Virus record (IMG/VR): IMGVR_UViG_3300022602_000024
Coordinates: 124,001-188,000 of that record
Length of the DNA stretch: 64,000 nucleotides
Direction: 5' to 3' (one strand)
Each line of letters begins with the position of its first letter. The stretch's first letter is position 1. This document shows positions 1-64,000 of the stretch, piece by piece. The notes under the pieces were generated by a model. The model was not told the DNA's origin. It saw nothing but the letters and a program-made list of their open reading frames with translations, and searched no databases. The position numbers were made by a program, and so were the translations under genes.

Positions 1-983
1 CTAGTGATCAAGTGTTGCCATACTTCGGGCACCTGATGAAAATTCAAATTTGTAATCACAGTATTAAAATTCACTGAGTTTCTTGGATTATTTTTTTCTG
101 CTAACCAATCAAATATAGAATCTATGTTTTTTTGTATGTAAGGCCAACGACTAGGAGTTCTTTGTATGTATGCAATATCATCTATGGCATCTATACTTAA
201 ATTGAACATGACTTGATCAAAATTTCCCAAAATATCCAGCAAACGTTTGTTGACATTGGTACAGTTGGTGTTGATGAATGCCAATATGTGTTGACTATGT
301 CCTGTTGTAACTAGATCTTCTAAGAAATCTATGTTTTCTTTGATAATGGTTGGTTCTCCGCCAGTGAGCCATACCGTTTCCAATGAACTGTAATGATCTT
401 TCAGTATAGTAGCCAATGGTCTCTTAACTGGCCAATCATAAAGATCTCCAAACTCGCCACCGTTGAGAACTCCAATGGATGTTTTGCTAAATTTAATTTG
501 TTGTTTTGTAGTAATATTTCTATCTAAGAAAAATTCTGAATATTGTATACTGTTGTCAGGCCCACACATTTTACAGGCCAGGTTGCATAAATTGCCGGTA
601 CTGATCTGCATGTCAATCCAGTCAACATTTAATTCGCCATTATTTTCTGCTGCATACTGGATTCGATCCTGCACACGACTCAATGGTATTCGATCATTGG
701 CATTTTTTCTTACACTATTGCCTTTGGTGTGATCTTTATTTTCTAGTTTCCAACAAGAGTTACAACATTCAGGTTCCTTGCCGTTGATTAAATCTAATCT
801 TAATTGTTTTTGTTCTTGGCTATTCCAAAAATCAGATATATTGTGTGTATTAACATTATATACTTGTTGTTGATCGTCGGTCATTCTACCAAGTATGGCA
901 CAACATGATACTATATCGCCATTGGGCTGAATCATATTGTGTGCAAAAGGATATGCACAAATTGTAGGACTGTGTATTTCCAT
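1..983 (-). CDS. Radical SAM protein with N-terminal SPASM/twitch-like Cys region (partial, runs off window start)
   Basis: Manual translation from ATG at 983 (not in ORF track): MEIHSPTICAYPF..SCC..CCNSCW, CxxxCxxC motif CNLACKMC at 564-587, LTGGEP motif; no stop before position 1. Confidence 0.85.
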   Translation of the reverse strand, partial: MEIHSPTICAYPFAHNMIQPNGDIVSCCAILGRMTDDQQQVYNVNTHNISDFWNSQEQKQLRLDLINGKEPECCNSCWKLENKDHTKGNSVRKNANDRIPLSRVQDRIQYAAENNGELNVDWIDMQISTGNLCNLACKMCGPDNSIQYSEFFLDRNITTKQQIKFSKTSIGVLNGGEFGDLYDWPVKRPLATILKDHYSSLETVWLTGGEPTIIKENIDFLEDLVTTGHSQHILAFINTNCTNVNKRLLDILGNFDQVMFNLSIDAIDDIAYIQRTPSRWPYIQKNIDSIFDWLAEKNNPRNSVNFNTVITNLNFHQVPEVWQHLIT

Positions 984-986
984 GTG

Positions 987-1298
987 TTAGTTAAGTGCTA
1001 TTAACGCCAGTTTGGTTAATCCCACCATGTCAATGCAAAACAATAATGCGTAGTTGGCCAACATGCCAAATGATCCACGTGTCCATGCTGCCCAGGCATA
1101 GATCAAGGTACTGGCCACCCAGATACAGTATAATTGTAGCAATGGCGGATTGGGCAAAAATATAGTCATGCCTAGTGCACACCCAATACTACCAAACCAT
1201 CCTAGTATTTCAAGGCAAAAGCGTAATGGCCATTCGTTGTAGTCACGTTTCATCCAGTCTGCAGTACTTGAAAAGCATCGGTTGATTATTTGTTTCAT
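987..1298 (-). CDS. Hypothetical membrane protein
   Basis: ORF track; several hydrophobic segments; 4-nt overlap with upstream gene. Confidence 0.6.
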   Translation of the reverse strand: MKQIINRCFSSTADWMKRDYNEWPLRFCLEILGWFGSIGCALGMTIFLPNPPLLQLYCIWVASTLIYAWAAWTRGSFGMLANYALLFCIDMVGLTKLALIALN

Positions 1299-1939
1299 TT
1301 GGGTAAGTGGTAAAATTTTTGTTGGTATTGATCTATTACTTGTCTATACCGTACAATATCACGTTCTAAGAAATTCTTTTGTAGACTATGATAGTTGGTT
1401 TCGTATACTTTTTTGTAGTATTCGATCTGTTTTCTAAGTTCCAGCTCATCAGCAGTGGCAACATTCATACGCCGATCTCGTTCTATAACCAAGTCAAGCC
1501 CGTTCTCTTTGAAGAACATGTTGGTTAAATCGTTGCCCGAGTATAAATGACGGTCAGGATCAAACGGCTCATACGGCTGATGATCTTTGATTGTTGCATC
1601 CAGTGGAATCCAATGTATAGGCAAATCCCAGATGGGACCCAACATCATGGATACACTATAGGTATGCTCGTCAAATACTCCGCTGACCAACAACTTGGCC
1701 ACTTGTGGATCATCTAAACTAATGTCTGGATTGAGCCTCAGGTACTGTGTGATACCTTTGGTATGCCTGACTTCAGGATCTGTTATATGTGCAAAGATCT
1801 TGTACTGTGATAAATCTAATAGTGGATCAAATAAGTTAACATAATCCCACCCATGTGCAGCCAAGAATGTGTTATGTGTTATATAACCATTCTTAGGGCA
1901 CAGTATGTATAGGAAGCGATCTTTGATCCTGCAGAACAT
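1295..1939 (-). CDS. Hypothetical protein
   Basis: 214-aa ORF translationally coupled to both neighbours. Confidence 0.6.
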   Translation of the reverse strand: MFCRIKDRFLYILCPKNGYITHNTFLAAHGWDYVNLFDPLLDLSQYKIFAHITDPEVRHTKGITQYLRLNPDISLDDPQVAKLLVSGVFDEHTYSVSMMLGPIWDLPIHWIPLDATIKDHQPYEPFDPDRHLYSGNDLTNMFFKENGLDLVIERDRRMNVATADELELRKQIEYYKKVYETNYHSLQKNFLERDIVRYRQVIDQYQQKFYHLPK

Positions 1940-2199
1940 TAAAGAGTTTTGCCAACAGTTTCTAAAATAGTATTCAAATCTTCGTGTTCACGATTGGTAT
2001 CGGTGAGTTTTGATTTTTGGGCAATCTTGATTGCTTTTTTCAAAACACTGGGTTTGATTTCTAACTCTTCAGCAATGGCTTTGACTGTATCACTGAGTCC
2101 GGCATTCAAGTCTTCGATTTCTTGAAGTACGTGCATACCTTCGTTGATAATTTGTGTGAGTTTGGCTTTTTGTTCGCCACTGAACATACGTGCTGACAT
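1939..2199 (-). CDS. Small helical DNA-binding protein, T4 DsbA-like
   Basis: Pattern EIEDLNAGLSDTVKAIAEELEIKPSVLKKAIKIA resembles phage DsbA-type proteins; SD AGGAG upstream. Confidence 0.5.
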   Translation of the reverse strand: MSARMFSGEQKAKLTQIINEGMHVLQEIEDLNAGLSDTVKAIAEELEIKPSVLKKAIKIAQKSKLTDTNREHEDLNTILETVGKTL

Positions 2200-2223
2200 A
2201 AGGTCTCCTTAGTTGAAAATGTT

Positions 2224-2252
2224 ATTATATACTAGTTTATTTGATATTGCAA
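2224..2252 (-). promoter_or_regulatory. Sigma70-type promoter TTGCAA-17-TATAAT
   Basis: -35 at 2247-2252, -10 at 2224-2229, 17-bp spacer, upstream of ORF starting 2199. Confidence 0.7.
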
Positions 2253-2267
2253 GACTATTTTGGAATT

Positions 2268-2359
2268 AATGCTCACTTTAGGGGTCTTTGGGCACGACTC
2301 CTATCAACCCTGGCCAGCAGCCGGCCACACCGTAACACAAGGTCACTAAGGTAGGTGTT
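2268..2359 (-). ncRNA. Candidate structured RNA, family not recognised
   Basis: GC-rich intergenic block with stems ACACC/GGUGU, GUGAC/GUUAC, UGGCCGG/CUGGCCA, GGGUU/GACCC; G.U pairs work on minus strand. Confidence 0.5.
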
Positions 2360-4312
2360 CTATTTTTTATAAAGTGCTCGTAATACCTGTTTTAACAGGT
2401 GTTGCACAGTGGGATCAGATGCAGGCAAATTGGATTTGGTTTCCATACTGTAAGCAATATCATTCCACTCTTTGTTTTCTATGGTATTCAATGATCCATT
2501 TGAATTGGCAGAGTTGATTGCTTTCAATCCTGCAATGGTAATGGGCACTATTTGATAAGTGGCAAAGCGCCCGCCTACGGTTCTGTTAATTCTCATGCCT
2601 GCTAATCCTGTTTTGGCTTTTGCAGCAAATTCTTGTTTAACAGCATCTCCAACTGCAACAGGTACGATTTTGACATCTGTTTGTTTAAGTCGACGCTCCG
2701 ACAGATAGTAGTTCAATGCAGTAGTCATTTTGCTATCAAATGCAGCCAACCCAACATTCAATACTGGACTACCTTTGGTACGCAGATAATTTACCAATGC
2801 ACTGGAATCAGCTGGATTTACTGGTCGTTGGTCTTGTGTTATTTTTGCTAATTTTGTCTTGTATTCTTGCACATAAGCAGCAGGATCACTGGCAATGATC
2901 ATGGCACGAACAAAACGTCCCACTGCATTTTTAATGCCCTGCAGGTCCGCCAAGTAGTTGCCGCCAGCATGACGGAAACTGATATACTTGCCGTTGTTGC
3001 TGATACTGGCAGTATGTGCACGGGATACATTGTTGGCAAAGTCGGCTAATTTTTTAATATCAATGGTTGTAGCCTGTGCAGGACGCCCAAACACATCAGT
3101 CTTTTTCTTTTTGACCTTGACATCATTCTCCCAGTTTCCACCTGATAAATCTCGAAACACACTACGAGCATAGTCATTGCCTTCACGACCAAAGTATTTG
3201 AGCACATACTCGTCGCCTAAGAATACTGCCAGTTTAAGTACATCTAACTTTTGTGGGATACTGACATTGATGTGTAACCCTGTACTGTCATTTGTGTATA
3301 GGCCCATTTGTTGTGCAAGGCCATAAAATCGGTTTAATGCGGTCATAGCATCCAAGGCCGGCAATGGGGGACTGACAATTTCTGCAGCAGAATCTTCTTC
3401 ATTGTCAGGCGATAAACTACCATCAGGCTCAATATACCAGTCAGTGAGGTTTTTTGCTTTCTGATGATAACTATGGAACACCTGAACTGTGCTTTCCATA
3501 GCAGTAGTCACTGCTGGTTGTAGTACTGCAGCAGCATCTTCGTAACTGCCCCCATCATCTTCATCATCGTAGTAGTCATCACTTTCATAATCAGTTAATC
3601 TCAATTGATCCCAGACTGTGGATGGATCATAGGTGAAGTATTGACTGGTATGCACATCAACCCGGCCGTTGCCAGTTAGCCAGATCAAGAAGCCTTTCCA
3701 TGAAGTGCCTGCGGCAGCCATAGAACGCATACGTACACCTAGTTGTTCTAACTCATTGTTACTGTTTTTTATGTATAGCAAATAACCAACCATTCGTGCA
3801 AATTTCAGTTGATCTGACAATTTTTTACTGGCAAAACTGAAACTGCGATCATCATCTGCGCGAATACGTTTGACAGCAAGATCGGAATATTTTTTCTGTT
3901 GTGTTGGGGTCAGTTTGTTATACAGTTCAATAACACCAGGCAAGATACCGTCTTTGAAAGCTGGATATGCTGCGGTCGCAGTATCGAATCCTTTGAGTGG
4001 TTGCTTGAATCGAAATACAGAATCAAACCACTCGGGAGTCAGATCAATATCGGCCTGGCGACCACCAATTCGTTCATCCCACACATTGTTCTGATACAAG
4101 GCGTCATCTGTTTGATCTGTGGTATAAGCGGGCTTTTCTCCAGGTTCTTCAGCAGGAGTACCTTTGACAGTAGCCTCGGGCACACATACTTCAAATTCAA
4201 ATCCAACTAACACGCCAGCGGCATGTCCTTGCTCTACTGCTTGTGCAAAGGAAGTAGGGTCCATACGGACTTCATCTAATTCGGGTTGGTGGGCAAATTC
4301 TGTAATCTTCAT
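2360..4312 (-). CDS. Putative amidoligase (COOH-NH2 ligase type 2) with capsid-targeting-like leader
   Basis: Motifs VGFEFE, WYIEPDGSL, AEIVSPP, TNDSTGLHINVS; N-terminus MKITEFA. Confidence 0.75.
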   Translation of the reverse strand: MKITEFAHQPELDEVRMDPTSFAQAVEQGHAAGVLVGFEFEVCVPEATVKGTPAEEPGEKPAYTTDQTDDALYQNNVWDERIGGRQADIDLTPEWFDSVFRFKQPLKGFDTATAAYPAFKDGILPGVIELYNKLTPTQQKKYSDLAVKRIRADDDRSFSFASKKLSDQLKFARMVGYLLYIKNSNNELEQLGVRMRSMAAAGTSWKGFLIWLTGNGRVDVHTSQYFTYDPSTVWDQLRLTDYESDDYYDDEDDGGSYEDAAAVLQPAVTTAMESTVQVFHSYHQKAKNLTDWYIEPDGSLSPDNEEDSAAEIVSPPLPALDAMTALNRFYGLAQQMGLYTNDSTGLHINVSIPQKLDVLKLAVFLGDEYVLKYFGREGNDYARSVFRDLSGGNWENDVKVKKKKTDVFGRPAQATTIDIKKLADFANNVSRAHTASISNNGKYISFRHAGGNYLADLQGIKNAVGRFVRAMIIASDPAAYVQEYKTKLAKITQDQRPVNPADSSALVNYLRTKGSPVLNVGLAAFDSKMTTALNYYLSERRLKQTDVKIVPVAVGDAVKQEFAAKAKTGLAGMRINRTVGGRFATYQIVPITIAGLKAINSANSNGSLNTIENKEWNDIAYSMETKSNLPASDPTVQHLLKQVLRALYKK

Positions 4313-4318
4313 AATATG

Positions 4319-4332
4319 TATTTATATAAATA
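4319..4332 (-). promoter_or_regulatory. T4-late-type promoter TATAAATA (palindromic, present on both strands)
   Basis: tatttatataaata 7 bp upstream of the amidoligase ATG. Confidence 0.6.
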
Positions 4333-4336
4333 TCTA

Positions 4337-4446
4337 GTGCCGTTGCAATACGGATAGATGAAGATTTGAAAAACCTGGGGACTTTCCGTATCTTGCCCCT
4401 GGGCAACAACGAATTGGCAGGCGAGTTTCATTAATCATCGCGGCAC
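4337..4446 (-). ncRNA. Candidate structured RNA, family not recognised
   Basis: Outer stem GTGCCG/CGGCAC (4337-42 / 4441-46), inner ATACGGA/TCCGTAT (4348-54 / 4385-91), hairpin TTGCCC/GGGCAA (4393-4406). Confidence 0.45.
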
Positions 4447-4452
4447 ACTGTT

Positions 4453-6417
4453 TCATAAATTAATCTGCGGTGATTTACCAACCCAGCGTGAATCTCTAAT
4501 AATGGTTCCTACTTTAAAGTAGTTATCATCTACTTTGCGTACACCCATAGTGATCCAATTGTCATTACGGGTATCAGTAAATGCATATCCAGTACCATTG
4601 GGTTTGTCTTTAAAATATCTTAGTCCGCGATTCAACATGGCTGCACAGGCTTCCATCAATTGTTCAACCGTCATTCTGGAGCCTCTATTCAATTTGATTT
4701 GATCAAAAAAGTGCTTGGTAAACTCTAATTTAATACCCTTGGCATGGGCAAAGTGTTGTGTAGCTGTTGTCACTAGTTGTAGTTTGCGCATCAGTTCTTC
4801 GGTATAATAGGGATCAACTTCCCAGTCACTGTGTTCGTGAATCTTTTTAGCCTTGCCGGCTTTCATGTTGGCCAACCAATGTGCCATGCGTTGTTTTTCG
4901 CCTGTACTGTGTTTGGCAACATTTCTTAATGTACTTACGCTGGCTTTGGTATTAACGCCTGAACGTTTAGCAAGTCCTTTGCGTCCGGGATGTTTACCAT
5001 CAGCAAAGTTTTCTGCCACACCTTGCTTAACGAATTGAACGTTTAATTTGGCATTCTTCCACAACGGATTCTTAGGATCCATTCTTTGTTGTAGCAACCA
5101 TATAGCGGATACTCTGTGTGCCCCATCTTCAAACTTGCCGTTTAACACTATTATTGGATCGAGTTGGGCTAATGACTCTGGATGTTTTTTAAAATACTCA
5201 GCATACTCTATTGCCTTTTCAGTTACGTTCCAACTGTGGTAATCTTTAGCGTCCCAATCATCAACTACATTGTTATAGTAAGGCACACCGGGTATAGATG
5301 ATATAATCTGGCCTACAGTCATTTTGCGAGTTGTTATCTTTGCATCGGACGCAAATGGTTTAGGCTTACCAGAACTTGGTCCCGGTTGTGGGACACCATC
5401 GGCAAAGTTTTCCCATACATTTTTACCCGGCTTGTGCTTGTCCCAAAAGCCAGCACCAGCATCAGTCTGTTGACCACTGCGGCGAATTTTATATCCTTTG
5501 CTCTTTACGTAGTCATACATTGTTTTAGCAATACCTTGACTACGATAGCGTTCGTCAACTTCCAAGTCCTGTGGTAATAATTCATCACCATCAAAGGCAA
5601 ATAATACATGACCTAACTCACGACCATTACTACTTGCAGTAACATACATTACTTGGTTATCATAATCGTCATCATCAACGTATTCATCATCTTTTTGTAT
5701 TTCAATATTGATATCTATACCATTAAATGCTTCTTCTTCTAAACTTTCGCCACGATAAGGACGTACCCAAGAGAAACGTGTGCTGGCCGGAATCCACTTT
5801 AATCCTAAACCGCGATTGCCTTTGGCTGGATCAGTGTCAATCAACAACCAGTCTTTTTCATCGCTAAACTTTACTTCGTGTTGCCGACGAATAATACGCA
5901 CAATCTTGCCTGTGCTTTCAATCTTGGCCATCATGGCAGGCTCTGTGTCTTCATCTAGGAATGTGCTGGCAATCTTACGACACAGATTTTTTAACTTTTC
6001 ATTCTTTGTTTCTACTACGCGGAAACGTGCTGAACTGGTATCTTGTGTGGGATCAATGTATCCACAGTATACACGTTTAATACCTACTCCGTGTAAAAAT
6101 CGACTGCAACTTTCGTCATGGCGATCATCCATTGCTTCACTGCAAGGACTCAATGTTGTAATGACTGTAGATCCTGGGGGAACAGGACCGTTTTCACTAA
6201 CGTAAGCATTGACAGCTACACGTTCAGCGTGTATGCGCTTGCCCTCTGAATCGGGCAAGTTAATACCGCAAACTTCTACTCCGTTGGGATCTAACACACA
6301 AGCTGCTACGCAACCATATGTGTCTTCATCACGTTCTTGTCCAGAAATGACCATTTCGCATAACCTGGCCAGTATGCGATCTAAATGTTCTGTACTGAGT
6401 ATTTCTTTAGTCTGCAT
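4453..6417 (-). CDS. Modular polyprotein: Zn-dependent deaminase + small domain + GNAT + ParB-like + basic module + FTKHF C-terminal domain
   Basis: HAE..TTLSPC..C deaminase motif; RYRSQGIAKTMY GNAT motif A; PIIVLNGKFEDGAHR ParB-like; junctions VWENFADG and GVAENFADG. Confidence 0.7.
   Translation of the reverse strand: MQTKEILSTEHLDRILARLCEMVISGQERDEDTYGCVAACVLDPNGVEVCGINLPDSEGKRIHAERVAVNAYVSENGPVPPGSTVITTLSPCSEAMDDRHDESCSRFLHGVGIKRVYCGYIDPTQDTSSARFRVVETKNEKLKNLCRKIASTFLDEDTEPAMMAKIESTGKIVRIIRRQHEVKFSDEKDWLLIDTDPAKGNRGLGLKWIPASTRFSWVRPYRGESLEEEAFNGIDINIEIQKDDEYVDDDDYDNQVMYVTASSNGRELGHVLFAFDGDELLPQDLEVDERYRSQGIAKTMYDYVKSKGYKIRRSGQQTDAGAGFWDKHKPGKNVWENFADGVPQPGPSSGKPKPFASDAKITTRKMTVGQIISSIPGVPYYNNVVDDWDAKDYHSWNVTEKAIEYAEYFKKHPESLAQLDPIIVLNGKFEDGAHRVSAIWLLQQRMDPKNPLWKNAKLNVQFVKQGVAENFADGKHPGRKGLAKRSGVNTKASVSTLRNVAKHSTGEKQRMAHWLANMKAGKAKKIHEHSDWEVDPYYTEELMRKLQLVTTATQHFAHAKGIKLEFTKHFFDQIKLNRGSRMTVEQLMEACAAMLNRGLRYFKDKPNGTGYAFTDTRNDNWITMGVRKVDDNYFKVGTIIRDSRWVGKSPQINL
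5011..5025 (-). repeat. GVAE linker repeat, variant CAAGGTGTGGCAGAA
   Basis: In frame within 4453..6417; one synonymous change from the core repeat. Confidence 0.75.
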
Positions 6418-6790
6418 GCTTCAACCCAAAGTATTCAGGATTGGCTTGAGCAAAGTCACGCATGATGATGCCGGCATTGCTGTTGGCTTCGTTTTCTTCT
6501 GGGGTACCAGTTTCGCCAGCACCGTCGTACAACTTGCCCTCTAAGTCTTGCTTGTAGTGTGTGAGTTCGTGTGCTAGTGTTCTTAATACATCAACAGGAT
6601 GACGACCAGCAACCACCAGTTCAATAGACTTGGTGTTGGGATTATATCCGCCAAAACTGGTGTCTACAGGGCGTGCTAATAATTTAATAGGAGGCAATTT
6701 TTCCAGCTCTAATCGTTCGGCTACCCAAGGGGCAAACCGATGAACAAACTGCTTGGCCATGCCTTCAATTAAAAAATCACTTGCTCTCAT
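6407..6790 (-). CDS. HEXXH zincin-like metallopeptidase domain protein with leader MRASDFLIE
   Basis: LRTLAHELTHYKQ motif. Confidence 0.6.
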   Translation of the reverse strand: MRASDFLIEGMAKQFVHRFAPWVAERLELEKLPPIKLLARPVDTSFGGYNPNTKSIELVVAGRHPVDVLRTLAHELTHYKQDLEGKLYDGAGETGTPEENEANSNAGIIMRDFAQANPEYFGLKHAD

Positions 6791-7142
6791 TCAAAATCCA
6801 CGTCTGTGCCGATTCTAACAATTGTTGTAATTCTTCTACACTCTCACAATGCCATTTACGCAATGACTTGTTGATACGGCTATTTGGATCATGTGCAGTT
6901 TTTGCACTAGTACGACTCTTTTTCATGCCCTTCATACGTGCGCAGAAACTGGCACGACGTTTGGCAGCTTTTGATCCTTTTTTCAGTTTACTGGGTTTAG
7001 TAGTTACAGCAGTCTGTAGTTTGCTACCAGGATGTTCTTTACGATAACTGGCAACACCTTTTTTGTTCAGTCCGCCGTTTTTGTTCTTGCCTGATTTTTT
7101 CTGCCAGGCTGCAGTTTCTGTGACAATTTCTTCAAATTTCAT
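6777..7142 (-). CDS. Basic phage protein with leader MKFEEIVTE
   Basis: Start moved to 7142 for ATGA overlap with the dps stop; Lys/Arg-rich AAWQKKSGKN..RRASFCARM. Confidence 0.65.
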   Translation of the reverse strand: MKFEEIVTETAAWQKKSGKNKNGGLNKKGVASYRKEHPGSKLQTAVTTKPSKLKKGSKAAKRRASFCARMKGMKKSRTSAKTAHDPNSRINKSLRKWHCESVEELQQLLESAQTWILNESK

Positions 7143-7573
7143 TTTGATGTGGCCCTTAACATCCATGCGTGTTTACGGAACGCGTCCATACGTTCTGCTA
7201 AGAAGTTGCTAAATCCATGCTCGCCCTCGGCTTCGGCAATATCATATACACGCTTTAAAATCAATACCATATTCTCAGCATCTTGTAATAGTTCAGCAAC
7301 CATTTGTTCACCAGGTACAACTTCGGTAGCATCATCAATGCCGCTCAACACACTGAAGCGACTGTTACTACCAGGAGCATAACTGCCTAGGGCACGAATC
7401 TTTTCTGCAAACTCATCCACGGTACCATATACTTCAGTGTAGATGGTTTCAAACAATGCGTGTAGTTCTTGGAAGTTGATGCCTTCTACATTCCAATGAA
7501 AGAACGCAGCTTTCAAATAAAATGTAAATTGGCTAGCAAAGGCTATCTTTGCGGCTTTGGCTAATTCGTTCAT
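7139..7573 (-). CDS. dps: Dps / DNA-binding ferritin-like protein
   Basis: FHWNVEG..LHALFE..DEFAEKIR..HAWML motifs; start at 7573 by ATGA coupling. Confidence 0.9.
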   Translation of the reverse strand: MNELAKAAKIAFASQFTFYLKAAFFHWNVEGINFQELHALFETIYTEVYGTVDEFAEKIRALGSYAPGSNSRFSVLSGIDDATEVVPGEQMVAELLQDAENMVLILKRVYDIAEAEGEHGFSNFLAERMDAFRKHAWMLRATSK

Positions 7574-9687
7574 AGGTCGTATCCTGCTGCTTTCATTTCC
7601 TGTAGTCGCCATTGTATCTCAAGGCGTTCTAATCTTTGTTGTTGTGATTCGTTTAGGCCTGGTGTTCCGGGAATAGCACTTGAGCTATCGTTGGGCACAC
7701 TAGCGGCTGCTGGGTATTCGTTTAGGCTTTCGTGTGCCCATTGATCGTGCTCACTGCTCCATTGTCCTTGCCCATCCGACCATGAGTCTTCGTCGATCCC
7801 ATTTTTAAATGGCCAACCACTGGCATCTTCTTCGGCATATTGCTTGTGCACTTCACGAGCCTTCTTTTCGTCGGCATCACGGCTTTGTACTACTTTAGGC
7901 TGTGGTGCTACGGGTTCTTTTTCAAACTCTTTACGCATTTGCGACAAACTGGTATTGGGTTTCTTAGCCGCAGGCTTTGCAGTTTGGAATCCTAGTATTT
8001 CGTCAACTTGACCTTTGGTGCTATCTTCTTCAGTTTTTTTCTTTAAGAAGTTAGGAACCGTGGTATTTCGATCAAGTCTATCAACTGTGGTTTTAGTTAT
8101 GCTTGGCTTTATTTTTGTGGCAATTTTTCGATCGTTCCAATTGACGTCAGCATCCTTGGGATTCATTAATTCTATATCACGGTCGTTTTTAGATAAAGAG
8201 TTTCTATCATCTGGCCAACGTTGACCTTCCGCCACACCTTGCTGTTTACCGCGAACAAAATAATACACATCAACGTCTCTGTTGGCGGCATTTAGTTTGT
8301 TGGCGTAATCTTCTGCCTCTTGATCATTATTGAATGTTTTTACTACTTCGGTTTCGTGGTCTCTTTCGCCATTTGGATACAATGTAGTATCTTGGCGATA
8401 AACGATCCATGACATAGTAGAGCCTTCCGCCACACCTTTCTTTTTCAATGTATCAGGATGTGCTAGACCTTTTTTGACTTTTTCTGCCTGACTCATTTTA
8501 TCAACTTGTTTGCCAAGTTTGGGATCAACATCGTGCCAAGTCTGTGGATGTGGCTTTTTGTCGCCTTCCGCCACACCTTGCTTCTTCATATACTTCTTAC
8601 GCAATTTTAAGTCTGCTGGCGTTGCTTTTCTGATTAAATTCAAATATTTGTTTACTGGAATTTCTTTTATCTCAATGGGTTTGATGCCTTCTACTCCGGG
8701 AATAGAATGAAACTCTCTGCTATTGCCACCTTGAACAAACTGTGGTTTTCCATCTGGACCCTTGAATGGTAATTTATGTAGATACACATATTCACCTTTT
8801 CTAATCTGGCCACTGAACAAAACCATTTGTGGATCATTGGGGAACATACCTGTGTCTGAACCTGGTGTAGTCAGACCCATGGCTATAGCAACTTTTGGAT
8901 CTGAAGTAGCGTAGATAGCATTTTGATTACTACCAGCGGCACCACCTGTATCTACAGATTGTCTTGGTTCTAACATAGTAATCTTTTGTCTTGACCCATG
9001 CCAAAGATAGGTATTAATAACTTTGCCTTCCGCCACACCTTGCTGTCCAATTTGAAGATATTCAGTGGGCCAATCAAACACTATGTTATCGTATGCATCA
9101 AACACTGTCTCGAGGTAATCTCTTAACTCGTCAGGTATACGCTCTTTACTCCATGCTTTGGGCATTTCAGAATCATCGCCGTGCCATGCTTTCCAAGCCA
9201 TTGGGGTCCAATAGTCTAAGGCATCACTATCCAAATTGCCGGCTTTTTGCAATGCTGGAGCAACAGACTTAAACCCTTCTCTGTTGGCCCAAGTAGCAAA
9301 GATTTTGTGATAAGGCTTGTTATTTGCCACTGCCCATTGATATAGATCTCGTACATCAGTTGGTGGCATTTGTGTATCAGGAATACGTGGTTCTTTTTGC
9401 ATCCTGCCCATCATGGTATCAAATCGCTTGTCGCCAGTTGCCTCCGCCACACCCTCTGACTTGGGCTTTTTGTGATGCTTCTTCATGTTGATGGCAATAG
9501 CAGCCTGTTGTGCGGCATTGGCAGCTTCTTCTACTGACTCATTGGGCACACAGTTATTGACTCTGACACCACCTTTGATCTTGGTGCCTTCTTTGTGCTT
9601 GCCAGTCCAGCACTTGGCATCCAAGCGTTGTTTAATCGCCCGGGCTTCTTTAACAGTTAGTGCATCAACAATATCATTTAAAAGCAT
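7570..9687 (-). CDS. Modular polyprotein with five GVAE(G) linkers, including an ADP-ribosyltransferase-like module
   Basis: Linkers at 9453, 9039, 8577, 8436, 8238; module 2 has LWHGS..AIYATSD..E pattern. Confidence 0.75.
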   Translation of the reverse strand: MLLNDIVDALTVKEARAIKQRLDAKCWTGKHKEGTKIKGGVRVNNCVPNESVEEAANAAQQAAIAINMKKHHKKPKSEGVAEATGDKRFDTMMGRMQKEPRIPDTQMPPTDVRDLYQWAVANNKPYHKIFATWANREGFKSVAPALQKAGNLDSDALDYWTPMAWKAWHGDDSEMPKAWSKERIPDELRDYLETVFDAYDNIVFDWPTEYLQIGQQGVAEGKVINTYLWHGSRQKITMLEPRQSVDTGGAAGSNQNAIYATSDPKVAIAMGLTTPGSDTGMFPNDPQMVLFSGQIRKGEYVYLHKLPFKGPDGKPQFVQGGNSREFHSIPGVEGIKPIEIKEIPVNKYLNLIRKATPADLKLRKKYMKKQGVAEGDKKPHPQTWHDVDPKLGKQVDKMSQAEKVKKGLAHPDTLKKKGVAEGSTMSWIVYRQDTTLYPNGERDHETEVVKTFNNDQEAEDYANKLNAANRDVDVYYFVRGKQQGVAEGQRWPDDRNSLSKNDRDIELMNPKDADVNWNDRKIATKIKPSITKTTVDRLDRNTTVPNFLKKKTEEDSTKGQVDEILGFQTAKPAAKKPNTSLSQMRKEFEKEPVAPQPKVVQSRDADEKKAREVHKQYAEEDASGWPFKNGIDEDSWSDGQGQWSSEHDQWAHESLNEYPAAASVPNDSSSAIPGTPGLNESQQQRLERLEIQWRLQEMKAAGYDL
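8225..9453 (-). repeat. Five dispersed in-frame copies of GGTGTGGCGGA(A/G)G
   Basis: Plus-strand ccttccgccacacc at 8225, 8423, 8564, 9026 and cctccgccacacc at 9441; spacings 198, 141, 462, 414 nt. Confidence 0.9.
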
Positions 9688-10412
9688 TACTTTTGTCCTA
9701 ACTTGGCCTGTTTAATAGCATTAGCAACTTGTGTTACTTGTGCAGGATTACCGGTAGTAATCAAATCTTCGATAGACTTGCCCAACGCACCTGTGGTCTT
9801 TTTAGCAGCTTGATCCATGCCTTGTCCTGTTGCAGGATTTGCTTGTGGATTATTGGCCATTTTAACTGCACTTTGTGCGGCCTGTGAGGGACTTGTAGTC
9901 ATATTCACACCAGCGGACTTTAATTTGTTTATATTTTGTTGTGCGTTTTGCACTTCTTTGTTCATTTTGGCAGCATCAATGGGATTACCTGTTGTTCCGG
10001 TTGCTCCAGTGGGCATGATGTTTTCTTCAACATACTTTGACCACTCGTTCATTAGTTCTTCTTCTAGACTTGCATCTTCAGCACATCCGCCTACACCTTG
10101 GCCGGGTTTGGGAGTACCTTTATCGGTGCCCTTCCAGTAACCGCCAAACTTAGAACCACTGGCATGATGTTCAGCATCAGCCATTGAATCTTCTTCTACA
10201 TCTGCGTTGATGTTTTTTTCATCGGGCACTACTCTGGCTATATTGGCCAGAGATATAGCTCTATTGTCTGCAGCTTTTTGTACAATTGCTTTGGCTTGTG
10301 CAGCGGCTGCAGGGGATGGTTGGTCTATTGTGGCTGGCTTACCAAAGTTGCCTTCATTGCCTTCATCCAAACGTTTGAAGATATTTAATATATCTGCGAA
10401 ATTGTTATCCAT
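9687..10412 (-). CDS. Hypothetical low-complexity (A/Q/N-rich) protein, possible head cargo
   Basis: Coupled to both neighbours; leader MDNNFADILNIFKRLDE. Confidence 0.6.
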   Translation of the reverse strand: MDNNFADILNIFKRLDEGNEGNFGKPATIDQPSPAAAAQAKAIVQKAADNRAISLANIARVVPDEKNINADVEEDSMADAEHHASGSKFGGYWKGTDKGTPKPGQGVGGCAEDASLEEELMNEWSKYVEENIMPTGATGTTGNPIDAAKMNKEVQNAQQNINKLKSAGVNMTTSPSQAAQSAVKMANNPQANPATGQGMDQAAKKTTGALGKSIEDLITTGNPAQVTQVANAIKQAKLGQK

Positions 10413-12367
10413 TATTTTACCTTCTTAACGTTGGTTAGTCTATTGCCGTAGCCACTGAGTTTCTTTTGCAGTGCTTTACGAGTAAATGCTTCGTCGCCAA
10501 ACTCACTTACCACACTAGCAATACTGCTGGAACTAGTTGCACCTGCATCTTCTTTAACTGTTTGTTTGCTTTCACGGAATCCGCGACGCTGACTCAAAAG
10601 ATCTTCATAATCAGAATCATCTTCTTCGTGATCTGGACGTGCTACACCAGTGCCACCACATGATCTGCAACTGGTTCCTTCCCATTGGCCTTCGCCAGTG
10701 CCACGGCAATTATAACACTCGTGATCATCGTCATCCTCGTGTGAGCCTTCTGCCATGCCGCCAAATCCTGTCTTGGCTTTGTTGTACATTTTTTCAACAT
10801 TGGCATCACTAGCAGGACCAACATTTGGCGCTTGGGTCTTCTGCTGAATTTCTTGATCTTTATTGTATTTTTTACCGGAGCTAGTTGTTAGCATTTGTGA
10901 TAACTTCTTAATTAGATCAATGCCAAACTTTGCAAATAAAAATTCTGCGGCCCATTCTAATCCATTATCTACTAGGGTTTCTTTCAACTCATCTTTAGCT
11001 ACATCAGCTACTGCGCCGGCAACCCCGGCATGAGCAGCTCCTGCTACTGCTGCATGACCAGCTAGTCCCACACCTAAAGCCATAACAACAAGATCTTTCC
11101 ATTGTGCGTTCATAAATTTGATCTGTGCAGGGGTTGCTTTACCTTGTCTTTTCAAATTTAAAATTTGAAGCATTTGCCATGTTTCTTGTGCTTCATTTTG
11201 GCCTATAGTGAATAGTTTGGTTAGAAAACTAGGAACGATATTGGCAAATTTAGTTATTCCATTTAATGAGAAACCTTCTGCTACATCTTGTGGTAGTGCA
11301 TAAGTTTGTGCAAAAATATCTTTTTTAACAGCACCATAATCATTGGCACCGTGGCGAACAATGTAGTCGTTGCCTGCGGTATATTGTAAGTCTCCCCAGC
11401 TGGTATGTAGTACACCATCGTGGTCAGCTAACTTGGCTAACTTGGGAATTTTTTTGGGAGTAGCGGTACCGTCGCCGTTGTCATCATATAGTTTGGCAAA
11501 CTTAGCTGGTTCCACTGGATATTGCTCACCTTTGGGCCCAGTAATAATATGTGCCTGAGCAGAATGTTTCATCGGACCTTCTAGTGTTTTGACTGTACCT
11601 GGTTGTCCTGGTACTGTGTATTTGACAGGGGTGGCCTTTTTATAAGTTTGGAATGCGCCTTGTTTGAACCAAGCATCATTGATCGCTGGAGAATCGCCCT
11701 CCGCCACACCTTGCTTAACTGTTTTATAAGCACTCTGTAAAACAAACATATATTCTTTATCTGTGATATCCGGTAGTATACCTTCAACCGCGGTACTAAA
11801 AAAGTCATCACCTGCTATCATATTCATAGCATGTATCATACCCAATTCATCAACATTTTTTTGTTTTGCTACTTGTATAGCAATTTCCAATAGTTTTCTT
11901 AATCTACGACTTCTTTCATTATCGCCACCGTCGTTATTTGGAGGAACAAACTCATTTAAATTGCCCTCCGCCACACCTTCGGGTTCTCTAATAGCAGGAT
12001 TGTCAATCTGTTGAGCAACTGCTGTTAGGCTTTCATTGCTATTGGTAATCTTTTTGTACATCCATGCTTCAAGTGGAGTTCCTGATTTCACATGTTGATA
12101 AATCTTCTTAGCATCCTGTACAATGGCTTTTAATTCACCCAATGCCATGCCGTCTAATTGTTCGTCTTCTGACATGTCCTTATTATAATGCTTTTTAACA
12201 TCATTAGCAAATTGTTTTTTGGTGGCCTTTACTATACCGCTAAAACGCTTGTCTCCGCGCTTGTAGTTGCCGGCTTTGTCAGCCGCACTTGCATCTGCGC
12301 CTGCGGCAGTTTTGTAACGTGCTAGTGCATCGTTGCTTAATTCTGTGACAAATTCTGTAGGTTTCAT
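10412..12367 (-). CDS. Modular polyprotein with GVAEG/DVAEG/GMAEG linkers and a DnaJ-type Zn finger
   Basis: Leader MKPTEFVTE; linkers at 11977, 11710, 11287, 10759; CYNCRGTG..CRSCGGTG. Confidence 0.75.
   Translation of the reverse strand: MKPTEFVTELSNDALARYKTAAGADASAADKAGNYKRGDKRFSGIVKATKKQFANDVKKHYNKDMSEDEQLDGMALGELKAIVQDAKKIYQHVKSGTPLEAWMYKKITNSNESLTAVAQQIDNPAIREPEGVAEGNLNEFVPPNNDGGDNERSRRLRKLLEIAIQVAKQKNVDELGMIHAMNMIAGDDFFSTAVEGILPDITDKEYMFVLQSAYKTVKQGVAEGDSPAINDAWFKQGAFQTYKKATPVKYTVPGQPGTVKTLEGPMKHSAQAHIITGPKGEQYPVEPAKFAKLYDDNGDGTATPKKIPKLAKLADHDGVLHTSWGDLQYTAGNDYIVRHGANDYGAVKKDIFAQTYALPQDVAEGFSLNGITKFANIVPSFLTKLFTIGQNEAQETWQMLQILNLKRQGKATPAQIKFMNAQWKDLVVMALGVGLAGHAAVAGAAHAGVAGAVADVAKDELKETLVDNGLEWAAEFLFAKFGIDLIKKLSQMLTTSSGKKYNKDQEIQQKTQAPNVGPASDANVEKMYNKAKTGFGGMAEGSHEDDDDHECYNCRGTGEGQWEGTSCRSCGGTGVARPDHEEDDSDYEDLLSQRRGFRESKQTVKEDAGATSSSSIASVVSEFGDEAFTRKALQKKLSGYGNRLTNVKKVK
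11697..11977 (-). repeat. Two in-frame copies of GGTGTGGCGGAGGG
   Basis: Plus-strand ccctccgccacacc at 11697 and 11964, 267 nt apart. Confidence 0.9.
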
Positions 12368-12391
12368 GTAATTTTTCCGTATTAACTATAT

Positions 12392-12667
12392 TTATTCGGA
12401 TATAACAAAGTCGGTTGCGGAAGCGGCACCATTGACTTTGATGTTTCGAACAGTAATAGATCCATGTCGATTCACGTGTTCTATTCGTACTGAGTGCAGT
12501 CCAGGTTCTAAATTTACTATGATATTTTCTTGTATATAAACTTCGGGACCAGGCCAAGTAAAGTCCCGCTCAGTAAGCAAATCATCATCCACATATACTC
12601 GGTAAGTTGGATGCCCCGTACTCCAGGATGCATAAACATCTACAAGTATAGAGCATTCTTGGATCAT
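12392..12667 (-). CDS. Hypothetical beta-rich protein
   Basis: ORF track; 4-nt overlap with upstream gene. Confidence 0.6.
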   Translation of the reverse strand: MIQECSILVDVYASWSTGHPTYRVYVDDDLLTERDFTWPGPEVYIQENIIVNLEPGLHSVRIEHVNRHGSITVRNIKVNGAASATDFVISE

Positions 12668-13752
12668 TTTAAGCCTCTACCAATGCCACCTTTGATGGGT
12701 TGTTGTCCAGTTTTTGTGGGTTTGCGTCCTGTTAGTCCCAAGGCTTTCATTTCTTTGCCCAAGGTATCGCCTGTTACATCGTTTTGATCACCAGCAGTGG
12801 CCATAACATAACGAGGATCGTTTCCACCTCGAACAACACCTACCCCGCCCATTTCAGCAACACGCCCATAGCGTTCTTCACCTTCAGACGGTTTCCAAGA
12901 AAAGCGATTTTCGTGAGCCATGCGCTTTTGTACTAGTGTATTGATAATTCTGTCTAATTGGTCTTTGGGTACATGTTGTGCTACTAGTTTGGTCTTGCTG
13001 TTTCGATTCATGGGTTCGTAATACAAATCAACAAAAGCAGGATCTATAATACGTACTTCATTTAGTCCAGCGGCTTTGACAGTTTTAGGAAGTTTAACAG
13101 GTCTTGGTGCTTCAATTGGGGCAGCAGGAGCAAGTTTATCGGTCATTAGTTTTTCGGCTTCTACTGTATACTTGCCAAACAAATCTTTAATAATCGCTTG
13201 ACGTGTTTTTTCATCTGCAGCCACATACTGCGCACGCAACTCAGTACCTGATCGCATGGGTTGTCCTAGTACATCAAAATCAAATGTAGGAACAGTCATA
13301 ATATAAGCATGACGATTCATGCCTTCTGTTTCCTTCATGTTACCCGGCATCTTTTGCAAGTAAGCAGGTGTGCCGTCTTTTTTGGTAAAGGATTTGAAGC
13401 GTGGATCTTCGGCCATGTCTTTTTCGCTCACTGCAAAGATCACCACAGTATTGGCAGGATCAGCAATGCTTAAATTACCGCCAGTAATAACAGTTTCAAT
13501 TTGATATGGGCTTGTTGCTTGTATGATACGGTCAGAAGGAACCCCTGTTAGTTGCATAAAGTAAGCCTTTTCTGCAAAACTAAAGGGGCTCTTTGGGGGT
13601 TCTACTTTATTACTAGTAGCAATATAGACGTTGTTGCGTCCGTATTTTGTGGTTAGATAGTTATATACCGCGTGGTGACCTTTGTGAAAAGGCTGAAAAC
13701 GCCCAGGGTATATAACCAACAGTTGTGGTTCTGATAATTCCGTAATATACAT
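12664..13752 (-). CDS. Cytidyltransferase-like (HIGH-motif) nucleotidyltransferase with leader MYITELSE
   Basis: IYPGRFQPFHKGH motif; SPFSFAEK; RSGTELR. Confidence 0.75.
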   Translation of the reverse strand: MYITELSEPQLLVIYPGRFQPFHKGHHAVYNYLTTKYGRNNVYIATSNKVEPPKSPFSFAEKAYFMQLTGVPSDRIIQATSPYQIETVITGGNLSIADPANTVVIFAVSEKDMAEDPRFKSFTKKDGTPAYLQKMPGNMKETEGMNRHAYIMTVPTFDFDVLGQPMRSGTELRAQYVAADEKTRQAIIKDLFGKYTVEAEKLMTDKLAPAAPIEAPRPVKLPKTVKAAGLNEVRIIDPAFVDLYYEPMNRNSKTKLVAQHVPKDQLDRIINTLVQKRMAHENRFSWKPSEGEERYGRVAEMGGVGVVRGGNDPRYVMATAGDQNDVTGDTLGKEMKALGLTGRKPTKTGQQPIKGGIGRGLK

Positions 13753-13781
13753 AGTAATAGTCCGCTATTACTATATTTAGT

Positions 13782-14165
13782 TCATATATTTTTTAGCAGC
13801 CACATATAAAGAGGAGTCTCAAATGTTAGTCTGTATATTTCTATAATATTATTGGTACCTATGCTGGCAGTATGATTATTTGATATTTTGTTTAAGATAG
13901 GACTTAAATAATATCCATTTATCTCTATATTTTCTGTTAATAACAAATTATCATCGTCTGCATCTTTATTGGGGAAAACAATATCAACGGTGTGAGATCC
14001 CGCCGGTAAAATATTATCAAAAGTCACTAAAATTTTCCCCCCAGTGATCCCGGATGTATTGCCGGTAACAACGGTTTTTTTATTTAATTTAATAATATAT
14101 TTAGGTGGTATATTCTTAAAGATGCTGACTAAAGTTATTTTAAAATATAATTTTTCTGTCAACAT
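13782..14165 (-). CDS. Hypothetical protein, paralog-like to 14177..14626
   Basis: Both begin ML(T/D)..EKL.FKI and end F.(T/S)P.Y.WLL..I. Confidence 0.55.
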   Translation of the reverse strand: MLTEKLYFKITLVSIFKNIPPKYIIKLNKKTVVTGNTSGITGGKILVTFDNILPAGSHTVDIVFPNKDADDDNLLLTENIEINGYYLSPILNKISNNHTASIGTNNIIEIYRLTFETPLYMWLLKNI

Positions 14166-14176
14166 TTACAGGTTTA

Positions 14177-14626
14177 TTAAATAGTTTCAAGTAACCAAAT
14201 ATAAAAAGGCGAATTAAAAGGAAAAGTCCATGCTCCGTTCCAACCCAAATCGATACAATTATTTAATACGGGACGTTCAGGATCATCACCTGTAAAAATA
14301 CTATTGCTATGTAGTAAGGTTCCAACATCTATTTCGTCGATTTCGACACTCTTGATATTAAGTACCATATCTTTAAGTATCTCGGTTTTGTCTTCGCTTT
14401 GTACAGTATCGCTGTTGTCTTTGTTCTCTAATCGAATTTTTAAAACAACGGGACCCTCTTCTACGGTATAATCAAACTCTTCGTAGTATGTTTCTTCACT
14501 GGCACCTGTAATGGCCTTGTGATCAACTATTACAGAGTCGTTGATTAATATACTATAGACGGGCACTTTTTTCCAATAAGTGCCCGCTATGCCGATCTTA
14601 AAATGAAGTTTTTCGGTATCTAACAT
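14177..14626 (-). CDS. Hypothetical protein
   Basis: ORF track; C-terminal FPFNSPFYIWLLETI. Confidence 0.6.
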   Translation of the reverse strand: MLDTEKLHFKIGIAGTYWKKVPVYSILINDSVIVDHKAITGASEETYYEEFDYTVEEGPVVLKIRLENKDNSDTVQSEDKTEILKDMVLNIKSVEIDEIDVGTLLHSNSIFTGDDPERPVLNNCIDLGWNGAWTFPFNSPFYIWLLETI

Positions 14627-14627
14627 A

Positions 14628-15515
14628 TTAGTTTGCTGGAGTAGTTTCCAATGGTTTATCTAGTTTATGTCCTTGTGCAGCCAGGGTATCTTCAATGATA
14701 CCAATTGATCCACGATTGCCGATAGCAATCTTGTCAAGGTCTCCGGCATACTCATAATGTCCCACATGGTTCAACAACACTTTGCTATGTGCCCAAATCT
14801 CGCCACCTAGTTTTTGCCAACGTCTGCAGAACAACCAGTCTTCGCTCAAATAATGTCCACGCTCGTCAATTTCACAATCAAAGATTGAATACATCATGGG
14901 CTCGTATTGTTTGCCCAAGCCCACATCATCAACATATTTTGTCTCTGGATGTGCTGCAATCAATTGCTCATATACGCTACGACGGAACAACAAGAAGCCT
15001 GTGCCCATAGTGTCCACTGTAAAGATATCGCCTTGGATCTTGGTCTGTGGCTTCAAGTTAATAACATAGTTAACTGGCAAGGCTTTCTTGGGATACAATC
15101 CGCCAATGACTTCTTTGTCATATGCCAACATCTGTAGAATTGATTCTGGTTGGAAACGAATATCTGCATCAATGAACATAAAGTGTGTGGCCTGTGTATT
15201 GGTCATCATTTTGGCCATCAAGTTGTTACGTGCACGTGTAACCAATGACTCGTTAACCATGGTATCTAAACTCCAGTTGAGTCCTGCTTGTTGTGCCAAC
15301 AAGGTAAAACGCAAAAAGCTAGTCATTGTGGGCTCACTTACCATACCACCATAGCATGGAATACCAATATGCAAATGTATCTTGCTAAAGTCAAATGGTG
15401 TGCCCTGTTGTTGCGGAGCAGGTGCTTGTGCGGCTTGCGCTTTTTGTTTGGCTGCAGCTGCTTTGATTAAGTTAACTGCGTCACTTTGATTTACAGGTTT
15501 TTTTGAATCACTCAT
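14628..15515 (-). CDS. GT-A fold glycosyltransferase-like protein
   Basis: IGIPCYGG, RARNNL, FIDADI (DxD), LSEDWLFC motifs. Confidence 0.7.
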   Translation of the reverse strand: MSDSKKPVNQSDAVNLIKAAAAKQKAQAAQAPAPQQQGTPFDFSKIHLHIGIPCYGGMVSEPTMTSFLRFTLLAQQAGLNWSLDTMVNESLVTRARNNLMAKMMTNTQATHFMFIDADIRFQPESILQMLAYDKEVIGGLYPKKALPVNYVINLKPQTKIQGDIFTVDTMGTGFLLFRRSVYEQLIAAHPETKYVDDVGLGKQYEPMMYSIFDCEIDERGHYLSEDWLFCRRWQKLGGEIWAHSKVLLNHVGHYEYAGDLDKIAIGNRGSIGIIEDTLAAQGHKLDKPLETTPAN

Positions 15516-15539
15516 GGGTTTCTTTCTTTGGTTAATTGA

Positions 15540-15716
15540 TTATGCTTTGCTAACTTCGACAACAACTCCGTTGCCGAGTAATTCTTCTGCTACACTGGTT
15601 AAGGCCAGTAAGGATTCTTCACTGACGATTTCACTGTCGGTTTCTGTTCCTTCTGGTGTAGTTTTATGTAATTTACTTACAGTAATAACGATTACTTCTT
15701 CTTGAATACGTGCCAT
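15540..15716 (-). CDS. Small hypothetical protein (58 aa)
   Basis: Manual translation MARIQEEVIVITVSKL..VVVEVSKA; SD GGAG upstream; below ORF-track cutoff. Confidence 0.6.
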   Translation of the reverse strand: MARIQEEVIVITVSKLHKTTPEGTETDSEIVSEESLLALTSVAEELLGNGVVVEVSKA

Positions 15717-15740
15717 CATGCACTCCTTGAATATATGCTA

Positions 15741-16472
15741 TTATTTAGCAGGTGGTACTACCAACTCATGAATATTTGTTACCAAACCTGGGCTTATAAG
15801 GTTCAAAAACGTAACAATAGACAAATCATTGGCGTAGAAGTACAGACTCCACATATAACCACTGGTTGATTGTAGTGCTCTACTTAATCCCCCAGTCATT
15901 TTAACTATTTCTTTGTCGGCTGAATTAAAATAATTCCACAACTGTTGTCTTGTTTCCCCGGGATAAAATCCATCTTTGAGTATTATTTTGTATCGGTATC
16001 CATTGTCAGTTTTTTTAATAATGGCACCAGAATTTAAAATTTCAGCAATAAAAGAATCTTCGGGTCCTGCAAGACCATGAGTATATTTTTTAAACAACAC
16101 GGGTGCTTGATCTACAATCTCTACTAGATCGTCTTCGGACTCTGTGTAGATTTGAATCCATGGTTCCTCTACTCGAATACGTGTATTGATAGTACGATCC
16201 TGCTTGAGTTGACGAATATGTTCTAAAAACTCAATATCGGCAGCTTCTAGGTCACGAGTTCTGCGACCCCACCAGCCAAAATGATTCATGTCTCGGTCCC
16301 AGACCTTTCGATGTTCAATAGTGCTCTCAATATCTTTGCTGTCAATGGCACGTCCACCAGGGGCATAAACCACAAGTTTGTAAAGATACTGATTAAAGTA
16401 TTTTTTAGTAGTGTGGGCTATTTCAATCTTAGGATTGAACTGAGTCCAGAACAATATATCCATTTGAATCAA
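15741..16472 (-). CDS. Hypothetical protein
   Basis: 243-aa ORF downstream of clpA. Confidence 0.6.
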   Translation of the reverse strand: MIQMDILFWTQFNPKIEIAHTTKKYFNQYLYKLVVYAPGGRAIDSKDIESTIEHRKVWDRDMNHFGWWGRRTRDLEAADIEFLEHIRQLKQDRTINTRIRVEEPWIQIYTESEDDLVEIVDQAPVLFKKYTHGLAGPEDSFIAEILNSGAIIKKTDNGYRYKIILKDGFYPGETRQQLWNYFNSADKEIVKMTGGLSRALQSTSGYMWSLYFYANDLSIVTFLNLISPGLVTNIHELVVPPAK

Positions 16473-18717
16473 TCATAGGTGAGGTTGGTGTAAATGGTCC
16501 CAACACATTGAATTTAAATTCTTTGTCAAAATCAACTTCTATAACGGTATTTACAGGCACATTTTCAAAAAGTATTTTTTTACTAAGTGGGACTTTAATC
16601 AAATCATTGATCTTACGTCCTAGGGGTCTAGCACCCATTTTGGCATCGTATCCTACTTCTGCCAAGTGATCTACCGCAGTTTCTGTAACACGAATACGAA
16701 TAGACTTTTCGCTAAGTAATTCATTAATTTCATTAATGAATTTACCGACAATTTTCTTGATACTCATGTTATCTAGTTTGTTAAACTTGCAAATACCGTC
16801 TAAACGATTACGAAACTCAGGTCTAAAGAAGTCTTTAACAGCCTTGTCGTCTTCGTCGGTTTTTTGTAATGCAGTACTAAATCCAATAGTATTGCGTTCA
16901 TTGTCGCTGGCACCCAAGTTACTAGTAAGAATAACAATGGCATTACGAGCATCAGCTTTTTTGCCATTACTGCTGGTAATCATACCTTCGTCCATTAAGG
17001 CCAGCAGGATGTTGGTAACGTCTGGGTGTGCTTTTTCAACTTCGTCGAATAAAATAATACAGTTAGGATTCTTTTCGATATCACTAATCAACATACCGCC
17101 ACCTAAGTTGCTGTCATCGTAGCCTACATAGCCCGGGGGTGCACCGATCAGTTTTGCAACTGTATGCTTTTCTTGATATTCACTCATGTCATAGCGTAAC
17201 AGTTTCATACCCATGCCTTCAGCCAATAACTTGGCCAATTCTGTTTTACCAGTACCTGTTGGGCCTAGAAACAAATAACTACCCACAGGCTTGTCCGGAC
17301 TCTTGAGTCCGGCACGAGCAACATAGATCTTTTCCAACACAGTATCTACTACTGTGTCTTGTCCGTACAACTTGTTTTTAATTGTTTCTTCCAGTCCTAC
17401 TAAGCTCTTGGTTGATTCGTTACCAATTTGTTCCACAGGAATCTTGGTAAACTTACTGATAATGTCTACAATATTGCTCTTACGTACAGTCCATCCCATA
17501 GCATTGATTTTTAACTTGGCGGCTGCAGTATCAATCAAGTCAATGGCTTTGTCAGGCAAACGTTTGTCTGGTTGATAACGCACACTTAAATCTACTGCAG
17601 ATTCAATAGCATCGTCACTGATATTGCCACCATGAAACTCTTCAAAATACTCACGTAGTCCACGTAAGATTTCTTTGGCAGTTGCTGGAGTAGGTTCTTC
17701 TACTGTTAGTCTACAGAATCTGCGCATTAGGGCACGATCTTTTTCAAAACTTTGTGTATATTCTTCCCATGTGGTCGAAGCAATAACTTTGATTTGTCCT
17801 TTGGTCAATGCAGGTTTAATCATGTTAGCAAAGTCTACACTTGATCCACCACTGCCAGCACCTGCACCACGCATTTGATGTGCTTCGTCAATGAACAATA
17901 TACATTTGCCTTTGGTTTGTAATGCACCAATAACGTCTTTGAACTTTTCTTCAAACTCGCCACGATACTTACTACCAGCAAGCAATGATCCGATATCTAG
18001 ATTGTAAACGACATAATCACGCAGGTAACCGGGAACTTCACCATTGACAATGTTACGTGCCAGGCCTTCGGCAATGGCAGTCTTACCTACTCCAGCATCT
18101 CCTACTAGTAATACATTTGATTTATTGCGTTTAGCTAATACCTGTGCTATTTCGTCTAGTTCAAATTCACGTCCCACTACAGGGTCAATACGACCTTCAC
18201 GTGCTTGTACATTTAAGTTTTCGCAATGTTCTTTTAGTATTTCGTCGGCACGAGCACTCATAGTACCACGGCGTGGTTTGGTTTCAACATAGTAACTGTT
18301 GTAGAACTCAACTACTGAGCTACGCTCCATTCCGTATTTGACAAAGAAGTAACTAGCGTAACTATTTGTTTCTCCAGCAAGACTCAAAAAGATATCGACA
18401 ATCTGTACATGATGGCGACCGCTAAACAGGACTTGTGTAAGTGCACGATTAAACACACGTTCTAAACTGTGTGTTTTCTTTGGAACACAATCTGCTTCGT
18501 TACTGACCAAATAAGTTTGTTTATTTAAATAGTCTTCTATATCATTCAGTAACCCAACAGTATCTACACCAAATGCAGTCATCAGGTCATTAAATGGTTT
18601 AAAGGTCATTAAGCCGTGTGTGAGATGCTCTAGCGTAACATACTCATGATTATATTTTTTTGCAATGTCTGTGGCATTGGCAATAACGACTTCAATTTCG
18701 GGATTGTGTTGTATCAT
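16429..18717 (-). CDS. clpA: Clp/Hsp100 ATPase, ClpA-like
   Basis: N-domain, Walker A GDAGVGKT and GPTGTGKT, FIDEAH, LIGAPPGYVG, FRPEFRNR, GARPL; no ClpB middle domain seen. Confidence 0.9.
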   Translation of the reverse strand: MIQHNPEIEVVIANATDIAKKYNHEYVTLEHLTHGLMTFKPFNDLMTAFGVDTVGLLNDIEDYLNKQTYLVSNEADCVPKKTHSLERVFNRALTQVLFSGRHHVQIVDIFLSLAGETNSYASYFFVKYGMERSSVVEFYNSYYVETKPRRGTMSARADEILKEHCENLNVQAREGRIDPVVGREFELDEIAQVLAKRNKSNVLLVGDAGVGKTAIAEGLARNIVNGEVPGYLRDYVVYNLDIGSLLAGSKYRGEFEEKFKDVIGALQTKGKCILFIDEAHQMRGAGAGSGGSSVDFANMIKPALTKGQIKVIASTTWEEYTQSFEKDRALMRRFCRLTVEEPTPATAKEILRGLREYFEEFHGGNISDDAIESAVDLSVRYQPDKRLPDKAIDLIDTAAAKLKINAMGWTVRKSNIVDIISKFTKIPVEQIGNESTKSLVGLEETIKNKLYGQDTVVDTVLEKIYVARAGLKSPDKPVGSYLFLGPTGTGKTELAKLLAEGMGMKLLRYDMSEYQEKHTVAKLIGAPPGYVGYDDSNLGGGMLISDIEKNPNCIILFDEVEKAHPDVTNILLALMDEGMITSSNGKKADARNAIVILTSNLGASDNERNTIGFSTALQKTDEDDKAVKDFFRPEFRNRLDGICKFNKLDNMSIKKIVGKFINEINELLSEKSIRIRVTETAVDHLAEVGYDAKMGARPLGRKINDLIKVPLSKKILFENVPVNTVIEVDFDKEFKFNVLGPFTPTSPMIDSNGYIVLDSVQS

Positions 18718-18725
18718 AAAAATAT

Positions 18726-19577
18726 TTATTGTGAATTGACAATTGTTTGTATGTAATCGATTTGATCTGTGGTTAGATTATTTGGTATAGTTATTGCTAA
18801 TTCTGCGTACAAATCCCCTCGCTGGTTAGTATTCATCTGATATAGTCCTTGTCCGCGCAATCTAAATTTCATTCCAGGTTGTGTACCTGGTGGTAATGAC
18901 ATTTCAAATGTCGTTCCATCAATTCCGGTTACTATAACAGTACCTCCGGTGATGGCTTTTAAGCAGTTTACACTGATTTGTGTGTAAAGGTCAATGTTGT
19001 TAATGCCAAACCCTTCTGCAGGTTGTACAGTAAACTGAACAAATAAATCTCCACGTGGCAGTGTATTAAATAGATTATCTCCTAATCCAGAATATCTTAT
19101 TTGTGTACCTGTAGTAACACCTCTAGGTACTTGCACTTCTAATACAGATGTTTCTCCATTTGTTGTTCTTACTTGTACTGTTTTAACTTGATCTGTTAAT
19201 GTAGATGCCAATGATAAAGGAATTTCGATTCGAAGATCTTTATTCTTGCGTGTTTGCTGTTGTTGCCTTACGTGAGCAAATGGATCGTTACCAAAGCCAA
19301 ACTGTCTGAATATATCCCCGATATCTCCGGGCATGCCATTTGAGTGCCATTGGAAATGTACACCACCGGGCATACCTCCAGGATTTTGTCTTTCAAAATC
19401 ATATTGTTGCCGTTTATTGGCATCAGCTAAGGTATCGTAAGCAGTCTGTATTTCTTGAAACCGCCGGGTATCGCCGCCTTTGTCGGGGTGATGTTGACTG
19501 GCCAATTTCCTATAGGCCTTTTTGATTTCATCTGCACTGGCAGACTCACTAACACCCAATGTTTCGTAATGCGTCAT
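18726..19577 (-). CDS. dnaJ: DnaJ-class co-chaperone (CbpA-like, no Zn finger)
   Basis: J domain with HPD (HHPDKGG); C-terminal DnaJ domain. Confidence 0.85.
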   Translation of the reverse strand: MTHYETLGVSESASADEIKKAYRKLASQHHPDKGGDTRRFQEIQTAYDTLADANKRQQYDFERQNPGGMPGGVHFQWHSNGMPGDIGDIFRQFGFGNDPFAHVRQQQQTRKNKDLRIEIPLSLASTLTDQVKTVQVRTTNGETSVLEVQVPRGVTTGTQIRYSGLGDNLFNTLPRGDLFVQFTVQPAEGFGINNIDLYTQISVNCLKAITGGTVIVTGIDGTTFEMSLPPGTQPGMKFRLRGQGLYQMNTNQRGDLYAELAITIPNNLTTDQIDYIQTIVNSQ

Positions 19578-19583
19578 ACTAAT

Positions 19584-19612
19584 ATTATAAAAGAAAAACC
19601 GGATAGAGTCAA
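19584..19612 (-). promoter_or_regulatory. Sigma70-type promoter TTGACT-17-TATAAT for dnaJ-clpA
   Basis: -35 at 19607-19612, -10 at 19584-19589. Confidence 0.75.
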
Positions 19613-19623
19613 ACTATCCGGTT
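19590..19623 (-). terminator. Intrinsic terminator after holin
   Basis: Perfect 10-bp inverted repeat AACCGGATAG/CTATCCGGTT followed by a U-tract on the minus strand. Confidence 0.8.
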
Positions 19624-19639
19624 AAAGTTAACAGGTAAC

Positions 19640-20320
19640 TTACTTGGCTGCTACGCCTGCTTCTTTTTCTTTGGTACGTCCAAATGCGCTAACACCTAGA
19701 ATACCACCAAAGGCCAAGTGGATAAGTCCACCGTTGCTCAAGGTCAAACTTTGCCATGCAGTATATCCAATTTGAACACCAAAGCCACGTTCTATAATAG
19801 GCAGGAACATACTGATCATAGGAAACGCCACAAAGTCCATAAAACAAATCAACATATATAACCAACCCATTGCTGGACGCCAAAATGCTTTCATCCAGTG
19901 TTCGGGTTCTTGTCCGGCCTGTGCGTTCATTAACTGTCCAAATGCTGCAGTGGTATTGGCATCGGGTGCTACCTGTTGCTGTTGTCCCATCATCGGGCGT
20001 TGTTGGTTGTATCCACTGCCAAATCCTCCTGATGGATTACCGAACCCGCCAGGTGAGCCTCCAAACCCGCCTCCGCTAAAGCTACTTGCGTTGTTCCCGC
20101 CGAGCGGGGTTGCACCAAAACCACTTGTGCTGGGACTGCCGAATCCTCCTGCTTGAGGTGCGCCAAATGCTGGTGCAGGTGTTGTTGCGGTGGGCGCGAC
20201 GGGTGTTGCATTGCTGGCTCCAAAGAAACTGGGAGCACTAGACGTTGCTCCGGGTGGTAATGCTGCAGGCGCAGTTGTTGTGGTTGCAGTTAATTGATCA
20301 TCAGGGTCTAATTTTGGCAT
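19640..20320 (-). CDS. Putative holin (GTA 3TM-like) with long Gly/Pro/Phe-rich N-terminus
   Basis: C-terminal WRPAMGWLYM..FGGILGVSAFGRTKEK; end of lysis cassette. Confidence 0.6.
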   Translation of the reverse strand: MPKLDPDDQLTATTTTAPAALPPGATSSAPSFFGASNATPVAPTATTPAPAFGAPQAGGFGSPSTSGFGATPLGGNNASSFSGGGFGGSPGGFGNPSGGFGSGYNQQRPMMGQQQQVAPDANTTAAFGQLMNAQAGQEPEHWMKAFWRPAMGWLYMLICFMDFVAFPMISMFLPIIERGFGVQIGYTAWQSLTLSNGGLIHLAFGGILGVSAFGRTKEKEAGVAAK

Positions 20321-20330
20321 TTTTCTTTCC

Positions 20331-20588
20331 TTATACTAAGCCGGCTAAATTGATTAGTCCATTTATAATAGTATTCAATTCTTCTTTGAAAGCAAGTTGT
20401 TGCTCGTCTTGGATAATATCCATTTGACGTTGAATATCTTTGAGAGTCTCTCCTGCTTCAGCAGGGCTCATGGCATTTGTTTGTACCTGTTGAACAACTT
20501 GTTGAACAAATTGTGCGGCGTTAGCAAATGCTGCGTCGTGGCCAGAGGCCATTGTGGCTAAACGTTGGTTAATTTCATCTAAGTTCAT
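20331..20588 (-). CDS. Hypothetical helical protein
   Basis: ORF track; coupled to upstream lipoprotein. Confidence 0.55.
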   Translation of the reverse strand: MNLDEINQRLATMASGHDAAFANAAQFVQQVVQQVQTNAMSPAEAGETLKDIQRQMDIIQDEQQLAFKEELNTIINGLINLAGLV

Positions 20589-20989
20589 CTTGGTCTATTT
20601 CCTATAACATGTTGCATTAAACCTGCACTATTTTCTATCGCTCCAAACTTCAACTTACAAAACACAGGACTCACAGGATCGCCTTTGTTATAGCGTTCTA
20701 CTAGGCCTTGTGCAATTTCGTTCAATGATGTAGCAGCTTTGTAGTTGTCATCATTCTTGGGAATATTTTCACTGTACAGTTTAAATGCATTGGTTTCGTA
20801 GGCTATACGTTCAGCATTGGCACGACTGGCCACTGCGTCATCACATTTGGTTTTAAACTGGCCGGCATCAGCACGGATAACAGTAATGTTGTTGTACTCG
20901 TTGGGATCATAATGCGTCATCAAGTAAGCATCAATTACAGTACAACTTGAAAGCATCAATACTGCAGGGATTAGTAGAAGTTTGCGCAT
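20585..20989 (-). CDS. Putative lipoprotein
   Basis: Signal MRKLLLIPAVLMLSSC (lipobox LSSC). Confidence 0.65.
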   Translation of the reverse strand: MRKLLLIPAVLMLSSCTVIDAYLMTHYDPNEYNNITVIRADAGQFKTKCDDAVASRANAERIAYETNAFKLYSENIPKNDDNYKAATSLNEIAQGLVERYNKGDPVSPVFCKLKFGAIENSAGLMQHVIGNRPR

Positions 20990-21267
20990 TATTTTACCCG
21001 ATCAAATATTTGTTTTTGTGTATTATACCAGTCATTCCAGTTGTCAACACGTGCACGGCATTCATGATACTTGGTATAGTTGTCGGCTACATTACCAATC
21101 ACATCACTGAGTTTGTCTGTGTCAACAGGCAACACACCAAGATCTGGGCAAGCAACTTTTAAATCTTCAGGCACATCTGGGAATGACATAACAACAGGAA
21201 CTGGCTTGCTGGCACACCCAGACAACATTAATACTGTGGCTATTAAAAATATTTGTCCATATCTCAT
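20989..21267 (-). CDS. Putative o-spanin (Rz1-like lipoprotein)
   Basis: Lipobox LSGC, Pro-rich segment, follows i-spanin-like gene. Confidence 0.65.
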   Translation of the reverse strand: MRYGQIFLIATVLMLSGCASKPVPVVMSFPDVPEDLKVACPDLGVLPVDTDKLSDVIGNVADNYTKYHECRARVDNWNDWYNTQKQIFDRVK

Positions 21268-21725
21268 TTGTTGTCCTTCTTGGGTGCTAGTGGGTACTTG
21301 GCAGCTGAATTCAATATGTGTACTGCATCAGGATCTACTTTGCACTCAGCATCAATTTTGGTTGCAATGGTCTTGATACGTTCATGTATAACAACTTGAC
21401 GTTGATGAATAACTTTAACTTTTTGTTTGCTGGCCTTGGCCAACTTATCATTGGCCGCTTTTCCGGCTGCTTCGGCTGCCGCAACTTTGGCCTGCACTTC
21501 TTCAACTCGCTTACGCCACTCTAATTCTGTACTGTAACTGCCAAAGAAATAAACTCCGGCTATGGTGATTACCACTGCGGCTACTCTCACTGGAGTTTTG
21601 ATCAGCAATGCTGGTTTGTAAAATTGAAACAGGTAAGTGGCAAGATATGTCACCACACCCAAGACCATAATAGCAATAGTTGCCAAGTATAACCAACTAT
21701 CGGGAATGAAACTTAACATCCACAT
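21264..21725 (-). CDS. Putative i-spanin (Rz-like)
   Basis: N-terminal TM segments then coiled coil; directly after endolysin. Confidence 0.6.
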   Translation of the reverse strand: MWMLSFIPDSWLYLATIAIMVLGVVTYLATYLFQFYKPALLIKTPVRVAAVVITIAGVYFFGSYSTELEWRKRVEEVQAKVAAAEAAGKAANDKLAKASKQKVKVIHQRQVVIHERIKTIATKIDAECKVDPDAVHILNSAAKYPLAPKKDNK

Positions 21726-21726
21726 G

Positions 21727-22350
21727 TTATGCTCCGAATACTTGTAGTGCGTGTTGGAAGCGTGCTACCCGATCGTCTAGACCCAGGTAACCACCATTGA
21801 TCACTTTGGTTAGTCCATGCATGTCTTGTACATCTGCATAGTGATTGCAATTGTGATGTTCCCAGAAGAAACAAGCCGACTCTACTGCCCCGTCGGGAGT
21901 TTCACAATAGTTAACAGTTTCTTCTAGTCCTTTACCAATTTCCTTGGCAAATGCTTCGTATAGGCTACGGCCAGTGAGTTGAATCAATCCACGACCATGG
22001 AACATCCATCCATCTCCGCTTTCTTCGGGACCATTGCCCATACGGTCACAATAGGCTCGGTTGGCAATCATTTCAGGATGATGTGCGTATTGTTCGGCTA
22101 CACCTGGCGGGAAACGTTTTGGCCAAATGCTGCTTAACGCATGAGCCTGATAGTTTAAATTTTCTTTGAGCGCAGTATATCCGCCGGACTCGTGGGCAGT
22201 TTGCGCCATGAATGCCGCAACTCTTACTGGACTGGTAATTTGGTATTTAGGCAATTCATCACACAAGGCAGCATGCCATTGTGCGGATTGATGATTGCCT
22301 GCTAATATTTGTGCTACTTGATCTGCTCTAAAGTCAAACTCGAATGCCAT
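21727..22350 (-). CDS. GH19 chitinase/lysozyme-family endolysin
   Basis: AAFMAQTAHESGG, ENLNY, FHGRGLIQLTG, TKVINGG motifs; start at 22350 has SD GGAG. Confidence 0.9.
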   Translation of the reverse strand: MAFEFDFRADQVAQILAGNHQSAQWHAALCDELPKYQITSPVRVAAFMAQTAHESGGYTALKENLNYQAHALSSIWPKRFPPGVAEQYAHHPEMIANRAYCDRMGNGPEESGDGWMFHGRGLIQLTGRSLYEAFAKEIGKGLEETVNYCETPDGAVESACFFWEHHNCNHYADVQDMHGLTKVINGGYLGLDDRVARFQHALQVFGA

Positions 22351-22422
22351 AACTAACTCCTTTGATACAGTATTTACCAAAGGAGTTGTTAAATTTTATT
22401 ACGTTTCTATTATATACGCAGT

Positions 22423-22968
22423 TTATCGTATACCAGCGGCTGCACGCAATGATTCTGTAAAATCGTTTTTGGGTGCTTTGGTATCTACTTTGACACCAGC
22501 GGCAGTTTTTAGTTGGTCTATTGCTTCGTGTCCGTATTCACGTTCGTATGCTTCGGGACTGTTGGGTATTAAGTCTTGTAGTGATTCTAAACTTAGTTGC
22601 GTTTCTGTGCGTCCTTTGTAGTAACGAACACGCCAATCCTCAATCTTTTGCTCAGTTACATTCATTAGGTCTTCCATCAAAGCCATGATGTTTTCAGCAA
22701 CATCATGTTTACGATCCAACTCTACAAAAACAATGTAACTACCATCATCCATTTCACCCGAACTAACATCTGCATCAATAACCCAAGGATAACCTTTTTC
22801 AATAAATGCCACCAAGTCTTGTGCGGGCTCTTTGGCATCCAGTTTAAAACTGACCACAACAACATCGCAGTCGTCGCCTAGTTTGCTTTTGAATTCGTCA
22901 ATATGCAATTCAGGGTGTACTAAACGCTTTAGATCTCCGTGCTCAAGTCCTTCGAATATATTAGACAT
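22423..22968 (-). CDS. Conserved-type phage hypothetical protein
   Basis: Start at 22968 (MSNIFEG) has SD GGAG and ATG beside upstream stop. Confidence 0.6.
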   Translation of the reverse strand: MSNIFEGLEHGDLKRLVHPELHIDEFKSKLGDDCDVVVVSFKLDAKEPAQDLVAFIEKGYPWVIDADVSSGEMDDGSYIVFVELDRKHDVAENIMALMEDLMNVTEQKIEDWRVRYYKGRTETQLSLESLQDLIPNSPEAYEREYGHEAIDQLKTAAGVKVDTKAPKNDFTESLRAAAGIR

Positions 22969-23524
22969 TTGCAGCTCCTGGTTGTTGCTCTGGAGCAATA
23001 CCTGCTTCAGCATTGACATTTGACTGTTGATTTACAGCTTCATTGTCGGCGCCAGTTTCGTAGGCTTGATCGACTTCTTCCATGTCAACTGTACCCGACT
23101 CTAATTCTAACGCACCTTGTTGTATGTCCTGCATTAGTTTCTTGGGCATAATGATTTCAACCAGCCATACAGGACTTTTTACATCCTTGGGCACTTTAGT
23201 ACCAGGCTTAAAATCGTATGGGGTCTTAATCTTTACAGGGTGTTCAAAGTAATCTTTTTTGTAGTTTACTTCAATGTCGTATTCGCTTAGACGTGCAGCT
23301 CCGCGTGGATCAGGCATTTTTTTGTAGGGCCACATAAAAGTACATTTAACAAAATACTTTTCGTATTCGGGACCGTCTACTAATTCACCTTGTTTCCAGT
23401 TGGCAAATGCATATAAGTCAAGTTCGTCTACAACACGCTCAAAATCTAACAGTGTGCTGACAGCACTATCTGTCATTAAGATTTCTTTGGTGTTTTGTAA
23501 TAAGTCTCTAATTTTTGCAGGCAT
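22961..23524 (-). CDS. Phage hypothetical protein
   Basis: ORF track; preceded by GATAAATA. Confidence 0.6.
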   Translation of the reverse strand: MPAKIRDLLQNTKEILMTDSAVSTLLDFERVVDELDLYAFANWKQGELVDGPEYEKYFVKCTFMWPYKKMPDPRGAARLSEYDIEVNYKKDYFEHPVKIKTPYDFKPGTKVPKDVKSPVWLVEIIMPKKLMQDIQQGALELESGTVDMEEVDQAYETGADNEAVNQQSNVNAEAGIAPEQQPGAANV

Positions 23525-23560
23525 AGTGTAAATATTTATCAGTTATTTAAACAATGCAAC

Positions 23561-24856
23561 TTATCTGATCTGCTTTAATTTTTTGTCTTTTATTGTAACA
23601 TTATTGTTAGTATAATTTTGCAAATACCCATTATTAGTAAATGCAGGAACGGTGTTATTGGTTGCAGTACTGGGTCCTAAATAATAAAACGGACTTAGTT
23701 GTATAGTTAACCCAGTGGGTTTATTTGATTCGTACAAAAAATATTTTGGATCTATTTTGTCTATTAGAAAATTAATTCCAGCCTCCCAGGCTCCGTACAA
23801 TTTTGTATTTTTAAAGTTCTGATAGAACCAAGTATCCATTTCATTATAAAAACTGTTGGTGGGTTTGCTTGTTTGCCATGTAGATAGGTCATAGTCTGGA
23901 TATATTATAGATTTAACAATATTCTCGTATGTACTGCGCCTAGCGATATTATTCATATTGGCAAATTCTACCAGGTAGTTAAGATGTGAATTGTGTGCTT
24001 GATCAAACCAATTTTTAACCAGATGAGCTTGTTTAATACATATTTCCGGAAAGTCGGGAGTCCAGTAGAACAATTCGTTTGTAATATTAGAGTAATCTCC
24101 AACTATTGGGTGAGCACTATTTGTATGCAAATCAGAAAAGAATAAGTACCACTCTTTATTAATCAACAATAAACGTGGTTTATCGATCCCAATAACCACT
24201 GCAATTTTTTTACCCGAATCTAATAAAGCACGATGCTCGGGCAAGTTAAATTGATCATATTTGTCACTGTGTGCTGGCTGAAACCAATGTCTTGTTTGAA
24301 AAATCCATGACTCATCTCTAGTATCTGCTTGTTCGAGCATATTTTCTGCAAAATCGTGAATCCTGACAATGGTTTTTGGAAAATTTGTTTTAACCCAATT
24401 TAACAAAGGCTGTGCAGCAAACTGAAACTCACTTAGAGTATTTTCTGCACTGGTGTTAAATGGATCGTTGGTTACATCTTTTTCGCCGGTTTTAGGATAT
24501 CTAAAAATTATCTCGTCTAAATGTATACCATTTAATAAAAAAGCAAATGCTGCAGTTGTGCTATCACTGCCCCCGCTGCATTCTAAACGAATATAATCAT
24601 AGTTGTCTCGTAGTTGTTGTGCACGCATACGATACAATTCTCTAATGTTAACACCGGGCTCTATTGTCCAGTCTAACTTACCATAAGTATCTAAATTAAA
24701 TTTCCAACTTGGCCCTTGGTTAACTTTGGTTGCATACATATACGCCTGGGGTTTAGAATAAAATATCTTATCACCAACTTTGTAGTATCCAAGTTTGGGG
24801 TTGGTATCAACCCCGGGTATATCGTAAATTGCCATAAGTTTATTGTAACGAGACAC
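23561..24856 (-). CDS. PP-loop (adenine nucleotide alpha-hydrolase / asparagine synthetase-like) protein
   Basis: SGGSDS motif; clear paralog of 26940..28130 (KLGYY.VGDKIF, FYWTPD.PE, WQ/FQTSKPTNSFYNEMD). Confidence 0.7.
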   Translation of the reverse strand: MSRYNKLMAIYDIPGVDTNPKLGYYKVGDKIFYSKPQAYMYATKVNQGPSWKFNLDTYGKLDWTIEPGVNIRELYRMRAQQLRDNYDYIRLECSGGSDSTTAAFAFLLNGIHLDEIIFRYPKTGEKDVTNDPFNTSAENTLSEFQFAAQPLLNWVKTNFPKTIVRIHDFAENMLEQADTRDESWIFQTRHWFQPAHSDKYDQFNLPEHRALLDSGKKIAVVIGIDKPRLLLINKEWYLFFSDLHTNSAHPIVGDYSNITNELFYWTPDFPEICIKQAHLVKNWFDQAHNSHLNYLVEFANMNNIARRSTYENIVKSIIYPDYDLSTWQTSKPTNSFYNEMDTWFYQNFKNTKLYGAWEAGINFLIDKIDPKYFLYESNKPTGLTIQLSPFYYLGPSTATNNTVPAFTNNGYLQNYTNNNVTIKDKKLKQIR

Positions 24857-25751
24857 CTTGTGTCAGACGGCGCCAATCATTGGTTTGTTTGTGGTACCAA
24901 GTTTGAATTTCGGCATCAGGGGCTTGGTCAATGTCTTGGCAATGGTCGGGCTTGAATGAATCTAATACAACTTGGCTACGACCTGCTTTTAGCAAGATTT
25001 CGCGCCATTCTTTAAATTTACTATCCGACATATTTGCAGGCACTAATAACTGTGCTGGGCTATTCATTAACTCTAAATCTTTGCTGAATCCTTCTGATGC
25101 TAATGTTTTGACTCCAGCAACAGTCTGATTACCGGTAATACCCAGTGCATAAATTTGATTTTTACCTTCTTTGTATTGTTCAATGTCGCCTAGGAAGTTG
25201 ACAGAAAAATCAGTTGTACCATTTAGAACTGACAATACTGCTTCGCTGGTGCTTTTAAAAGGAATAACAACCAAGTTGGGATATTTTTTAGCAAGTTGTG
25301 TAACTACAAGATGTGTAGTTGTGCCAAGCCCACTGATCCCGATGCTCAATGATTTATCATGTGGTACTTCATTCCATGATTTGTATTTTTTACTTGCAAT
25401 AACAATAGGGGCACTGCATACTGGCAATAGTTCTTTAAATTGACCAATGTCGTGACTTTCAGACACAGGAAAGAAATTGGGTCTAATAAAAAATGCAGAA
25501 CTATTTGCTAGAATAGAATTGTTTTGTGAATTACTTAGTATATAGTTGGCTGCAACACTACCACCAGCCCCGGGTTTAGTATCGAAAATAAATGTGTATT
25601 TGTCTTGTATTTTGTTTGCTTCGTCAGCAAGCGAGCGATGAAAGTTTGCTGCCGTGTCGGATGCTGTCCAACTATAAATGATTGTTACAACTTCTCGTGC
25701 CTGTGCAGTTAGTACAGAGGCGAGAAGGAGAACTGATAAAAGTTTTTTCAT
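24840..25751 (-). CDS. Bug/TctC-family periplasmic solute-binding protein
   Basis: Signal MKKLLSVLLLASVLTAQA; KPGAGGSVA; GLGTTTHL; IPFKSTSEA. Confidence 0.8.
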   Translation of the reverse strand: MKKLLSVLLLASVLTAQAREVVTIIYSWTASDTAANFHRSLADEANKIQDKYTFIFDTKPGAGGSVAANYILSNSQNNSILANSSAFFIRPNFFPVSESHDIGQFKELLPVCSAPIVIASKKYKSWNEVPHDKSLSIGISGLGTTTHLVVTQLAKKYPNLVVIPFKSTSEAVLSVLNGTTDFSVNFLGDIEQYKEGKNQIYALGITGNQTVAGVKTLASEGFSKDLELMNSPAQLLVPANMSDSKFKEWREILLKAGRSQVVLDSFKPDHCQDIDQAPDAEIQTWYHKQTNDWRRLTQGVSLQ

Positions 25752-25831
25752 AAAATATTTCCTATTTGTTTGTATGAGTATACGAGAAAGTGAATGGGAA
25801 GTCAATCCCATTCACTGATTGAAATTACCGA

Positions 25832-26773
25832 TTAGCTGTTCTTGATGTTGTTGATCAATCCAGCAGTAAAGTAGTCTTGATATTGATCATAAACTACTGC
25901 GGTAGCGGCCTTGAATCTAGCACGCTCTGTCACAGACAAATGTGATACTTTGATACCATCCTTAGCGGCTTGTTCTTGTACGTCGGCAATGTCACTGATA
26001 CTTTCAACACGTTCAATTTGTGCTGCTTCTAATGCTGCTTGTTGGAAGATTGTTTGAGTTTCGGCGTCCAAGCTGGCCCACAAGTCTTTGTTGATGATGA
26101 TACTGGTCAAGAACAAACTGTGTTCAGTGTGATTGATAACAGTGGAAACTTTGTATTGTCCCATGTTGTAGATGCGTGGGTATGTGCTTTCGCCCATGTC
26201 AACAGATCGATTACCAATGGCACCAGCCAAGTCTTCAATGGCCATAACAACTGGTTCTGCACCGACTGCTTTGAATGTGTCCACTGCCACTGGGCAATTT
26301 GCAACACGAATCTTCAAACCTTTGAATTGCTCAATACTGTTGATTTCTTCGTTGCCAGGAATGACACGGAAACCACCTGAGTATGTGTAAGCCAGGCCTT
26401 TGACGTTGGACTTGGCAGCCAAGCCATCAAACAGCTGTTGACCAACTGCGCCATCTAACACACGGCTAGCATGATCGTGGTCTTCAAAAATGTAAGGCAT
26501 ATCTAATGCATACATATCTTTGTCTAGTTGCCCCAATGTAGTTGTGTACATTTGGCTGATGTTGATTTCGCCATTATTAACTAAATCTAACAACTGATAA
26601 CGATCAACGCATTGGCCATTGTTGTATTTTTCTTCCCATTCAGTACAACTCAAAATCTCAATTTCGATATTGTTGTTGGTTTTTTCAGCTACTACTCGGC
26701 TGAAATGTTGTGCTGCACGCAAGAATAGATCGTAAGGCTCATGTGCTAGAACCCATGTGAGTTTTTTTGTCAT
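25832..26773 (-). CDS. dctP: DctP-family TRAP solute-binding protein lacking an obvious signal peptide
   Basis: DMPYIFEDHDH, GLAYTYSGGFR, FKGLKIRV, GAEPVVM motifs. Confidence 0.8.
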   Translation of the reverse strand: MTKKLTWVLAHEPYDLFLRAAQHFSRVVAEKTNNNIEIEILSCTEWEEKYNNGQCVDRYQLLDLVNNGEINISQMYTTTLGQLDKDMYALDMPYIFEDHDHASRVLDGAVGQQLFDGLAAKSNVKGLAYTYSGGFRVIPGNEEINSIEQFKGLKIRVANCPVAVDTFKAVGAEPVVMAIEDLAGAIGNRSVDMGESTYPRIYNMGQYKVSTVINHTEHSLFLTSIIINKDLWASLDAETQTIFQQAALEAAQIERVESISDIADVQEQAAKDGIKVSHLSVTERARFKAATAVVYDQYQDYFTAGLINNIKNS

Positions 26774-26810
26774 TTTGTTTTCCTTGTCAAAAAGTTTTAA
26801 TTTTTTGGCT

Positions 26811-26920
26811 AGTAGAGATTCTACTTACGGGAATCGGCGTTCTAAGTGTATCACACTAGTAAAAGGGTTTCACTACCCTAAGCGTCAATTTTGTTCCGAC
26901 GTCGGTTAATCCGGCGTTGC
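26811..26920 (-). ncRNA. Candidate cis-regulatory leader RNA of the dctP-bug operon
   Basis: Hairpins AGGGT/ACCCT (26864-79), AGTGT/ACACT (26845-57), AGTAGA/TCTACT (26811-25); palindrome CCGACGTCGG; ATAAATA just upstream at 26927-33. Confidence 0.45.
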
Positions 26921-26939
26921 TAATTTTATTTATCGCTTA

Positions 26940-28130
26940 CTAAAATTTGTGATGTATATTGATACCGGAATCTACAAAATGTGCATCACCTAGTTCGTAA
27001 AAAGGACTCAGAAATCCTATAAACCCCACTGGATTACCCATTTCTTTGTTAAAATATTTAGTATCAATATTATCTACTATGTATTTCAGTCCAGCTTGCC
27101 ACGCAGAATATGCGTGGGTGTCTTTGAAATTTTGATAAAACCAGTAATCCATTTCATTGTAAAAACTGTTGGTTGGCTTGCTGGTTTGAAATGTTGCTGG
27201 ATCGTAATCTGGATACAACAAAGGTTTAATAATATGTTCAAAGGTGGTTCTTTGTGCAAAGCTGTAGTTAGGCCATCTGGCTAGATACTGTAGATGTTTG
27301 TTCTGTGGCATGGCAAACCAGTTTTTAATTATGTGTGCTTGTTTACATAATAATTCCGGCATGTCGGGAGTCCAATAAAAATATTCATTTGTGATATTGG
27401 TCCATCGGCCCACTTCAGGATTTGCATTATTGGCCTGAGCATCTAAGAAATACAAGTACCATTTGCCTTCTTTGATACAGACCTTGGGTTTATCAACTCC
27501 CCATAACATGCATACACTTTTGCCGCCATCGAGAGTGTGTTTGTGACTATCCACTGCATCTACTGTGTGTTTAAATGCATGCCCGGGCTGAAAGTAATCT
27601 TTGGTGCGAAAGACCCATTCTTCGTCATGCCCGGTGTTCAGCATGTCTTGGGAATAGTCGTGAAATGTAATTTTTGTGTTGGGTGAATTGTCTGCTATCC
27701 AGTTTAAAAATGGTTTAGCCGCATACTCCCATTCGCTTAACGTATTTTCTGGTTTAGTGTTGAACGGATCTGCTAACATATTCTTTTCCCCAGTCTTGGG
27801 ATATCGAAATACAACTTCGTCTAAATGAATTTTATTTTTTATAAAACTATACGCTGCCGTTGAACTATCGCCGCCCCCAGACACCTCTAGTCGAATATAA
27901 TCATATCGGTCTCGTAACTGTTGAGCACGCAGTCGGTACAATTCCAATAAGCTGGATTCTGGTTCAACTTTCCACTGCACCTTACCAAAAATATCATTAT
28001 TGAAATTCCAAACTGGAAAATGCCCGGACTTGCTGGCATCAATCAATGCCAGTGGTTTTACGTAGAAAATTTTATCTCCTACTGTATAGTAACCTAATTT
28101 GGGATTTTGTTCGTTGAGAATTTCGGTCAT
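26940..28130 (-). CDS. PP-loop (asparagine synthetase-like) protein
   Basis: SGGGDS motif; paralog of 23561..24856. Confidence 0.7.
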   Translation of the reverse strand: MTEILNEQNPKLGYYTVGDKIFYVKPLALIDASKSGHFPVWNFNNDIFGKVQWKVEPESSLLELYRLRAQQLRDRYDYIRLEVSGGGDSSTAAYSFIKNKIHLDEVVFRYPKTGEKNMLADPFNTKPENTLSEWEYAAKPFLNWIADNSPNTKITFHDYSQDMLNTGHDEEWVFRTKDYFQPGHAFKHTVDAVDSHKHTLDGGKSVCMLWGVDKPKVCIKEGKWYLYFLDAQANNANPEVGRWTNITNEYFYWTPDMPELLCKQAHIIKNWFAMPQNKHLQYLARWPNYSFAQRTTFEHIIKPLLYPDYDPATFQTSKPTNSFYNEMDYWFYQNFKDTHAYSAWQAGLKYIVDNIDTKYFNKEMGNPVGFIGFLSPFYELGDAHFVDSGINIHHKF

Positions 28131-28897
28131 AATGTATTGGTGCGTAGTCTGAAACTGATGGCCATTAATTTGTCTGTTGAATAACTAGCACATGGTTTAA
28201 TTTGATGCAAATATCTGCTGTCCCACACCATTATTCTTCCGGGACGGGGAGCCACTACATTTTCTACATCGCCAATGGGAAAGTTGCGTGGTTGATCTTG
28301 CTCGTATTTGCCGGTAAAATCTCCAGTGGTTGCATCATCACCGTGGAACAAAGTTTCACCGTACAATTGCGGGTGCCATTCGGTGTTGGCAAAATATACC
28401 AAGGTGTAGCAAGTATCATCATCCAAGAATGGGTTGTCACGGTGCACTGCCTTGCTGCGGGCACGAAACTCTACATCCATGCCGTCACCGTACACACGCC
28501 AGGCACTGTTGGCTGCACCGGGTTCGCCATTGCTTTTTGTTATTCCCTGCACTGGACTAATGCCCTGCATGTAATTCATACTTTCCGGAACTCCGGCAAT
28601 GGTGAACTTGTTTTCGGTCAACTCATTTATGTGTTGCCATAATTTAAACACTCGATTGGCACGATTTTCTAAACTGGCTTCGTCCCACGCCAGGGGTAAC
28701 CTCAACGCAGCCGGTAAATCTCTCGGGGTTACCCATTTGTTATTCCTGGGATACCAATTTGAATGTGGCCGATCATAGAAGTTTACGCAATATTCACTGT
28801 CTAGCAAATACTCGTATACATCATTTAGCAATGTTGAAGGTACTTCGTTATCGTACACCACCAATGAGTACGACCCCGGTTTAATTGATTTGGTCAT
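28127..28897 (-). CDS. 2OG-Fe(II) oxygenase (prolyl hydroxylase-like)
   Basis: HRD..YTLVYFANTEW..GETLF..PGRI..LH..ISFR; start moved to 28897. Confidence 0.8.
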   Translation of the reverse strand: MTKSIKPGSYSLVVYDNEVPSTLLNDVYEYLLDSEYCVNFYDRPHSNWYPRNNKWVTPRDLPAALRLPLAWDEASLENRANRVFKLWQHINELTENKFTIAGVPESMNYMQGISPVQGITKSNGEPGAANSAWRVYGDGMDVEFRARSKAVHRDNPFLDDDTCYTLVYFANTEWHPQLYGETLFHGDDATTGDFTGKYEQDQPRNFPIGDVENVVAPRPGRIMVWDSRYLHQIKPCASYSTDKLMAISFRLRTNTL

Positions 28898-28904
28898 AAT
28901 TCTT

Positions 28905-29561
28905 TTATGTATTATTGAGTCTGGTATTTCTTGTTGGTTGACACCCTGCAAGTATAACTTCATCTAACCAATATGACTCAATTGGTGTTATGTATTTGTG
29001 ATTGGCATCTACAGTTATAAACTTCATAATATCAGGGTCATCGTATGCAACAGGGAATTCTAATATGCGACTAACCCATTTTAAATAATGAGTAGTGTGT
29101 AAAAAGAAAGCCTCATGATCTAAGTAGTGTACAGGAAAATCACTGTTAAGTAAAGTGTTATAGTAATAATTTTGGGCAATTGGAGTGGTATGTTCTTTAC
29201 GAACTCGAAGTTGTTGTACTTGGTTAATATTTTGGTCCCGCACAATGATTGCTATTTGCACGTCGACCCCAAACTCACGAGCACGCTCTGCCACTTCTAG
29301 GATCTTGGGAACATAACGTATCCCATCAAAAAAGAAAGGGCAACTTACATTGGCTAGATGATAGTCTTTGCCGTCAAACATTGACTCTGTTAAACGTTCG
29401 GGGTGCACCCAATACTCAGCAAAGGGTTCTTGATCACTAGGTATCCAGTAGTTGTCCAGCATTTCTTCCCAACCAGCGACCTCGGGATGTAAACTTAATA
29501 ATCGACTAAACAAATGGTTACCTGATCCTTGGGGACCAGTGATAATTAATAACTTCTTCAT
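28905..29561 (-). CDS. Sulfotransferase-like P-loop protein
   Basis: IITGPQGSGNHL N-terminal loop; IIVRD motif. Confidence 0.55.
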   Translation of the reverse strand: MKKLLIITGPQGSGNHLFSRLLSLHPEVAGWEEMLDNYWIPSDQEPFAEYWVHPERLTESMFDGKDYHLANVSCPFFFDGIRYVPKILEVAERAREFGVDVQIAIIVRDQNINQVQQLRVRKEHTTPIAQNYYYNTLLNSDFPVHYLDHEAFFLHTTHYLKWVSRILEFPVAYDDPDIMKFITVDANHKYITPIESYWLDEVILAGCQPTRNTRLNNT

Positions 29562-30229
29562 ACAGTCATTATAGAACTGTTTTTCAATCTTGTCAAAAAC
29601 TTTCTGGTGTCGGGAGTAATAATACCAGTTAACTGCAATGTCACACGTGGTTTAAATCCTGCGTTGGCAGTACTGTGGGGAACATTTTGCCAATCAAATG
29701 TGGTCACATCGCCTGACTTCCAGCCGCGGTAATGGAAATTACCGTACTCCCAAAACTGGCCTGGTTCCCAATCAGTCAATGCTATGAAGTATCTACCAAC
29801 CCGAGTTGGATCTTCAGGAAACCATTTGTACAGTTTATCAATGTGTAGGTGCCATAATTGTCCGGGCATTTGTACATGTATTCGCTCCATGCAATCTTCT
29901 AACGCAAAATGATCACTTATGCGTTGCAGTGGCTCGGGCAATTTCCATGCCAAGTTGGTAATGGTGACTTTGGGATCTACACCAATGCGTTCTAAATCGT
30001 ATTCTTCTTCCTCTAGTTCGGGCTTGGGTACAAATACGCCTTCGCCTTTGAACCCGCGTGTTTCCCAGTTAGCTGGTTTTGAATCTGCCACAATCTGTTT
30101 TACTTCTTCATCCCAGTTAGGTTCAAATTTTCCTAACTTGATCACAGTATCGAACCGTGGGTCAATACGATCATTATCAAAATGATATTCACTTTTTTCT
30201 GCTAATTTATCCCAGCTGCTTTGTTTCAT
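29558..30229 (-). CDS. 2OG-Fe(II) oxygenase (Asp/Asn beta-hydroxylase-like)
   Basis: HLHID, PHSTAN..PRVTLQ. Confidence 0.7.
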   Translation of the reverse strand: MKQSSWDKLAEKSEYHFDNDRIDPRFDTVIKLGKFEPNWDEEVKQIVADSKPANWETRGFKGEGVFVPKPELEEEEYDLERIGVDPKVTITNLAWKLPEPLQRISDHFALEDCMERIHVQMPGQLWHLHIDKLYKWFPEDPTRVGRYFIALTDWEPGQFWEYGNFHYRGWKSGDVTTFDWQNVPHSTANAGFKPRVTLQLTGIITPDTRKFLTRLKNSSIMTV

Positions 30230-30846
30230 ATTACTGTTACCCTTATGTCATCCGCACCGTAATTTTGATTGTACTCGGTGGGCGGTTGTTGTATATTTAC
30301 TACTTTGGCCAACTCTTGATTTGTATTAACAATGTGTCCCTTATAACGCCATACTGCTTCTTGTATGTCTCGATTTTGTGCTGAGATAATTGTAGCCATT
30401 GTGCGTAAATCTTTATAGTACTGATCGTACCTAGGATAAGTTATATCGAAGTGCCCACATTTTACCCACCAGCCAAGACAAGCATCATTGGGACGTTGTA
30501 CCAACACAATGGGGCAGTCTGGCCAGTAATCCTTTAAGAAGTCTATGTGATGTGCAAATACATGACTCTTGATGATGCGCACACCCGATCCTCTGAACGG
30601 GCGGTCAAATTCGGCTTCGCATAATTCTTTGGTATAGCGATTGATCGTGTCAAAGAAGCCGCCAAATTCCATGCCGGGATCAAAGTATGCACCCATGTGC
30701 ATCAACTGTGTAGTGCCTGATGCATCATGATAATAAGTACGCTCTTCACTATAATCTGACCTATCAATGTCGGCACTGTAGTAAATATTCTTGCTTACAC
30801 TGCTCCATTTAGAACCTGGAGCACCAGTCATAAAAATATACTTCAT
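30226..30846 (-). CDS. Sulfotransferase-like protein
   Basis: FMTGAPGSKWS; IIKSH; IVLVQR. Confidence 0.5.
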   Translation of the reverse strand: MKYIFMTGAPGSKWSSVSKNIYYSADIDRSDYSEERTYYHDASGTTQLMHMGAYFDPGMEFGGFFDTINRYTKELCEAEFDRPFRGSGVRIIKSHVFAHHIDFLKDYWPDCPIVLVQRPNDACLGWWVKCGHFDITYPRYDQYYKDLRTMATIISAQNRDIQEAVWRYKGHIVNTNQELAKVVNIQQPPTEYNQNYGADDIRVTVI

Positions 30847-31817
30847 TCTTTACTTAAATCAATCTTTTCCAATACAGGTAAAAAGGTTGCACGTAATTCA
30901 TCCATGGTTCGCCGCAGGCCTGCAGGTGTTAACTCTGACTCTTCGTAAAACACTACATTTGATTCCATCCACTCTGCATATTCTCGACTGCGAATTGCAG
31001 CACTGAACTTTCGCTGGTACCAATCAACCACATCGGCTGGTGCACCTTTAGGCAACTCTAAACTCCAGGCCGCATACACTCTGATACCAGGTGCCACATC
31101 TCGCAACAATGGAACGTCAGGAAACTGTTTCATCGTTCTGGTTCCTGTAAATCCAATGGCACGAACCTTACCTGCATCGACTAATGGTTTAGCAACTGCA
31201 ATGGGCATGATACCAAACTCTGTGCCGACCCGGCCATCATACTGTGCTACACTTTGTACTGCTGGTGCTGGCCCATTGAACTTGATTGGCTTGACCATGT
31301 CTCTATTGCCATGTCCTTTTTCCATCAAGTATTCAAATGCAGTACGATGTGCTCCGCCCCCGACAGCTATGTTAATAGGAGCACTGGTGATTCGAATAAG
31401 TCTTATAAACTCCTCAGGAGTAGTAATAGTGCTCTTAGTACTTGCTACTAATACTAATGGGCTCTTACCCATTGTTAGTACATCTGTAAAATCATCATAG
31501 CAAAACTTTTTAACTTTCTTTTCCCAAATGTCATTGGTAACATATGTACTCATATGACTAGGCAAGCTAATAGTATACCCATCTGCAGGCTCGCCTAAGA
31601 ATTTGTTTTGTGCAACTACGCTATCTGCTCCGGGAATGTTTTGTACCACATAGGTAAAATTAGGATTTGTTTTTTGTACAATCTCTGCTAGTTTTCTAAA
31701 TGCAATTTCATTACCAGCACCGGGAGTGTTGCCTACAATAACTGTCACTGGCCGAGTAGGTTCCCAGGCTAACGCTAGCACAGGTACTAGTAATAATATT
31801 GCTAAAAGTTTTTTCAT
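30843..31817 (-). CDS. Bug/TctC-family periplasmic solute-binding protein
   Basis: Signal MKKLLAILLLVPVLALA; PGAG, IPGADS, DAGKVRAIG, FPDVP. Confidence 0.85.
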   Translation of the reverse strand: MKKLLAILLLVPVLALAWEPTRPVTVIVGNTPGAGNEIAFRKLAEIVQKTNPNFTYVVQNIPGADSVVAQNKFLGEPADGYTISLPSHMSTYVTNDIWEKKVKKFCYDDFTDVLTMGKSPLVLVASTKSTITTPEEFIRLIRITSAPINIAVGGGAHRTAFEYLMEKGHGNRDMVKPIKFNGPAPAVQSVAQYDGRVGTEFGIMPIAVAKPLVDAGKVRAIGFTGTRTMKQFPDVPLLRDVAPGIRVYAAWSLELPKGAPADVVDWYQRKFSAAIRSREYAEWMESNVVFYEESELTPAGLRRTMDELRATFLPVLEKIDLSKE

Positions 31818-32377
31818 TTTGTTTCCTTGAATAATAAATTGTTAATTTCGTCTGGTATCCATGCAACTGGCATACGTTCGGGGTGCCATACAACACCAGC
31901 TATTGCTAATCTTCTGTCTATCCACGCTTCGCAGTTGCCATGTTCATCTGTAGCAAGTTCGGTGGCAGTATCTTGCAACTGTTCAATGTACAAATTATGA
32001 TAACTGTTTACTAATTTTGTTTCACCAAAATAATTCACTTGATGTGCAGTATCCAGGTGTCCTTCTATTTCGCCTATTTTGCCGCCTAATATGTCTGTTA
32101 GTAAAAAACAACCATGGCAAACACCAACCACAGGCTTTTGTTGCTTTATTGTTTCTATTACTAGGTTTAACTCTGTTGTTCTACGTACTGCACTATCATC
32201 CCCGCCGGTTATAACAAGTGCATCAATTGAATTGGCCAATTCTGTAAAATCTTGATCTGCTCTATTTGCAATAGGAACGAGCGTATGACTTTTTAAATAC
32301 ACGTACCACAGGTGTTCCAGTGAATCATACGCTCGACCTTTATGAAATAAAACTCGTTGAGTGAGTCCTATCTTCAA
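31814..32377 (-). CDS. Class I glutamine amidotransferase-like (peptidase C26/PuuD-like)
   Basis: ITGGDD, GVCHG, VNSYH, WHPE; likely TTG start at 32377 beside upstream stop. Confidence 0.8.
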   Translation of the reverse strand: MKIGLTQRVLFHKGRAYDSLEHLWYVYLKSHTLVPIANRADQDFTELANSIDALVITGGDDSAVRRTTELNLVIETIKQQKPVVGVCHGCFLLTDILGGKIGEIEGHLDTAHQVNYFGETKLVNSYHNLYIEQLQDTATELATDEHGNCEAWIDRRLAIAGVVWHPERMPVAWIPDEINNLLFKETK

Positions 32378-32378
32378 A

Positions 32379-33071
32379 TTACCATCCGTAAGCGTCAGCA
32401 ACCAATTGCTTGCCGGATTTAGCAGCAACTGTATTACGGCAGCTAATATCATACAGGTCTCTGCGCATTGCAGCTACCAACTCTTGTATACGGTCCATAT
32501 TTTCTTCTGTGACCAATTGTTCTAATTTGCGTCCGCCGATGTTGGCATGGAAGCCTTCGTCCTTGGCAATCTTGCGATATGCACCAGAGATAAACTCATC
32601 TTCAATACAGTCGGCCATGGTGTTCCATACTGCTTCTGCACGACCTTCAGCAACTAGTTGATAAGCGGCCAATGCAACTGGATCAGTTTCGGCACCGTAC
32701 TTGGCTAATAGTCCAGCGCCTTTAGCAGTTGGTTTTGCAGCCTCTTTAGCAATAGCAGCTTCAACATCAACTGGGCCGCCTTGGATGTGTTCAATGACTT
32801 CTTTGACTAAACGGAAGTGCACTGCTTCATCGTGTGCTTGTTGTGTTAACAGTTGTAGTTCTACTGGATCTGCGTCTGCGGGCATTGTAGCGATTGCTTG
32901 GCTGATTTCAACCATGTTCATACGCTCATTTACCATACGACCAACGAAGTGTTCTACTAGTTCTTCCTGGGCAGGCTTTGAGTCAAAGTATGCTTTGACA
33001 TTGTGTTGGCTTGCTCGGAATAGTGCTTGATTGTCTGCTACGATTTGAGCAACAAATTGTTTTGCGTTCAT
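32379..33071 (-). CDS. Ferritin-like di-iron protein
   Basis: Two ExxH motifs (DEAVH, DEGFH) plus NERMNMVE and AEGRAE helices. Confidence 0.7.
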   Translation of the reverse strand: MNAKQFVAQIVADNQALFRASQHNVKAYFDSKPAQEELVEHFVGRMVNERMNMVEISQAIATMPADADPVELQLLTQQAHDEAVHFRLVKEVIEHIQGGPVDVEAAIAKEAAKPTAKGAGLLAKYGAETDPVALAAYQLVAEGRAEAVWNTMADCIEDEFISGAYRKIAKDEGFHANIGGRKLEQLVTEENMDRIQELVAAMRRDLYDISCRNTVAAKSGKQLVADAYGW

Positions 33072-33165
33072 AAATTCTCCTAGTGTATTTAATGAATTTT
33101 AACAAGAATAAAAATTTTAATATCTTGTTTAAATATTTACCAAAAAATAATATTTTTTTAACTAC

Positions 33166-33834
33166 TTATTGATTTTTTAAATAACTAGCGTAAAATTCAT
33201 TGGCTATTTCTATATATTTTTTATCTCCATTTACAAAATTATCTATTCTTACGATGTTGTTGTGCATACTTTGTTGATTGTGTACTTCAGAAAAGTCTAT
33301 ATTCAGTAATCGTGCAGAATCTGGACTTGCATTTCTTAGTTTTAGAAAATCGTCTAATATCTGTTGCACTTTAAATGGATGATGTGGCTTAGCGTTTGGA
33401 TGCCAGTTTGTATTTTTATTTGCCCATATTTCTCGACATTTTACTATGTCATCGGCAGTAGTTGGGTATACTGCAATTATTTTTGCATTAGTAAAGGTAT
33501 TTAACAATGAGTTGATGCATATTAAATGTGTTGGGATAATGCATATTTTATGGGTATCGTATATTTTGATCTTAGTAACAAAATCTTTAAATAATTCATT
33601 GTTGTTGTTATTAAGTTCTGTAACTGCATTCAGCAGTTGATACGGGGATCCTGCTCCCAACAACAATGGGATAAAATTTGTTATTTGTTCTCGTTGAATA
33701 TGTCCATTTACTGCGCCGTTGGGCAAAATTCGTCCAACTGTATCACCAGTTAATAATATTTCAGTTAACGCACTAATAAATTGCCCGCCAGCACCTGCGT
33801 GATAGCATACAAAATATATTTTTTGATCGATCAT
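33166..33834 (-). CDS. Sulfotransferase-like hypothetical protein
   Basis: VCYHAGAGGQFI N-terminal loop; ..PTH motif. Confidence 0.4.
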   Translation of the reverse strand: MIDQKIYFVCYHAGAGGQFISALTEILLTGDTVGRILPNGAVNGHIQREQITNFIPLLLGAGSPYQLLNAVTELNNNNNELFKDFVTKIKIYDTHKICIIPTHLICINSLLNTFTNAKIIAVYPTTADDIVKCREIWANKNTNWHPNAKPHHPFKVQQILDDFLKLRNASPDSARLLNIDFSEVHNQQSMHNNIVRIDNFVNGDKKYIEIANEFYASYLKNQ

Positions 33835-33875
33835 TTATGTGTAAATAAAATACTATTTATAAACAAAGAATTTCA

Positions 33876-34613
33876 ATGAATACTAAAATTTTTAAACTAA
33901 TCAAAGAAAATTTGCAAGAATCATTTAGTTTACCCAAGTACCAGAATATCATCATAGATGAAACAACTGCGGTAGATCAACTGCCATGGACACCTGCTCG
34001 CTACAGAAAGTTCAAGGACTCTGTAGAAGCTGAGTTGAGTCTCCCCTGTGACTATATTGGTGCCTTAGGTGCGATTGTTGCCGACCTCAGTGAACGTTAC
34101 ACACATCGTTTCTTTGCAGAAATCTGGAAACCCAGAACTGGTGATTATGACTACACTGGCTGGGCACTTGCAGATGAAATCAACAAACAAGATCCTCAAG
34201 CAGTGCTTGATGTAGGTTGCGGATATCATCCTTTCAAAGGACGTATCGACAATCTAGTAGGAATCGATCCTTACAACAACTGCGCTGACTTTGAAGTTGA
34301 TATATTAGACTATAGAGTTAAACAAAAATATGATCATATCATTGCATTAGGATCAATTAACTTCAACAGTCGAGATGAGATTGAAGCACGTTTTGCACAT
34401 TGTGTAGATTTGCTTGCACCCAATGGCCGGTTTTATCTACGTGCTAACCCTGGCATTGCACACAAGACTGGACCTTATGTGGATATCTTTCCTTGGAGTT
34501 TTGAAATAGTATCCGAGTTTGCTGAAAAGTATAACTTAAAATTGTTAGAATTCAAACGTGACGGCAACGAGCGACTGTATTTTAGTTATCAAAAAATTAA
34601 AGCAACTCATTGA
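33876..34613 (+). CDS. Class I SAM-dependent methyltransferase with N-terminal helical domain
   Basis: VLDVGCG motif I, GIDPY, YDHIIALGSI. Confidence 0.8.
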   Translation: MNTKIFKLIKENLQESFSLPKYQNIIIDETTAVDQLPWTPARYRKFKDSVEAELSLPCDYIGALGAIVADLSERYTHRFFAEIWKPRTGDYDYTGWALADEINKQDPQAVLDVGCGYHPFKGRIDNLVGIDPYNNCADFEVDILDYRVKQKYDHIIALGSINFNSRDEIEARFAHCVDLLAPNGRFYLRANPGIAHKTGPYVDIFPWSFEIVSEFAEKYNLKLLEFKRDGNERLYFSYQKIKATH

Positions 34614-35433
34614 TATCTATCTTCCACGGAATAGAGATTTGTGCATTTGCATATTGGTTAATCAACTCTATGCAATTTGCACGTCGATCATCTGTTAACT
34701 GGATGCCCACAAACTCTGACATTTCTTCTAACAAACCAATTATTTGCTGATTGGCAATGGTATGAAATGGCAAGTTATATTCGGGTGCAGCAGCAAATGG
34801 CACAAGTTTAGCAAATTGTTGACTGTACCATCCAACAATTAATTTTTCCATTGCACAGATAAGTTGAAGATTTGAGTCAACTGTGTCAAAAGTGATGCTG
34901 CCAAATTTGTCAGTTATCAATGTATACTTTGCTGGGTAAAATTTTTGAAATAATGTAGTCAACTTGTCAAGAGCAAATTTTGTTCTATCTTTGGCAATGT
35001 TTTTATACACACTATTAAACACAATTTGGTCAAAGTCGTTGTCGGTAAATGTAATATTGATCACTTTGCAGTTTTCTATAGATTCAGTGATTATACTGGG
35101 ATCAAGTGAATGACTAGCAATAGAAATAATCTTTGGTTCTTCTTGGTAATTTATTTGAAATCGGCTTTCAAACCAAGTTTGATATTCTGTAAAATTGTTG
35201 GTATAGTCTGAGAGACGAGGATTGGTATACTCGGCAAACTTGGCAAATGCCTGTATGGAAATAATGTCTTGGAAATTGTGTAGGTGCAACCACTCTCGAT
35301 TTTTGTGTGCATATACAGGATCATTTAATGGGTTTAGAGGATAACAAAAACCATTAAGAAGAAGTGCAATAAATCTACCCGAGGCTCCGCCTAGATACCT
35401 GACTACAACAGCTGGACATGGACAAGAAATCAT
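34597..35433 (-). CDS. Sulfotransferase-like hypothetical protein
   Basis: VRYLGGASGRFI loop, similar to 33166..33834. Confidence 0.4.
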   Translation of the reverse strand: MISCPCPAVVVRYLGGASGRFIALLLNGFCYPLNPLNDPVYAHKNREWLHLHNFQDIISIQAFAKFAEYTNPRLSDYTNNFTEYQTWFESRFQINYQEEPKIISIASHSLDPSIITESIENCKVINITFTDNDFDQIVFNSVYKNIAKDRTKFALDKLTTLFQKFYPAKYTLITDKFGSITFDTVDSNLQLICAMEKLIVGWYSQQFAKLVPFAAAPEYNLPFHTIANQQIIGLLEEMSEFVGIQLTDDRRANCIELINQYANAQISIPWKIDINELL

Positions 35434-35557
35434 TGAAAAACTTTTGTGCTAGCCTAATACTTATCTCGTAAAAAATATTTAATAAACCCTGTTAATTGCC
35501 CGCCGGTGGGTTCCGTAAATACTTGGTGACTTTGAACCAACTTCAAATCACAACATC

Positions 35558-36364
35558 ATGAAAGATGACAAGTTCACACTAAACCAAAAGGAGGCACACT
35601 TGTCCAAACGCAGAAATCGATTAGTAGAAACCCAAGTATATCAACAACCCAAACAAGTCAAATACAAACAACCCGATTTAAAAATAGTAAATGACGACTA
35701 TGTAGTTCAAAGACGTAGAAAAGTAGAATTAATCCCCAAGAGTCTAAATCAAGAAACTTATATTGATTTATTGACCAATCCCCACAAACTTATTATATTT
35801 GCAACAGGACCAGCAGGCACGGGTAAAACCATGCTGGCGGTAATGGCTGCAATACAGGCATATCAAGCAGGCGACTGTAATAAAATTGTAATCACACGTC
35901 CCGCAGTAGGTGTGGACGACGAACAACATGGCTTTTTACCTGGGGACCTGAACGCAAAAATGGCACCATGGACCAGACCAATATTAGACGTATTTGCCGA
36001 ATACTATCGGCCTGTAGAAATCACTAAAATGCTAGAAGAACAAACAATCGAGGTATCTCCACTGGCATTTATGCGAGGGCGGACATTTAAAAATTCGTGG
36101 ATCATTGCTGACGAGATGCAGAATGCCACGCCAAGTCAAATGAAAATGCTGCTCACCCGCTTAGGTGATAATAGTAAGATGGTAGTAACTGGGGACACAC
36201 AACAGGCTGACCGCAAAGAGAACAATAATGGTCTCATTGATTTCAAGCGTTTAGTTACAGAATATCAAAACTGTAAGTACGTTAGCGGCATTGAGTTTGA
36301 AGGTAGAGATATTCACCGTCATGCTGCTGTTGTGGAAATCCTAAAGATATATAAAGAACTTTAA
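35558..36364 (+). CDS. phoH: PhoH-like ATPase
   Basis: GPAGTGKT, LGFLPG-like HGFLPGD, PLAFMRGRTF, DEMQN, GDTQQAD. Confidence 0.95.
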   Translation: MKDDKFTLNQKEAHLSKRRNRLVETQVYQQPKQVKYKQPDLKIVNDDYVVQRRRKVELIPKSLNQETYIDLLTNPHKLIIFATGPAGTGKTMLAVMAAIQAYQAGDCNKIVITRPAVGVDDEQHGFLPGDLNAKMAPWTRPILDVFAEYYRPVEITKMLEEQTIEVSPLAFMRGRTFKNSWIIADEMQNATPSQMKMLLTRLGDNSKMVVTGDTQQADRKENNNGLIDFKRLVTEYQNCKYVSGIEFEGRDIHRHAAVVEILKIYKEL

Positions 36365-36945
36365 GAGGTAATTAACGAGAATATTTCTTTCCAATTTTTA
36401 ACCAGTGGGATATGGTCATGATAGTAATTCATATTATGACCATGTTCGACTACAATGGATCGTAATCCTAACCTGTGGCCAACTTCGGCATTGATAGGTT
36501 TATCTTCAATCCAATAACACCCAGTATCACGATAAGGCAATAGTGCGTGATCTTTATCAGCACCGGTGTCTAAACATACCACTTTAGTAAATGCAGTCTT
36601 TCCAAACAGTTTGGCAAGATTCATTTCACGTAGTTTACCTGCATTGGGATCTGTACTTAAACTGGTAATACAATGGAATGTGTATCCGTATTCTTCGTGT
36701 AAACGTTTAACATAATACATGGCATCACGTAAGGGAGGTAAAAACCCAATCGCTGCCGACTCGTTAAACATCTTGATCAGTTTACGACCTTGTTCGTAAT
36801 CAATGCCGTATCTACGATCAATATTGTAATCAAACTCACCACCGGGAATTTTGGTAAATCCATGTTGTTCCATCCAAACTGCAAACGCATATTCCCAGTT
36901 CAACAACACACCGTCGGCATCAACCAATATAACACTATCTTTCAA
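36361..36945 (-). CDS. HAD-family 5'-nucleotidase-like protein (T4 30.2-like)
   Basis: ILVDADGVLLNW, ITSLS, WIEDK. Confidence 0.8.
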   Translation of the reverse strand: MKDSVILVDADGVLLNWEYAFAVWMEQHGFTKIPGGEFDYNIDRRYGIDYEQGRKLIKMFNESAAIGFLPPLRDAMYYVKRLHEEYGYTFHCITSLSTDPNAGKLREMNLAKLFGKTAFTKVVCLDTGADKDHALLPYRDTGCYWIEDKPINAEVGHRLGLRSIVVEHGHNMNYYHDHIPLVKNWKEIFSLITS

Positions 36946-37121
36946 ATCAACTCCTTAAACATTCGTTTCCGACCTTCTTCGCCTATTTCAGCATCAAAGA
37001 TTTCTCTGACACGTTGCATCATTGCACAGGCCAACATCAATAGATCATTGCGATCATCTGTTAGCTGAATACATGAATCAATGGGAACCATCAGTTCTAA
37101 CATGCGTTCTTGCAAATCCAT
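36942..37121 (-). CDS. Small hypothetical protein (59 aa)
   Basis: Manual translation MDLQERMLELMVPID..MFKELI; coupled at both ends. Confidence 0.6.
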   Translation of the reverse strand: MDLQERMLELMVPIDSCIQLTDDRNDLLMLACAMMQRVREIFDAEIGEEGRKRMFKELI

Positions 37122-37774
37122 TACAACACCTTTACAAAATTTAAAAACGTAACTTTAGCATTGCTACGATAAGAATCTTGTCTATGCGATTTGACACGAC
37201 CTTGAATCTTTCCTGTTTCACACACCTTGTCTGCACGATTGGCCCAGTAAGACATCAAATTGCCATCACTGTCGCATCCATATACCAGCCAACTGTTGGT
37301 CTCTTTGAAATACCGTTTGTCGATCATGGTAAAGTCAACGGTGATTTTTTCTCGCTCGCGACCCACATAACGACTTTTGGTTTCGTATTGCGAACTGATT
37401 TCACGAACACGATCCTTGGCTTGATAATCTCGCATGAGTTTTGGCGCCCATGCCAGCAAGCCCAGTTCGTTGGCTTTGACAGTTTCGTTAGCCAACAACT
37501 TGTTAATTTGAACCAAAAAGCTATCTGCTGTGCCTTTTGTAAGAGTTTGCATGATTTCTGCTTGTTGTAAATAAACAACAATTTCGTCAGCAGCATCACG
37601 CTGTTGCTGATTTACAACAGCCTCAGAATCCAATGTTTCCCGGATAATCTGGCGATTTGGCACTAGAGTTCGATCCTCTACCCGAGTGGGATCTTTATAT
37701 ATCAAATGCCCATTGATTTCAAACGCAGAAACAGCAGTTGCAAGTGCTACTCGAGTATTATACGTGGGTTTCAT
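37121..37774 (-). CDS. Hypothetical protein with OB-like C-terminus
   Basis: Start moved to 37774 because a promoter lies at 37806-37834. Confidence 0.55.
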   Translation of the reverse strand: MKPTYNTRVALATAVSAFEINGHLIYKDPTRVEDRTLVPNRQIIRETLDSEAVVNQQQRDAADEIVVYLQQAEIMQTLTKGTADSFLVQINKLLANETVKANELGLLAWAPKLMRDYQAKDRVREISSQYETKSRYVGREREKITVDFTMIDKRYFKETNSWLVYGCDSDGNLMSYWANRADKVCETGKIQGRVKSHRQDSYRSNAKVTFLNFVKVL

Positions 37775-37805
37775 TGTTGATCCTTTTGTCCTAACTAATG
37801 CTGTT

Positions 37806-37834
37806 ATTATAGCACTATTGGATTTATTGGTCAA
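37806..37834 (-). promoter_or_regulatory. Sigma70-type promoter TTGACC-17-TATAAT
   Basis: Exact spacing; -35 overlaps the upstream TGA stop. Confidence 0.8.
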
Positions 37835-38073
37835 CCTTTTTTGTTTGTAATAAACTGGTGCAGGTAGTTTAAATAGGAGGTTTGATTGGCTAATTTCGCC
37901 TCTAACGACTCCATTCTGTTCCGTAATTTGCGGTTTTCGTCTTGCATTTGCTCCATTGTATACACGGTGTCCTTTAGACGCTTTTCGTGATTTAGCAAGT
38001 TAGGGCGTGGTGGAGCATTTGGGTCCACTGGACGCTTTTTCTTGGGTTGCATTGCTTTAAATAACGGATTCAT
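37831..38073 (-). CDS. Coiled-coil hypothetical protein
   Basis: ORF track. Confidence 0.55.
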   Translation of the reverse strand: MNPLFKAMQPKKKRPVDPNAPPRPNLLNHEKRLKDTVYTMEQMQDENRKLRNRMESLEAKLANQTSYLNYLHQFITNKKG

Positions 38074-38393
38074 ACGTAATATTTATCGTTAGGCGGACCT
38101 GGTGCTTTAAGACAAACCGTATAAGTATCTTCCTCATAGTAGGCTTCGTTTTCTTCTCCGGGCTCAAATATAAAAATATCACCGGTGTAGAAATGCTCAC
38201 CATTGACCACAACATGCCCCTGTGTGATCAAACTCAGCTCTCTTGCTATCTTGTGATAGTGTCGGGGGCTGACATCACCTTTGGGGTTGAATGTGTAACT
38301 CAATTCAAAGTCTTCGGTTTTCCATACAGCTCGATCAAACGAACCTACAAACCAACCACGGTCACCAGATTCACTCAGCTTGAACTTCTGCAT
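38070..38393 (-). CDS. Cupin-fold protein
   Basis: SPRHYHKIARE..GDIFIFEPGE. Confidence 0.7.
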   Translation of the reverse strand: MQKFKLSESGDRGWFVGSFDRAVWKTEDFELSYTFNPKGDVSPRHYHKIARELSLITQGHVVVNGEHFYTGDIFIFEPGEENEAYYEEDTYTVCLKAPGPPNDKYYV

Positions 38394-38775
38394 TTTCTGT
38401 TTTAACTTCTACATCAGTGACTGTATCTTTGGCTTCTTCTTTGGGCAAGAACTGTGCCAAGTATTCGGGATCTAATTCAGTCATTACTTTGGCCACATAC
38501 TGTGGATAGCCTTCTAAGAAGTATTTGAACAACTTGTCAAAATCACTGTTTTGTTTTGTTACATCGTATCTGTTTTGAATCACAGTTTTCTTGTTGAGGT
38601 TTAAAATAACGCCAGCATAAACTTGATCTTTACTGCTTAGGCCACGAGTAAATTCAATGCGTTCATCGTATTGATGATTGGCGGGGTCTGCCATATAACC
38701 CTTTTGACTGGTCTTTTTTGGGTCACGTGGTTTGATTACATAAAATGCTAGTAGGTGTAGGTCTTTGATTTTCAT
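38371..38775 (-). CDS. Hypothetical protein
   Basis: ORF track. Confidence 0.55.
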   Translation of the reverse strand: MKIKDLHLLAFYVIKPRDPKKTSQKGYMADPANHQYDERIEFTRGLSSKDQVYAGVILNLNKKTVIQNRYDVTKQNSDFDKLFKYFLEGYPQYVAKVMTELDPEYLAQFLPKEEAKDTVTDVEVKTENAEVQAE

Positions 38776-38776
38776 A

Positions 38777-39697
38777 TTAGTTGATTTGTGTTAATTCGAT
38801 TAAGGTTGCTGACAAGTTGATTTCGGGATCTGCGCAGACTGCATGATTGACTAGTCCTGTGCGTATTGCTAAGATTGCACGATCTTGTCCATCTTCAGTT
38901 TTACTCCACAGTTCAAGGTTATCATAACACCAACGGAAAATCTCGTCAATGTCTTCGGATGATGCTTGATTGCAAATGGCTTGGCGTGCTTCCTTGATAC
39001 GTCCTGCTTTGAACAATTGAACTGCATCCAGTTTCCAGTCTTTGACTGAACGATCATTTTCACCGGGTGTGCTTAGTCGTCCTGTGGTACTGTTGGCTTG
39101 CAACAGATTCAAACACTTGCGCAGGTCGGGATATGTTGCTTTGACATAACTGTCTAAAGTTTCTAAATCAAACTCTACTGATTCAGAAACCATAACAGTT
39201 GCGGCACGTGCAGTAAATTCTGTTACATCGCTTTTGTCAATGTGAAAGCCTTGGCATCTACTGTGTAGTGCATCCATGATCTTGTGTGGCTTATTACAAG
39301 TAAAAATAAACCTAGCAGACTCTTGGTAAGTCTCCATCAAGCCACGCATGATGGCCTGTGCATTGTGACTCAAGTAGTCGGCCTCGTCCATTAAAATAAC
39401 TTTAAATGGACCAAATGGCATTGTGCTGACAAATCCCTCTACACGAGTTTTGATAAAGTCCACACCATTGTCTCTGGACGCATTGATATGTAAGGTATCA
39501 TAATCTTCGATGCCCAACTCATTGATCAACACCTTGGCTAGAGTTGTTTTTCCTGTTCCGGGACTGCCACTTAATAATATGTGCGGAATACTTCCTGATC
39601 GGATCCAGGATTCAATTTGCTCACGCTGACTAGCATCTGTAAACACATAATCCCCAATGGTCTTGGGCCTATACTTTTCTGTCCATAACTCTTTCAT
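38777..39697 (-). CDS. Clamp loader ATPase subunit (RFC / T4 gp44-like)
   Basis: LWTEKYRPK, GSPGTGKT, INASRDNG, DEADYL, SRC, YPDLR. Confidence 0.9.
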   Translation of the reverse strand: MKELWTEKYRPKTIGDYVFTDASQREQIESWIRSGSIPHILLSGSPGTGKTTLAKVLINELGIEDYDTLHINASRDNGVDFIKTRVEGFVSTMPFGPFKVILMDEADYLSHNAQAIMRGLMETYQESARFIFTCNKPHKIMDALHSRCQGFHIDKSDVTEFTARAATVMVSESVEFDLETLDSYVKATYPDLRKCLNLLQANSTTGRLSTPGENDRSVKDWKLDAVQLFKAGRIKEARQAICNQASSEDIDEIFRWCYDNLELWSKTEDGQDRAILAIRTGLVNHAVCADPEINLSATLIELTQIN

Positions 39698-39903
39698 GCA
39701 AATCTCCCAATGGTGTTGTAAATTAAATCGTCTAGTTCTCTTGAGAAGTCTTGTCCAGCTCTGCGCTTTTCAAAGATAGCCTCAACGAGCTCGTCGGTAG
39801 GAACATATCGATCATCGCGATGTTTAAGTTCGTCAATTAAATCTTCAGTAGTAAACTCTGACAAGTCAACGTCCACTTCAACTTCTGTGTAAATTGTTGG
39901 CAT
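39694..39903 (-). CDS. Small hypothetical protein
   Basis: Start moved to 39903 (MPTIYTEVEV), SD GAGGAG. Confidence 0.55.
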   Translation of the reverse strand: MPTIYTEVEVDVDLSEFTTEDLIDELKHRDDRYVPTDELVEAIFEKRRAGQDFSRELDDLIYNTIGRFA

Positions 39904-40070
39904 TATACAATCTCCTCTAAAATTCCCAGTGCTTCTGCTGCAATGAGCAACCACCCTGCTTCAGGCAAGCCCACTATAATTAATGATGCGCCTGCTCCAA
40001 TTCGTAATACACTCTTTACAAGACTAACATAAAAATGTCCTCGGCTTGTATCTTTAGGTTGAATTTCCAT
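39903..40070 (-). CDS. Small membrane protein
   Basis: Start moved to 40070 (MEIQPKD), hydrophobic C-terminus. Confidence 0.5.
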   Translation of the reverse strand: MEIQPKDTSRGHFYVSLVKSVLRIGAGASLIIVGLPEAGWLLIAAEALGILEEIV

Positions 40071-40303
40071 TATAATTTCCAATCTTTCTTTACTTGTTGC
40101 CAAACTTGGCGTGGGTGAGTCACTGTCCATACAGGTATTATAGCACAGGCCGCTAACAATAAAAACCATTTAGGAAAAGTTTTTATCATAGGAGGATGGT
40201 GCGGACACCGACCTTGTTTATAGTCACATTCGGGTGTATACGTCTGGCGGCATACGTTGCATTTTACTTCTTCAGGATTTCTACTATCCGGTCCTGTTCC
40301 CAT
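40070..40303 (-). CDS. Small protein with CxxC..C..H and a TM segment
   Basis: CNVC..CDYKQGRCPHH. Confidence 0.5.
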   Translation of the reverse strand: MGTGPDSRNPEEVKCNVCRQTYTPECDYKQGRCPHHPPMIKTFPKWFLLLAACAIIPVWTVTHPRQVWQQVKKDWKL

Positions 40304-40485
40304 TGTTCTTCTCCGGCAAATGTTGGAAGTTGATTGTATCTATCTTCCAACCAACATTTTAGCAGGTATAGATCTCTTTTGCAATAGGAAGCGGTAAAAC
40401 CGTCGTTGTAAGGACTAGCAATTTCTACCAAAACTTTGCTAATGGCGTTGCGAACGCCATCAAGGTCAGGTTTTGCAAATCCCAT
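40264..40485 (-). CDS. Hypothetical protein
   Basis: ORF track. Confidence 0.5.
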   Translation of the reverse strand: MGFAKPDLDGVRNAISKVLVEIASPYNDGFTASYCKRDLYLLKCWLEDRYNQLPTFAGEEQWEQDRIVEILKK

Positions 40486-40486
40486 A

Positions 40487-40858
40487 TTACCACCGTTCTT
40501 TGCTGTCGATCAAGTCAGCAGTACTGATATTATCGTCACTGGGTTCTGTATCGGACACCATTAAGATATCATTGGTATCAATGCGTCGGATAGTGACATC
40601 ACCAGTTTGATCTTCAATGTCCACTCCACGTGTCCAGCGACCGTGTGCAACCAATACCCATTGTCCGACTTGAATATCAGTTTGTTCGGGACCTACTGCA
40701 TATACCTGTGCCCAACGTGGGCGAATGCCTGCCGAACGCAAATCATCGCCCAGCAACAAAATGCCACTGCTTAATTTGCGTCCTTCAAAATTCATATCCG
40801 CTACTAGAACATGATCCTTTAATGCTCGAATTTCATTTACTTTGATTGGTGCAAACAC
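40487..40858 (-). CDS. groES: GroES-like co-chaperonin
   Basis: IRALKDHVLV, SGILL, VYAVGP, VGQWVL. Confidence 0.75.
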   Translation of the reverse strand: MFAPIKVNEIRALKDHVLVADMNFEGRKLSSGILLLGDDLRSAGIRPRWAQVYAVGPEQTDIQVGQWVLVAHGRWTRGVDIEDQTGDVTIRRIDTNDILMVSDTEPSDDNISTADLIDSKERW

Positions 40859-40860
40859 TT

Positions 40861-41316
40861 TTAAATCCTTGTTGGTCCGTTTGATTTACGTTGTTCTGCC
40901 GGAGTAGGTCCAGGGCCTTGATTAACGTTAACTGTTTTAGCAACAGATCCTGCCAGGCTACCACGTGCCGGCGGTGTTGCTGGTTGTGCAGACTCTGTGG
41001 GCTCTAAGTTAGTTGTCGGTTTGACCAAATTGTTAGCTAAATCGTGTAGTGCTTGTGCTTTGCTTGCTTCCATATTTGCCTGCTGTTGGTTATAACTTAT
41101 TGGGTCGTTTGGACTGTACCCTTGGTCAGCAGCGGGAACTGCATAAACTTGATCCATCACTTGATTACGGCCTGCAGCAATTTTGCCGCCACTGCCAATT
41201 ACATCGCCACGTGCATTAACTCCCATATTACCCACTGCATTAGTGGTCTCTTGGGACAATCGAACTTTATCAATGTCGATCATTTTGCCACGGGACGATT
41301 TGTATACTCTTGCCAT
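40861..41316 (-). CDS. Phage hypothetical protein
   Basis: GNMGVNARGD motif; low-complexity tail. Confidence 0.6.
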   Translation of the reverse strand: MARVYKSSRGKMIDIDKVRLSQETTNAVGNMGVNARGDVIGSGGKIAAGRNQVMDQVYAVPAADQGYSPNDPISYNQQQANMEASKAQALHDLANNLVKPTTNLEPTESAQPATPPARGSLAGSVAKTVNVNQGPGPTPAEQRKSNGPTRI

Positions 41317-41329
41317 ATGTATTTCCTTA

Positions 41330-41848
41330 TTATTTCAAAAACTCTTCAATCGGTAAGTCGTAGTAAAGACTGTTGATTCGGTGTACTCCCAGTAAGTATA
41401 ACACATAACTGGCCACACTACTACCTCTACCTAGACCCCATACTACCGAATTTGCTCGCATGGTATCTACAAAGTATTTAAGATAACGCAACAGATCAAA
41501 CAAATCTCTTTCGTGATACAACAACAGTTCTTGACCTACACGTTGTAATTCTGCATCTGTAGTACACAAATCCAACACATGTTGGGCTATGTCTAACTGT
41601 CGGTACTCTGCGGGCATGTGCCACGATTCTTGTTGTGTTCTATGAAATATGTCAACACTATAGTCAGGTGGCAGTGGGTGATACTCTTTTACTGCAGGTA
41701 AATCGCTATAAGTGCGTTTTACACTGGTGTTGTACTTGTCCCAATCTTCAACTAAAAATTTAGATACATCCGTTGTGGGATCCTTGTAAAGTAGTTCACA
41801 AAGTTCTTCTGTTGTAGTGTATGCTCGGCCAAACGGATCATACTTCAT
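41330..41848 (-). CDS. Short DnaE (Pol III alpha)-like protein without catalytic DxD
   Basis: LQRVGQELLLY, VWGLGRGSSVASYVLYLLGVHRI; ends at PIEEFLK. Confidence 0.7.
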   Translation of the reverse strand: MKYDPFGRAYTTTEELCELLYKDPTTDVSKFLVEDWDKYNTSVKRTYSDLPAVKEYHPLPPDYSVDIFHRTQQESWHMPAEYRQLDIAQHVLDLCTTDAELQRVGQELLLYHERDLFDLLRYLKYFVDTMRANSVVWGLGRGSSVASYVLYLLGVHRINSLYYDLPIEEFLK

Positions 41849-42084
41849 TGTATGTCAATGATATTTTTAAATTGTTTAGAATTCTTTTCCATTTCTTCCA
41901 AAGCCTTGCGGTTTCGAAGTTGGATCTCTGTTTGATAATCTTCTTGTAACAATTGTAGTTGATAAACCATATCTGTGCTACCAGTTCGGTAAGCAAAGGT
42001 AATACGGCGCATGATATCGCCGTATTTTTGGTTTAGTTCTTCGTTAGTAAACTTACTAAGATCAGGTGTAAGAGGATGTCCCAT
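41845..42084 (-). CDS. Hypothetical protein
   Basis: ORF track. Confidence 0.55.
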   Translation of the reverse strand: MGHPLTPDLSKFTNEELNQKYGDIMRRITFAYRTGSTDMVYQLQLLQEDYQTEIQLRNRKALEEMEKNSKQFKNIIDIQ

Positions 42085-42128
42085 AGTGCAAGTATACGAC
42101 TTTCCCGTCGATTAGTCAACTGTTTTGG

Positions 42129-43538
42129 TTAAGTACGATACCAAGTTGCAGTACTGGCCAAATAAGTGAATTTTGCTGCAATGTTGCCACCAAAGAATAT
42201 GGTACTAGGCGCAAACTTAACTGTGTGACCAGATCCATAAATATTAGCACTGGCAATGTTGGACACCGTACTGATCTTGATAGTTTGACGATCCACTGGA
42301 TTGGGCGGAAGTATAATATTGGCAAGTGGAATAGGTACTTCTAGTGAACTGTCAATAACCAAAGTACTTACTGCATTGTTGGCAGTGAAGTTATTTGGTC
42401 CTGAACTAGTGAATATCTGCAGATACGTGCCACCTTCAACAATACCAGCAAAAGTTTTTACTGCCTGATTGTTTTCAATGCTTAGGGCCTGAGTAGTTTG
42501 ATCAAAGGTACTTCGACCATCAGGTGAAGTAAAGAACGCAATATTACCACCTAGACCATAGGTAACATTGGAACCTGTAGCAAAGAAATTAATTCCGGCA
42601 GTTTGTTGAAAAGTATTGGCAGTATTGAATGTGCCAGTATAAGTCAATGCATTAAAGTAGCCCAGCAAGTCATTGGTTACTGCTGGTGCTAGTGTACCGG
42701 TGATTAGATTACCACGAGCACCAGTTACACTATAACCACCTAATCCACCGGTATCAGTCTGTGTATAGGTTACATTGGCCAAGGATAAATTACCGATACC
42801 TACAGAATTGATACTGCCATGAACGCTAAGGATATCTTGTCCTTGCTCCAAAGCCAAAGCAGTGGTTAGACTGGGGCCATAACCCAACATGAATGTGGAG
42901 TTTGTGGTTGGGTTATAGTACAAATCTGGATCGCGGAAGGTGCTACGATTACGTGTTACGTCAAAGATCAAATAGGTATTACCGCCATCAACACTAGAAA
43001 AATCAAATACATAACTACCAGCAGCATCAAAGGTGATAGAGTTAGTAGATGAACTATAACCGGCAATGTCATTAACTGCAATGCTAACGCTCAATGGTAA
43101 TGTTAGTGTATGACTAGGATCGCTAACAACAACCCAAACACGCATAACACCGTAACCTAAAGCACCTGCACCGACTGATGCAGGCCAGTTAACAAAGTTA
43201 ACAGAAATAGGAGCTGCAGTTGTGATCTTTTGGAAGTTAGCAATGTTAAAGTCTAGTGTAACTGCATTGCTGACTGCACCATTGTCAAACAGGGCCTGTG
43301 TCCATGCGCTCAATTGTGGACGCTTGATCTGTGTACCAGCCATGTCATTGGTAATGGTCTGCCCAGAAAGTGCACTGGTAACAATAACTTTGCTTTGTAA
43401 ATCTGTAATCTCGTTGGCTGCAGACAGCAAATTGTTCTTGATGTTGGTGAAATTGTCACGGAAACCTTGACTGGGATTGTCTTGTCCTGCAATAGGGAAG
43501 GTTCCGTCAATGTTGTATGGGTTGATTTGTGATGCCAT
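42129..43538 (-). CDS. Virion fibre/baseplate-associated protein
   Basis: N-terminus FPIAGQDN.SQGFRDNF shared with 44070..45029; Thr/Gly/Asn-rich beta body. Confidence 0.6.
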   Translation of the reverse strand: MASQINPYNIDGTFPIAGQDNPSQGFRDNFTNIKNNLLSAANEITDLQSKVIVTSALSGQTITNDMAGTQIKRPQLSAWTQALFDNGAVSNAVTLDFNIANFQKITTAAPISVNFVNWPASVGAGALGYGVMRVWVVVSDPSHTLTLPLSVSIAVNDIAGYSSSTNSITFDAAGSYVFDFSSVDGGNTYLIFDVTRNRSTFRDPDLYYNPTTNSTFMLGYGPSLTTALALEQGQDILSVHGSINSVGIGNLSLANVTYTQTDTGGLGGYSVTGARGNLITGTLAPAVTNDLLGYFNALTYTGTFNTANTFQQTAGINFFATGSNVTYGLGGNIAFFTSPDGRSTFDQTTQALSIENNQAVKTFAGIVEGGTYLQIFTSSGPNNFTANNAVSTLVIDSSLEVPIPLANIILPPNPVDRQTIKISTVSNIASANIYGSGHTVKFAPSTIFFGGNIAAKFTYLASTATWYRT

Positions 43539-43567
43539 TTAAGTGTTATCCTAGATTATTGTAGTAT

Positions 43568-44068
43568 TTAGCCTATGGCCTCGTAGGCAATTACTACATC
43601 AAACGGTATAGCATAATAACTTGGTTGACCGACCTGTGTAACGTAGGCACAAATAACTAGCCCTTCATTCAAATAAATTGGAATATCTTTGGTTATTGCA
43701 GCAACACGACCTGCGAAATGTTCGCGATATAGCAAGTACTGTGTGTTATTAACAGTGTTGTATATGTGTATCTGTACCAGGTAACTTGCTACATTTCCAA
43801 TACCAGCATTATAAGTAAATTGCCATTCCCCTGAGACACTTCCTAAGTTAGAGCTTGCCTCAGTTATTAACATAGTATTGATTTTATATACCAAATTACT
43901 ACCACCAGGGTTTTGAAATATACCGTAAGGTGTACTTGGAATAAAGGGGGCATTATAAAGTTGTTCGCCTTGTCCCGGAGCATAATAATTTACAGGTCCG
44001 ACGGTTGCATTCCAGAAAAAACTAAGTGGTGTGATTGTGGTTATATTTGCTAAATTAGGGGTTGCCAT
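43568..44068 (-). CDS. Putative virion protein
   Basis: In structural cluster; TAAATA upstream region. Confidence 0.5.
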   Translation of the reverse strand: MATPNLANITTITPLSFFWNATVGPVNYYAPGQGEQLYNAPFIPSTPYGIFQNPGGSNLVYKINTMLITEASSNLGSVSGEWQFTYNAGIGNVASYLVQIHIYNTVNNTQYLLYREHFAGRVAAITKDIPIYLNEGLVICAYVTQVGQPSYYAIPFDVVIAYEAIG

Positions 44069-44069
44069 T

Positions 44070-45029
44070 TTATCCTCCGAAGATCATTGACATAATGATG
44101 GGTAGTGCTCTGTTGTAATAAGGGGTGCCATTTGCCCAAAATACGCCTGTATTGGTAGTGACTCGTCCTGCAGTGACATTTCCAGTGGTAGTAACATTGC
44201 TGGTCAAATTCTGCAACAATGCAACTGCGGTAGCATTGGTATAAAATCCACTGCTCAATGAATTGATTTGCACCTGCTGACTTGCAGCATTGGCTTGCCA
44301 TGCCACATTGGCTGCAGTCAAGTTGGCTTGCCATGCAGTATTTACCGTGGTTATTTGTGTGTTTACATAGCTGGTTATATTGGCAGTAACATTAGCAGTA
44401 ACAACATTACCAATATTACTGAGTTGGCTATTTACATAACTCAGCATGCCTGTGTTGGCAGTTATGATGGCAGCATTTGCAGCATTGATAGCAAGTATCA
44501 AGTTTGCACTTAGGCTAGCGATTGAATTGTTAACATTTGCACTCAAATTGCTAACTGCTAGTGTTATGTTGGTGTTTAATAACGAAACATTAGTAGTTAA
44601 TTGATTTATTGTTGCAAATCCTGTGCCAGTTGTAAATGCCGCCACATTGGCTTGTATACTTTGAATAGTGGGATCGTATGGCAAGTATTGTGCTACTTGT
44701 GCATTGCCGTAGTTAAAAGTGGTCAAAGTATTGTTGGTAGGAACTTTGACCCAGTTGTTTATATATGGATATCCGCCCACACAAAAATAAATCCAGTTAT
44801 TGTCGTATGCAAACTGGTTTGGTGTGCCGTAATAACTCAGTGTAGGAGGTACAGTGGTATTCAATGCGGCCAAGGCCACATTGGCTTCCAGATTGGTTAT
44901 TTCTACTGCGGCAGTATTAAGATTGTTCTTAATAACAGTAAAATTTGTACGAAAACCCTGTGTATCATTGTCCTGCCCAGCAATAGGGAAGGTGATATCC
45001 AGATCAGTTACGTTAATATTAGATGACAT
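44070..45029 (-). CDS. Virion fibre protein
   Basis: FPIAGQDNDTQGFRTNF N-terminus, coiled-coil N/A-rich body. Confidence 0.6.
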   Translation of the reverse strand: MSSNINVTDLDITFPIAGQDNDTQGFRTNFTVIKNNLNTAAVEITNLEANVALAALNTTVPPTLSYYGTPNQFAYDNNWIYFCVGGYPYINNWVKVPTNNTLTTFNYGNAQVAQYLPYDPTIQSIQANVAAFTTGTGFATINQLTTNVSLLNTNITLAVSNLSANVNNSIASLSANLILAINAANAAIITANTGMLSYVNSQLSNIGNVVTANVTANITSYVNTQITTVNTAWQANLTAANVAWQANAASQQVQINSLSSGFYTNATAVALLQNLTSNVTTTGNVTAGRVTTNTGVFWANGTPYYNRALPIIMSMIFGG

Positions 45030-45055
45030 TTAAAGTTTATCCTGCGTTTTAGTAT

Positions 45056-48000
45056 TTATTGAAATGCCGTTACCTGGGGGAATTTCACGTATTCGTCATT
45101 GGCATTGGGTTCGTAGTACTTGTCTCTATTGGTAAAGAATTTGGTACTGCCATTGTTAAATGTAGTTGCGTGTTTGACAACATTTACAGCAACTTTATAC
45201 AAAGTATACTCAGGTACTGTTTGTCCAATGGTTAATATAGGGTTGTAATACAAAATGGCACCGTTATTGGTTTTGCCATTAATAACCTGCACCCGTTGAT
45301 TTACTTCAATTTGTTTTACAAATTCTAATGTTACTACATCTCCAACCAAGTTGATTTGCCATACACCGCCACGTTGATTTTCTGCATATATAATTTGAAT
45401 ATTTGGTTCTACTGCTGCCGCAAGAGGTGCAGTTTTAAATGTAATATTTTTATTATTGACCTGGTAAGAACTAGGGGATTGTATTGCTCCGTTAATCAAC
45501 ACTGTTGGAGGAGTAAGTGAATTGTTATATTCAACCTCACTCATAACAAATGTAGTAGTTCCTACTATGTTACCGTTTGTGTCAACATACCCGTCGGCAA
45601 CAAAACTGTCTTCGTTGCGATCAGCATGGAATATTTGAATATTTTTAATTGGTGTTGGTTTTGGTGGTGGAACAACAAAAGTAATGATATCTTCAGATAT
45701 GGTATATGCGCTGCTTGACTGTATTAGTCCGTTAACAAATACATTAGGAGTTTTATTCAATACGATTGGTAATCTGAAACTAACAGTATTTCCGTCGCCA
45801 GTTAAAGTAACACCTGCTTGTATATTATCTAAATATCCCGGGATTACGGTATATGAATCATATCCTTCGGAATCATATCCTTCAGTCTGGTAAGTATCAA
45901 TGTTATCGCCAATGAATCCATCATAATAGTTTACCCACCCGTCATACGGTCCAGCATTGATGAAATTTTCTTGTTGAGCAAAAATTAGTGTCTGACCGTT
46001 AGTGAAATTGGTAATACCATCTAATCCACCTGCAGCCTGTATTGTTGAAATGGTATGACCGTTAATACTAGAAAAAGGAACTCGAACTGCATAGTTTACA
46101 ACTGCAGCTATAGTTCCTACATTGGTATAAGGCAGTGCATCAAAAGTTGATTCGGCACCACCTATCCAAGTATTACCAACAAAATACTCACTATAATATT
46201 TGTCAATCTCGTATCTATCTACAGTAAATTCGATGTTGTTAAAATTAATACCAGCACGGTTTAATCTGTATGCAATCAAAGCGCCAGCACCGGGTGTTGC
46301 ATAGGCAAGAACCACTGCTTTAGTATATCCCAATGGCGGACTAAATGTTGATGTAGTAGAGCCAGGCTGGTTGCTGGTCATCCAAGGTGGTAAACTGCTT
46401 TGATCATAATATCCCACGCCATCAACCAATCGTTGAATCATATTTTCTGTGGTGTTAGGATAGATTGTATATATGTCTTGTCCGTCAGCATTGACATATG
46501 GGTTGGTAATCATTCCTTGTAAATCAATTTCAAGTGCCGGACCTTTACCGGAAGAATTTAAGTCCGGATCAATGACTTCAACATAAACAACTTCGTACTT
46601 GACCTTATAACTCTTGTCCAATACAACCGCAGTTTTTATACCGCCAAAATCATATGTTTTTGTCCAGTGGTTGTTGATGATTGATTCTTCGAATACTGTT
46701 AAGTTAGCAGAATCCAGTCCTGGTAAAAATAACATATTCATTTCAGTGTTGACACCAAACCATGGATCCAATGGTTTATAAATTAATTCTGGATCAAAAA
46801 TCTCTGTATTACTGATCACAGAATTAAAGATTTGTCGTTGTGCAGTTGACGGCATTGCTTTGAGATATACATCAACATAAGGATTCTTGTCAATGACATT
46901 TAATTTTATCATAAATGTTTTCATTGCACTAGCAGTGCCATCTGAAGTTTCTGCCAATACTGTAAATTCATATTGTTTGTCAACAGTAGTTGTACCACCA
47001 TCGAACATAGTATCGTAAGTGTCTAAATCAAACGCTTCAAACGCAACACGACCGCTGATATCACCTGAAGGTAATAGTTCTAGTCCTTGTGGTAATCTTG
47101 CTGGTACCCCTGGTGAATCCACAATACTGTAAACCAATGGTTTTCCAATGGGACTCACTGCAACAACACTCAAATCACTGACTGACCCATTGTCGATTGT
47201 TCCCAAGTCAGTTGCAGTGGTCCAGTTGATAATGTTGTTGACATCACCTAGGATTGGCAAACTGAAGAATTTGGGTGTGCTGGAATAAGTTACATTGCTG
47301 TAGGTTATGGTACCGCTGATATTGCTGGCAGTATTTACAGTCTTGCTGACCACTATGGCAAGATTGAATTCCTGTAGTGCCGCAATCTGCGAATTAACAT
47401 GCCCGTACAACCAACCAGTCTGTTCGTCTAACTGTAGACCTGGCAAGCCAATGTTGCTTGATACATTGCCCTGTATATAACTGTCAAACGGAATGTTGTC
47501 AAATCCGATATCATAGACCGGAATGTATGCGTCAAAGGTACCAGCAGTATCCACAATAGAATATTTTAATCCCACATTTCCACTAAAGTCGGTGCCGACA
47601 AATTGATACGCATAATAACTCAACTGGCGACCTTGTGGGAGACTAGTAACGGTATTCAACAACACTGGGGGAGTAACATTCAGTGTGTCAATGGTTAAGA
47701 AAGTATCGTCGGTGGTATCAAGTTGGCTATCAGCAGTAAATCCACTGCGTGCCACAACATTAATAAAATACGTTTGTGTGTCGTAGTTGGCACCATCGAA
47801 TGCCTGTACTGTAAAACTGTAACCAACACTTTGATTCAACTGTGTAAAATCATAAGGACCATAATCATACTCTTGCTGACTCATAGTATTGTAAACTGTG
47901 CCAGTGAGAGTAGTGGGAGTATTTAAGTTTTGTAACGGAGTAACTGTCCATACATTGTTGTTGACCTTGCCCACAATCTGTGTTCCGGGTGCAACTCCGC

Positions 48001-48961
48001 CACCAGACAGCACCATTTGCAAATAAATTGGACCCGATGCAGATCCAATGGTCAAGGTATTTTTTGCTATGATACAGTTTGACAAGGTAACAGTTGCACC
48101 AATGTTGCTGGTATCATTGCCATCATATCCAGCCGGTCCGTAAGGTCCGATCAATTGTACAGGCTGTAAGTATCCGCTAATCAATCCAGTAGTCGGCGAT
48201 AAAGTTACACCCGGGGGCAAGCTGCCGTCTTTTAGTGACCATTGTATGACTGCATTTGGGTTAAGTTCTGCCACAGTTAACTGTTGTGTAAACAAAGATC
48301 CATCAAAAAACGTACCTAAATTTGTTGTAGTAGGTTCAATTACCGCACCATACACGTTGGTTAATGTCAGACTAAATGATTGATCCGTAACATGTCCTGT
48401 ACTGCTAGTAGCACGTACAGTAAATCTATACGTTTGGCTCTGGTCAACTGCAACAGAATCTAAAAATGTTGGCACACCTTGCAAGTAACCTAGAGCGGTG
48501 AGTTCCATACCTGTAGGCAATTCTCCAGATATTAAACTGTAAGTGACTGGCAAATTGTTAATGGTCTGTGCTTGCAGTTGCAATGAATAAAATTGACCAT
48601 TGGGAATGGTTCCTAGATCTCCACTGGGTGTGACCCAAGAAAAATCATTGTTTACAAAATTTGATAGTTCTAAAGTAAAACTTCCGTCTAATATGTATCC
48701 ATTGGCACTGCGTGCTCTTATGATAAATGTATAATCCGTTGCGGTGGCATAGTTAGTAGATGCGCTAGTGATGGGAGTACCCGATATGACTCCGTTGCTA
48801 TTTAATACAAGACCTGATGGTAAAGCTCCATTGATAACAGAGTACGTTACTTCTGCTCCGTTATCAGCAGTATCTAATGCTAATATATCTATAGATACAG
48901 GAACACCGTTTAATAAATTAGCCAGCGAACCTGTGGGAGTTATCCATTGCAATTGTGCCAT
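45056..48961 (-). CDS. Large structural protein with repeated Ig-like (He_PIG-type) domains, probable baseplate component
   Basis: Repeated W.T..G.LG..Y.L..G.LP.G..L...G.I.G.P units. Confidence 0.7.
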   Translation of the reverse strand: MAQLQWITPTGSLANLLNGVPVSIDILALDTADNGAEVTYSVINGALPSGLVLNSNGVISGTPITSASTNYATATDYTFIIRARSANGYILDGSFTLELSNFVNNDFSWVTPSGDLGTIPNGQFYSLQLQAQTINNLPVTYSLISGELPTGMELTALGYLQGVPTFLDSVAVDQSQTYRFTVRATSSTGHVTDQSFSLTLTNVYGAVIEPTTTNLGTFFDGSLFTQQLTVAELNPNAVIQWSLKDGSLPPGVTLSPTTGLISGYLQPVQLIGPYGPAGYDGNDTSNIGATVTLSNCIIAKNTLTIGSASGPIYLQMVLSGGGVAPGTQIVGKVNNNVWTVTPLQNLNTPTTLTGTVYNTMSQQEYDYGPYDFTQLNQSVGYSFTVQAFDGANYDTQTYFINVVARSGFTADSQLDTTDDTFLTIDTLNVTPPVLLNTVTSLPQGRQLSYYAYQFVGTDFSGNVGLKYSIVDTAGTFDAYIPVYDIGFDNIPFDSYIQGNVSSNIGLPGLQLDEQTGWLYGHVNSQIAALQEFNLAIVVSKTVNTASNISGTITYSNVTYSSTPKFFSLPILGDVNNIINWTTATDLGTIDNGSVSDLSVVAVSPIGKPLVYSIVDSPGVPARLPQGLELLPSGDISGRVAFEAFDLDTYDTMFDGGTTTVDKQYEFTVLAETSDGTASAMKTFMIKLNVIDKNPYVDVYLKAMPSTAQRQIFNSVISNTEIFDPELIYKPLDPWFGVNTEMNMLFLPGLDSANLTVFEESIINNHWTKTYDFGGIKTAVVLDKSYKVKYEVVYVEVIDPDLNSSGKGPALEIDLQGMITNPYVNADGQDIYTIYPNTTENMIQRLVDGVGYYDQSSLPPWMTSNQPGSTTSTFSPPLGYTKAVVLAYATPGAGALIAYRLNRAGINFNNIEFTVDRYEIDKYYSEYFVGNTWIGGAESTFDALPYTNVGTIAAVVNYAVRVPFSSINGHTISTIQAAGGLDGITNFTNGQTLIFAQQENFINAGPYDGWVNYYDGFIGDNIDTYQTEGYDSEGYDSYTVIPGYLDNIQAGVTLTGDGNTVSFRLPIVLNKTPNVFVNGLIQSSSAYTISEDIITFVVPPPKPTPIKNIQIFHADRNEDSFVADGYVDTNGNIVGTTTFVMSEVEYNNSLTPPTVLINGAIQSPSSYQVNNKNITFKTAPLAAAVEPNIQIIYAENQRGGVWQINLVGDVVTLEFVKQIEVNQRVQVINGKTNNGAILYYNPILTIGQTVPEYTLYKVAVNVVKHATTFNNGSTKFFTNRDKYYEPNANDEYVKFPQVTAFQ

Positions 48962-48962
48962 T

Positions 48963-51329
48963 TTATAGTATTACCGCTTCAATGATTTTTTCGCCTGGTT
49001 CCAAATTGGTAGTGAGTGATTTGGCAAAAACTGCTTGCCCCAACAACACAGTGCCTACACTGGCAGCATACCCAGGAGTGTTGGAAGTTACCAAACTGTC
49101 GCCTTTGGTAACAGGGCCAATCAATTTAACAGGAACTCGTCCACGTAGTGCAACTGGCAATCCTGTCACTGCATCATTCATCAAGTATGCGGGATTGGTT
49201 GATATGGCTCCAGCGACTCTTGTATCGCAGTGAAGATTTGTTGTGGTGATTTCAGCATCGCCGCCAAAGATAACAACTGTACCAGGTTCGTAGTCTGCGT
49301 CAGCAACATATATCTCTGCCAAGTCGGCGTATTGTGCGTGAATAGCAGTACCATAAATGTTGTTCCACCAAGCAGTAGTACTACCAATATTGTAAGTCAG
49401 GTTAGCACTAGGAGTAATGTTACCCGTAACAGATTCGTTGTAAACTGTTGTAGTAGTACCTTGCACAGTCAAGTTGCCACTGACTAATATGCTACCAGCA
49501 GTGACATTACCGGAATAAACACCTGTGGTACCAATTACATTACCGTAGTGTGTGGTTGCAATCACATTGCCAGCAGTGACATTACCGGAATAAACACCTG
49601 TGGTTGCGATCACATTACCATAGTATGTTGTTGCAATCACATTGCCAGCAGTTACATTTGCAAATGTAGGACTTGCAGTGGTTCTAATGTCTTGTGGAGT
49701 GCTAATGTTGGCATAACTAGAACCCACTGCAATAGTAACACCATTGGTACTGGCAAAAGTCAAGTTACCACCTGTTGACAGTGTTCCTGATCCTGAGGTG
49801 CCTACTAAAGTTATATTTGAGTTGGGTACTGTAAAGGTTACATTTGCAGCTGTTATTATTCGACCAAATGCGTCTGTGGTAATAACAGGAATATTGCCAT
49901 TTCCGCCCACTGTTACAGCGCCAGGTCCCACCGGGGTCAAGTTAATAGCATTGGCCGAAATGGTCAGGTTACCTGCACCAGAACTAACAGAAACAACACG
50001 ATTGCCGTAGTCATATACACCTGTTCCGTTGACTGTTCCGTTGACAGTACCGTATAATGTTCCGTAACTATTTCCGATCACGTTACCAGCAGTTAAGTTT
50101 CCGGATACGCTAGCAGATGGTGCAGATACTGTGGCAGTTATATTCAATGTGCCGATTGTAGAGTAGCTGGCTCCTACATTGTTGGCTTGTAATATACCTG
50201 TACTGATAGTACCAGTACCAGTTACAGTTAGCCCTGTTAAGGTTCCTAAGCTAGTAATATATGGTTGTGCTGCAGTTTGTACTTGGCCATAATATGGACC
50301 TACAATACCCAGTGCAGAAACGTTACCACCTACGCCGACGCCACCTGTAACAACCAACGCACCTGTTGCAGTTGACGTTGACGGAGTAGGAATGCCAATA
50401 GCAACATTTTGTGTAAAATATCCACCAGAAACTGCATTATACAGTATACCAACGCCAGGTGAATTTGGAGTAATAACTGGATAGCCTCCAGAATATACAG
50501 TCCCAGCAGCTACAATGTTTCCTGCGGTAGTTAGGTTACCACTTCCACTGACAGAGATATTCCCACCAACATTTAAATTGCCGCCTACGCCTGCACCGCC
50601 TGCTACAATCAACGCACCAGAAGAAGTAGAAGTTGAAACAGTTGAGTTACTTAAGAATTGACTTCCAAAATGTGTATTCCCGTAAACACCACCAACAACA
50701 ATATTATTTCCTAAAGTTGCATTAGTTGGGGTTATTATGTAAGCAAAGTCATTGGTTGTGTATTGATGCCCAAAGAATGCATAGGTATTTGAACCATAAT
50801 TGTTATACACATTACCAAAAATACCAGTATCTTGATAGTCAGTTGCAGGGTCGTTTGCATGAATTAAGAATAAACCAGCACTGCTGGTATTGTTTACAAC
50901 ATTATTAATACTTTGAAAACTTGCATAGATATTGCCAATGGGGTTTGTTGGAGTACCAATGTTAAGTCCCGACCCAATTGGTAACAAATTTCCTGATACA
51001 TTGATATTACCATAAAAGAAAGACTTCCCACCGGCATAAACGCCAACATTTGCAATTATATTGTTGGCAGTAACATTGCCGGTTATGTTGGCATTAGTGG
51101 CGGTTATGCTAGGAGAATAAAGATTTGTGATATTTGCTGAGCCGGCATTTAGTTGCAGTTCAACGTTGGCATTTAACCAGTCTTGGCTTACACTCGACAA
51201 TTGTGCCGAAATATTAGCAAAATTGTTATCAACCTTATTAAAAGCGTCAAATAGCGTATCGCCAGTCCCACTGTTGGGAGTTGATGTGTTGATATTTACG
51301 ACCGAAGTCGAGCCATTCCAGAATGCCAT
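48963..51329 (-). CDS. Tail fibre-like protein with C-terminal intramolecular-chaperone-like domain
   Basis: GxxVGG/GNV repeats; YADLAEIY..YEPGTVV..ALRGRVPVK. Confidence 0.7.
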   Translation of the reverse strand: MAFWNGSTSVVNINTSTPNSGTGDTLFDAFNKVDNNFANISAQLSSVSQDWLNANVELQLNAGSANITNLYSPSITATNANITGNVTANNIIANVGVYAGGKSFFYGNINVSGNLLPIGSGLNIGTPTNPIGNIYASFQSINNVVNNTSSAGLFLIHANDPATDYQDTGIFGNVYNNYGSNTYAFFGHQYTTNDFAYIITPTNATLGNNIVVGGVYGNTHFGSQFLSNSTVSTSTSSGALIVAGGAGVGGNLNVGGNISVSGSGNLTTAGNIVAAGTVYSGGYPVITPNSPGVGILYNAVSGGYFTQNVAIGIPTPSTSTATGALVVTGGVGVGGNVSALGIVGPYYGQVQTAAQPYITSLGTLTGLTVTGTGTISTGILQANNVGASYSTIGTLNITATVSAPSASVSGNLTAGNVIGNSYGTLYGTVNGTVNGTGVYDYGNRVVSVSSGAGNLTISANAINLTPVGPGAVTVGGNGNIPVITTDAFGRIITAANVTFTVPNSNITLVGTSGSGTLSTGGNLTFASTNGVTIAVGSSYANISTPQDIRTTASPTFANVTAGNVIATTYYGNVIATTGVYSGNVTAGNVIATTHYGNVIGTTGVYSGNVTAGSILVSGNLTVQGTTTTVYNESVTGNITPSANLTYNIGSTTAWWNNIYGTAIHAQYADLAEIYVADADYEPGTVVIFGGDAEITTTNLHCDTRVAGAISTNPAYLMNDAVTGLPVALRGRVPVKLIGPVTKGDSLVTSNTPGYAASVGTVLLGQAVFAKSLTTNLEPGEKIIEAVIL
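49495..49658 (-). repeat. 75-bp (25-aa) tandem repeat in fibre gene, about 2.2 copies
   Basis: ccagcagt(g/t)acatt at 49495, 49570, 49645. Confidence 0.85.
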
Positions 51330-51403
51330 ATGTCAAATCCTTGTATATGCTTATTTAGCGGATTTGAACAAAGCGGGTATTTGACCCTGAATTAAGTAGG
51401 TAG

Positions 51404-51730
51404 TTATCCGGGACTAAAACTACTGCCGCAACCACAGGTAGTTTGGGCATTGGGATTGTTGATGCTAAAACTTGCACCCATCAAGTCATCTTTGAAATCG
51501 ATAGTGGCACCTTGCAAATATTGGCTACTCATTGAATCTACCAATACTTTGACCCCATCAAAGTCTAAATCAAAGTCGTCTTCGTTGACTTCTTCGTCAA
51601 AGGTAAATCCGTATTGCATACCTGAACAACCACCACCTTGTACAAAAACACGCAGTTTAAGGGCAGGATTATTTTCTTCGGCAAAAATTTCTTGTATTTT
51701 TGCAGTTGCGTTTTCTGTTAATGTAATCAT
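51404..51730 (-). CDS. erpA: A-type Fe-S carrier (ErpA/IscA/HesB)
   Basis: GGGCSG and CGCGSSF motifs. Confidence 0.9.
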
Positions 51731-52272
51731 AATTTTTTATTAATAGCGTCCCAGTCCATGATACGCCAGATGTTGTCTAAGTATTTTTCTTTGTCAGCAT
51801 GGTAGTCTAAACTCCACGAGTGCTCCCACCAATCCACTAACAAGGCAATATCAGTGCGTTTAGCATGATTTCGTATTGTCTTGATTGTGCCGCTTTTGCT
51901 GAGATAAATCCAATTACTGCCCTGCAGTTTCATGGCTTCTTCTTTGAATGCTTTCTTAAAATCTGTAAAACTCTTGTGATTACGATTGATCAAGTCCAGG
52001 ATTCTACCATGTGGTTGACGAGTGCCAGGCGACTTAAACTGTGCAAAGTAGATACTGTGTAAGTAAGCACCCGCTTCATTAAATGTAGCATCGCCTTCAC
52101 CTTTGTTAAACTTTTCAACGTAGGTTTTGTACAAGTGCCCGTAATGATAATCGATAGTGGCTGAACTCATGACAGGGCTTAATCCGCCTTTGGCATATGG
52201 CAGTTTGATCTGTTCTAATTCTACCCGATTTTTTGCTTCCAGTAGATCCAGTGTTTGTCTGATATCGTTCAT
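51727..52272 (-). CDS. sod: Fe/Mn superoxide dismutase with leader [12 protein letters not shown]
   Basis: [22 protein letters not shown] ligands. Confidence 0.85.
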
Positions 52273-52276
52273 ACTG

Positions 52277-52495
52277 TTATTTAGTACGATACACTACACG
52301 CCCACGATTCATGTCGTATGGGCTCATTTCTACTTCTACGTTATCGCCTAATAATATGCGTATATTATTTTGCCTGAGCTTACCACCAATGGTTGCCATT
52401 ATCCTGTGATCATTTTCCAACACAATTCTAAACATTGCATTGGGCAGGACTTCTTCAACGCGGCCTGCCATTCGTATTAAATCTTCTTTACTCAA
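52277..52495 (-). CDS. infA: Translation initiation factor IF-1
   Basis: [31 protein letters not shown]. Confidence 0.95.
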
Positions 52496-52501
52496 TGGTT
52501 T

Positions 52502-52900
52502 TTATCTCCTCATACTACTTATCTCAACAGCTTGTTCGTCTGTGAATACTGGAACGGCATTTGACTTGTGCATGGTAGCAATGCCTTTGACCTTGGTACC
52601 TGTGTAAACTTTTGCTGGTGCTAGGGTAGCAACACCTGCACCAGAATTGAGGCTGGGAATATGATTGGTAGTTGTACGGCCTACAGGAGTAGATAATTTA
52701 TACGTCAATGGTTCGGCTTTAAGGGCACGGTTGCGTTTTCGAGTTTCAGCTTCTACTTCTACACCTTGACGTTTAAGTAGGTCTTGCCATTCTTGTGCTA
52801 AACGCTCATGCTCACGTTTTGCTTCGGCACTTTTGAACTTGATTTTGCCACGTTTTTTGCCAGTGGTTGATAGCCAAGGACCTTCAAGATGCATAGTCAT
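52502..52900 (-). CDS. Phage hypothetical protein
   Basis: YTGTKVKGIATMHKSNAVPV motif. Confidence 0.65.
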   Translation of the reverse strand: MTMHLEGPWLSTTGKKRGKIKFKSAEAKREHERLAQEWQDLLKRQGVEVEAETRKRNRALKAEPLTYKLSTPVGRTTTNHIPSLNSGAGVATLAPAKVYTGTKVKGIATMHKSNAVPVFTDEQAVEISSMRR

Positions 52901-52923
52901 AGTAATACTCCTGATAAAAACAT

Positions 52924-52952
52924 ATTATAACACAGGTTGATTTAATGGTCAA
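52924..52952 (-). promoter_or_regulatory. Sigma70-type promoter TTGACC-17-TATAAT
   Basis: Exact spacing; extended -10 TG. Confidence 0.8.
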
Positions 52953-53314
52953 ATCTTGATTTTTTGCAAATTTGCCACACTCATGTCTACCATTTCAAAT
53001 TCAGGACCCACCATTAGATACTTGTCGTCCAGCACAAAAATATGGTCTTTGAAGCGATCTTTTAGTACTGCAACAATTTCTTCTGTGTTTTTGCCTTGTG
53101 CAATAAACTGATCATCATCTTTGTCAAACCAATAGATCATATCGCCGTGGTGTTCAATTTTGACCTGGTGTATCATTTCGTTTAATACTTTATGCACTTC
53201 CCGTTCAATCTCTCGACGATGCGAAGCGTACCCTTCAAAATAGCCTTCTACAATGTTGACCAGCAACCAAGTGCACGCAAACCAAATCAAAAATGTTCCC
53301 AAATCTTCAAACAT
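52949..53314 (-). CDS. Hypothetical protein with N-terminal TM
   Basis: ORF track. Confidence 0.55.
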   Translation of the reverse strand: MFEDLGTFLIWFACTWLLVNIVEGYFEGYASHRREIEREVHKVLNEMIHQVKIEHHGDMIYWFDKDDDQFIAQGKNTEEIVAVLKDRFKDHIFVLDDKYLMVGPEFEMVDMSVANLQKIKI

Positions 53315-53317
53315 AGT

Positions 53318-53989
53318 TTAATCCCATAAGTTTTGATAATATTTTCCAAACAACACAAAGCCGTTTTGGATACGCTTTTCTACTTTTTTCATGCCCTCAT
53401 AATCACACCGGTAAGTATGATTGGGTCCATTTACTAGTTTAAACATTTTGGGTTTACCATTTTCATACCACTCGCAGGCCACACTTCGATGGTCGGCCAC
53501 TCCTGAACTAAATGCATCTTGCCACGAGTCATCTACTTTACATTCAAATGCAAAGATCATTTCGTCCAAGACCCAATCCCAACGCTTGAAGTGGTTGCCA
53601 TCAATATCCCACTCATTCTCTCTAGGTGGGGCACTTGTACTACGCAATTCTTTGGGTACGTCCCGGTCATCTACATTGGGAGCACCGTGTTTGCTGGCTT
53701 TCAATTGTCTCAACATAGGCAGTATGATATCAGCCAATGTATGATCCATGCTCCAAGTATCATAAGGGTCAATCTGTACGTAATTGATTCGAGGATGTAC
53801 AAAGTCTAAGAATGCCTGCCAAGCAACGCAAAAGGGTTCTAAACGGTTAACCCACCGGGTATATCGGTGGTTGGGGCGATCTTCAATATTGTAAAATACA
53901 CTGTCATCCCGTTCCCAAAAGCAAACCGCTTTTAGGATATCATATGGGCTGACCCAGTGATTGCGATATTTTGATTTGTAAATTTTCAT
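53318..53989 (-). CDS. Phage hypothetical protein
   Basis: DTWSMDHTLA..WDWVLDEMIFAF..GKYYQNLWD. Confidence 0.65.
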   Translation of the reverse strand: MKIYKSKYRNHWVSPYDILKAVCFWERDDSVFYNIEDRPNHRYTRWVNRLEPFCVAWQAFLDFVHPRINYVQIDPYDTWSMDHTLADIILPMLRQLKASKHGAPNVDDRDVPKELRSTSAPPRENEWDIDGNHFKRWDWVLDEMIFAFECKVDDSWQDAFSSGVADHRSVACEWYENGKPKMFKLVNGPNHTYRCDYEGMKKVEKRIQNGFVLFGKYYQNLWD

Positions 53990-54267
53990 TTATCGTCCTT
54001 GAGTATGTTCCATGCGGCTTCTTGTTGTTCTCGATATTCTTTGTACTTATCTTTAACTAGGCTTATGGTCAGTTTAGTCCAAACATAAGTAAATCCCACA
54101 ATGGCTATTGCACCACAGACAGTTTTGTATGCGCTGTCAGGAACTGAATCCGAAGTAGACTGCAGCGCACAAAATACCCACATTACAATCAAGGCCGGGT
54201 CACGCATGCTTTTGATAAAAAACCAAATAAAACCTAATTCTAACATAAGATCTCCTGCAAAATACAA
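53986..54267 (-). CDS. Membrane hypothetical protein
   Basis: Hydrophobic segments; true start may be MLELG, since a promoter -10 lies at 54267-72. Confidence 0.5.
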   Translation of the reverse strand: MYFAGDLMLELGFIWFFIKSMRDPALIVMWVFCALQSTSDSVPDSAYKTVCGAIAIVGFTYVWTKLTISLVKDKYKEYREQQEAAWNILKDDK

Positions 54268-54284
54268 TTATAGCACACCGTGGA

Positions 54285-54539
54285 CTATCCTACAACTGGA
54301 GTGTTGTATTTTAGCAAAAAATAAGTGGCGTCTTCATCACTCAAGTTGGCAGTGATATGCACACGATATCCGTAGCCCATATGGTCAAATCCAATGGTCC
54401 ATGAGGGTTCGGGACGACTATGAGCCATAACCCATTGTCCCATTTTGGTTTGTTGCCATTGGTAAATTGGCTCAGCGGCATAGATTTCAGGATCTTCCGA
54501 GTCACTCATTCTAAAACTGTGTACTGTAATTCTTTTCAT
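54285..54539 (-). CDS. Small protein, F-L-x-W/Y C-terminal family
   Basis: DATYFLLKY. Confidence 0.55.
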   Translation of the reverse strand: MKRITVHSFRMSDSEDPEIYAAEPIYQWQQTKMGQWVMAHSRPEPSWTIGFDHMGYGYRVHITANLSDEDATYFLLKYNTPVVG

Positions 54540-54802
54540 CGTGAATACTTTAATAAAAATACCATATATTTCTGTTCATCCACGATATCTACTTCTCGAC
54601 TTATATTTCCAATATAATCCGCATCAGAGAATTTCAACCGTATGCCGTAGGTATCTCGGAAAAATGCAAACATTCCCGCATTGGTTTCGCAGGCCGCAGC
54701 ACCTTCGGTTTTTCGGCATTGACTCATCATAGACCAAAATCGGTAATCGCCTAACACAGTATTTAGGCGTTGGTCGTGGTCTTTGTACAGGTCATTCGTC
54801 AT
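54536..54802 (-). CDS. Small protein, F-L-x-W/Y C-terminal family
   Basis: KYMVFLLKYS. Confidence 0.55.
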   Translation of the reverse strand: MTNDLYKDHDQRLNTVLGDYRFWSMMSQCRKTEGAAACETNAGMFAFFRDTYGIRLKFSDADYIGNISREVDIVDEQKYMVFLLKYSR

Positions 54803-54895
54803 TGACTATGTGATATTGACTGTAAGGGTAAGTATCCTGCAACCACTCCAGTAGGCCAGGCTCATTGGGCAGGCGAATATCACCTGTACGATTTG

Positions 54896-55144
54896 TTATG
54901 TACATTTTCTCAATCCTGTAATATCTGAGTAAGCAACACGGACAACGTTGTATACAACATCATCCAACTTGAAGGGCAAGTCCAAACTTACCGTGACTTT
55001 GGGCCCTTCAGACAAGTTTCTAATATTATCTGCACCCACGGTGCCCACAAACGGCACACCTTGATATGTGCCTTCCACTCTATCGCCGAATTGATAGCGT
55101 GGTTTGGGAATGGTTTCGTTAAAAAAGTCAGTTAGATTGCCCAT
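54896..55144 (-). CDS. Small SH3-like hypothetical protein
   Basis: YQFGDRVEG..FVGTV. Confidence 0.5.
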   Translation of the reverse strand: MGNLTDFFNETIPKPRYQFGDRVEGTYQGVPFVGTVGADNIRNLSEGPKVTVSLDLPFKLDDVVYNVVRVAYSDITGLRKCT

Positions 55145-55155
55145 ATGTTTGTATA

Positions 55156-55770
55156 TTATTTTAATGTAATAGGACCAACTTGTTTTAAAAAATCTGCAAC
55201 ATCATCATAATGGTTAAAAAACTTAAATTGCAGTATTTCTCTATGTCCCTTGGACCATATTTCGTGTGGATGCGATGTGTTAAGTAACCATGCATGATTT
55301 AATGTTGATGGGTATGACTCATAATATGAATCTTCATTGGAATCGTATACAATAGTTTTTGCTAGTTGGTCTTCAGACGACACAATATAATTGATTTTGC
55401 ATTGAGGTAAACTATATTCCTCTGAAATTTTAGCATCAACATGCCGAGTAACATCAGCAATGGTATCACTCCATATAACCATACCAAAATTTAGTGGTTT
55501 AAATATTTCAACCACTTGTTTATGCCATGGTAATAATCTATTAAGTATAGGACCGCTCAATGAGCCCCAATTTGGACTTAGACGTTGACTTAGCATTAGT
55601 GATCCATGCCGGTCTAAATTATATTGTGTGCCGCCCCATTCGTCAACTTCTATCAAATCGTGGTCCAACTTACCAAGTTTTTGTTTATCAAACACAGTAC
55701 GATATAATGCCCTGATACTATCCCAATTTTGTTCTATTGTTATATTCACCGGACAACATAGTTTATTCAT
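55156..55770 (-). CDS. Possible 2OG-Fe(II)/DSBH-fold protein
   Basis: RHVD..CKINY..AWLLNTSHPH..REILQF. Confidence 0.45.
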   Translation of the reverse strand: MNKLCCPVNITIEQNWDSIRALYRTVFDKQKLGKLDHDLIEVDEWGGTQYNLDRHGSLMLSQRLSPNWGSLSGPILNRLLPWHKQVVEIFKPLNFGMVIWSDTIADVTRHVDAKISEEYSLPQCKINYIVSSEDQLAKTIVYDSNEDSYYESYPSTLNHAWLLNTSHPHEIWSKGHREILQFKFFNHYDDVADFLKQVGPITLK

Positions 55771-56052
55771 ACGTCATTCTTTCTAAGCAACATAAAGATC
55801 TTAGCAGCAGCCCAACAGAGTGCCACAAACCCAATGGTTGCACAAACCGTACGTACTACTTCTTCGGTCAGTGTGATTGTGATATGTAAATCAGGTGTTA
55901 TCATTTTTGTCTTCCTTTATGTGTTGTTTAAAATACTGTACCCATTCGTATAAAATACGATTCTGTTCTTCCAGTTGCTCTACTCGCTTGGTCAATGCAA
56001 TTATACGCTCTTCCTGCGACATGTCAACCAGGAATTCTAATACACTCATCAT

Positions 56053-56292
56053 TCAACTCCATTTTAAAATTCTAAATGTCCATAGAGGACTATTAGAATC
56101 AATATCAAACCATAACTGGTTATTTTCAATCCAGACAGTTAGTCCTTTTTGACTGAAATATTCTTGCCCGAATTCCAATAATCTCGGACGGTCGTTACAA
56201 TATTTTTTTCCCTTATTATGAAATTCAACTAGATATTCGGCTATCAAAAAATTTGTAAACCAAGAAGGGCAAGTGTTAAATGGAAATTTCAT
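56053..56292 (-). CDS. Small hypothetical protein
   Basis: Ends FRILKWS; ATGA coupling. Confidence 0.5.
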   Translation of the reverse strand: MKFPFNTCPSWFTNFLIAEYLVEFHNKGKKYCNDRPRLLEFGQEYFSQKGLTVWIENNQLWFDIDSNSPLWTFRILKWS

Positions 56293-56483
56293 TGTTCAAT
56301 TCCGAAATGTTCTCTAATCTCATCGCCCATAGTCCCGCCACCATCTTTCCGTTCACGCAAGATGTTATCTACTCGGCCGGCACATTCCTGGACCAGCAAC
56401 TCGGCCAATTGTTGAGCACGCCCGGCCAACTCTGGAGCCGCATAGCCAGCCTCCAGCATCAATTTTCTTAGGTTTTCGTTCAT
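56289..56483 (-). CDS. MNER-FAELIV-HFGVE family small protein
   Basis: MNENLRKL..LAELLVQEC..EHFGIE. Confidence 0.7.
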   Translation of the reverse strand: MNENLRKLMLEAGYAAPELAGRAQQLAELLVQECAGRVDNILRERKDGGGTMGDEIREHFGIEQ

Positions 56484-56596
56484 CGTCCATCCTTAGCATC
56501 ATTATAGCCCATCAAATAACCCATCACCAAAGCAAACAACATACCCGCAATAGCAATGGCTGTGCCAATGATTGGTCCCAAATTAAATTCATTCAT
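56480..56596 (-). CDS. Small membrane peptide (38 aa)
   Basis: MNEFNLGPIIGTAIAIAGMLF..; coupled to neighbours. Confidence 0.5.
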   Translation of the reverse strand: MNEFNLGPIIGTAIAIAGMLFALVMGYLMGYNDAKDGR

Positions 56597-56765
56597 GCCG
56601 GTCCTTTTCCCAAGGGGTAAATTCGTATCTGTAAAAGGGTAACAGGCCAAACAACCATGTACCAACCTTTACTTGTTTTAATTCTCTATGCTCAACTTCG
56701 GGCCGGTATTGGTCTGGGGTATTTCTAATTCTCGTGAAGTCATCTTGGAAATTTGTTAGATTCAT
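56589..56765 (-). CDS. Small hypothetical protein (58 aa)
   Basis: Manual translation MNLTNFQDDF..WEKDRHE; ATG overlaps upstream stop. Confidence 0.45.
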   Translation of the reverse strand: MNLTNFQDDFTRIRNTPDQYRPEVEHRELKQVKVGTWLFGLLPFYRYEFTPWEKDRHE

Positions 56766-56983
56766 CATTCAACTCCGTAAGATTCTTTAATGGCGTCAAT
56801 CATTTTTTCACAAGCACGGTCATACCCAATAACATAATGTGTATCAGTTGCTGGTTTTCCTCTAACCTCAAAGGCAATGTCTAAACAGTCTCTGACAATC
56901 AACTCGGCGAACTTTTGAATTTCACTGCCAGCAAGAACTACACCACCTGCTTTTTCTGCTAACTCTTTTACTCTTGGATTCAT
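56765..56983 (-). CDS. MNER-FAELIV-HFGVE family small protein
   Basis: MNPRVKELA..KFAELIVRDC..SYGVE. Confidence 0.7.
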   Translation of the reverse strand: MNPRVKELAEKAGGVVLAGSEIQKFAELIVRDCLDIAFEVRGKPATDTHYVIGYDRACEKMIDAIKESYGVE

Positions 56984-57168
56984 TTTTGATCCTTTAAGGT
57001 AATATGCTCAATGATGCCTTTTACTTTATCAGTGGTAATATCTGATAATTGATTAAATGTAAAATGACCTAGCCCAACCTCGTGTAATACTGCGGTGCGT
57101 TGGATAGCATTGGCATTTAATTTGTCCAGGACTTCATTCAATAGTTTTTCTTCATTTGGATTTTTCAT
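56980..57168 (-). CDS. Small hypothetical protein
   Basis: ORF track; ATGA coupling. Confidence 0.5.
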   Translation of the reverse strand: MKNPNEEKLLNEVLDKLNANAIQRTAVLHEVGLGHFTFNQLSDITTDKVKGIIEHITLKDQK

Positions 57169-57626
57169 TTTACACCTTTTATTTTACAGTTATCACCGTG
57201 CCAGCGTTTGTAGTTGGGCACATTAGCAGTATTACCACAATGTGGGCAAGTCATTGTTTCACGCATTGTTTGAGCACCTTTGTTGCGAGCAGGATCTTTC
57301 ATTGCCGCACTATGATCGGGCCTCTCAACTCCTAATGCTTTTAAGTTTGGAACACCTTTTCGTGCTTTACTAATCTTATCTCCAAAACCCTCAGGTTTAG
57401 CAACTCCGGGCCTGCCAATCTGCGGCAACGCCTTGCCTTTGTTAGGATGTTCTTTCCCGGCCATTGAGTTCTTCTCGCCACTCATACGGGCACTTTGGTC
57501 TGCTCTCTTACGCCCTGTAAGTTTTTCTGCCTGCCGGGCATTTCCTATAATTTTTTTATCACTAACATTATGTTTTTTGCTAGATTGTAAGTCCCGCATC
57601 ATTTTATCAAAATCTTTTTTATTCAT
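57165..57626 (-). CDS. NUMOD3-like repeat DNA-binding protein with CPHC..WHGDNC tail
   Basis: RMSGEKNSMAGK, KISKARKG; start moved to 57626. Confidence 0.6.
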   Translation of the reverse strand: MNKKDFDKMMRDLQSSKKHNVSDKKIIGNARQAEKLTGRKRADQSARMSGEKNSMAGKEHPNKGKALPQIGRPGVAKPEGFGDKISKARKGVPNLKALGVERPDHSAAMKDPARNKGAQTMRETMTCPHCGNTANVPNYKRWHGDNCKIKGVK

Positions 57627-57627
57627 A

Positions 57628-58500
57628 TTAAGCCTTTTGTTTTTCCCAACGGGCACGATAATCTTTTTTGTTTGGATACTTTGCCATATAACGCCATAAC
57701 TTATCCTCAACAAATCTTACACTTGTTTCTTTAGCATTTGTCCAGTTATCCCATAGCCAATCTAGCATCTCTGCTTTTTGTTCTTCTGTTGCCCCTGGGC
57801 ACATTGTTGTGTTCCAAACAACATCAGCAATCCACCCCCAGTATGTCTCACGATCCATGAGCAAATCCTCGTAAGTGACTCGACTGTAAATAGCGTGCCT
57901 GTTATTCAACGGAATCCATTTTGGACTTCCAGCAGGATATTGTGCTAAATCTTGAGCCGTGGCCAATGGAGTATTCATTGTAAAAATAAACTTTACTCTA
58001 CCATTAAATGGAATAACAAATCCAGTTCTTGTTGGGTCAAGGTCTTTCCAGTGCTGAATTGCGGCTTGTTCAATTTCTTCTGCCTGAGTAACCTGACTTC
58101 CTAAACTTGTGTTATATTCTAAACGATCACCAGAATTCTTATCCATAGCAATCTTAAACATATCTAAAAAGCCTTTGCTTGGTGTAAATAAATCATTCAT
58201 ATCATCAATGTATACTGCCAAGAATTCATTAGGTTGTAACAAATAAACACCAACTGCAATACTTTTAACAAACGCCCAGGGTTTCATATCACCTTTAAGC
58301 GTAATCATTTTTGTATTTTTTTGGTCTGCGGTGTCTTCCACAGTCCAACTTTTTCCAACACCCGGTTGGCCAGCAATGTATAAATTATGGTCTTGGTCGT
58401 CAAAAAATTCATCTACTGCACTAACAAAAAGACGCCTATAATCTTGCCCTTTTAGTAAAAATGCTTGATGTTGTGCCCCAAAATAGTCAGAAAAAGACAT
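57628..58500 (-). CDS. P-loop (AAA-like) ATPase
   Basis: IAGQPGVGKS; VYIDD; FIFTMN. Confidence 0.65.
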   Translation of the reverse strand: MSFSDYFGAQHQAFLLKGQDYRRLFVSAVDEFFDDQDHNLYIAGQPGVGKSWTVEDTADQKNTKMITLKGDMKPWAFVKSIAVGVYLLQPNEFLAVYIDDMNDLFTPSKGFLDMFKIAMDKNSGDRLEYNTSLGSQVTQAEEIEQAAIQHWKDLDPTRTGFVIPFNGRVKFIFTMNTPLATAQDLAQYPAGSPKWIPLNNRHAIYSRVTYEDLLMDRETYWGWIADVVWNTTMCPGATEEQKAEMLDWLWDNWTNAKETSVRFVEDKLWRYMAKYPNKKDYRARWEKQKA

Positions 58501-58529
58501 TTTACTTTCCTTTAGTTAAACAATAAGTT

Positions 58530-58558
58530 ATTATAGCATTATTCGGATTTTGAGTCAA
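58530..58558 (-). promoter_or_regulatory. Sigma70-type promoter TTGACT-17-TATAAT
   Basis: Exact spacing upstream of the ATPase. Confidence 0.75.
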
Positions 58559-58754
58559 GACCCCAGTGTTGTAAAACCACAACAGGGTCACTACACAATA
58601 AGGCACATTCCCGCACAATCAACTCGGCGAACTTTTTGTAATCTTCTAATCTTGGATACTTAAAATCACCATCGTTTATATTAGATTCATTTGTCATCCA
58701 GTTGTGATAATTTAATCCAGCCTCATCAGCAAGTTGTCGAATTCGTTCGTTCAT
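58539..58754 (-). CDS. MNER-FAELIV family small protein, variant C-terminus
   Basis: MNERIRQLA..KFAELIVRECA. Confidence 0.7.
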   Translation of the reverse strand: MNERIRQLADEAGLNYHNWMTNESNINDGDFKYPRLEDYKKFAELIVRECALLCSDPVVVLQHWGLDSKSE

Positions 58755-58757
58755 TCT

Positions 58758-58871
58758 TCAACTCCGAAATGTTCTTTTAAGTATATTACTAATGCCAACA
58801 AATACAAAAATAATTGGCAAAACTAATAAACCAATAACGACCATCCACCAAGGCATATCTCGTTCGTTCAT
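58758..58871 (-). CDS. 37-aa membrane peptide with MNER start and family terminal DNA read in a shifted frame
   Basis: Manual translation MNERDMPWWMVVIGLLVLPIIFVFVGISNILKRTFRS. Confidence 0.6.
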   Translation of the reverse strand: MNERDMPWWMVVIGLLVLPIIFVFVGISNILKRTFRS

Positions 58872-59119
58872 GGATTATTCCCAAAATAAGTGCTACGGTT
58901 TCTCAGTTGTTGATTAATACCGGATTCTTCAACTCCGAAATGTTTCAACAAAAATTCTAAATCAGGATGTCCTCTATGAAAGGCAGTATCAATACATTCT
59001 TTCACAATCAACTCGGCGAACTTTTCTTTGTCAAAGACTTCAATGTCGTGTTTTCCTTCAACGAGCACTTCTTTGTATGAAGTGGCCTGTTCAGCAAGTT
59101 CTTTAATTCGTTCGTTCAT
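58868..59119 (-). CDS. MNER-FAELIV-HFGVE family small protein
   Basis: MNERIKELA..KFAELIVKEC..KHFGVEE plus extension. Confidence 0.7.
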   Translation of the reverse strand: MNERIKELAEQATSYKEVLVEGKHDIEVFDKEKFAELIVKECIDTAFHRGHPDLEFLLKHFGVEESGINQQLRNRSTYFGNNP

Positions 59120-59361
59120 AGTTCAACTCCAAAATGTTTTTTCATGTCTTCGTAAGTAAAGTCAATGGCTCGATCCCATTCAACACCATCCCCATTGCCC
59201 CCTCCAAGTTGTTTTTCAACAACTTCCATACATTCCCGAACAATCAACTCGGCAAACTTGTCCTTTAGTATTGATAACTGAGAATGGGTCAGTGTAGTCC
59301 AAGTTTCTGGTATAGATTGATCCATAGCCTGTCCAAATAGTTTATTGATTCGTTCGTTCAT
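59116..59361 (-). CDS. MNER-FAELIV-HFGVE family small protein
   Basis: MNERINKL..KFAELIVREC..KHFGVEL. Confidence 0.7.
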   Translation of the reverse strand: MNERINKLFGQAMDQSIPETWTTLTHSQLSILKDKFAELIVRECMEVVEKQLGGGNGDGVEWDRAIDFTYEDMKKHFGVEL

Positions 59362-59403
59362 AGTCTGACTCCTTGTATGTATTATAGCACATTTTTTGTA
59401 TCG

Positions 59404-59658
59404 TTACCCCCAACGTAGCAGAAAAGCCACAAGATCTTGTTCATCTTTGAACTCAAATATGCCTTCGCTGACAAAACGCCAGCGTGATGGACTGTCGTGT
59501 GAACGCATTTCGCCAAATTGGTGCGTACACCATTCCAAACAGGGTCGCCAGCCTTGATATCTGTACTTGCCGTTGATGGTTTCGTCTGTTGGCGGTGCCA
59601 CACTGGCCACGTGCCATCGACTCAATTTGTTCATCATAGCCACATCAAACTGAACCAA
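59404..59658 (-). CDS. Small protein, WC..F-L-x-W family
   Basis: EWCTHQFG..FEFKDEQDLVAFLLRWG. Confidence 0.6.
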   Translation of the reverse strand: MVQFDVAMMNKLSRWHVASVAPPTDETINGKYRYQGWRPCLEWCTHQFGEMRSHDSPSRWRFVSEGIFEFKDEQDLVAFLLRWG

Positions 59659-59888
59659 ACCGCCGATTTTTCTTCGGCAAAGTAAAAGGTTGTATTACGA
59701 AAATTCGCATTCCAATGCCAAGGTCTATCATCGTCAACTGTGTCTTTGGTTGGTGCTTCCTTACCAATGTTACGACAACACCAATCTACCATCCTGGAGA
59801 TTTTTAGGCCCGATACAGTCACTTGGGCCGCTATCATGCCCACTTTAACAAAAATGCAGTCATATCTTCGGGAGTCCGAAACCGCCAC
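59634..59888 (-). CDS. Small protein, WC..F-L-x-W family
   Basis: DWCCRNIG..FYFAEEKSAVWFSLMW. Confidence 0.6.
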   Translation of the reverse strand: MAVSDSRRYDCIFVKVGMIAAQVTVSGLKISRMVDWCCRNIGKEAPTKDTVDDDRPWHWNANFRNTTFYFAEEKSAVWFSLMWL

Positions 59889-60121
59889 ATGTTGAAACTG
59901 ATCCTAATACCGCAACCAGTTTCTTTACTCCATTCATGTATAGGGTCCATGTCTGATTCGTTCAAGCCCATTTCCAAGCCACGTGGACCCGGAGTCCAGT
60001 TTGCCCGCAGTTTAAATCCAGGTAGTCTTTCCCATTCTATCTTAATCGGTTTTCTTGCCATATTGTACTTTCCACCATTAAATTCTCTGCAAAACTTTTC
60101 TGAAAACGCAATCATAGCCAC
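59834..60121 (-). CDS. Small protein, WC..F-L-x-W family
   Basis: EWSKETG..WRFRTPEDMTAFLLKWA. Confidence 0.6.
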   Translation of the reverse strand: MAMIAFSEKFCREFNGGKYNMARKPIKIEWERLPGFKLRANWTPGPRGLEMGLNESDMDPIHEWSKETGCGIRISFNMWRFRTPEDMTAFLLKWA

Positions 60122-60342
60122 CTTAACGAAAACAATACAAAGGTCTGTTCATCTGGCAGTTCCACAGTCATGCCCACCACTTGGCCTTGATGTAGTCGAC
60201 ACCATTCTTCAAGTTCATGGTAGTGATCAATCCAATAGGCCGTATCTGTTAAGACCAATATGATGTTTTCGCTTTCCACATACACATTGTTGGCAACAAC
60301 AAACCGAACATTTTTCCAACTCTCAAATACATCTTCATTCAC
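60112..60342 (-). CDS. Small protein, WC..F-L-x-W family
   Basis: EWCRLHQG..PDEQTFVLFSLRW. Confidence 0.6.
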   Translation of the reverse strand: MNEDVFESWKNVRFVVANNVYVESENIILVLTDTAYWIDHYHELEEWCRLHQGQVVGMTVELPDEQTFVLFSLRWL

Positions 60343-60646
60343 GATCTAAATACCTTAAGCGGAACCAAGTTTCTTTGGCATCATCATAAAAGTCCAAACA
60401 AACAACATCCTTGTGGATATTCTCCCTGTGGAACTTACGATTCTGTTCAGTATCATGCCAAATATTATCACTGCGGTCGTAGTCATCGAGCTCTTGGGCT
60501 GTTCTGGGTGTGTATCCCGAATGTCTGCGGACAGTAAAGCCTAACTCACGCCGCATGACGTCACGAATCAGCAGGTGACTCGGTGGCCAATCCTTGGCAA
60601 GGCGATTGTAAATATCGGCCCATTCTTTATCGTTTAGCGTGACCAT
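60335..60646 (-). CDS. Small protein, F-L-x-W/Y family
   Basis: LDFYDDAKETWFRLRY. Confidence 0.55.
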   Translation of the reverse strand: MVTLNDKEWADIYNRLAKDWPPSHLLIRDVMRRELGFTVRRHSGYTPRTAQELDDYDRSDNIWHDTEQNRKFHRENIHKDVVCLDFYDDAKETWFRLRYLDRE

Positions 60647-60813
60647 CTCAGTGCAAAATGTGTAGCATGTTCAGGTTGTCGGAATTTGAATGTCCAATTC
60701 CAACTGGGGAATTGATTATCAATTGCAAAGTTTTCAAATCCAACGTGTTCTTGACACCATTGGATAGCATCATGAACACTGGTTTTACCATCTCTTATAG
60801 TTACAGTAGTCAT
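60634..60813 (-). CDS. Small protein (59 aa), WC..F-L-x-W family
   Basis: Manual translation ..QWCQEHVG..FKFRQPEHATHFALRW; directly after promoter. Confidence 0.6.
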   Translation of the reverse strand: MTTVTIRDGKTSVHDAIQWCQEHVGFENFAIDNQFPSWNWTFKFRQPEHATHFALRWSR

Positions 60814-60818
60814 ACTAT

Positions 60819-60847
60819 ATTATAACATATTTGTCTTTATTGGTCAA
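60819..60847 (-). promoter_or_regulatory. Sigma70-type promoter TTGACC-17-TATAAT
   Basis: Exact spacing; heads the small-gene array. Confidence 0.8.
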
Positions 60848-61353
60848 TCGCGTCGCAGTATATCCCAAGCACGCTTCTTTTCCAGGTATTCAGCCAATTT
60901 GGTTCGATATTCATCAGCCAGGTGCCGTAGTTCTTCAAAGTCATTTTCAAGTTCGGTATTGCGAACCAAAGTACTAGGAATTCGTAACTGCTCTTTGATT
61001 TCTTTCAGTGCATCCATTAGACTTTCGCCATTTACTCGAATGTCGGCGTTTTCGCCCTGTAATTCAATGGTACCACTGGGATGAGCCGCAATCGCAGTGG
61101 TTGCCCAAGAACTGGACCCATTACCAATCACATATGGATTGTAAGAATAACCGGGTGCAGCCCCTACGCTGAGTCCCCCGATCCCACCAGTATAGCCATA
61201 TGAGGCACTCATGCTGGCCAAGTCAATCGTAGCCCCTATGTCCGATATAGTGATAGTATCTACTGTGTCTGTATCTGTTGTTAAGGTTATGTTTGATGTA
61301 GTCATAAAAAAGCCTATACGGTTAAGTATAGGCAGTTTGTTGAGAGATGTCAA
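60844..61353 (-). CDS. Hypothetical protein
   Basis: ORF track; true start likely internal (MTTSNI). Confidence 0.55.
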   Translation of the reverse strand: MTSLNKLPILNRIGFFMTTSNITLTTDTDTVDTITISDIGATIDLASMSASYGYTGGIGGLSVGAAPGYSYNPYVIGNGSSSWATTAIAAHPSGTIELQGENADIRVNGESLMDALKEIKEQLRIPSTLVRNTELENDFEELRHLADEYRTKLAEYLEKKRAWDILRRD

Positions 61354-61362
61354 CTGTTTAGA

Positions 61363-61911
61363 TTAGAAACTAAAGCCAACACCTAAACCATATGCGTTCT
61401 CAGTAATAGTTTGGTAACTCTTACTTGCGTTGATGTTAACTGCAACACCTTTAGCAACTGGAATGCTGTATGTAGCATAAGCAACTGATTGCTTTGGATT
61501 TGTACTACCTGCGTCATTTACACGAGTTTTAGCACCGACCAATGCAAAACCAGGACCTGCTTTTACACCAACTTGTGCGCCAAGCAAACCGTAGTTGTAA
61601 TGACTTGTTGGTTTTCCGCTAACACCATTGTCGTAGCCTAGGCCAACGTATGGTTGAACGATACCGATGTTTTTACCAACTGTGGTTTCGATACTGGTGA
61701 ATGTACCGCCACCGCCTTGATAAACAGCAGTACGGTCTTGAATACCAAACTGTAAGCCGGCAATTTCTTTACCAGCACGTAAGTATTCGGCGGTGCTCAA
61801 CTGTTTAGTTGTTGTATCTCTAACGTGATCAATGTCAAAAGACAAATAGTCTGCAGCCATGCTAGTTACAGATGCTAGTGCAATCAAAGATGCAATTGCG
61901 ATTTTCTTCAT
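61363..61911 (-). CDS. Putative outer-membrane beta-barrel protein
   Basis: Sec signal MKKIAIASLIALASVTSMA; alternating beta strands; C-terminal GLGVGFSF. Confidence 0.7.
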   Translation of the reverse strand: MKKIAIASLIALASVTSMAADYLSFDIDHVRDTTTKQLSTAEYLRAGKEIAGLQFGIQDRTAVYQGGGGTFTSIETTVGKNIGIVQPYVGLGYDNGVSGKPTSHYNYGLLGAQVGVKAGPGFALVGAKTRVNDAGSTNPKQSVAYATYSIPVAKGVAVNINASKSYQTITENAYGLGVGFSF

Positions 61912-62014
61912 TTTTTAATTTCCTTTAAAATAAGTCTACTGACTTGTACTATTATTTATATACCAATGGGTATATATGTTTAAAATAACTCCAAAAGACA
62001 CCAATTACGGATAT

Positions 62015-62857
62015 CTACAGGGTTATTTCGAACTCCTGAGGATTGAACTCTTCGGCTCTTTCCTCGTATCCTTTGTAGCCACGCGGGTTGCACACAATGC
62101 GGCATTCACCAATGGTGTAATCAAACTTGCTATGAGTATGACCATGTGTCCAAAGTTGTATCTCTGGATGATCTAAAATAAACTCACTTAGGTCACTGCT
62201 ATAAGCACCATTCATAATGGTTTCGTTAACATAGCGTGGATGTGTACTCGCCTTGCTGGGACTATGATGTGTTACCACTACCACTGGATTGGTTAGACCT
62301 GCTGCTCGACGTTCTGTTAAAGTCTTCTTGAAGTAGGCCATAGTTTGATGGTGATCCGCCATGGTACGCTCGGGCTGTAATCTAAAATAATTGCCATTGG
62401 TTTTGGCAGTGATCTGGCGATAATCATTCATCATTGACCTCATTTGCCAAAGTGTAATTTCATCTCCGCGATTCATATCAGTCCAAAGTGTAGCACCCAT
62501 AAAAGTAACGCCATCTAATTCATATGTTTCATTTTCTAACAAATGAACATTATCAGGTAACTGACTACGGATATGATCGTAGGTTTTGTGATACTTAAAC
62601 CCATAGTGTTCATGATTGCCCATAACCATGATGGTCTCGCGATACTTGCGGCCACACTCTTCTTCTAAGAATCTGTAGAAACGATCTGGTCTATGATCTG
62701 CACGCTCATGCTCCAACAACACCATGTTGGGATTGTACTCGGCTTTTCGAATACTCTTTGCTTCGCACAGGTCTCCTGAAATAATCAGCACATCGCCGCC
62801 GGGTAATGTCAGATCAGCAAAGTCCAAATGGAGGTCAGAGATTACATTTATTTTCAT
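62015..62857 (-). CDS. Calcineurin-like metallophosphoesterase
   Basis: SDLH, GD, GNHE, THH, HGHTH. Confidence 0.9.
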   Translation of the reverse strand: MKINVISDLHLDFADLTLPGGDVLIISGDLCEAKSIRKAEYNPNMVLLEHERADHRPDRFYRFLEEECGRKYRETIMVMGNHEHYGFKYHKTYDHIRSQLPDNVHLLENETYELDGVTFMGATLWTDMNRGDEITLWQMRSMMNDYRQITAKTNGNYFRLQPERTMADHHQTMAYFKKTLTERRAAGLTNPVVVVTHHSPSKASTHPRYVNETIMNGAYSSDLSEFILDHPEIQLWTHGHTHSKFDYTIGECRIVCNPRGYKGYEERAEEFNPQEFEITL

Positions 62858-62863
62858 ATAGGT

Positions 62864-62892
62864 ATTTTAGCACAAGTTGTGCTGAAGGTCAA
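62864..62892 (-). promoter_or_regulatory. Sigma70-type promoter TTGACC-17-TAAAAT
   Basis: Exact spacing; extended -10 TG. Confidence 0.7.
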
Positions 62893-63254
62893 TCGAAATA
62901 ACGCTTGGTTTGGACAATCCAGCCAATTTTGGCTATGTCCGTTTCCACTTCGGGTGTGATATAACTTTCTTCTACAAATCCATCAAAGTCTGTTCCGCTA
63001 AATCCAGTGCCGGAACAATACCAGTTATGGTAGCTATCATCTTCCCGTATTTCGGATATCATTACTGCGGCATGACTCCAACTGCAATCCCATTGAATGT
63101 TTTTCAATATGGCCCATACATCCTTGGGAGAATACAGGTTATTGCACAGGGCAGCATATAAATTTTGAGCGTAAATTTCCCGATGCCGTACTTTATCAAT
63201 GATCCAGTTGGCACCACGTATATCGCGTTCTAGATTAAAAACACGTCTGCTCAT
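62889..63254 (-). CDS. Phage hypothetical protein
   Basis: YAQNLYAALCNN..YHNWYCSG. Confidence 0.6.
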   Translation of the reverse strand: MSRRVFNLERDIRGANWIIDKVRHREIYAQNLYAALCNNLYSPKDVWAILKNIQWDCSWSHAAVMISEIREDDSYHNWYCSGTGFSGTDFDGFVEESYITPEVETDIAKIGWIVQTKRYFD

Positions 63255-63376
63255 AATAGTATTTACATCGTTTATTAAAAAATACCAAAGACATAAATAA
63301 TATTATAATTCAACACAATAGTGCGGCTCGGTCCGATACACATTCGATAAATATTACTAATACACAGGAGTATCCT

Positions 63377-64000
63377 ATGACAGAACGTCGTAAAATTCGT
63401 TGGCTAATTGCCCATTTTCCCGCATACTTATTCATAAGAACTGCAGAAGCATTTAGTGCCGAATTAGAAAAAATGCGCCCAGGAGAATTTGAAATTGAAA
63501 TTCTCACCATGAAAGATTATGTAAACAAATACAACAAATTGCATGAATTCCTGATAGCACCGCCAGGAGTTGAAGGACTTGAAGATGGCCCAGCTGGCGG
63601 CGCAGCTAGATGGGAAAAAGCAGTGAGCAAATGGCCTAAAATGTTCGCGGCATTAGGTGATGGCGAGTTTGAACTAAGTCAAACGCCAATTGGTCTAATC
63701 GGAACACATCTATATAGAAATTTCTCCGCAATAGATCTACCTTTCTTATTTAAAGATCATGACCACGTAACTGACGTATTAGATGGGCAAATTGGAGATA
63801 GCTTATGTAATCAACTAGCCAAAGAAACACCTATCAGAGGGTTAGCATTTACCTATTCGGGTGGGTATAGAGTAATAGGTTCAAAGCAGAAAATTAAAAA
63901 TCTAACAGAACTTTCTGCAACCAAGTTGTTAACACACAGTATACACAGTAGCAAATTATTCAAAGGCATAGGAGCCAAAACATTTGGTAAACAATATTCA
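63377..64000 (+). CDS. Second DctP-like TRAP solute-binding protein (partial, runs off window end)
   Basis: Manual translation MTERRKIRWLIAHFP..DLPFLFKDHDH..GLAFTYSGGYR; SD AGGAG; not in ORF track. Confidence 0.8.
   Translation, partial: MTERRKIRWLIAHFPAYLFIRTAEAFSAELEKMRPGEFEIEILTMKDYVNKYNKLHEFLIAPPGVEGLEDGPAGGAARWEKAVSKWPKMFAALGDGEFELSQTPIGLIGTHLYRNFSAIDLPFLFKDHDHVTDVLDGQIGDSLCNQLAKETPIRGLAFTYSGGYRVIGSKQKIKNLTELSATKLLTHSIHSSKLFKGIGAKTFGKQYS

Follow-up and report, generated by a model that had tools for sequence, protein, structure and literature searches.

Head-packaged ADP-ribosyltransferases (ARTs), such as Alt of phage T4, and polyvalent injected proteins are both established ideas. Except in T4 and a small number of phiKZ-like phages, the assembly, processing, and diversification of such arsenals are, to our knowledge, poorly understood. 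The locus described here raises the question of what an ART-like segment is doing between two copies of one short repeat inside a phage polyprotein, and what the repeats themselves are for. It lies in a 64,000-nucleotide stretch of DNA (the window) from the genome of an uncultured jumbo myovirus (354 kb) whose head module is T4-like.

The ART-like module corresponds to residues 222–370 of the polyprotein P0001 (Table 1). The preliminary description of this DNA had placed a 154-aa module at 8578–9025, bounded by two linker repeats. The bounding repeats are indeed exact copies of one 15-mer, and homology to related phages breaks there as well. The lower end of the span is right, its upper coordinate is one base too far, and the length of 154 aa holds if one 5-aa linker is counted, the segment between the repeats being 149 aa long. 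The motifs YLWHGS, AIYATSD, and REFH, on which the ART-like assignment had been based, are all found in the ORF.

The repeat, GGTGTGGCGGAAGGC, is 15 nt long and encodes Gly-Val-Ala-Glu-Gly (GVAEG); together with flanking bases the linker reads (CAA)GGTGTGGCGGAAGG(C), i.e., 15–17 nt. Six matches are present in the window against 0.04 expected, a number reached in 0/100 shuffles. In the whole genome (354,429 bp), with up to two mismatches allowed, the repeat occurs at six places only, all of them in frame and on the same strand. Besides the copies within P0001, one-mismatch copies in the window are situated at 11696–11710 and 11963–11977. A function of the linker as an internal ribosome-binding site was considered and judged unlikely: the linker has GAAGG only, and an ATG follows just one linker. 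AAGGA and AGGAG are enriched in upstream regions across the genome.

Table 1. Features of the polyprotein locus, in window positions. Here and in the text, a slash within a motif marks a cut or candidate cut.
Feature	Position	Strand	Remarks
Polyprotein gene P0001	7570..9687	-	705 aa; at least six modules with five G-V-A-E-[G/A] linkers between them
N-terminal leader, MLLNDIVDALTVKE/A	9646..9687	-	diverged candidate capsid-targeting sequence; ends in a V-K-E site
Linker 0	9439..9453	-	GVAEA
Linker 1	9025..9039	-	exact GGTGTGGCGGAAGGC (GVAE/G); cassette boundary on the 5' side; homology breaks here; candidate prohead-protease site
ART-fold module P0002	8578..9024	-	447 nt, 149 aa; distant DUF6886-like family, predicted H-Y-E configuration
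His9-Gly10-Ser11	8992..9000	-	predicted strand 1; His9 (8998-9000) is the candidate NAD-binding residue
Tyr38-Ala39-Thr40	8905..8913	-	predicted strand 2, then helix; Tyr38 at 8911-8913
Glu104	8713..8715	-	start of a predicted strand (REFHS); candidate catalytic residue
Linker 2	8563..8577	-	exact GGTGTGGCGGAAGGC; cassette boundary on the 3' side; homology breaks here
Linker 3	8422..8436	-	exact copy of GGTGTGGCGGAAGGC
Linker 4	8224..8238	-	one mismatch to GGTGTGGCGGAAGGC (last codon GGT)
651-aa polyprotein	10412..12367	-	starts T4-CTS-like with MKPTEFVTE; linkers GVAEG (twice) and the variants DVAEG and GMAEG
654-aa polyprotein	4453..6417	-	deaminase, GNAT-like, and ParB-like modules; GVAENFADG and ENFADG linkers
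HExxH zincin-like protein	6407..6790	-	127 aa; CTS-like start MRASDFLIEG

The fold was assessed with two independent AlphaFold models: that of the window module has a pLDDT of 86, and that of P0167, a stand-alone relative of ~30% identity, a pLDDT of 94.5. The top 50 structural neighbours of each model are almost all chains of the ART superfamily. For the window module they include KptA (Z 8.3), TreX (7.0), pertussis toxin S1 (6.7), diphtheria toxin (6.4), and Arr (6.2), with PARPs, ParT, DarT, and RES at lower ranks; for P0167, KptA (7.4) and Arr (6.9 over 113 aligned residues), followed by pertussis toxin S1, TreX, LT, and PARP10. Z-scores of 6–8 are middling by the scale of the tool, and it is the uniformity of the hit lists rather than the height of the scores that argues for an ART. 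The best Foldseek matches are Arr, TreX, and Tpt1, Arr and Tpt1 being found at E-values of 0.025–0.3. The structure search proposed in the preliminary description thus bears out its ART-like assignment.

In the model of the window module, YLWHGS, with an H-G-[ST] motif as in the H-Y-[EDQ] clade of ARTs, lies on predicted strand 6–11, IYATS, with the Y-x-[ST] of that clade, occupies a strand (38–40) followed by a helix (43–49), and Glu104 opens predicted strand 104–107, its catalytic equivalence being proposed from strand order and approximate aligned ranges only. By aligned ranges, His9 of the window module and His8 of P0167 fall on the His of PARP1 and PARP10, which we take to be H862 and H887, respectively. 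The motifs noted at the outset are also the conserved ones: His9 and Tyr38, along with Phe96, are invariant in the family down to ~25% identity, Gly10 and Ala39 are each at least 90% conserved across it, and position 104 is Glu in at least 90% of close relatives and Glu or Gln in distant ones. Taken together, the models show the module to have a predicted ADP-ribosyltransferase fold with a conserved His/Tyr/Glu(Gln) set.

No curated family model, of ARTs or otherwise, matches the module; the nearest to its family (241 representatives at E ≤ 1e-3) is DUF6886 (PF21820), at sub-threshold level. It is matched by 26 of the 33 distant members with E-values down to 1.8e-6, in the strand 4–5 region only and with scores of 12.8–23.6 bits, all below the 27-bit cut-off; the window module itself does not match it. 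DUF6886 clusters are listed by both the shape and the feature searches of ESM-Atlas, and no mention of DUF6886 was found in the literature searched. ART-PolyVal (PF18760, Tox-ART-HYD2; cut-off 31.2 bits) matches neither the module nor any other part of the genome and is hit by only 2/33 distant relatives (E 0.014), and Arr-ms is matched by a single distant member at a non-significant E-value of 0.049. The model of R-S-E ARTs (PF03496; Alt/ModA/ModB) finds nothing in the genome, and strand 1 of the module carries His, not Arg. The module gave no match in Pfam, PHROGs, NCBIfam, and PADLOC scans. Among 50,697 phage records, tblastn found nothing matching either the module or the full polyprotein, and megablast of the region was likewise negative. 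When PDB sequences were searched with the protein itself and with two family profiles, no solved ART came up, only chance matches to ribosomal protein uS5. NadV and Macro domains were not found in the genome.

ART-bearing polyproteins span 169–2,547 aa, and the module shares them with CTP_transf_like, deaminase, GNAT, NTP_transf_2, ParB_N, Amidoligase_2, and zincin modules. A nucleotidyltransferase adjoins it in the window and is fused to it in one related locus (L006); the best NCBIfam matches of this domain are NMN adenylyltransferases, far below threshold. In distant members, the fusion partners are NUDIX domains (E 1e-18 and 2e-9) and a Zeta/AAA_33 kinase; such fusions suit nucleotide or ADP-ribose metabolism equally with protein modification. 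A module with this fold might transfer nothing to host macromolecules and be an NAD+ glycohydrolase, a binder of ADP-ribose or NAD, an Arr-like modifier, or a KptA-like enzyme acting on the RNA 2'-phosphate or on nucleic-acid ends. Such roles would agree with the NAD lobe of KptA/Tpt1 and Arr being the top structural neighbours, with the minimal core of ~125 aa, in which a target-binding domain is not evident, and with the replacement of Glu104 by Gln in many distant members. Nevertheless, the module is devoid of the N-terminal RNA-binding lobe of KptA, Glu104 is conserved to at least 90% in the phage polyprotein subgroup, and its setting, with further host-directed enzyme modules around it, speaks for an effector. 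We consider roles of this kind somewhat unlikely.

The linkers delimit the module in other phages as well. Across 42 related loci of metagenomic phages, the ART module is placed in different polyproteins. In eight close relatives (92–95% identity), nucleotide homology begins 2–7 nt before linker 1 and ends 0–4 nt after linker 2, and the 300-nt flanks on either side have no homology. Among 112 module instances, left flanks form 50 clusters and right flanks 53; single-linkage clustering of inter-linker segments produced one giant cluster, and flank clustering was used instead. This breakpoint evidence covers the ART module, for which the loci were collected. At 31 linker sites of differing context, rare codons are kept: GTG in 28/31 and GCG in 29/31, their genome usage being 18% and 6%, respectively. 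By these comparisons, the linkers are shown to be conserved at the nucleotide level and to mark the exact points where related phages exchange the ART module.

At the protein level, the linkers resemble sites of a protease that the phage encodes. In T4, gp21 cleaves after Glu at L/I-X-E (PMC9026906). Here, a gp21-type prohead protease (PF03420; 89.1 bits, cut-off 27) is found at positions 16876–17325 of the genome, within a gene at 16741–17379; it shares 37% identity with T4 gp21 and adjoins the portal and MCP homologues, the portal, protease, and MCP being homologous to T4 gp20, gp21, and gp23. The phage's own MCP and scaffold-like protein have MLAE/N and AIAE/A near their N-termini. A Glu is present upstream of the module in 93/94 unique contexts. 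Position P3 is V, L, I, or M in 91 of the 93 Glu contexts (background 21%); 43 contexts were ambiguous, and there the choice made for Glu favoured an aliphatic P3. At P1', Gly or Ser predominates. Diverged linkers are still of the form aliphatic-X-Glu-small (VTE/G, VVE/S, MSE/S, IDE/G). That the pattern is kept where both nucleotides and residues of the linker have diverged suggests that the protein motif is under selection. To judge from these motifs, the linkers fit a gp21-family site, i.e., aliphatic-X-Glu and then a putative cut.

The N-termini tell a similar story. The capsid-targeting sequence (CTS) of T4 is the first 10 residues of IPIII (PMC9026906), and the N-terminus of this protein reads MKTYQEFIAE/A. 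Leaders resembling it open many ART-bearing polyproteins, and the pattern M-[KR]-x-x-[EQ]-[FI]-[IV]-x-E recurs on neighbouring genes and on relatives of the ART module. Examples of the latter start with MRATEFIIEGVAEG or MRANEFIVEGVAEG-SEQKYLWHGS, and the start MRATEFIIEG... is also seen among them; one protein (from L015) consists of the leader MRANEFIVEGVAEG and the ART module and nothing more. The start of P0001 itself (MLLNDIVDA...) is less like the T4 CTS than those of its neighbours and relatives, and in a relative the homologue of its N-terminal module starts with MRINEILTE/A.

A polyprotein of this kind could also act uncut, as a classical "polyvalent protein", in which case GVAEG would be only a flexible spacer and recombination joint. 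Certain polyvalent proteins are delivered unprocessed (PMC5512222), the repertoire of ART, GNAT, Pol-beta NTase, ParB, zincin peptidase, and deaminase domains matches theirs, and recombination alone explains both the nucleotide conservation of the linkers and the homology breakpoints. Against this, diverged linkers keep the aliphatic-X-Glu-small pattern, the linker motif coincides with the specificity of a protease family encoded in the same genome, and the T4-CTS-like leaders end in the same motif as the linkers. We regard the uncut form as unlikely, and the linkers as more than spacers: they are recombination breakpoints and probably also protease sites. The GVAEG motif was not found in the phage literature searched.

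If the linkers are cut, the prohead protease is not the only candidate: a co-encoded HExxH zincin or a host protease might do so, possibly after injection. A zincin-like protein adjoins in the window, the zincin domain is present in 10 related loci, and in two of them (L031 and L033) it resides inside the ART-bearing polyprotein. Metallopeptidase domains have been proposed to autoprocess polyvalent proteins (Iyer et al., PMC5512222). However, most ART-bearing polyproteins have no zincin, and it is for gp21-family serine proteases that an invariant P1 Glu with an aliphatic residue at P3 is documented as a signature. Cleavage by a zincin or host enzyme seems to us improbable. The zincin-like protein of the window is a candidate for an alternative processing peptidase or for another effector.

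Packaging of the protein has its own difficulties. The polyprotein gene is situated ~115 kb from the head module (131.6 kb vs. 14–20 kb in genome coordinates), and the N-terminus of P0001 is a weak match to the CTS. The T4-type late promoter TATAAATA is not enriched in the window (4 matches vs. 5.2 expected), the single match near the cluster lies 6 nt from a start codon, and the search assigned no promoter class. All this would agree with a protein that is made and active in the infected cell without being packaged, its leader-like N-terminus being a coincidence. Yet the T4 IP and alt genes are likewise scattered away from the head cluster, and coincidence fits poorly with the recurrence of such leaders on neighbouring genes and ART-module relatives. 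This explanation seems to us quite unlikely.

On balance, we lean slightly towards the module being a head-packaged, protease-released, and injected ART effector cassette of a T4-related jumbo myovirus. An injected ART had already been suggested in the preliminary description; the gp21-type protease, the aliphatic-X-Glu linkers, and the T4-like leaders of relatives now lend support to what we still infer. In the proposed course of events, an N-terminal capsid-targeting leader would carry the polyprotein into the prohead core, where the prohead protease would cleave after Glu in each Q-G-V-A-E/G linker and free an enzyme of ~17 kDa. The enzyme would then leave the capsid with the DNA and, early in infection, use NAD+ to ADP-ribosylate a host macromolecule, be it a protein or a nucleic-acid end. 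The 15–17-nt linker may double as microhomology for cassette shuffling; since it would be both joint and cleavage site, any recombinant would still give correctly released modules. More tentatively, with a probability that we put a little short of even, the same linker serves a lineage of jumbo phages both as DNA microhomology for cassette swaps between polyproteins and as a prohead-protease site, forming a plug-and-play array whose recombinants would all be packaged by the leader and processed correctly, and which would deliver an uncharacterised ART family.

The locus suggests a testable rule: a leader is followed by a series of enzyme modules with a copy of the conserved linker on either side of each, and the same 15 nt both mark recombination breakpoints and encode a protease-type site. 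Were the rule confirmed, sequence alone would tell where modules begin and end in hundreds of polyproteins of uncultured phages, and a probable NAD-linked activity could be assigned to an unannotated family of ~240 representative proteins with a sub-threshold relative in DUF6886. It would also offer a natural model for how proteins of choice might be loaded into large capsids.

Several known systems share parts of this arrangement. Related proteases in phiKZ (gp175), 201phi2-1, and SPN3US (gp245) cut after Glu at S/A-X-E or A-X-E, often at several sites in one protein. Their cuts strip propeptides from structural or inner-body proteins, and conserved linkers between shufflable enzyme modules are not described there. 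Arr and the NAD lobe of KptA/Tpt1, likewise minimal ART domains, resemble the module in size and in having H-G-[ST] in strand 1; in contrast to the module, they act in antibiotic resistance and RNA repair rather than in a phage effector polyprotein. They have no significant sequence similarity to it, and the RNA-binding lobe of KptA is missing from the module. DUF6886, of unknown function, resembles the family through the sub-threshold matches of its distant members.

Polyvalent proteins (Iyer et al., 2017) are multidomain and predicted to be injected, with ART as their commonest modifying domain (PMC5512222). As in the present polyproteins, ART, GNAT, nucleotidyltransferase, ParB, and zincin peptidase domains are combined, several unrelated effector domains to a polypeptide. 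Their ART-PolyVal model fails on the module, whose family has Glu or Gln at the third position as opposed to Asp, and a term search of PMC5512222 found neither T4-CTS-like leaders nor nucleotide-conserved breakpoint linkers ("linker" occurring 0 times).

The closest parallel is with IPI, IPII, IPIII, and Alt of T4, given the T4-type head module with its gp21-family protease, the leaders resembling that of IPIII, and the cleavage-type motifs ending in Glu. T4 Alt is an ART among head-packaged, gp21-processed, injected proteins (PMC9026906; PMC5512222); it belongs to the R-S-E clade, whereas the module is of the predicted H-Y-E type and unrelated to it in sequence. Each T4 IP is a small protein of its own with a single leader, whereas here many enzyme modules are joined by near-identical internal linkers. 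If the proposed reading is true, the array would play, in polyprotein form, the part that the hyperplastic IP locus plays in T-even phages.

The ADP-ribosyltransferase-like (ART) module lies within a polyprotein, between the first two exact copies of a 15-mer linker (see the table). Six matches to this linker were observed against 0.04 expected, and none of 100 shuffles gave six. Throughout the 354,429-bp genome, with up to two mismatches allowed, it occurs only in these six places, on one strand and always in frame, and the protein motif G[VIL]AE[GAN] is restricted to three ORFs close together. The preliminary description had placed a 154-aa cassette at 8578-9025. The repeats do bound it, while the upper coordinate is one base off (9024) and the length counts one linker in (149 aa without it); the motifs YLWHGS, AIYATSD, and REFH that it listed are all present in the translation.

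Features of the ART polyprotein region (window positions unless stated; a slash marks a cut or candidate cut)
Feature	Position	Strand	Size	Remark
Polyprotein ORF holding the ART module	7570-9687	-	705 aa	
Linker 15-mer, exact copies	9025-9039, 8563-8577, 8422-8436			GGTGTGGCGGAAGGC (Gly-Val-Ala-Glu-Gly)
Linker 15-mer, one-mismatch copies	8224-8238, 11696-11710, 11963-11977			
ART module, between first two repeats	8578-9024	-	149 aa	
Cytidylyltransferase-like nucleotidyltransferase	12664-13752	-		ends in linker-like GRVAEMGG
Neighbouring gene (PGDYG-like polyprotein)	10412-12367	-	651 aa	start MKPTEFVTE
Neighbouring gene	2360-4312			start MKITEFAHQPE
Deaminase polyprotein	4453-6417	-	654 aa	
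HExxH zincin-like protein	6407-6790	-	127 aa	CTS-like start MRASDFLIEG
DUF6321 protein	6777-7166	-		E 1.5e-17
Ferritin/Dps-like protein	7139-7612	-		Pfam E 4e-21
ClpB/ClpA-like double AAA+ protein	16429-18717	-	762 aa	phrog_4871, E 1e-238
ORF with a cysteine-rich motif	3-983	-		runs past window end
ORFs with T4-CTS-like N-termini	genome 344007-344417, 259841-260275, 238410-238811, 198108-200582			MKITEIIAE/A, MRIKEIIFESE, MRASEILRK, MRFKEIKPLAE

The module had no match in Pfam, PHROGs, NCBIfam, PADLOC, or the PDB sequences, and a tblastn search of 50,697 phage records found it in none of the cultured phages. A word search recovered 39 metagenomic relatives and an exhaustive profile search 241 representatives (E<=1e-3); close relatives form part of longer proteins (at most 1,622 aa), and distant ones are mostly stand-alone, at about 150 aa. 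Down to approximately 25% identity, His9, Tyr38, and Phe96 (module numbering) are invariant and Gly10, Ala39, Ala46, and Arg132 nearly so. Across the family, position 104 carries Glu or Gln, with Glu104 at least 90% conserved in the close subgroup.

The AlphaFold model of the module (pLDDT 86, alignment of 40 sequences) places HGS on strand 1 and YAT on strand 2, followed by a helix, while Glu104 opens a later strand. A structure search had been proposed in the preliminary description, and its outcome bears out the suggested fold: in an exhaustive comparison the neighbours are almost all ART-superfamily chains, namely, KptA (Z 8.3), the Rhs toxin TreX (7.0), pertussis toxin S1 (6.7), diphtheria toxin (6.4), and Arr (6.2), followed by PARPs, ParT, MbcT, RES, and DarT; the top Foldseek matches are Arr and Tpt1. 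As these Z values are middling alone, the test was repeated with a distant stand-alone member (P0167; pLDDT 94.5) and a different alignment, yielding KptA (Z 7.4), Arr (Z 6.9 over 113 residues), pertussis toxin S1, TreX, LT, Scabin, and PARP10. Thus, the two models agree in their structural neighbours, with moderate scores. By aligned ranges, an approximate rather than residue-level correspondence, the invariant His falls on PARP1 H862 and PARP10 H887, which we take to be the catalytic positions. Both models also neighbour residues 1419-1645 of chain B in PDB 9k3a, the cyanophage A4 pre-ejectosome (Z 4.8 and 4.5); since the rest of both lists is almost all ART-fold chains, this is possibly a solved ART-like fold within a phage ejection protein.

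Family-model searches of the module relatives and the genome rejected membership in the ART-PolyVal, Arr, or Alt-type families. Among named families DUF6886 comes closest: 26 of 33 distant members match it, at 12.8-23.6 bits against a cut-off of 27 bits, and DUF6886 clusters also lie near the module in the ESM Atlas. Hence, on its predicted structure, we class the module as an ART-fold domain; its family is unnamed and is related to DUF6886 below threshold.

The genomic context agrees with a link to NAD or ADP-ribose. In distant members the domain is found joined to NUDIX, in either order (E 1e-18 and 2e-9), and to a Zeta-toxin/AAA_33 kinase, and a cytidylyltransferase-like nucleotidyltransferase accompanies the module in phage polyproteins. 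The best NCBIfam matches of the window copy are NMN adenylyltransferases, far below threshold. At one related locus (L006:5146-6477) a single frame encodes both the homologous domain and the ART module, which may pair an NAD-making enzyme with one that uses NAD.

The linkers are the boundaries of the cassette in evolution. Among 42 IMG/VR loci, the module lies at positions 7 to 1,602 within frames of 171 to 2,548 aa, and the flanks of 112 full-length instances fall into 50 left and 53 right clusters. When the window is compared with eight close relatives (92-95% identity), nucleotide homology starts 2-7 nt before linker 1 and stops 0-4 nt past linker 2, with no alignment in the 300 nt on either side of the cassette. 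The linker is also conserved as DNA: its GTG and GCG codons, 18% of Val and 6% of Ala codons in this genome, are kept at 28/31 and 29/31 GVAEG sites of differing context in related phages, which protein-level selection cannot account for. Third-position conservation spans approximately 17 nt. Recombination through the linker, followed by homogenisation, can explain this pattern.

The source record (354 kb, 98% complete), whose bases 124,001-188,000 form the window, encodes a Peptidase_S77 (T4 gp21-type) prohead protease (89 bits), adjoined by homologues of the T4 portal gp20 and major capsid protein gp23, which identifies the phage, by gene content, as a jumbo myovirus whose head assembly pathway is of the T4 type. 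Its capsid protein shares 65-70% identity with its counterparts in Vibrio phage 2.275.O, Sinorhizobium phage Phosso, Pseudomonas phage PA5oct, and Rak2-like coliphages. Proteases of the gp21 family cleave after Glu, at L/I-X-E in T4, S/A-X-E in phiKZ, and A-X-E in SPN3US (PMC9026906; PMC5694885). Upstream of the module, a Glu lies 3-10 residues before strand 1 in 93 of 94 unique contexts, and P3 is V/L/I/M in 91 of these 93 (background, 21%); P2 is mostly Ala but variable, and P1' mainly Gly or Ser. The aliphatic-X-Glu pattern is kept where nucleotides have diverged (VTE/G, VVE/S, MSE/S). The phage's own capsid protein has MLAE/N in the region aligning near the T4 propeptide cut FLTE/A, and a scaffold-like protein has AIAE/A. 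In sequence, then, the linkers look like prohead-protease sites. Alternatively, the polyprotein may work uncut, as a polyvalent protein, or the HExxH zincin may be the linker-processing enzyme: its gene is adjacent in the window, and the domain recurs at 10 related loci and within the ART-bearing polyproteins at L031 and L033.

The T4 proteins IpIII and IpI begin with MKTYQEFIAE/A and MKTFKEF...ITE/A, and the capsid-targeting sequence (CTS) is the first ten residues of IPIII (PMC9026906). Module-bearing polyproteins of related phages start with MRATEFIIEGVAEG, MRAQEFITEG, or MKPTEFLREF, and one entire protein (L015) consists of MRANEFIVEGVAEG and then directly the ART module, the same architecture as a classical T4 internal protein. 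In the window, the N-terminus of the ART polyprotein is MLLNDIVDALTVKE/A, a weaker CTS match than its neighbours'; the homologous first module of a relative starts with MRINEILTE/A. Similar N-termini outside the window suggest that candidate head-targeted proteins are dispersed through the genome. On the other hand, the polyprotein may not be packaged at all, as its gene lies about 115 kb away from the head genes and a search for a late promoter in the window found none.

Two of the neighbouring genes also encode polyproteins. The deaminase polyprotein combines a cytidine/dCMP deaminase domain (E 9e-10) with GNAT-like and ParB-like segments, separated by a second linker type, ENFADG, which is once joined to the first as GVAENFADG; an ENFADG junction also comes after the ART module in several of its relatives. 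The PGDYG-like polyprotein, named for a sub-threshold module, contains a zinc-finger-like CxxCxGxG segment that weakly matches the DnaJ central domain, as well as linkers in four variants (GVAEG twice, DVAEG, GMAEG). Over its first 60 residues it matches a hypothetical protein from Synechococcus phage BUCT-ZZ01. The DUF6321 domain may be another shuffled module, since in relatives it is embedded in a 556-aa protein near a deaminase polyprotein. The ferritin/Dps-like gene, a conserved neighbour in 11 related loci, is the next one downstream of the ART polyprotein, whose end it overlaps. The zincin-like protein weakly matches DUF6647, Peptidase_M91, and DUF6782, and a cysteine-rich motif of the CxxxCxxC type in the ORF that runs past the window end suggests a radical-SAM/SPASM-type enzyme.

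From sequence and predicted structure we infer a route in which the leader would bring the polyprotein into the prohead core, the prohead protease would cleave after each linker Glu, and the freed ART (~17 kDa) and sister modules would be ejected along with the DNA. The ART would then act on a host target using NAD+. Given its minimal size, its nearest neighbours KptA and Arr, and the NUDIX and kinase fusions, the target could be a small molecule, the end of a nucleic acid, or a protein; the domain may instead act as an NADase or a binder, or be an enzyme of the KptA or Arr kind.

No counterpart was found in the searchable literature for the ART family itself, for T4-type leaders combined with multi-enzyme polyproteins, or for a nucleotide-conserved linker serving as both recombination breakpoint and protease-type site, and all of these appear to be new. 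ART-bearing polyvalent proteins and head-packaged ARTs are already established as ideas (PMC5512222, PMC9503650).

What the first reader, a model, noticed from the sequence alone, without database searches (positions are those of the whole stretch)
23561..35433. 12-kb biosynthetic-looking island interleaved with solute-binding proteins
Seen: 2 PP-loop proteins, GATase, ferritin-like di-iron protein, 2 2OG-Fe(II) oxygenases, 4 sulfotransferase-like ORFs, methyltransferase, and 3 binding proteins, mostly coupled. Established: PP-loop synthetases with a GATase perform amidation; di-iron and 2OG enzymes hydroxylate. Inference: a pathway making or modifying a small molecule (signal or metabolite sensed by the binding proteins), or modifying proteins, tRNA or surface glycans. 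I recognise no named pathway.
Basis: partly seen in the sequence, partly recalled or inferred. Interest (0 to 1): 0.7.

Follow-up and report, generated by a model that had tools for sequence, protein, structure and literature searches.

The report
Phage acid-capture and ligase gene island
A 354-kb lake-water phage carries a tightly packed 12-kb gene island that pairs a virus-only family of asparagine-synthetase-like enzymes with organic-acid binding proteins and adds hydroxylating and sulfotransferase-like enzymes; these gene groups recur together in many unrelated phages, but their product is unknown.

Summary
Window 23561-35433 holds 14 genes of a 354-kb freshwater jumbo phage: two PP-loop proteins, two TctC receptors with signal peptides, one DctP receptor without a signal peptide, a class-I glutaminase, a ferritin-like di-iron protein, two 2OG-type oxygenases, two sulfotransferase-fold proteins, a weak SAM methyltransferase and two near-orphan proteins that I could not show to be sulfotransferases.

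The PP-loop proteins fold like the synthetase half of asparagine synthetase B and beta-lactam synthetase. They lack its glutaminase half and belong to a large family seen almost only in viruses.

In 36 related phage loci with several different backbones, 40 of 57 PP genes have a TctC or DctP gene within two genes. The sets di-iron/glutaminase/TctC and sulfotransferase/AspH-like oxygenase/sulfotransferase also travel together. Sister phages carry different combinations of these sets, so the island is a mosaic of modules, not one fixed pathway.

Best guess, at moderate confidence: the phage captures organic acids and then adenylates and amidates them, with optional hydroxylation and sulfation. 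The substrate and product are unknown. I found no support for DNA or tRNA modification.

The modules match no named system. I rate this a new variant of phage auxiliary gene islands.

The parts
23561..24856 (-). PP-loop protein A1 (431 aa), AsnB-synthetase-like, no glutaminase domain
   Evidence: SGGSDS at residue 94. 54% identical to A2. Member of the virus-only PP family. Its start overlaps the TctC1 stop by 17 nt.
24840..25811 (-). TctC1, a divergent TTT-type solute receptor. The real start is probably the internal MKKLL at about 25751. It has a signal peptide.
   Evidence: Pfam TctC 31.7 bits against a cut-off of 27. Signal-peptide-like N-terminus MKKLLSVLLLASVLTAQA, shared by all 41 relatives.
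25832..26773 (-). DctP-type (TRAP) solute receptor without a signal peptide
   Evidence: Pfam DctP 199.6 bits. PDB TRAP receptors at E 4e-26. The GGFR arginine is at residue 136. The ORF starts at the first beta strand, as do all full-length relatives.
26940..28130 (-). PP-loop protein A2 (396 aa), AsnB-synthetase-like
   Evidence: AlphaFold model with pLDDT 91. VIA Z 11.4 to AsnB 1ct9, and 8.5-10.4 to human ASNS, beta-lactam synthetase, TsnB9 and carbapenam synthetase, in an exhaustive search. Invariant S84, G85, G86 and D88.
28127..28963 (-). Probable 2OG-Fe(II) oxygenase (2OG-1); no counterpart in any fetched locus
   Evidence: Pfam 2OG-FeII_Oxy_3 E 2.5e-4, 22.4 bits, below cut-off. NCBIfam FlmC family E 6e-4. 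H174-R-D176 and LHQ at 252. No homologue in the fetched loci.
28905..29561 (-). Sulfotransferase-fold protein ST1
   Evidence: Model with pLDDT 81. The VIA top 17 matches are all sulfotransferases (TPST Z 11.3, 3-OST 10.6, NDST 10.5). Atlas TM 0.60-0.63 to Sulfotransfer_1/3 clusters. The family has 3169 relatives. No sequence-level family hit.
29558..30229 (-). AspH-like 2OG-Fe(II) oxygenase (2OG-2)
   Evidence: Invariant H129xD131, H185 and R195 in alignment A2. Atlas score 0.96 to viral PF05118 clusters, and structural matches to bacterial Sulfotransfer_3 + Asp_Arg_Hydrox fusion proteins. Found next to PP in distant loci L014, L016, L024, L028 and L036.
30226..30846 (-). Sulfotransferase-like protein ST2
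   Evidence: Atlas score 0.94-0.96 to viral Sulfotransfer_3 clusters. Weak Pfam PF13469 match (E 0.046; 0.011).
30843..31817 (-). TctC2, a TTT-type solute receptor with a signal peptide
   Evidence: Pfam TctC 74.8 bits. PDB TTT receptors at E 3e-13. N-terminus MKKLLAILLLVPVLALA. At most 29% identical to cellular TctC in 401 sampled genomes.
31814..32452 (-). Class-I glutamine amidotransferase / peptidase C26-like. This is the maximal ORF; the probable start is at about 32302.
   Evidence: Pfam GATase 48.2 bits and Peptidase_C26 51.4 bits. GVCHGCF at 110 and WHPE at 189. A public gene call gives 162 aa.
32379..33071 (-). Ferritin-like di-iron protein
   Evidence: E49, E82xxH85, E142 and E172xxH175 conserved. 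Weak R2/symerythrin and Pfam ferritin-like matches. 2474 relatives; the best 120 listed are at least 83% identical, and several are named 'rubrerythrin' by JGI.
33166..33834 (-). Near-orphan protein ST3; sulfotransferase nature not shown
   Evidence: No family hit. 11 relatives among 1.84 billion representatives. Contigs in two lake runs join about 33071 to about 33870, skipping it.
33876..34613 (+). Probable class-I SAM methyltransferase; always next to PhoH in sister phages
   Evidence: Weak Pfam Methyltransf_12/25/23 and CMAS matches, E 0.01-0.04. Motif LDVGCG at 111. 74-80% identical copies beside PhoH in L017, L020, L022, L024 and L026, and a 34% copy in L021.
34597..35433 (-). Unassigned protein ST4, a weak paralogue of ST3
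   Evidence: No family hit. hhalign against the ST3 family gives E 0.004 over 132 collinear columns.
35558..36364 (+). PhoH, the conserved flank that marks one edge of the island
   Evidence: Pfam PhoH 229.8 bits. Conserved flank in L005, L017, L020-L022, L024 and L026.
22961..23524 (-). Conserved phage gene of unknown function, the other edge of the island
   Evidence: 70-76% identical and directly beside the last PP gene in all sister jumbo loci except L022, where two ORFs intervene. No Pfam hit.

Best explanation
The region is a variable auxiliary-gene island of a freshwater jumbo phage. It lies between conserved backbone genes (PhoH on one side, an unknown conserved gene on the other). It is assembled from three recurrent modules.

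Module 1 is the core. It combines a virus-specific enzyme that looks like the synthetase half of asparagine synthetase B, an exported TctC receptor and a leaderless DctP receptor.

Proposed mechanism (inferred): the exported TctC proteins dock on the host's own TTT permease and raise uptake of particular organic acids. Inside the cell, the leaderless DctP-type protein binds a carboxylate through its conserved arginine. The PP-loop enzymes use ATP to adenylate a carboxyl group and pass it to ammonia or an amine, forming an amide.

Module 2 (di-iron protein, class-I glutaminase, second TctC) would supply glutamine-derived nitrogen and an oxidation step where it is present. Module 3 (sulfotransferase fold, AspH-like 2OG oxygenase, sulfotransferase fold) would hydroxylate and then sulfate the same or a related substrate. 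Several PP/receptor pairs in one genome would handle different acids.

Shown: the folds, motifs, leader peptides, gene order, tight coupling, recurrence across phage backbones and virus-restricted distribution.

Inferred: the substrate class, the flow from receptor to ligase, and any link between the three modules.
For: - PP fold. In an exhaustive structural search, the five best matches are all AsnB-family carboxylate-adenylating enzymes: AsnB Z 11.4, human ASNS 10.4, beta-lactam synthetase 9.2, TsnB9 8.9 and carbapenam synthetase 8.5. The other PP-loop enzymes score 8.3 or less, mostly about 7. The PP-loop residues are invariant in 38 sequences.
- Receptors. Both types belong to carboxylate-binding families. 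The TRAP selectivity arginine is kept in the window copy and in 9 of 12 aligned copies. Its role is described in PMC4646407.
- Linkage. Of 57 PP genes in 36 loci, 26 have a TctC directly adjacent and 40 have a TctC or DctP within two genes. TctC makes up 39 of the 781 genes in those loci.
- Spread. The set recurs in at least three unrelated flank contexts. In a PP tree, the window's A2 sits among genes from other backbones.
- Localisation. All TctC copies have leader peptides and all full-length DctP copies lack them.
- No transporter of its own. The phage genome has no TctA or DctM.
- Module 3 mirrors bacterial single-chain fusions of Sulfotransfer_3 with Asp_Arg_Hydrox.
- Coupling. Overlapping junctions (mostly 4 nt) link GATase through A2.
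- Distribution. The PP family is almost only viral. There are 86 large Atlas clusters without a common Pfam family (the three shown are 100% viral), and only 3 matches, all in MAG bins, in a scan of one genome for each of 185,579 species.
- Occurrence. The island is present in at least 20 lake and freshwater metagenome runs from 2016-2023, by shared 31-mers (share 0.18-0.82).
Against: - No substrate is known, and no PP protein reaches any Pfam, NCBIfam or PDB sequence threshold.
- The nearest AlphaFold-DB cluster is labelled 'PAPS reductase domain' rather than asparagine synthetase.
- Structure prediction gave no support for a PP-DctP complex. The score was 0.01, which the tool says counts neither way.
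- Three of 12 DctP copies lack the arginine.
- Most PP/receptor modules have no GATase, di-iron protein or sulfotransferase nearby, so the three modules may not share a substrate.
- ST1 and ST2 lack the usual basic residue of the PAPS 5'-phosphosulfate loop (seen by eye).
- No RNA run was listed, so expression is unshown.
- The viral TctC proteins are only 29% or less identical to the sampled cellular ones. Whether they can dock on a host permease is therefore untested.
Confidence: 0.4

Rival explanations
1. Cell-envelope or protein remodelling. The AsnB-like enzymes would amidate carboxyl groups of peptidoglycan precursors, uronic acids or proteins. The AspH/LpxO-like oxygenase would hydroxylate lipid A or protein Asp/Asn. 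The sulfotransferase-fold proteins would sulfate glycans or tyrosines. The result would change the infected cell surface, for example to block superinfection. The binding proteins would be separate uptake genes.
For: ST1's best structural matches are protein-tyrosine and glycosaminoglycan sulfotransferases. 2OG-2 resembles the Asp/Asn beta-hydroxylase family, which by general knowledge includes the lipid A hydroxylase LpxO. 2OG-1 weakly matches the flagellin-modification FlmC family. By general knowledge, cellular AsnB homologues amidate meso-diaminopimelate and O-antigen uronic acids. A published discussion proposes cell-wall modification for phage ligase-plus-GATase pairs (PMC10580990).
Against: This reading does not explain why the PP genes sit next to TctC and DctP genes in most loci. 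It does not explain the leaderless DctP either. No glycosyltransferase or envelope gene lies in the island. The PP proteins lack the glutaminase domain that the cellular envelope amidotransferases have.
Confidence: 0.2
2. There is no common product. The island is a hypervariable dumping ground for unrelated accessory genes, and adjacency reflects shared insertion sites and co-transfer, not shared function.
For: Content differs between sister phages. Three genes (2OG-1, ST3, ST4) have no counterpart in any fetched locus. Lake contigs seem to skip ST3, or GATase through ST3. In G3-type phages, unrelated auxiliary genes (AhpC/AhpD-like by eye, radical SAM) lie beside the PP genes.
Against: The same pairs and trios recur in different backbones and different orders. 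The junctions from GATase through A2 overlap, mostly by 4 nt. The ST/AspH pairing matches a bacterial domain fusion. PP and TctC copy numbers rise together within loci.
Confidence: 0.2
3. Sulfur-centred module. The PP proteins would act like PAPS-reductase or ATP-sulfurylase-type enzymes, the receptors would capture organosulfonates, and the sulfotransferase-fold proteins would use the resulting activated sulfate.
For: The closest AlphaFold-DB cluster to the PP model is annotated 'PAPS reductase domain' (E 5e-18, TM 0.64/0.70). TRAP receptors for isethionate are among the DctP matches. The 2OG-2 profile's best, though weak, PDB sequence hit is the sulfate-ester dioxygenase AtsK (E 0.07). At least two sulfotransferase-fold genes lie in the island.
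Against: Solved PAPS reductase and ATP sulfurylase CysD score only Z about 7, against 11.4 for AsnB. PF01507 does not match anywhere in the genome even at E 10. Most PP/receptor modules have no sulfotransferase.
Confidence: 0.08
4. Nucleic-acid modification. The PP-loop proteins with the GATase would modify phage DNA bases or tRNA, like Gat-QueC, QueC or TilS.
For: A minority (10-14%) of distant viral clusters carry QueC matches. PP-loop plus GATase is the chemistry of the archaeosine and preQ0 pathways (general knowledge).
Against: The genome has no TGT/DpdA. TilS, MnmA and GMP synthetase match only the core domain, with Z of 8.3 or less. The partners are exported solute receptors.
Confidence: 0.05
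5. Ribosomal peptide (RiPP-like) pathway. The AsnB-like enzyme would act as a lasso-type cyclase, with Asp hydroxylation, sulfation and methylation as tailoring steps.
For: By general knowledge, lasso cyclases are AsnB homologues. Asp beta-hydroxylation and tyrosine sulfation are known peptide tailoring steps. ST1 resembles TPST.
Against: There is no room for a precursor gene. The only gaps are 166, 124, 94, 41 and 20 nt. No leader protease or RRE-type gene was detected. The receptors are left unexplained.
Confidence: 0.05

Closest known systems
Asparagine synthetase B family synthetase domains (AsnB, beta-lactam synthetase, carbapenam synthetase, hydroxyamidotransferase TsnB9)
   Same: The PP-loop SGGxDS motif is present. 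The whole-domain fold match is best among 48,161 PDB representatives (Z 8.5-11.4). The expected chemistry is ATP-dependent adenylation of a carboxylate followed by attack of a nitrogen nucleophile.
   Different: There is no N-terminal Ntn glutaminase domain, only a 55-residue conserved N-terminal piece. No sequence-level match to PF00733. Sequence identity to these enzymes is 10-12%. The family is virus-restricted and linked to solute receptors.
Phage-encoded orphan solute receptors such as cyanophage PstS (general knowledge)
   Same: A phage-made periplasmic binding protein, without its own membrane permease, is presumed to plug into the host transporter to raise uptake during infection.
   Different: Here the receptors are TTT and TRAP types for organic acids. 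They are deeply diverged from cellular ones (29% identity or less). They come in several copies, one type is leaderless, and they are genetically paired with a ligase-like enzyme.
TRAP (DctP) and TTT (TctC/Bug) solute receptors (reviewed in PMC5812351)
   Same: The Pfam families match above cut-off and the fold-level homologues are solved receptors. The selectivity arginine is kept in DctP.
   Different: The DctP copies have no signal peptide and are sometimes split into two ORFs. The genome has no DctQM or TctAB.
Bacterial fusion proteins Sulfotransfer_3 + Asp_Arg_Hydrox (with or without TPR); uncharacterised as far as I found
   Same: The same two activities are combined: a sulfotransferase fold next to an AspH-like oxygenase.
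   Different: In the phage they are separate small genes in the order ST2, oxygenase, ST1. Neither reaches the Pfam thresholds, and the PAPS-loop basic residue is not evident.
Phage amidoligase + GATase gene pairs (phiEco32, OM43 phages; discussed in PMC10580990)
   Same: An ATP-dependent ligase-type enzyme and a glutaminase are encoded together by phages, with no settled function.
   Different: The ligase family differs (PF12224 there, AsnB-like PP-loop here). Those pairs have no solute receptors.

Membership tests
Asparagine synthetase B family (PF00733 Asn_synthase) | PP-loop motif SGGxDS | tested here: met
   SGGSDS and SGGGDS. S84, G85, G86 and D88 are invariant in 38 sequences.
Asparagine synthetase B family (PF00733 Asn_synthase) | Sequence match to the family model | tested here: not met
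   No Pfam hit at E up to 10. PF00733 finds nothing in the genome at E 10. The PDB profile search is empty.
Asparagine synthetase B family (PF00733 Asn_synthase) | Fold of the C-terminal synthetase domain | tested here: met
   Z 11.4 to 1ct9 with 285 aligned residues. The top five matches are all AsnB-family enzymes.
Asparagine synthetase B family (PF00733 Asn_synthase) | N-terminal Ntn glutaminase domain with catalytic Cys | tested here: not met
   Only about 55 residues precede the synthetase domain.
Asparagine synthetase B family (PF00733 Asn_synthase) | Carboxylate-dependent ATP pyrophosphatase activity | not testable with these tools
   Needs an enzyme assay.
TRAP solute receptor (PF03480 DctP) | Family model above cut-off, and the conserved carboxylate-binding arginine | tested here: met
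   199.6 bits against a cut-off of 23.4. GGFR with R136, kept in 9 of 12 aligned copies.
TRAP solute receptor (PF03480 DctP) | Export signal and a cognate DctQM permease | tested here: not met
   No signal peptide in any full-length copy. No DctM in the phage genome.
TTT solute receptor (PF03401 TctC) | Family model above cut-off, and an export signal | tested here: met
   31.7 and 74.8 bits against a cut-off of 27. Leader peptides in all 41 copies.
TTT solute receptor (PF03401 TctC) | Cognate TctA/TctB permease encoded alongside | tested here: not met
   No TctA in the genome. A host permease would be needed, and the host is unknown.
2OG-Fe(II) oxygenases, including Asp/Asn beta-hydroxylase PF05118 | HxD...H iron triad and a basic residue for 2OG | tested here: met
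   2OG-2: H129, D131, H185 and R195 are invariant. 2OG-1: H174-R-D176 and a distal His in LHQ.
2OG-Fe(II) oxygenases, including Asp/Asn beta-hydroxylase PF05118 | Family model above cut-off | tested here: inconclusive
   2OG-1 scores 22.4 bits against a cut-off of 27. 2OG-2 has no Pfam hit. hhalign against the genome's true PF05118 protein gives E 0.064. Atlas score 0.96 with 201 shared features.
PAPS-dependent sulfotransferases (PF13469/PF00685) | Sulfotransferase fold | tested here: met
   For ST1: Z 10.4-11.3 to TPST, 3-OST and NDST. For ST2: Atlas features and structure of its nearest cluster only. Not met for ST3 and ST4.
PAPS-dependent sulfotransferases (PF13469/PF00685) | 5'-PSB and 3'-PB cofactor motifs, and family model above cut-off | tested here: inconclusive
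   ST1 has GPQGSGNH and VRDQN. ST2 has GAPGSKW and QRPND. The usual Lys/Arg of the PSB loop is not in place. PF13469 scores only 13-14 bits for ST2.
Class-I glutamine amidotransferase | Family model above cut-off, and the Cys-His-Glu triad | tested here: met
   48.2 and 51.4 bits. Cys in GVCHGCF and His-x-Glu in WHPE.
Ferritin-like di-iron carboxylate proteins | Two E...ExxH helix pairs | tested here: met
   E49, E82xxH85, E142 and E172xxH175 are conserved. Family models reach only E 0.014-0.07.
7-deazaguanine DNA modification (Gat-QueC / DpdA systems) | A DpdA/TGT transglycosylase in the genome | tested here: not met
   PF01702 is absent from the genome, while all 14 control genomes match.

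The most novel reading that the evidence does not exclude
Abundant freshwater phages encode a self-contained 'capture and ligate' route. Exported viral TctC receptors hijack host TTT permeases for specific acids (possibly aspartate-like). A cytoplasmic, leaderless TRAP-type receptor hands the acid to a virus-only AsnB-like ligase. Di-iron/glutaminase and AspH-like/sulfotransferase modules then convert it into a hydroxylated, sulfated amide that the phage needs or uses as a signal. This would be a new class of virus-made metabolite. It would also be, to my knowledge, the first cytoplasmic role for a TRAP receptor.
Probability: 0.12. Interest if true: 0.85.

Novelty: new variant of a known kind. 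Interest (0 to 1): 0.6.

Why it matters
The phage group is common in lakes. The island's sequence turns up in at least 20 lake and freshwater metagenome runs, and its genes have thousands of relatives in public data.

The PP-loop family is one of the larger virus-only enzyme families without a function. One recent paper states that the role of phage sulfotransferases is unclear (PMC10580990).

A repeated genetic pairing of ligase-like enzymes with organic-acid receptors suggests that phages steer uptake and conversion of dissolved organic acids, a main carbon source in lakes, in a way not captured by current lists of auxiliary metabolic genes. The leaderless TRAP receptor is an oddity of its own.

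The pairing also makes the question testable. The receptors can be screened for ligands, and the hits fed to the enzymes.

Tried and rejected
**Searches that found nothing**
- Sequence searches of the PP proteins against Pfam, PHROGs, NCBIfam and PDB, as single sequences and as a profile.
- Megablast of the island against GenBank phages: no match.

**Tests that were uninformative**
- Predicted PP-DctP complex: score 0.01, which the tool declares is no evidence either way.
- Search for RNA runs: none listed.
- Promoter and terminator scan: counts near chance.
- The large protein searches for the di-iron, 2OG-2 and ST1 families returned only close, unnamed relatives. They gave family size but no function.
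- Literature searches for phage TctC/TRAP receptors, phage asparagine-synthase-plus-receptor pairs, and sulfotransferase-AspH fusions found no description of these modules.

**Ideas tested and dropped**
- amoC-phage identity: no AmoC gene found in the genome, though the control genomes did not match either, so this search has no positive control.
- Deazaguanine DNA modification: no TGT.
- PAPS-reductase identity by sequence: no PF01507 match.
- ST1 and ST2 as paralogues: not shown.
- ST3 as a relative of ST1: not shown.
- Host inference from TctC2: cellular copies are too distant. The 75% identical copy in a Haliscomenobacter MAG is probably binned phage DNA.

Full report
**Where the region lies.** The window is bases 124001-188000 of a 354,429-bp IMG/VR virus record, estimated 98% complete. 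It is therefore a jumbo phage. By shared 31-mers (share of sampled words 0.18-0.82), the stretch 26940-32452 is held in at least 20 lake and freshwater DNA metagenome runs from 2016-2023. Contig pieces identical to the window cover much of 29500-35450 in two of them. The flanks are ordinary phage genes. On one side lie PhoH and, further on, a clamp-loader-like gene. On the other lie a conserved unknown gene, a GH19 lysozyme-like gene and, by eye, DnaJ- and Clp-like genes.

**What is in 23561-35433.** There are fourteen ORFs, twelve on the minus strand in one direction. In transcription order they are:
- ST4 (34597-35433)
- a methyltransferase on the opposite strand (33876-34613)
- ST3 (33166-33834)
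- the di-iron protein (32379-33071)
- the GATase (31814-32452; probable start about 32302)
- TctC2 (30843-31817)
- ST2 (30226-30846)
- 2OG-2 (29558-30229)
- ST1 (28905-29561)
- 2OG-1 (28127-28963)
- PP protein A2 (26940-28130)
- DctP (25832-26773)
- TctC1 (24840-25811)
- PP protein A1 (23561-24856)

From GATase to A2, each junction overlaps by 4 nt, except one of 59 nt. TctC1 and A1 overlap by 17 nt. The only gaps are 166, 124, 94, 41 and 20 nt.

**The PP-loop proteins.** A1 and A2 are 54% identical and carry SGGxDS. No sequence library recognises them.

An AlphaFold model of A2, built from 38 homologues, has pLDDT 91. In a second look at Foldseek's candidates, and again in an exhaustive alignment against 48,161 PDB representatives, the five best matches are E. 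coli AsnB (Z 11.4), human ASNS (10.4), beta-lactam synthetase (9.2), hydroxyamidotransferase TsnB9 (8.9) and carbapenam synthetase (8.5). TilS (MesJ) follows at 8.3. The generic PP-loop enzymes (GMP synthetase, NAD synthetase, LarE, PAPS reductase, CysD) sit near Z 7 and match only the core.

All five top matches adenylate a carboxylate and then form a C-N bond. The phage proteins lack the N-terminal glutaminase domain. One caveat is that the nearest AlphaFold-DB cluster (TM 0.64/0.70) carries an automatic 'PAPS reductase domain' name.

The family is almost entirely viral:
- 86 large ESM Atlas clusters, the ones shown being 100% viral
- only uncharacterised Caudovirales proteins as close BFVD matches
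- three matches in a scan of one genome for each of 185,579 species, all in freshwater MAG bins

**The binding proteins.** DctP is a clear TRAP receptor: Pfam 199.6 bits, and PDB TRAP receptors at E 4e-26. It keeps the arginine that gives TRAP receptors their carboxylate selectivity (PMC4646407). Yet it begins at the first beta strand with no leader peptide. So do all 30-odd relatives, several of which are split into two half-size ORFs. A second leaderless copy lies at window 63377 onward.

TctC1 and TctC2 pass the Pfam cut-off. Like all 41 relatives, they have classical leader peptides.

The phage has no TctA or DctM. TctC2 is at most 29% identical to TctC proteins in 401 sampled Gammaproteobacteria genomes. 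These are therefore old viral lineages, not recent captures from a host.

**The other enzymes.**
- The GATase passes Pfam and has the Cys and His-x-Glu motifs.
- The di-iron protein has the full E, ExxH, E, ExxH ligand set. Its matches to R2, symerythrin, DUF455 and Ferritin_2 are only weak. It has 2474 relatives; the best 120 listed are at least 83% identical.
- 2OG-2 has invariant HxD...H...R. By Atlas features it is close to viral Asp/Asn beta-hydroxylase clusters. The Atlas model of its nearest cluster matches the AspH part of bacterial single-chain Sulfotransfer_3 + Asp_Arg_Hydrox proteins.
- 2OG-1 is a weak prolyl-hydroxylase-type or FlmC-type match.
- The ST1 model (pLDDT 81) has sulfotransferases as its 17 best structural matches, above the kinases that share the fold.
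- ST2 matches viral Sulfotransfer_3 clusters.
- ST3 and ST4 could not be assigned. ST3 has 11 relatives among 1.84 billion representatives, and ST4 is a weak paralogue of it.
- The methyltransferase is supported only by weak matches and by motif I.

**Neighbourhood conservation.** A scan of viral contigs with A2 returned 36 loci. I clustered all their ORFs. PP genes number 57 or 58 in these loci, TctC 39-41 in 25 loci, and DctP 32 in 22 loci. Of the PP genes, 26 have a TctC directly adjacent, 30 have a TctC or DctP adjacent, and 40 have one within two genes. TctC accounts for only 5% of the genes in these loci.

The set occurs in at least three unrelated flank contexts. These are the sister jumbo phages with PhoH, a second group with a FEN-like nuclease, and a third with radical-SAM arrays and AhpC/AhpD. 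In a quick PP tree, the window's A2 groups with genes from the other backbones rather than with the same-position genes of sister phages. This suggests module exchange. The tree is a FastTree with supports not inspected.

Two further sets recur. Di-iron/GATase/TctC2 appears in the window, L020, L026, L007, L008 and L025, and without the TctC in L022. ST2/2OG-2/ST1 appears in the window, L017, L020, L022 and L026, and without ST1 in L021. 2OG-2 also sits beside PP genes in distant loci L014, L016, L024, L028 and L036.

Sister phages carry different subsets at the same site. 2OG-1, ST3 and ST4 have no counterpart in any fetched locus. Lake contigs join about 33071 to about 33870, which skips ST3 (the flanking matches are short, so this is tentative).

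**Interpretation.** The evidence shows a mosaic of functionally linked modules rather than one fixed pathway.

For the core module, the most economical reading combines two facts. The enzyme fold belongs to carboxylate-adenylating amide formers, and both receptor families bind carboxylates. I therefore propose capture of organic acids followed by adenylation and amidation. Paralogous enzyme/receptor pairs would serve different acids. The glutaminase and di-iron module would be an optional nitrogen donor and oxidant, and the AspH-like/sulfotransferase module an optional hydroxylate-then-sulfate step.

None of these steps is shown. The complex prediction was uninformative, and no transcript data were listed.

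The rivals I keep are envelope or protein remodelling, a purely accidental island, a sulfur-centred pathway, nucleic-acid modification (weakened by the absence of TGT) and a RiPP pathway (no room for a precursor gene).

**Comparison with what is known.** The modules match no named system that I could find. One recent paper states that the role of phage sulfotransferases is unclear (PMC10580990). I rate the finding a new variant of phage auxiliary gene islands, with an unusual and testable core.

Noticed in passing
window 62889-63254 (-) and 63377-64000 (+, runs off the window); genome 189037-189399 (-): A second leaderless DctP-type gene is flanked by two copies of an unknown protein family ('c3', motif YAQNLYAAxCN...W..SWR..GG). 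In another phage group, the same family sits directly upstream of the PP genes. It may belong to the module.
   Followed up: partly
L005 7967-9011; L007 12178-13178; L021 12615-13593; L024 7795-8752: In several independent assemblies, the DctP-type gene is split into N-half and C-half ORFs of about 160 aa. These overlap by 4-17 nt.
   Followed up: no
L010 11183-11431; also L011, L012, L014, L016, L036: A small DUF2061 membrane protein (Pfam 48.3 bits) lies between the PP and DctP genes in one phage group.
   Followed up: no
L006-L008, L025 (about 1-9970); L009 and L018 in part: Arrays of three to four radical-SAM paralogues lie just upstream of the PP/TctC/DctP set in a third phage group. So does a peroxiredoxin/AhpD-like pair, identified by eye.
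   Followed up: no
genome 193040-194155 (-), 211506-212024 (-), 335860-336312 (-), all outside the window: Elsewhere in the genome lie a third, distant PP-family gene, a second 2OG-2-like gene, and a bona fide Asp_Arg_Hydrox gene (51.7 bits).
   Followed up: partly
window 33071-33872: Contigs in two lake runs join these two points, which suggests a co-occurring genotype without ST3. One contig in another run joins 31819 to 34083, which would remove GATase, the di-iron gene and ST3. The flanking matches are short.
   Followed up: partly
L038, L039, L040, L044, L045: PP and TctC2 homologues (up to 75% identical) lie in MAG bins labelled Methylococcaceae, Nanopelagicales and Haliscomenobacter. 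These are most likely phage contigs binned with bacteria, not host genes.
   Followed up: partly
window 16429-19577 and 21727-22380: Upstream of the island lie Clp-ATPase-like and DnaJ-like genes, identified by eye from their N-termini, and a GH19 chitinase/lysozyme-like gene (Pfam 30 bits).
   Followed up: no

What the first reader, a model, noticed from the sequence alone, without database searches (positions are those of the whole stretch)
24840..31817. Orphan solute-binding proteins; DctP copies lack signal peptides
Seen: two Bug/TctC genes with signal peptides and two DctP genes (25832 and 63377) that start directly with the mature-domain motif (LTWVLAHEP / IRWLIAHFP) with no hydrophobic signal; no DctQM or TctAB in the window. 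Inference: cytoplasmic DctPs may be metabolite or immune-signal sponges or sensors rather than transport components.
Basis: partly seen in the sequence, partly recalled or inferred. Interest (0 to 1): 0.6.

Follow-up and report, generated by a model that had tools for sequence, protein, structure and literature searches.

The report
Cytoplasmic DctP binding proteins in phages
A 354-kb jumbo phage carries two DctP-type solute-binding proteins that truly lack export signals and belong to a large, conserved, mostly viral clade that probably binds an organic acid inside the infected cell rather than in the periplasm.

Summary
The window lies in a 354,429-bp phage genome judged 98% complete. It encodes two TctC/Bug proteins with Sec-type signal peptides and two DctP-family proteins with none. 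No upstream start or hydrophobic stretch exists in any frame. The whole phage has no DctQ, DctM, TctA or TctB.

The missing signal is not an artefact. The 120 closest homologues all lack one, as do all 96 DctP genes in the 88 viral loci analysed (390 viral stretches matched overall). In a tree, nearly all signal-less copies form one well-supported clade. It sits inside a grade of signal-bearing homologues from Bdellovibrionota and Elusimicrobia. Both groups share the same conserved putative binding-site residues, including the carboxylate-binding arginine. The AlphaFold model is a complete TRAP binding-protein fold.

Gene context points to metabolism. In 37 of 52 distinct neighbourhoods the gene lies within two genes of an asparagine-synthetase-like PP-loop ligase or a signal-bearing binding protein. 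Fe/2OG oxygenases recur nearby, and some relatives add TctA/TctB or an MFS carrier.

Best reading (inferred): a cytoplasmic organic-acid receptor in a phage uptake-and-processing module. The ligand is unknown.

The parts
25832..26773 (-). DctP1: signal-less DctP-family binding protein, 313 aa
   Evidence: PF03480 at 199.6 bits. No upstream start and no hydrophobic N-terminus. AF2 model pLDDT 95.2 with TM 0.87-0.88 to solved TRAP binding proteins. R136 in the SGGFR motif is invariant.
63377..64000 (+). DctP2: N-terminal 208 codons of a second, divergent signal-less DctP. The full gene is 343 aa and ends 408 bases beyond the window (L002:1240-2271).
   Evidence: PF03480 at 93.3 bits for the whole gene. 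Sequence. No signal or upstream start. Its closer viral relatives are also signal-less.
24840..25751 (-). TctC1: Bug/TctC-family binding protein with a Sec-type signal. Probable start is the MKKLL methionine; the longest ORF reaches 25811.
   Evidence: PF03401 at 31.7 bits against a cut-off of 27. Hydropathy 2.76 with an AQA cleavage-like site. The ortholog in LR796233.1 is 303 aa.
30843..31817 (-). TctC2: Bug/TctC-family binding protein with a Sec-type signal
   Evidence: PF03401 at 74.8 bits. N-terminal hydropathy 3.21.
26940..28130 (-). PP-loop ligase B (396 aa), asparagine-synthetase-B-like, directly upstream of DctP1
   Evidence: SGGGDS motif. AF2 model pLDDT 86. VIA-align Z 11.4 to E. 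coli AsnB over 291 residues, then human ASNS, TsnB9, beta-lactam synthetase and carbapenam synthetase. Foldseek gives the same family. No Pfam, PHROG, NCBIfam or PDB sequence hit.
23561..24856 (-). PP-loop ligase A (431 aa), paralogue of ligase B (52% identity)
   Evidence: SGGSDS motif. 52% identical to ligase B. Falls in the same gene cluster, c3, in viral loci.
28127..28963 (-). Fe(II)/2OG-oxygenase-like protein (278 aa)
   Evidence: PF13640 at 22.4 bits, below the cut-off of 27. Homologues occur in 14 viral loci, often next to DctP.
28905..29561 (-). Small P-loop protein (218 aa), function unknown
   Evidence: Walker-A-like N-terminus read from the sequence. No family hit. Syntenic in LR796233.1 and in L081/L083.
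29558..30229 (-). 223-aa protein of unknown function, conserved in the module
   Evidence: No family hit. Syntenic homologues in L009, L081 and L083.
30226..30846 (-). Small P-loop protein (206 aa), function unknown
   Evidence: Walker-A-like N-terminus. No family hit. Syntenic homologues in 5 loci.
31814..32452 (-). Class-I glutamine amidotransferase / peptidase C26-like protein (212 aa)
   Evidence: PF07722 at 51.4 bits and PF00117 at 48.2 bits. The best NCBIfam match is gamma-glutamyl-CDP-amidate hydrolase at 65 bits, far below its cut-off of 250.

Best explanation
DctP1 and DctP2 are cytoplasmic ligand-binding proteins. They belong to an old clade of DctP-type TRAP binding proteins that lost the signal peptide, kept the whole two-lobe fold, and kept the binding-site residues of their periplasmic relatives.

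They most likely bind a small organic acid inside the infected cell. A carboxylate is the leading guess; a sulfonate is not excluded.

Proposed sequence of events:
1. An exported binding protein captures the compound in the periplasm. Here that is TctC1/TctC2; in other phages it is a signal-bearing DctP.
2. A secondary carrier brings it in. In this phage that would be the host's TctAB. Relatives encode phage TctAB, and Bdellovibrio uses an MFS carrier.
3. The cytoplasmic DctP binds it. This keeps the free concentration low and holds the compound for the neighbouring enzymes.
4. Those enzymes are asparagine-synthetase-like PP-loop ligases, which adenylate carboxyl groups, and Fe/2OG oxygenases.

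**Shown:** absence of a signal; clade structure; fold; conserved residues; gene linkage; absence of membrane subunits in the phage.

**Inferred:** cytoplasmic location; ligand class; the sink or hand-off role; use of host permeases.
For: 1. **No signal in this phage.** Both copies lack a signal and any alternative start.
2. **No signal in relatives.** None is seen in the 120 closest homologues, in 96 viral cluster members, or in 10 DctP2-like relatives. The same heuristic flags signals on neighbouring TctC and DctP genes.
3. **One clade.** A clade with 97% SH-aLRT support holds 79 rows: 61 viral, 16 signal-less rows from MAGs (metagenome-assembled genomes), and 2 rows whose apparent signal comes from an over-extended ORF. 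It nests in a grade of signal-bearing Bdellovibrionota and Elusimicrobia homologues.
4. **Same site.** Forty-four conserved positions were tabulated; the listed core is identical or nearly so in 85 signal-less and 28 nearby signal-bearing sequences: H11, E12, P13, Q74, Y76, T77, H99, H101, TYSGG-R136, E195, T197, R200, H218, S219. R136 aligns with the arginine of solved TRAP binding proteins.
5. **Complete fold.** pLDDT 95, TM 0.87-0.88.
6. **Gene linkage.** Among 52 distinct gene arrangements, 27 have a PP-loop gene within two genes, 20 have a signal-bearing binding protein, and 37 have one or the other.
7. **Ligase type.** The PP-loop protein is AsnB-like, Z 11.4. A relative passes the Pfam Asn_synthase threshold.
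8. **Carriers in relatives.** Relatives place TctA/TctB, or a signal-bearing DctP, in the same gene string.
9. **Bacterial counterpart.** On a 184-kb Bdellovibrio contig with ordinary bacterial genes, a signal-less copy follows an MFS carrier and a 204-aa protein with an HxD...H motif (iron-binding motif typical of Fe/2OG oxygenases). The two genes overlap at stop and start, and the 204-aa protein has a viral homologue between TctC and DctP.
Against: - No ligand is identified and no localisation was measured.
- Linkage is strong but not universal: 15 of 52 arrangements have neither partner. DctP2 itself sits away from the module, among small unknown genes.
- The ligase substrate is unknown, so the match between 'carboxylate binder' and 'carboxylate-adenylating enzyme' is circumstantial.
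- Signal-bearing relatives in Bacteriovoracaceae are also not next to DctQM. The ancestral transport partner is therefore itself unverified.
- The tree is midpoint-rooted. The direction of change (loss of the signal) is inferred from the rule that DctP proteins are exported.
Confidence: 0.5

Rival explanations
1. Sponge or sequestering protein. The cytoplasmic DctP soaks up a host metabolite or an immune second messenger, to blunt a defence system or rewire host regulation, and passes it to no enzyme.
For: - The protein is cytoplasmic, abundant in phages, single-domain, high-affinity by family, and has no fused output domain.
- 15 of 52 arrangements lack the ligase or binding-protein partners.
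- DctP2 lies among small unknown genes.
Against: - The binding-site residues match those of periplasmic relatives that serve uptake.
- The pocket keeps the carboxylate arginine typical of organic-acid binders.
- The recurrent neighbours are metabolic, not anti-defence, and occur also on a bacterial chromosome.
- Pfam and PHROGs return only DctP and an unnamed DctP-like phage family.
Confidence: 0.12
2. PBP-fold enzyme. The clade has become a catalyst, as Thi5 or MqnD did, acting on an organic acid in the module's pathway.
For: - Several invariant polar residues are present: H11, H99, H101, H218, E195, R200.
- The location is cytoplasmic.
- The genes lie in enzyme-rich islands.
Against: - The same residues are equally conserved in signal-bearing periplasmic relatives. 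They are therefore a subfamily binding signature, not a novelty of the cytoplasmic clade.
- The DHDH-like motif also occurs in the solved binding protein 4xfe.
- All top structural matches are binding proteins.
Confidence: 0.08
3. Still a TRAP transport subunit. The protein reaches the periplasm by an unconventional route and feeds the host's DctQM.
For: The complete fold and binding site are retained. The host genome is unknown and may encode DctQM.
Against: - Only 5-9 residues precede strand 1, so there is no room for a Sec, Tat or lipoprotein signal.
- The same phages put normal signals on TctC, and in some loci on an adjacent DctP. Export is evidently encoded where wanted.
- The neighbouring TctC signals are Sec-type, which rules out Tat hitch-hiking. 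This rests on my reading.
Confidence: 0.05
4. Decaying or mis-called gene. The signal was lost by truncation and the genes are relics.
For: None beyond the missing signal.
Against: - Intact ORFs occur among 390 viral stretches that encode a relative.
- 38 columns are invariant down to 34% identity.
- The model is high-confidence and complete.
- Ribosome-binding sites sit at the starts.
Confidence: 0.02

Closest known systems
Periplasmic DctP-type TRAP binding proteins (for example SiaP, IseP, and the EFI structures 4xfe, 4p47, 4ovs)
   Same: Same Pfam family and the same full two-lobe fold (TM 0.87-0.88). The conserved arginine in the GG(F/Y)R hairpin is retained.
   Different: No signal peptide, and no DctQ/DctM in the genome. 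Only 21-25% identical to any solved member in the Foldseek alignments. The genes are linked to PP-loop ligases and Fe/2OG oxygenases rather than to DctQM.
Signal-bearing 'WVLAHEP' DctP homologues of Bdellovibrionota and Elusimicrobia
   Same: Closest cellular relatives at 36-47% identity, with identical conserved putative binding-site residues.
   Different: These carry classical Sec signals. In Bacteriovoracaceae they lie beside methylmalonyl-CoA mutase and MeaB.
Orphan Bug/TctC binding proteins of Betaproteobacteria (TTT family)
   Same: TctC1 and TctC2 are exported TctC-family proteins with no adjacent tctAB. This matches the many Bug proteins that share a few TctAB permeases (PMC5812351).
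   Different: Here the genes are carried by a phage, and the permease would be the host's. Related phages carry their own TctA/TctB. tctA was previously noted as a viral auxiliary gene of unknown role (PMC4164917).
Phage-encoded periplasmic binding proteins such as cyanophage PstS (from my own knowledge, not tested here)
   Same: A phage supplies a binding protein to boost nutrient acquisition by the infected cell.
   Different: PstS is exported and works with the host ABC permease. The DctPs described here stay in the cytoplasm.
Phage immune-signal sponges (Tad1, Tad2, Acb2; from my own knowledge)
   Same: Cytoplasmic phage proteins whose only activity is tight binding of a small molecule.
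   Different: Those are small oligomeric proteins of unrelated folds that bind nucleotide-derived signals. Here the protein is a 313-aa monomer-type PBP fold with an organic-acid pocket in a metabolic gene context.

Membership tests
DctP-type TRAP solute-binding protein (PF03480) | Profile match above the curated threshold | tested here: met
   DctP1 scores 199.6 bits and DctP2 93.3 bits; the cut-off is 23.4. Both fall below the stricter TIGR00787 cut-off (150.8 and 74.2 against 175) but pass NF037995.
DctP-type TRAP solute-binding protein (PF03480) | Complete two-lobe type II binding-protein fold | tested here: met
   AF2 pLDDT 95.2. Foldseek TM 0.87-0.88 over about 310 columns to 4p47, 8t9t, 7bbr and 4xfe.
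DctP-type TRAP solute-binding protein (PF03480) | Conserved arginine that pairs with the ligand's carboxylate | tested here: met
   R136 is invariant in 21 of 21 and 84 of 85 family members. It aligns with the arginine of 4xfe and 4p47.
DctP-type TRAP solute-binding protein (PF03480) | N-terminal signal peptide and extracytoplasmic location | tested here: not met
   No hydrophobic N-terminus, no upstream start, and strand 1 begins at residue 3. This rests on a heuristic, not SignalP. Localisation cannot be measured with these tools.
DctP-type TRAP solute-binding protein (PF03480) | Cognate DctQ/DctM membrane subunits | tested here: not met
   No hit in the 354-kb phage record. The host genome is unknown.
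TTT binding protein (TctC/Bug, PF03401): TctC1 and TctC2 | Profile match above threshold plus a signal peptide | tested here: met
   31.7 and 74.8 bits against a cut-off of 27. MKKLL-type signals with hydropathy 2.76 and 3.21.
TTT binding protein (TctC/Bug, PF03401): TctC1 and TctC2 | TctA/TctB permease encoded with it | tested here: not met
   None in this phage. Present in related loci: TctA in 8 viral loci and TctB in 4.
Asparagine-synthetase-B-like PP-loop amidoligases (the neighbouring 396-aa and 431-aa proteins) | SGGxDS PP-loop and an AsnB-type synthetase fold | tested here: met
   The motif is present. Z 11.4 to 1ct9 over 291 residues, with ASNS, TsnB9, beta-lactam and carbapenam synthetases next.
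Asparagine-synthetase-B-like PP-loop amidoligases (the neighbouring 396-aa and 431-aa proteins) | Sequence-profile membership (PF00733) | tested here: inconclusive
   The window's two proteins give no Pfam hit. A related viral PP-loop protein (L052) scores 22.4 bits against a cut-off of 21.
Phage immune-signal sponges | Homology to a known sponge family, or binding of a nucleotide-derived signal | tested here: not met
   Homology: Pfam and PHROGs return only DctP-type families. Binding cannot be tested with these tools.

The most novel reading that the evidence does not exclude
Phages, and some predatory bacteria, run a two-receptor relay. An exported binding protein captures an organic acid outside. 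A secondary carrier (TTT or MFS) moves it in. A dedicated cytoplasmic DctP receives it, makes uptake effectively one-way, and hands it to adenylating ligases and oxygenases. This would be the first intracellular partner protein described for binding-protein-dependent secondary transport.
Probability: 0.3. Interest if true: 0.75.

Novelty: new variant of a known kind. Interest (0 to 1): 0.55.

Why it matters
DctP proteins are textbook periplasmic receptors. A large, conserved clade that works inside the cell would widen what this fold is known to do. It would also add a new kind of auxiliary gene to aquatic jumbo and T4-like phages.

The recurring pairing of an exported binder with a cytoplasmic binder suggests a way to make secondary uptake one-directional. 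That idea can be tested with simple binding and localisation assays.

The clade also marks a set of uncharacterised phage AsnB-like ligases and oxygenases whose substrate could be found through the binding protein's ligand.

Tried and rejected
- **Complex prediction.** A job for the PP-loop ligase B with DctP1 returned 'no answer' (score 0.00). It counts neither for nor against binding.
- **Cultured phages.** Megablast of the module found nothing. tblastn of DctP1 found only matches of 27% identity or less, mostly in fragmentary records.
- **PP-loop proteins by sequence.** No hit in Pfam, PHROGs, NCBIfam or PDB. Only structure comparison placed them.
- **Other membrane proteins in the phage.** I asked whether four consecutive multi-membrane-span ORFs at the genome start could be the missing permease. 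They have no Pfam match and no similarity to TctA/TctB.
- **Literature.** Six searches found tctA as a viral auxiliary gene and orphan Bug proteins, but nothing on signal-less phage DctP. 'dCTP' contaminates searches for 'DctP'.
- **Ligand guesses, none established.**
  - 2-oxoglutarate or succinate, suggested by the linked 2OG oxygenases and by methylmalonyl-CoA mutase next to bacterial relatives.
  - A sulfonate, suggested by TauD-type oxygenases, DUF2061 genes and the similarity to IseP.


Full report
**What the window is.** The window is bases 124001-188000 of a 354,429-bp virus record that CheckV rates 98% complete. Its large terminase is 54% identical to that of the Pseudomonas jumbo phage PA5oct group and 52% to Sinorhizobium phage Phosso. 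This is therefore a jumbo myovirus-type phage, probably of a Gram-negative host. The host itself is unknown. The closest record found is an uncultured freshwater-type phage, LR796233.1 (369.6 kb). It has the same gene order around the finding.

**Observation check.**
- All four genes exist. DctP1 (25832-26773, minus strand) scores 199.6 bits on PF03480. DctP2 (from 63377, full length 343 aa in L002) scores 93.3 bits. TctC1 and TctC2 pass the PF03401 threshold.
- Both DctP ORFs are already the longest possible. The upstream DNA has stops and no hydrophobic stretch in any frame, and both starts follow ribosome-binding sites.
- N-terminal hydropathy is 0.54 for DctP1 and 1.59 for DctP2, against 2.76 and 3.21 for the two TctCs. 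The TctCs have typical MKKLL Sec signals.
- The whole phage has no DctM, DctQ or TctA match. It also has no similarity to a related phage's TctA or TctB.
Signal calls rest on a hydropathy heuristic, because no signal-peptide predictor was available.

**The missing signal is a conserved trait of a large clade.**
- The word-based protein search found 1,418 relatives. The best 120 share 58-100% identity, are 312-338 aa long, and start within a few residues of the W-V-L-A-H-E-P motif. None has a hydrophobic leader.
- A scan of IMG/VR found 390 viral stretches that encode a relative. None of the 96 DctP genes in the 88 analysed loci looks exported. The same test flags signals on their TctC-type neighbours.
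- The closer relatives of DctP2 are signal-less too.
- No cultured phage in the INPHARED set carries a close homologue.

**Origin.**
- A scan of species-representative genomes found relatives mostly in MAGs (metagenome-assembled genomes) of Bdellovibrionota and Elusimicrobia.
- Homologues at roughly 26-47% identity on long bacterial contigs carry classical Sec signals. One example lies on a 1.8-Mb Bacteriovorax contig.
- In a maximum-likelihood tree of 128 sequences, one clade with 97% SH-aLRT support holds 61 viral and 16 signal-less MAG sequences. It also holds two rows whose 'signal' is an over-extended ORF. This clade nests in a grade of signal-bearing bacterial sequences.
- A few further signal-less copies lie outside it: one long-branch viral copy, and some Myxococcota and Elusimicrobia copies.
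- The root is midpoint only. I infer the direction of change (loss of the signal) from the general rule that DctP proteins are exported.

**Fold and binding site.**
- The AlphaFold model of DctP1 has pLDDT 95.2. It superposes on full-length mature TRAP binding proteins at TM 0.87-0.88.
- Thirty-eight columns are invariant down to 34% identity. They include the arginine of the S-G-G-F/Y-R hairpin, which aligns with the arginine of 4xfe and 4p47.
- The core of the conserved positions (H11, E12, P13, Q74, Y76, T77, H99, H101, R136, E195, T197, R200, H218, S219) is as conserved in 28 signal-bearing relatives as in 85 signal-less ones.
- From this I infer that both versions bind the same kind of ligand, and that the cytoplasmic clade did not acquire a new active site.
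- Which of these residues line the pocket is inferred from their position in loops. I had no model coordinates to check it.

**Gene context.**
- In the window the minus-strand gene string runs in this order:
  1. amidotransferase-like protein
  2. TctC2
  3. P-loop protein
  4. 223-aa protein
  5. P-loop protein
  6. 2OG-oxygenase-like protein
  7. PP-loop ligase B
  8. DctP1
  9. TctC1
  10. PP-loop ligase A

  
- The two PP-loop proteins carry SGGxDS motifs and have no sequence-family hit. The model of ligase B (pLDDT 86) matches E. coli asparagine synthetase B at Z 11.4 over 291 residues. Human ASNS, TsnB9, beta-lactam synthetase and carbapenam synthetase follow. All of these enzymes adenylate a carboxyl group.
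- The 88 viral loci give 52 distinct four-neighbour arrangements. Of these, 27 have a PP-loop gene within two genes of DctP, 20 have a signal-bearing binding protein, 37 have one or the other, and 10 have both.
- The module occurs in very different phage backbones.
- Related loci add TctB and TctA (L007 and others). Others add a signal-bearing DctP directly upstream of the signal-less one (L069 type), TauD-type or other 2OG oxygenases, IscU/IscA, or a DUF2061 membrane protein.
- On a 184-kb Bdellovibrio contig with ordinary bacterial genes, a signal-less copy follows an MFS carrier and a 204-aa protein with an HxD...H motif (iron-binding motif typical of Fe/2OG oxygenases). The two genes overlap at stop and start. 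That 204-aa protein has a viral homologue lying between TctC and DctP. The cytoplasmic form is therefore not restricted to phages.

**Most likely mechanism.**
- The repeated pairing is an exported binder, sometimes a carrier, a signal-less DctP, and enzymes that activate or oxidise organic acids.
- It fits a cytoplasmic receptor that takes up the imported compound, keeps its free level low, and holds it for the ligases and oxygenases.
- In this phage the carrier would be the host's TctAB. That is inference.
- The ligand is unknown. Carboxylates are favoured by the arginine and by the ligase type. A sulfonate is not excluded.
- My confidence in this reading is about 0.5.

**Rivals.**
- *Sponge for a metabolite or an immune signal (0.12).* Compatible with the location. 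The binding site shared with uptake receptors, and the metabolic context, argue against it.
- *PBP-fold enzyme (0.08).* Unlikely, because the conserved residues are not specific to the cytoplasmic clade.
- *Unconventional export to serve host DctQM (0.05).* There is no room for any signal, and the same phages encode normal signals where they need them.
- *Gene decay (0.02).* Excluded by the conservation.

**Comparison with what is known.**
- The proteins meet the sequence, fold and arginine criteria of the DctP family. They fail the two criteria that make a DctP a TRAP transport subunit: export and cognate DctQM.
- I therefore class them as a signal-less variant of the family, not as TRAP transporter components.
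- The orphan TctCs are ordinary. Orphan Bug proteins are well documented (PMC5812351), and tctA is a known viral auxiliary gene of unknown role (PMC4164917).
- I found no paper describing signal-less phage DctPs, but the library is incomplete.

**Limits.**
- There is no ligand, no localisation and no expression data.
- The complex prediction gave no answer.

Noticed in passing
Own genome G000:C1:3128-7090 (outside the window; L013:3128-7090): Four consecutive ORFs of 223, 221, 409 and 209 aa with 5-9 predicted membrane spans each. None has a Pfam match or similarity to TctA/TctB.
   Followed up: partly
Own genome G000:C1:79174-79806 (L166:1060-1692): A 210-aa protein with an N-terminal P-loop that I read as APS-kinase-like, fused to a C-terminal DUF2061 membrane domain. 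Free-standing DUF2061 genes occur in 21 of the related viral loci, mostly directly upstream of the signal-less DctP.
   Followed up: partly
L069:8676-9806 and the equivalent genes in L060-L063, L071, L072: A 376-388-aa DctP-family protein with a clear signal peptide (PF03480, 113 bits) lies directly upstream of the signal-less DctP. This makes an exported-plus-cytoplasmic pair from the same family.
   Followed up: partly
L052:6973-8412 and the equivalent genes in L053-L059, L068: The signal-less DctP is followed by an AsnB-like PP-loop gene and then by IscU-like and IscA-like iron-sulfur scaffold genes (read from their sequences, not scanned).
   Followed up: no
L114, L115, L116, L120, L123 (Bacteriovoracaceae contigs): The signal-bearing bacterial relatives of this DctP subfamily sit beside a ~717-aa gene, confirmed in L114 as methylmalonyl-CoA mutase with MeaB alongside, not beside DctQM. 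One DctM gene lies elsewhere in 3 of 5 genomes checked.
   Followed up: partly
window 16429-18717 (-), 2360-4312 (-), 4453-6417 (-): A ClpB-like double-AAA+ chaperone, a 650-aa protein with an Amidoligase_2 domain, and a 654-aa fusion of a dCMP/cytidine-deaminase domain with a weak GNAT acetyltransferase match.
   Followed up: no
window 19640-20320 (-) and 21727-22380 (-): A 226-aa protein that is mostly a Gly/Ser/Thr/Pro/Ala-rich low-complexity stretch with a hydrophobic C-terminal part. It lies near a 217-aa probable GH19-type endolysin; the ortholog in LR796233.1 has a faint GH19 hit.
   Followed up: no
window 62889-63254 (-) and L002:2900-3262 (-): Two paralogous ~120-aa proteins of unknown function flank DctP2. 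Both share a conserved pattern with paired Cys-Ser-Trp and Trp-Tyr-Cys-Ser-Gly motifs.
   Followed up: no
L009:16591-17802 (LR796233.1, the closest related phage record): An isocitrate-lyase / PEP-mutase family gene lies a few genes beyond the shared module, next to the lysis genes.
   Followed up: no
window 32379-33071 (-): A 230-aa protein with no family hit carries two Glu-x-x-His-like motifs that look like a ferritin-like di-iron site. This rests on reading the sequence only.
   Followed up: no
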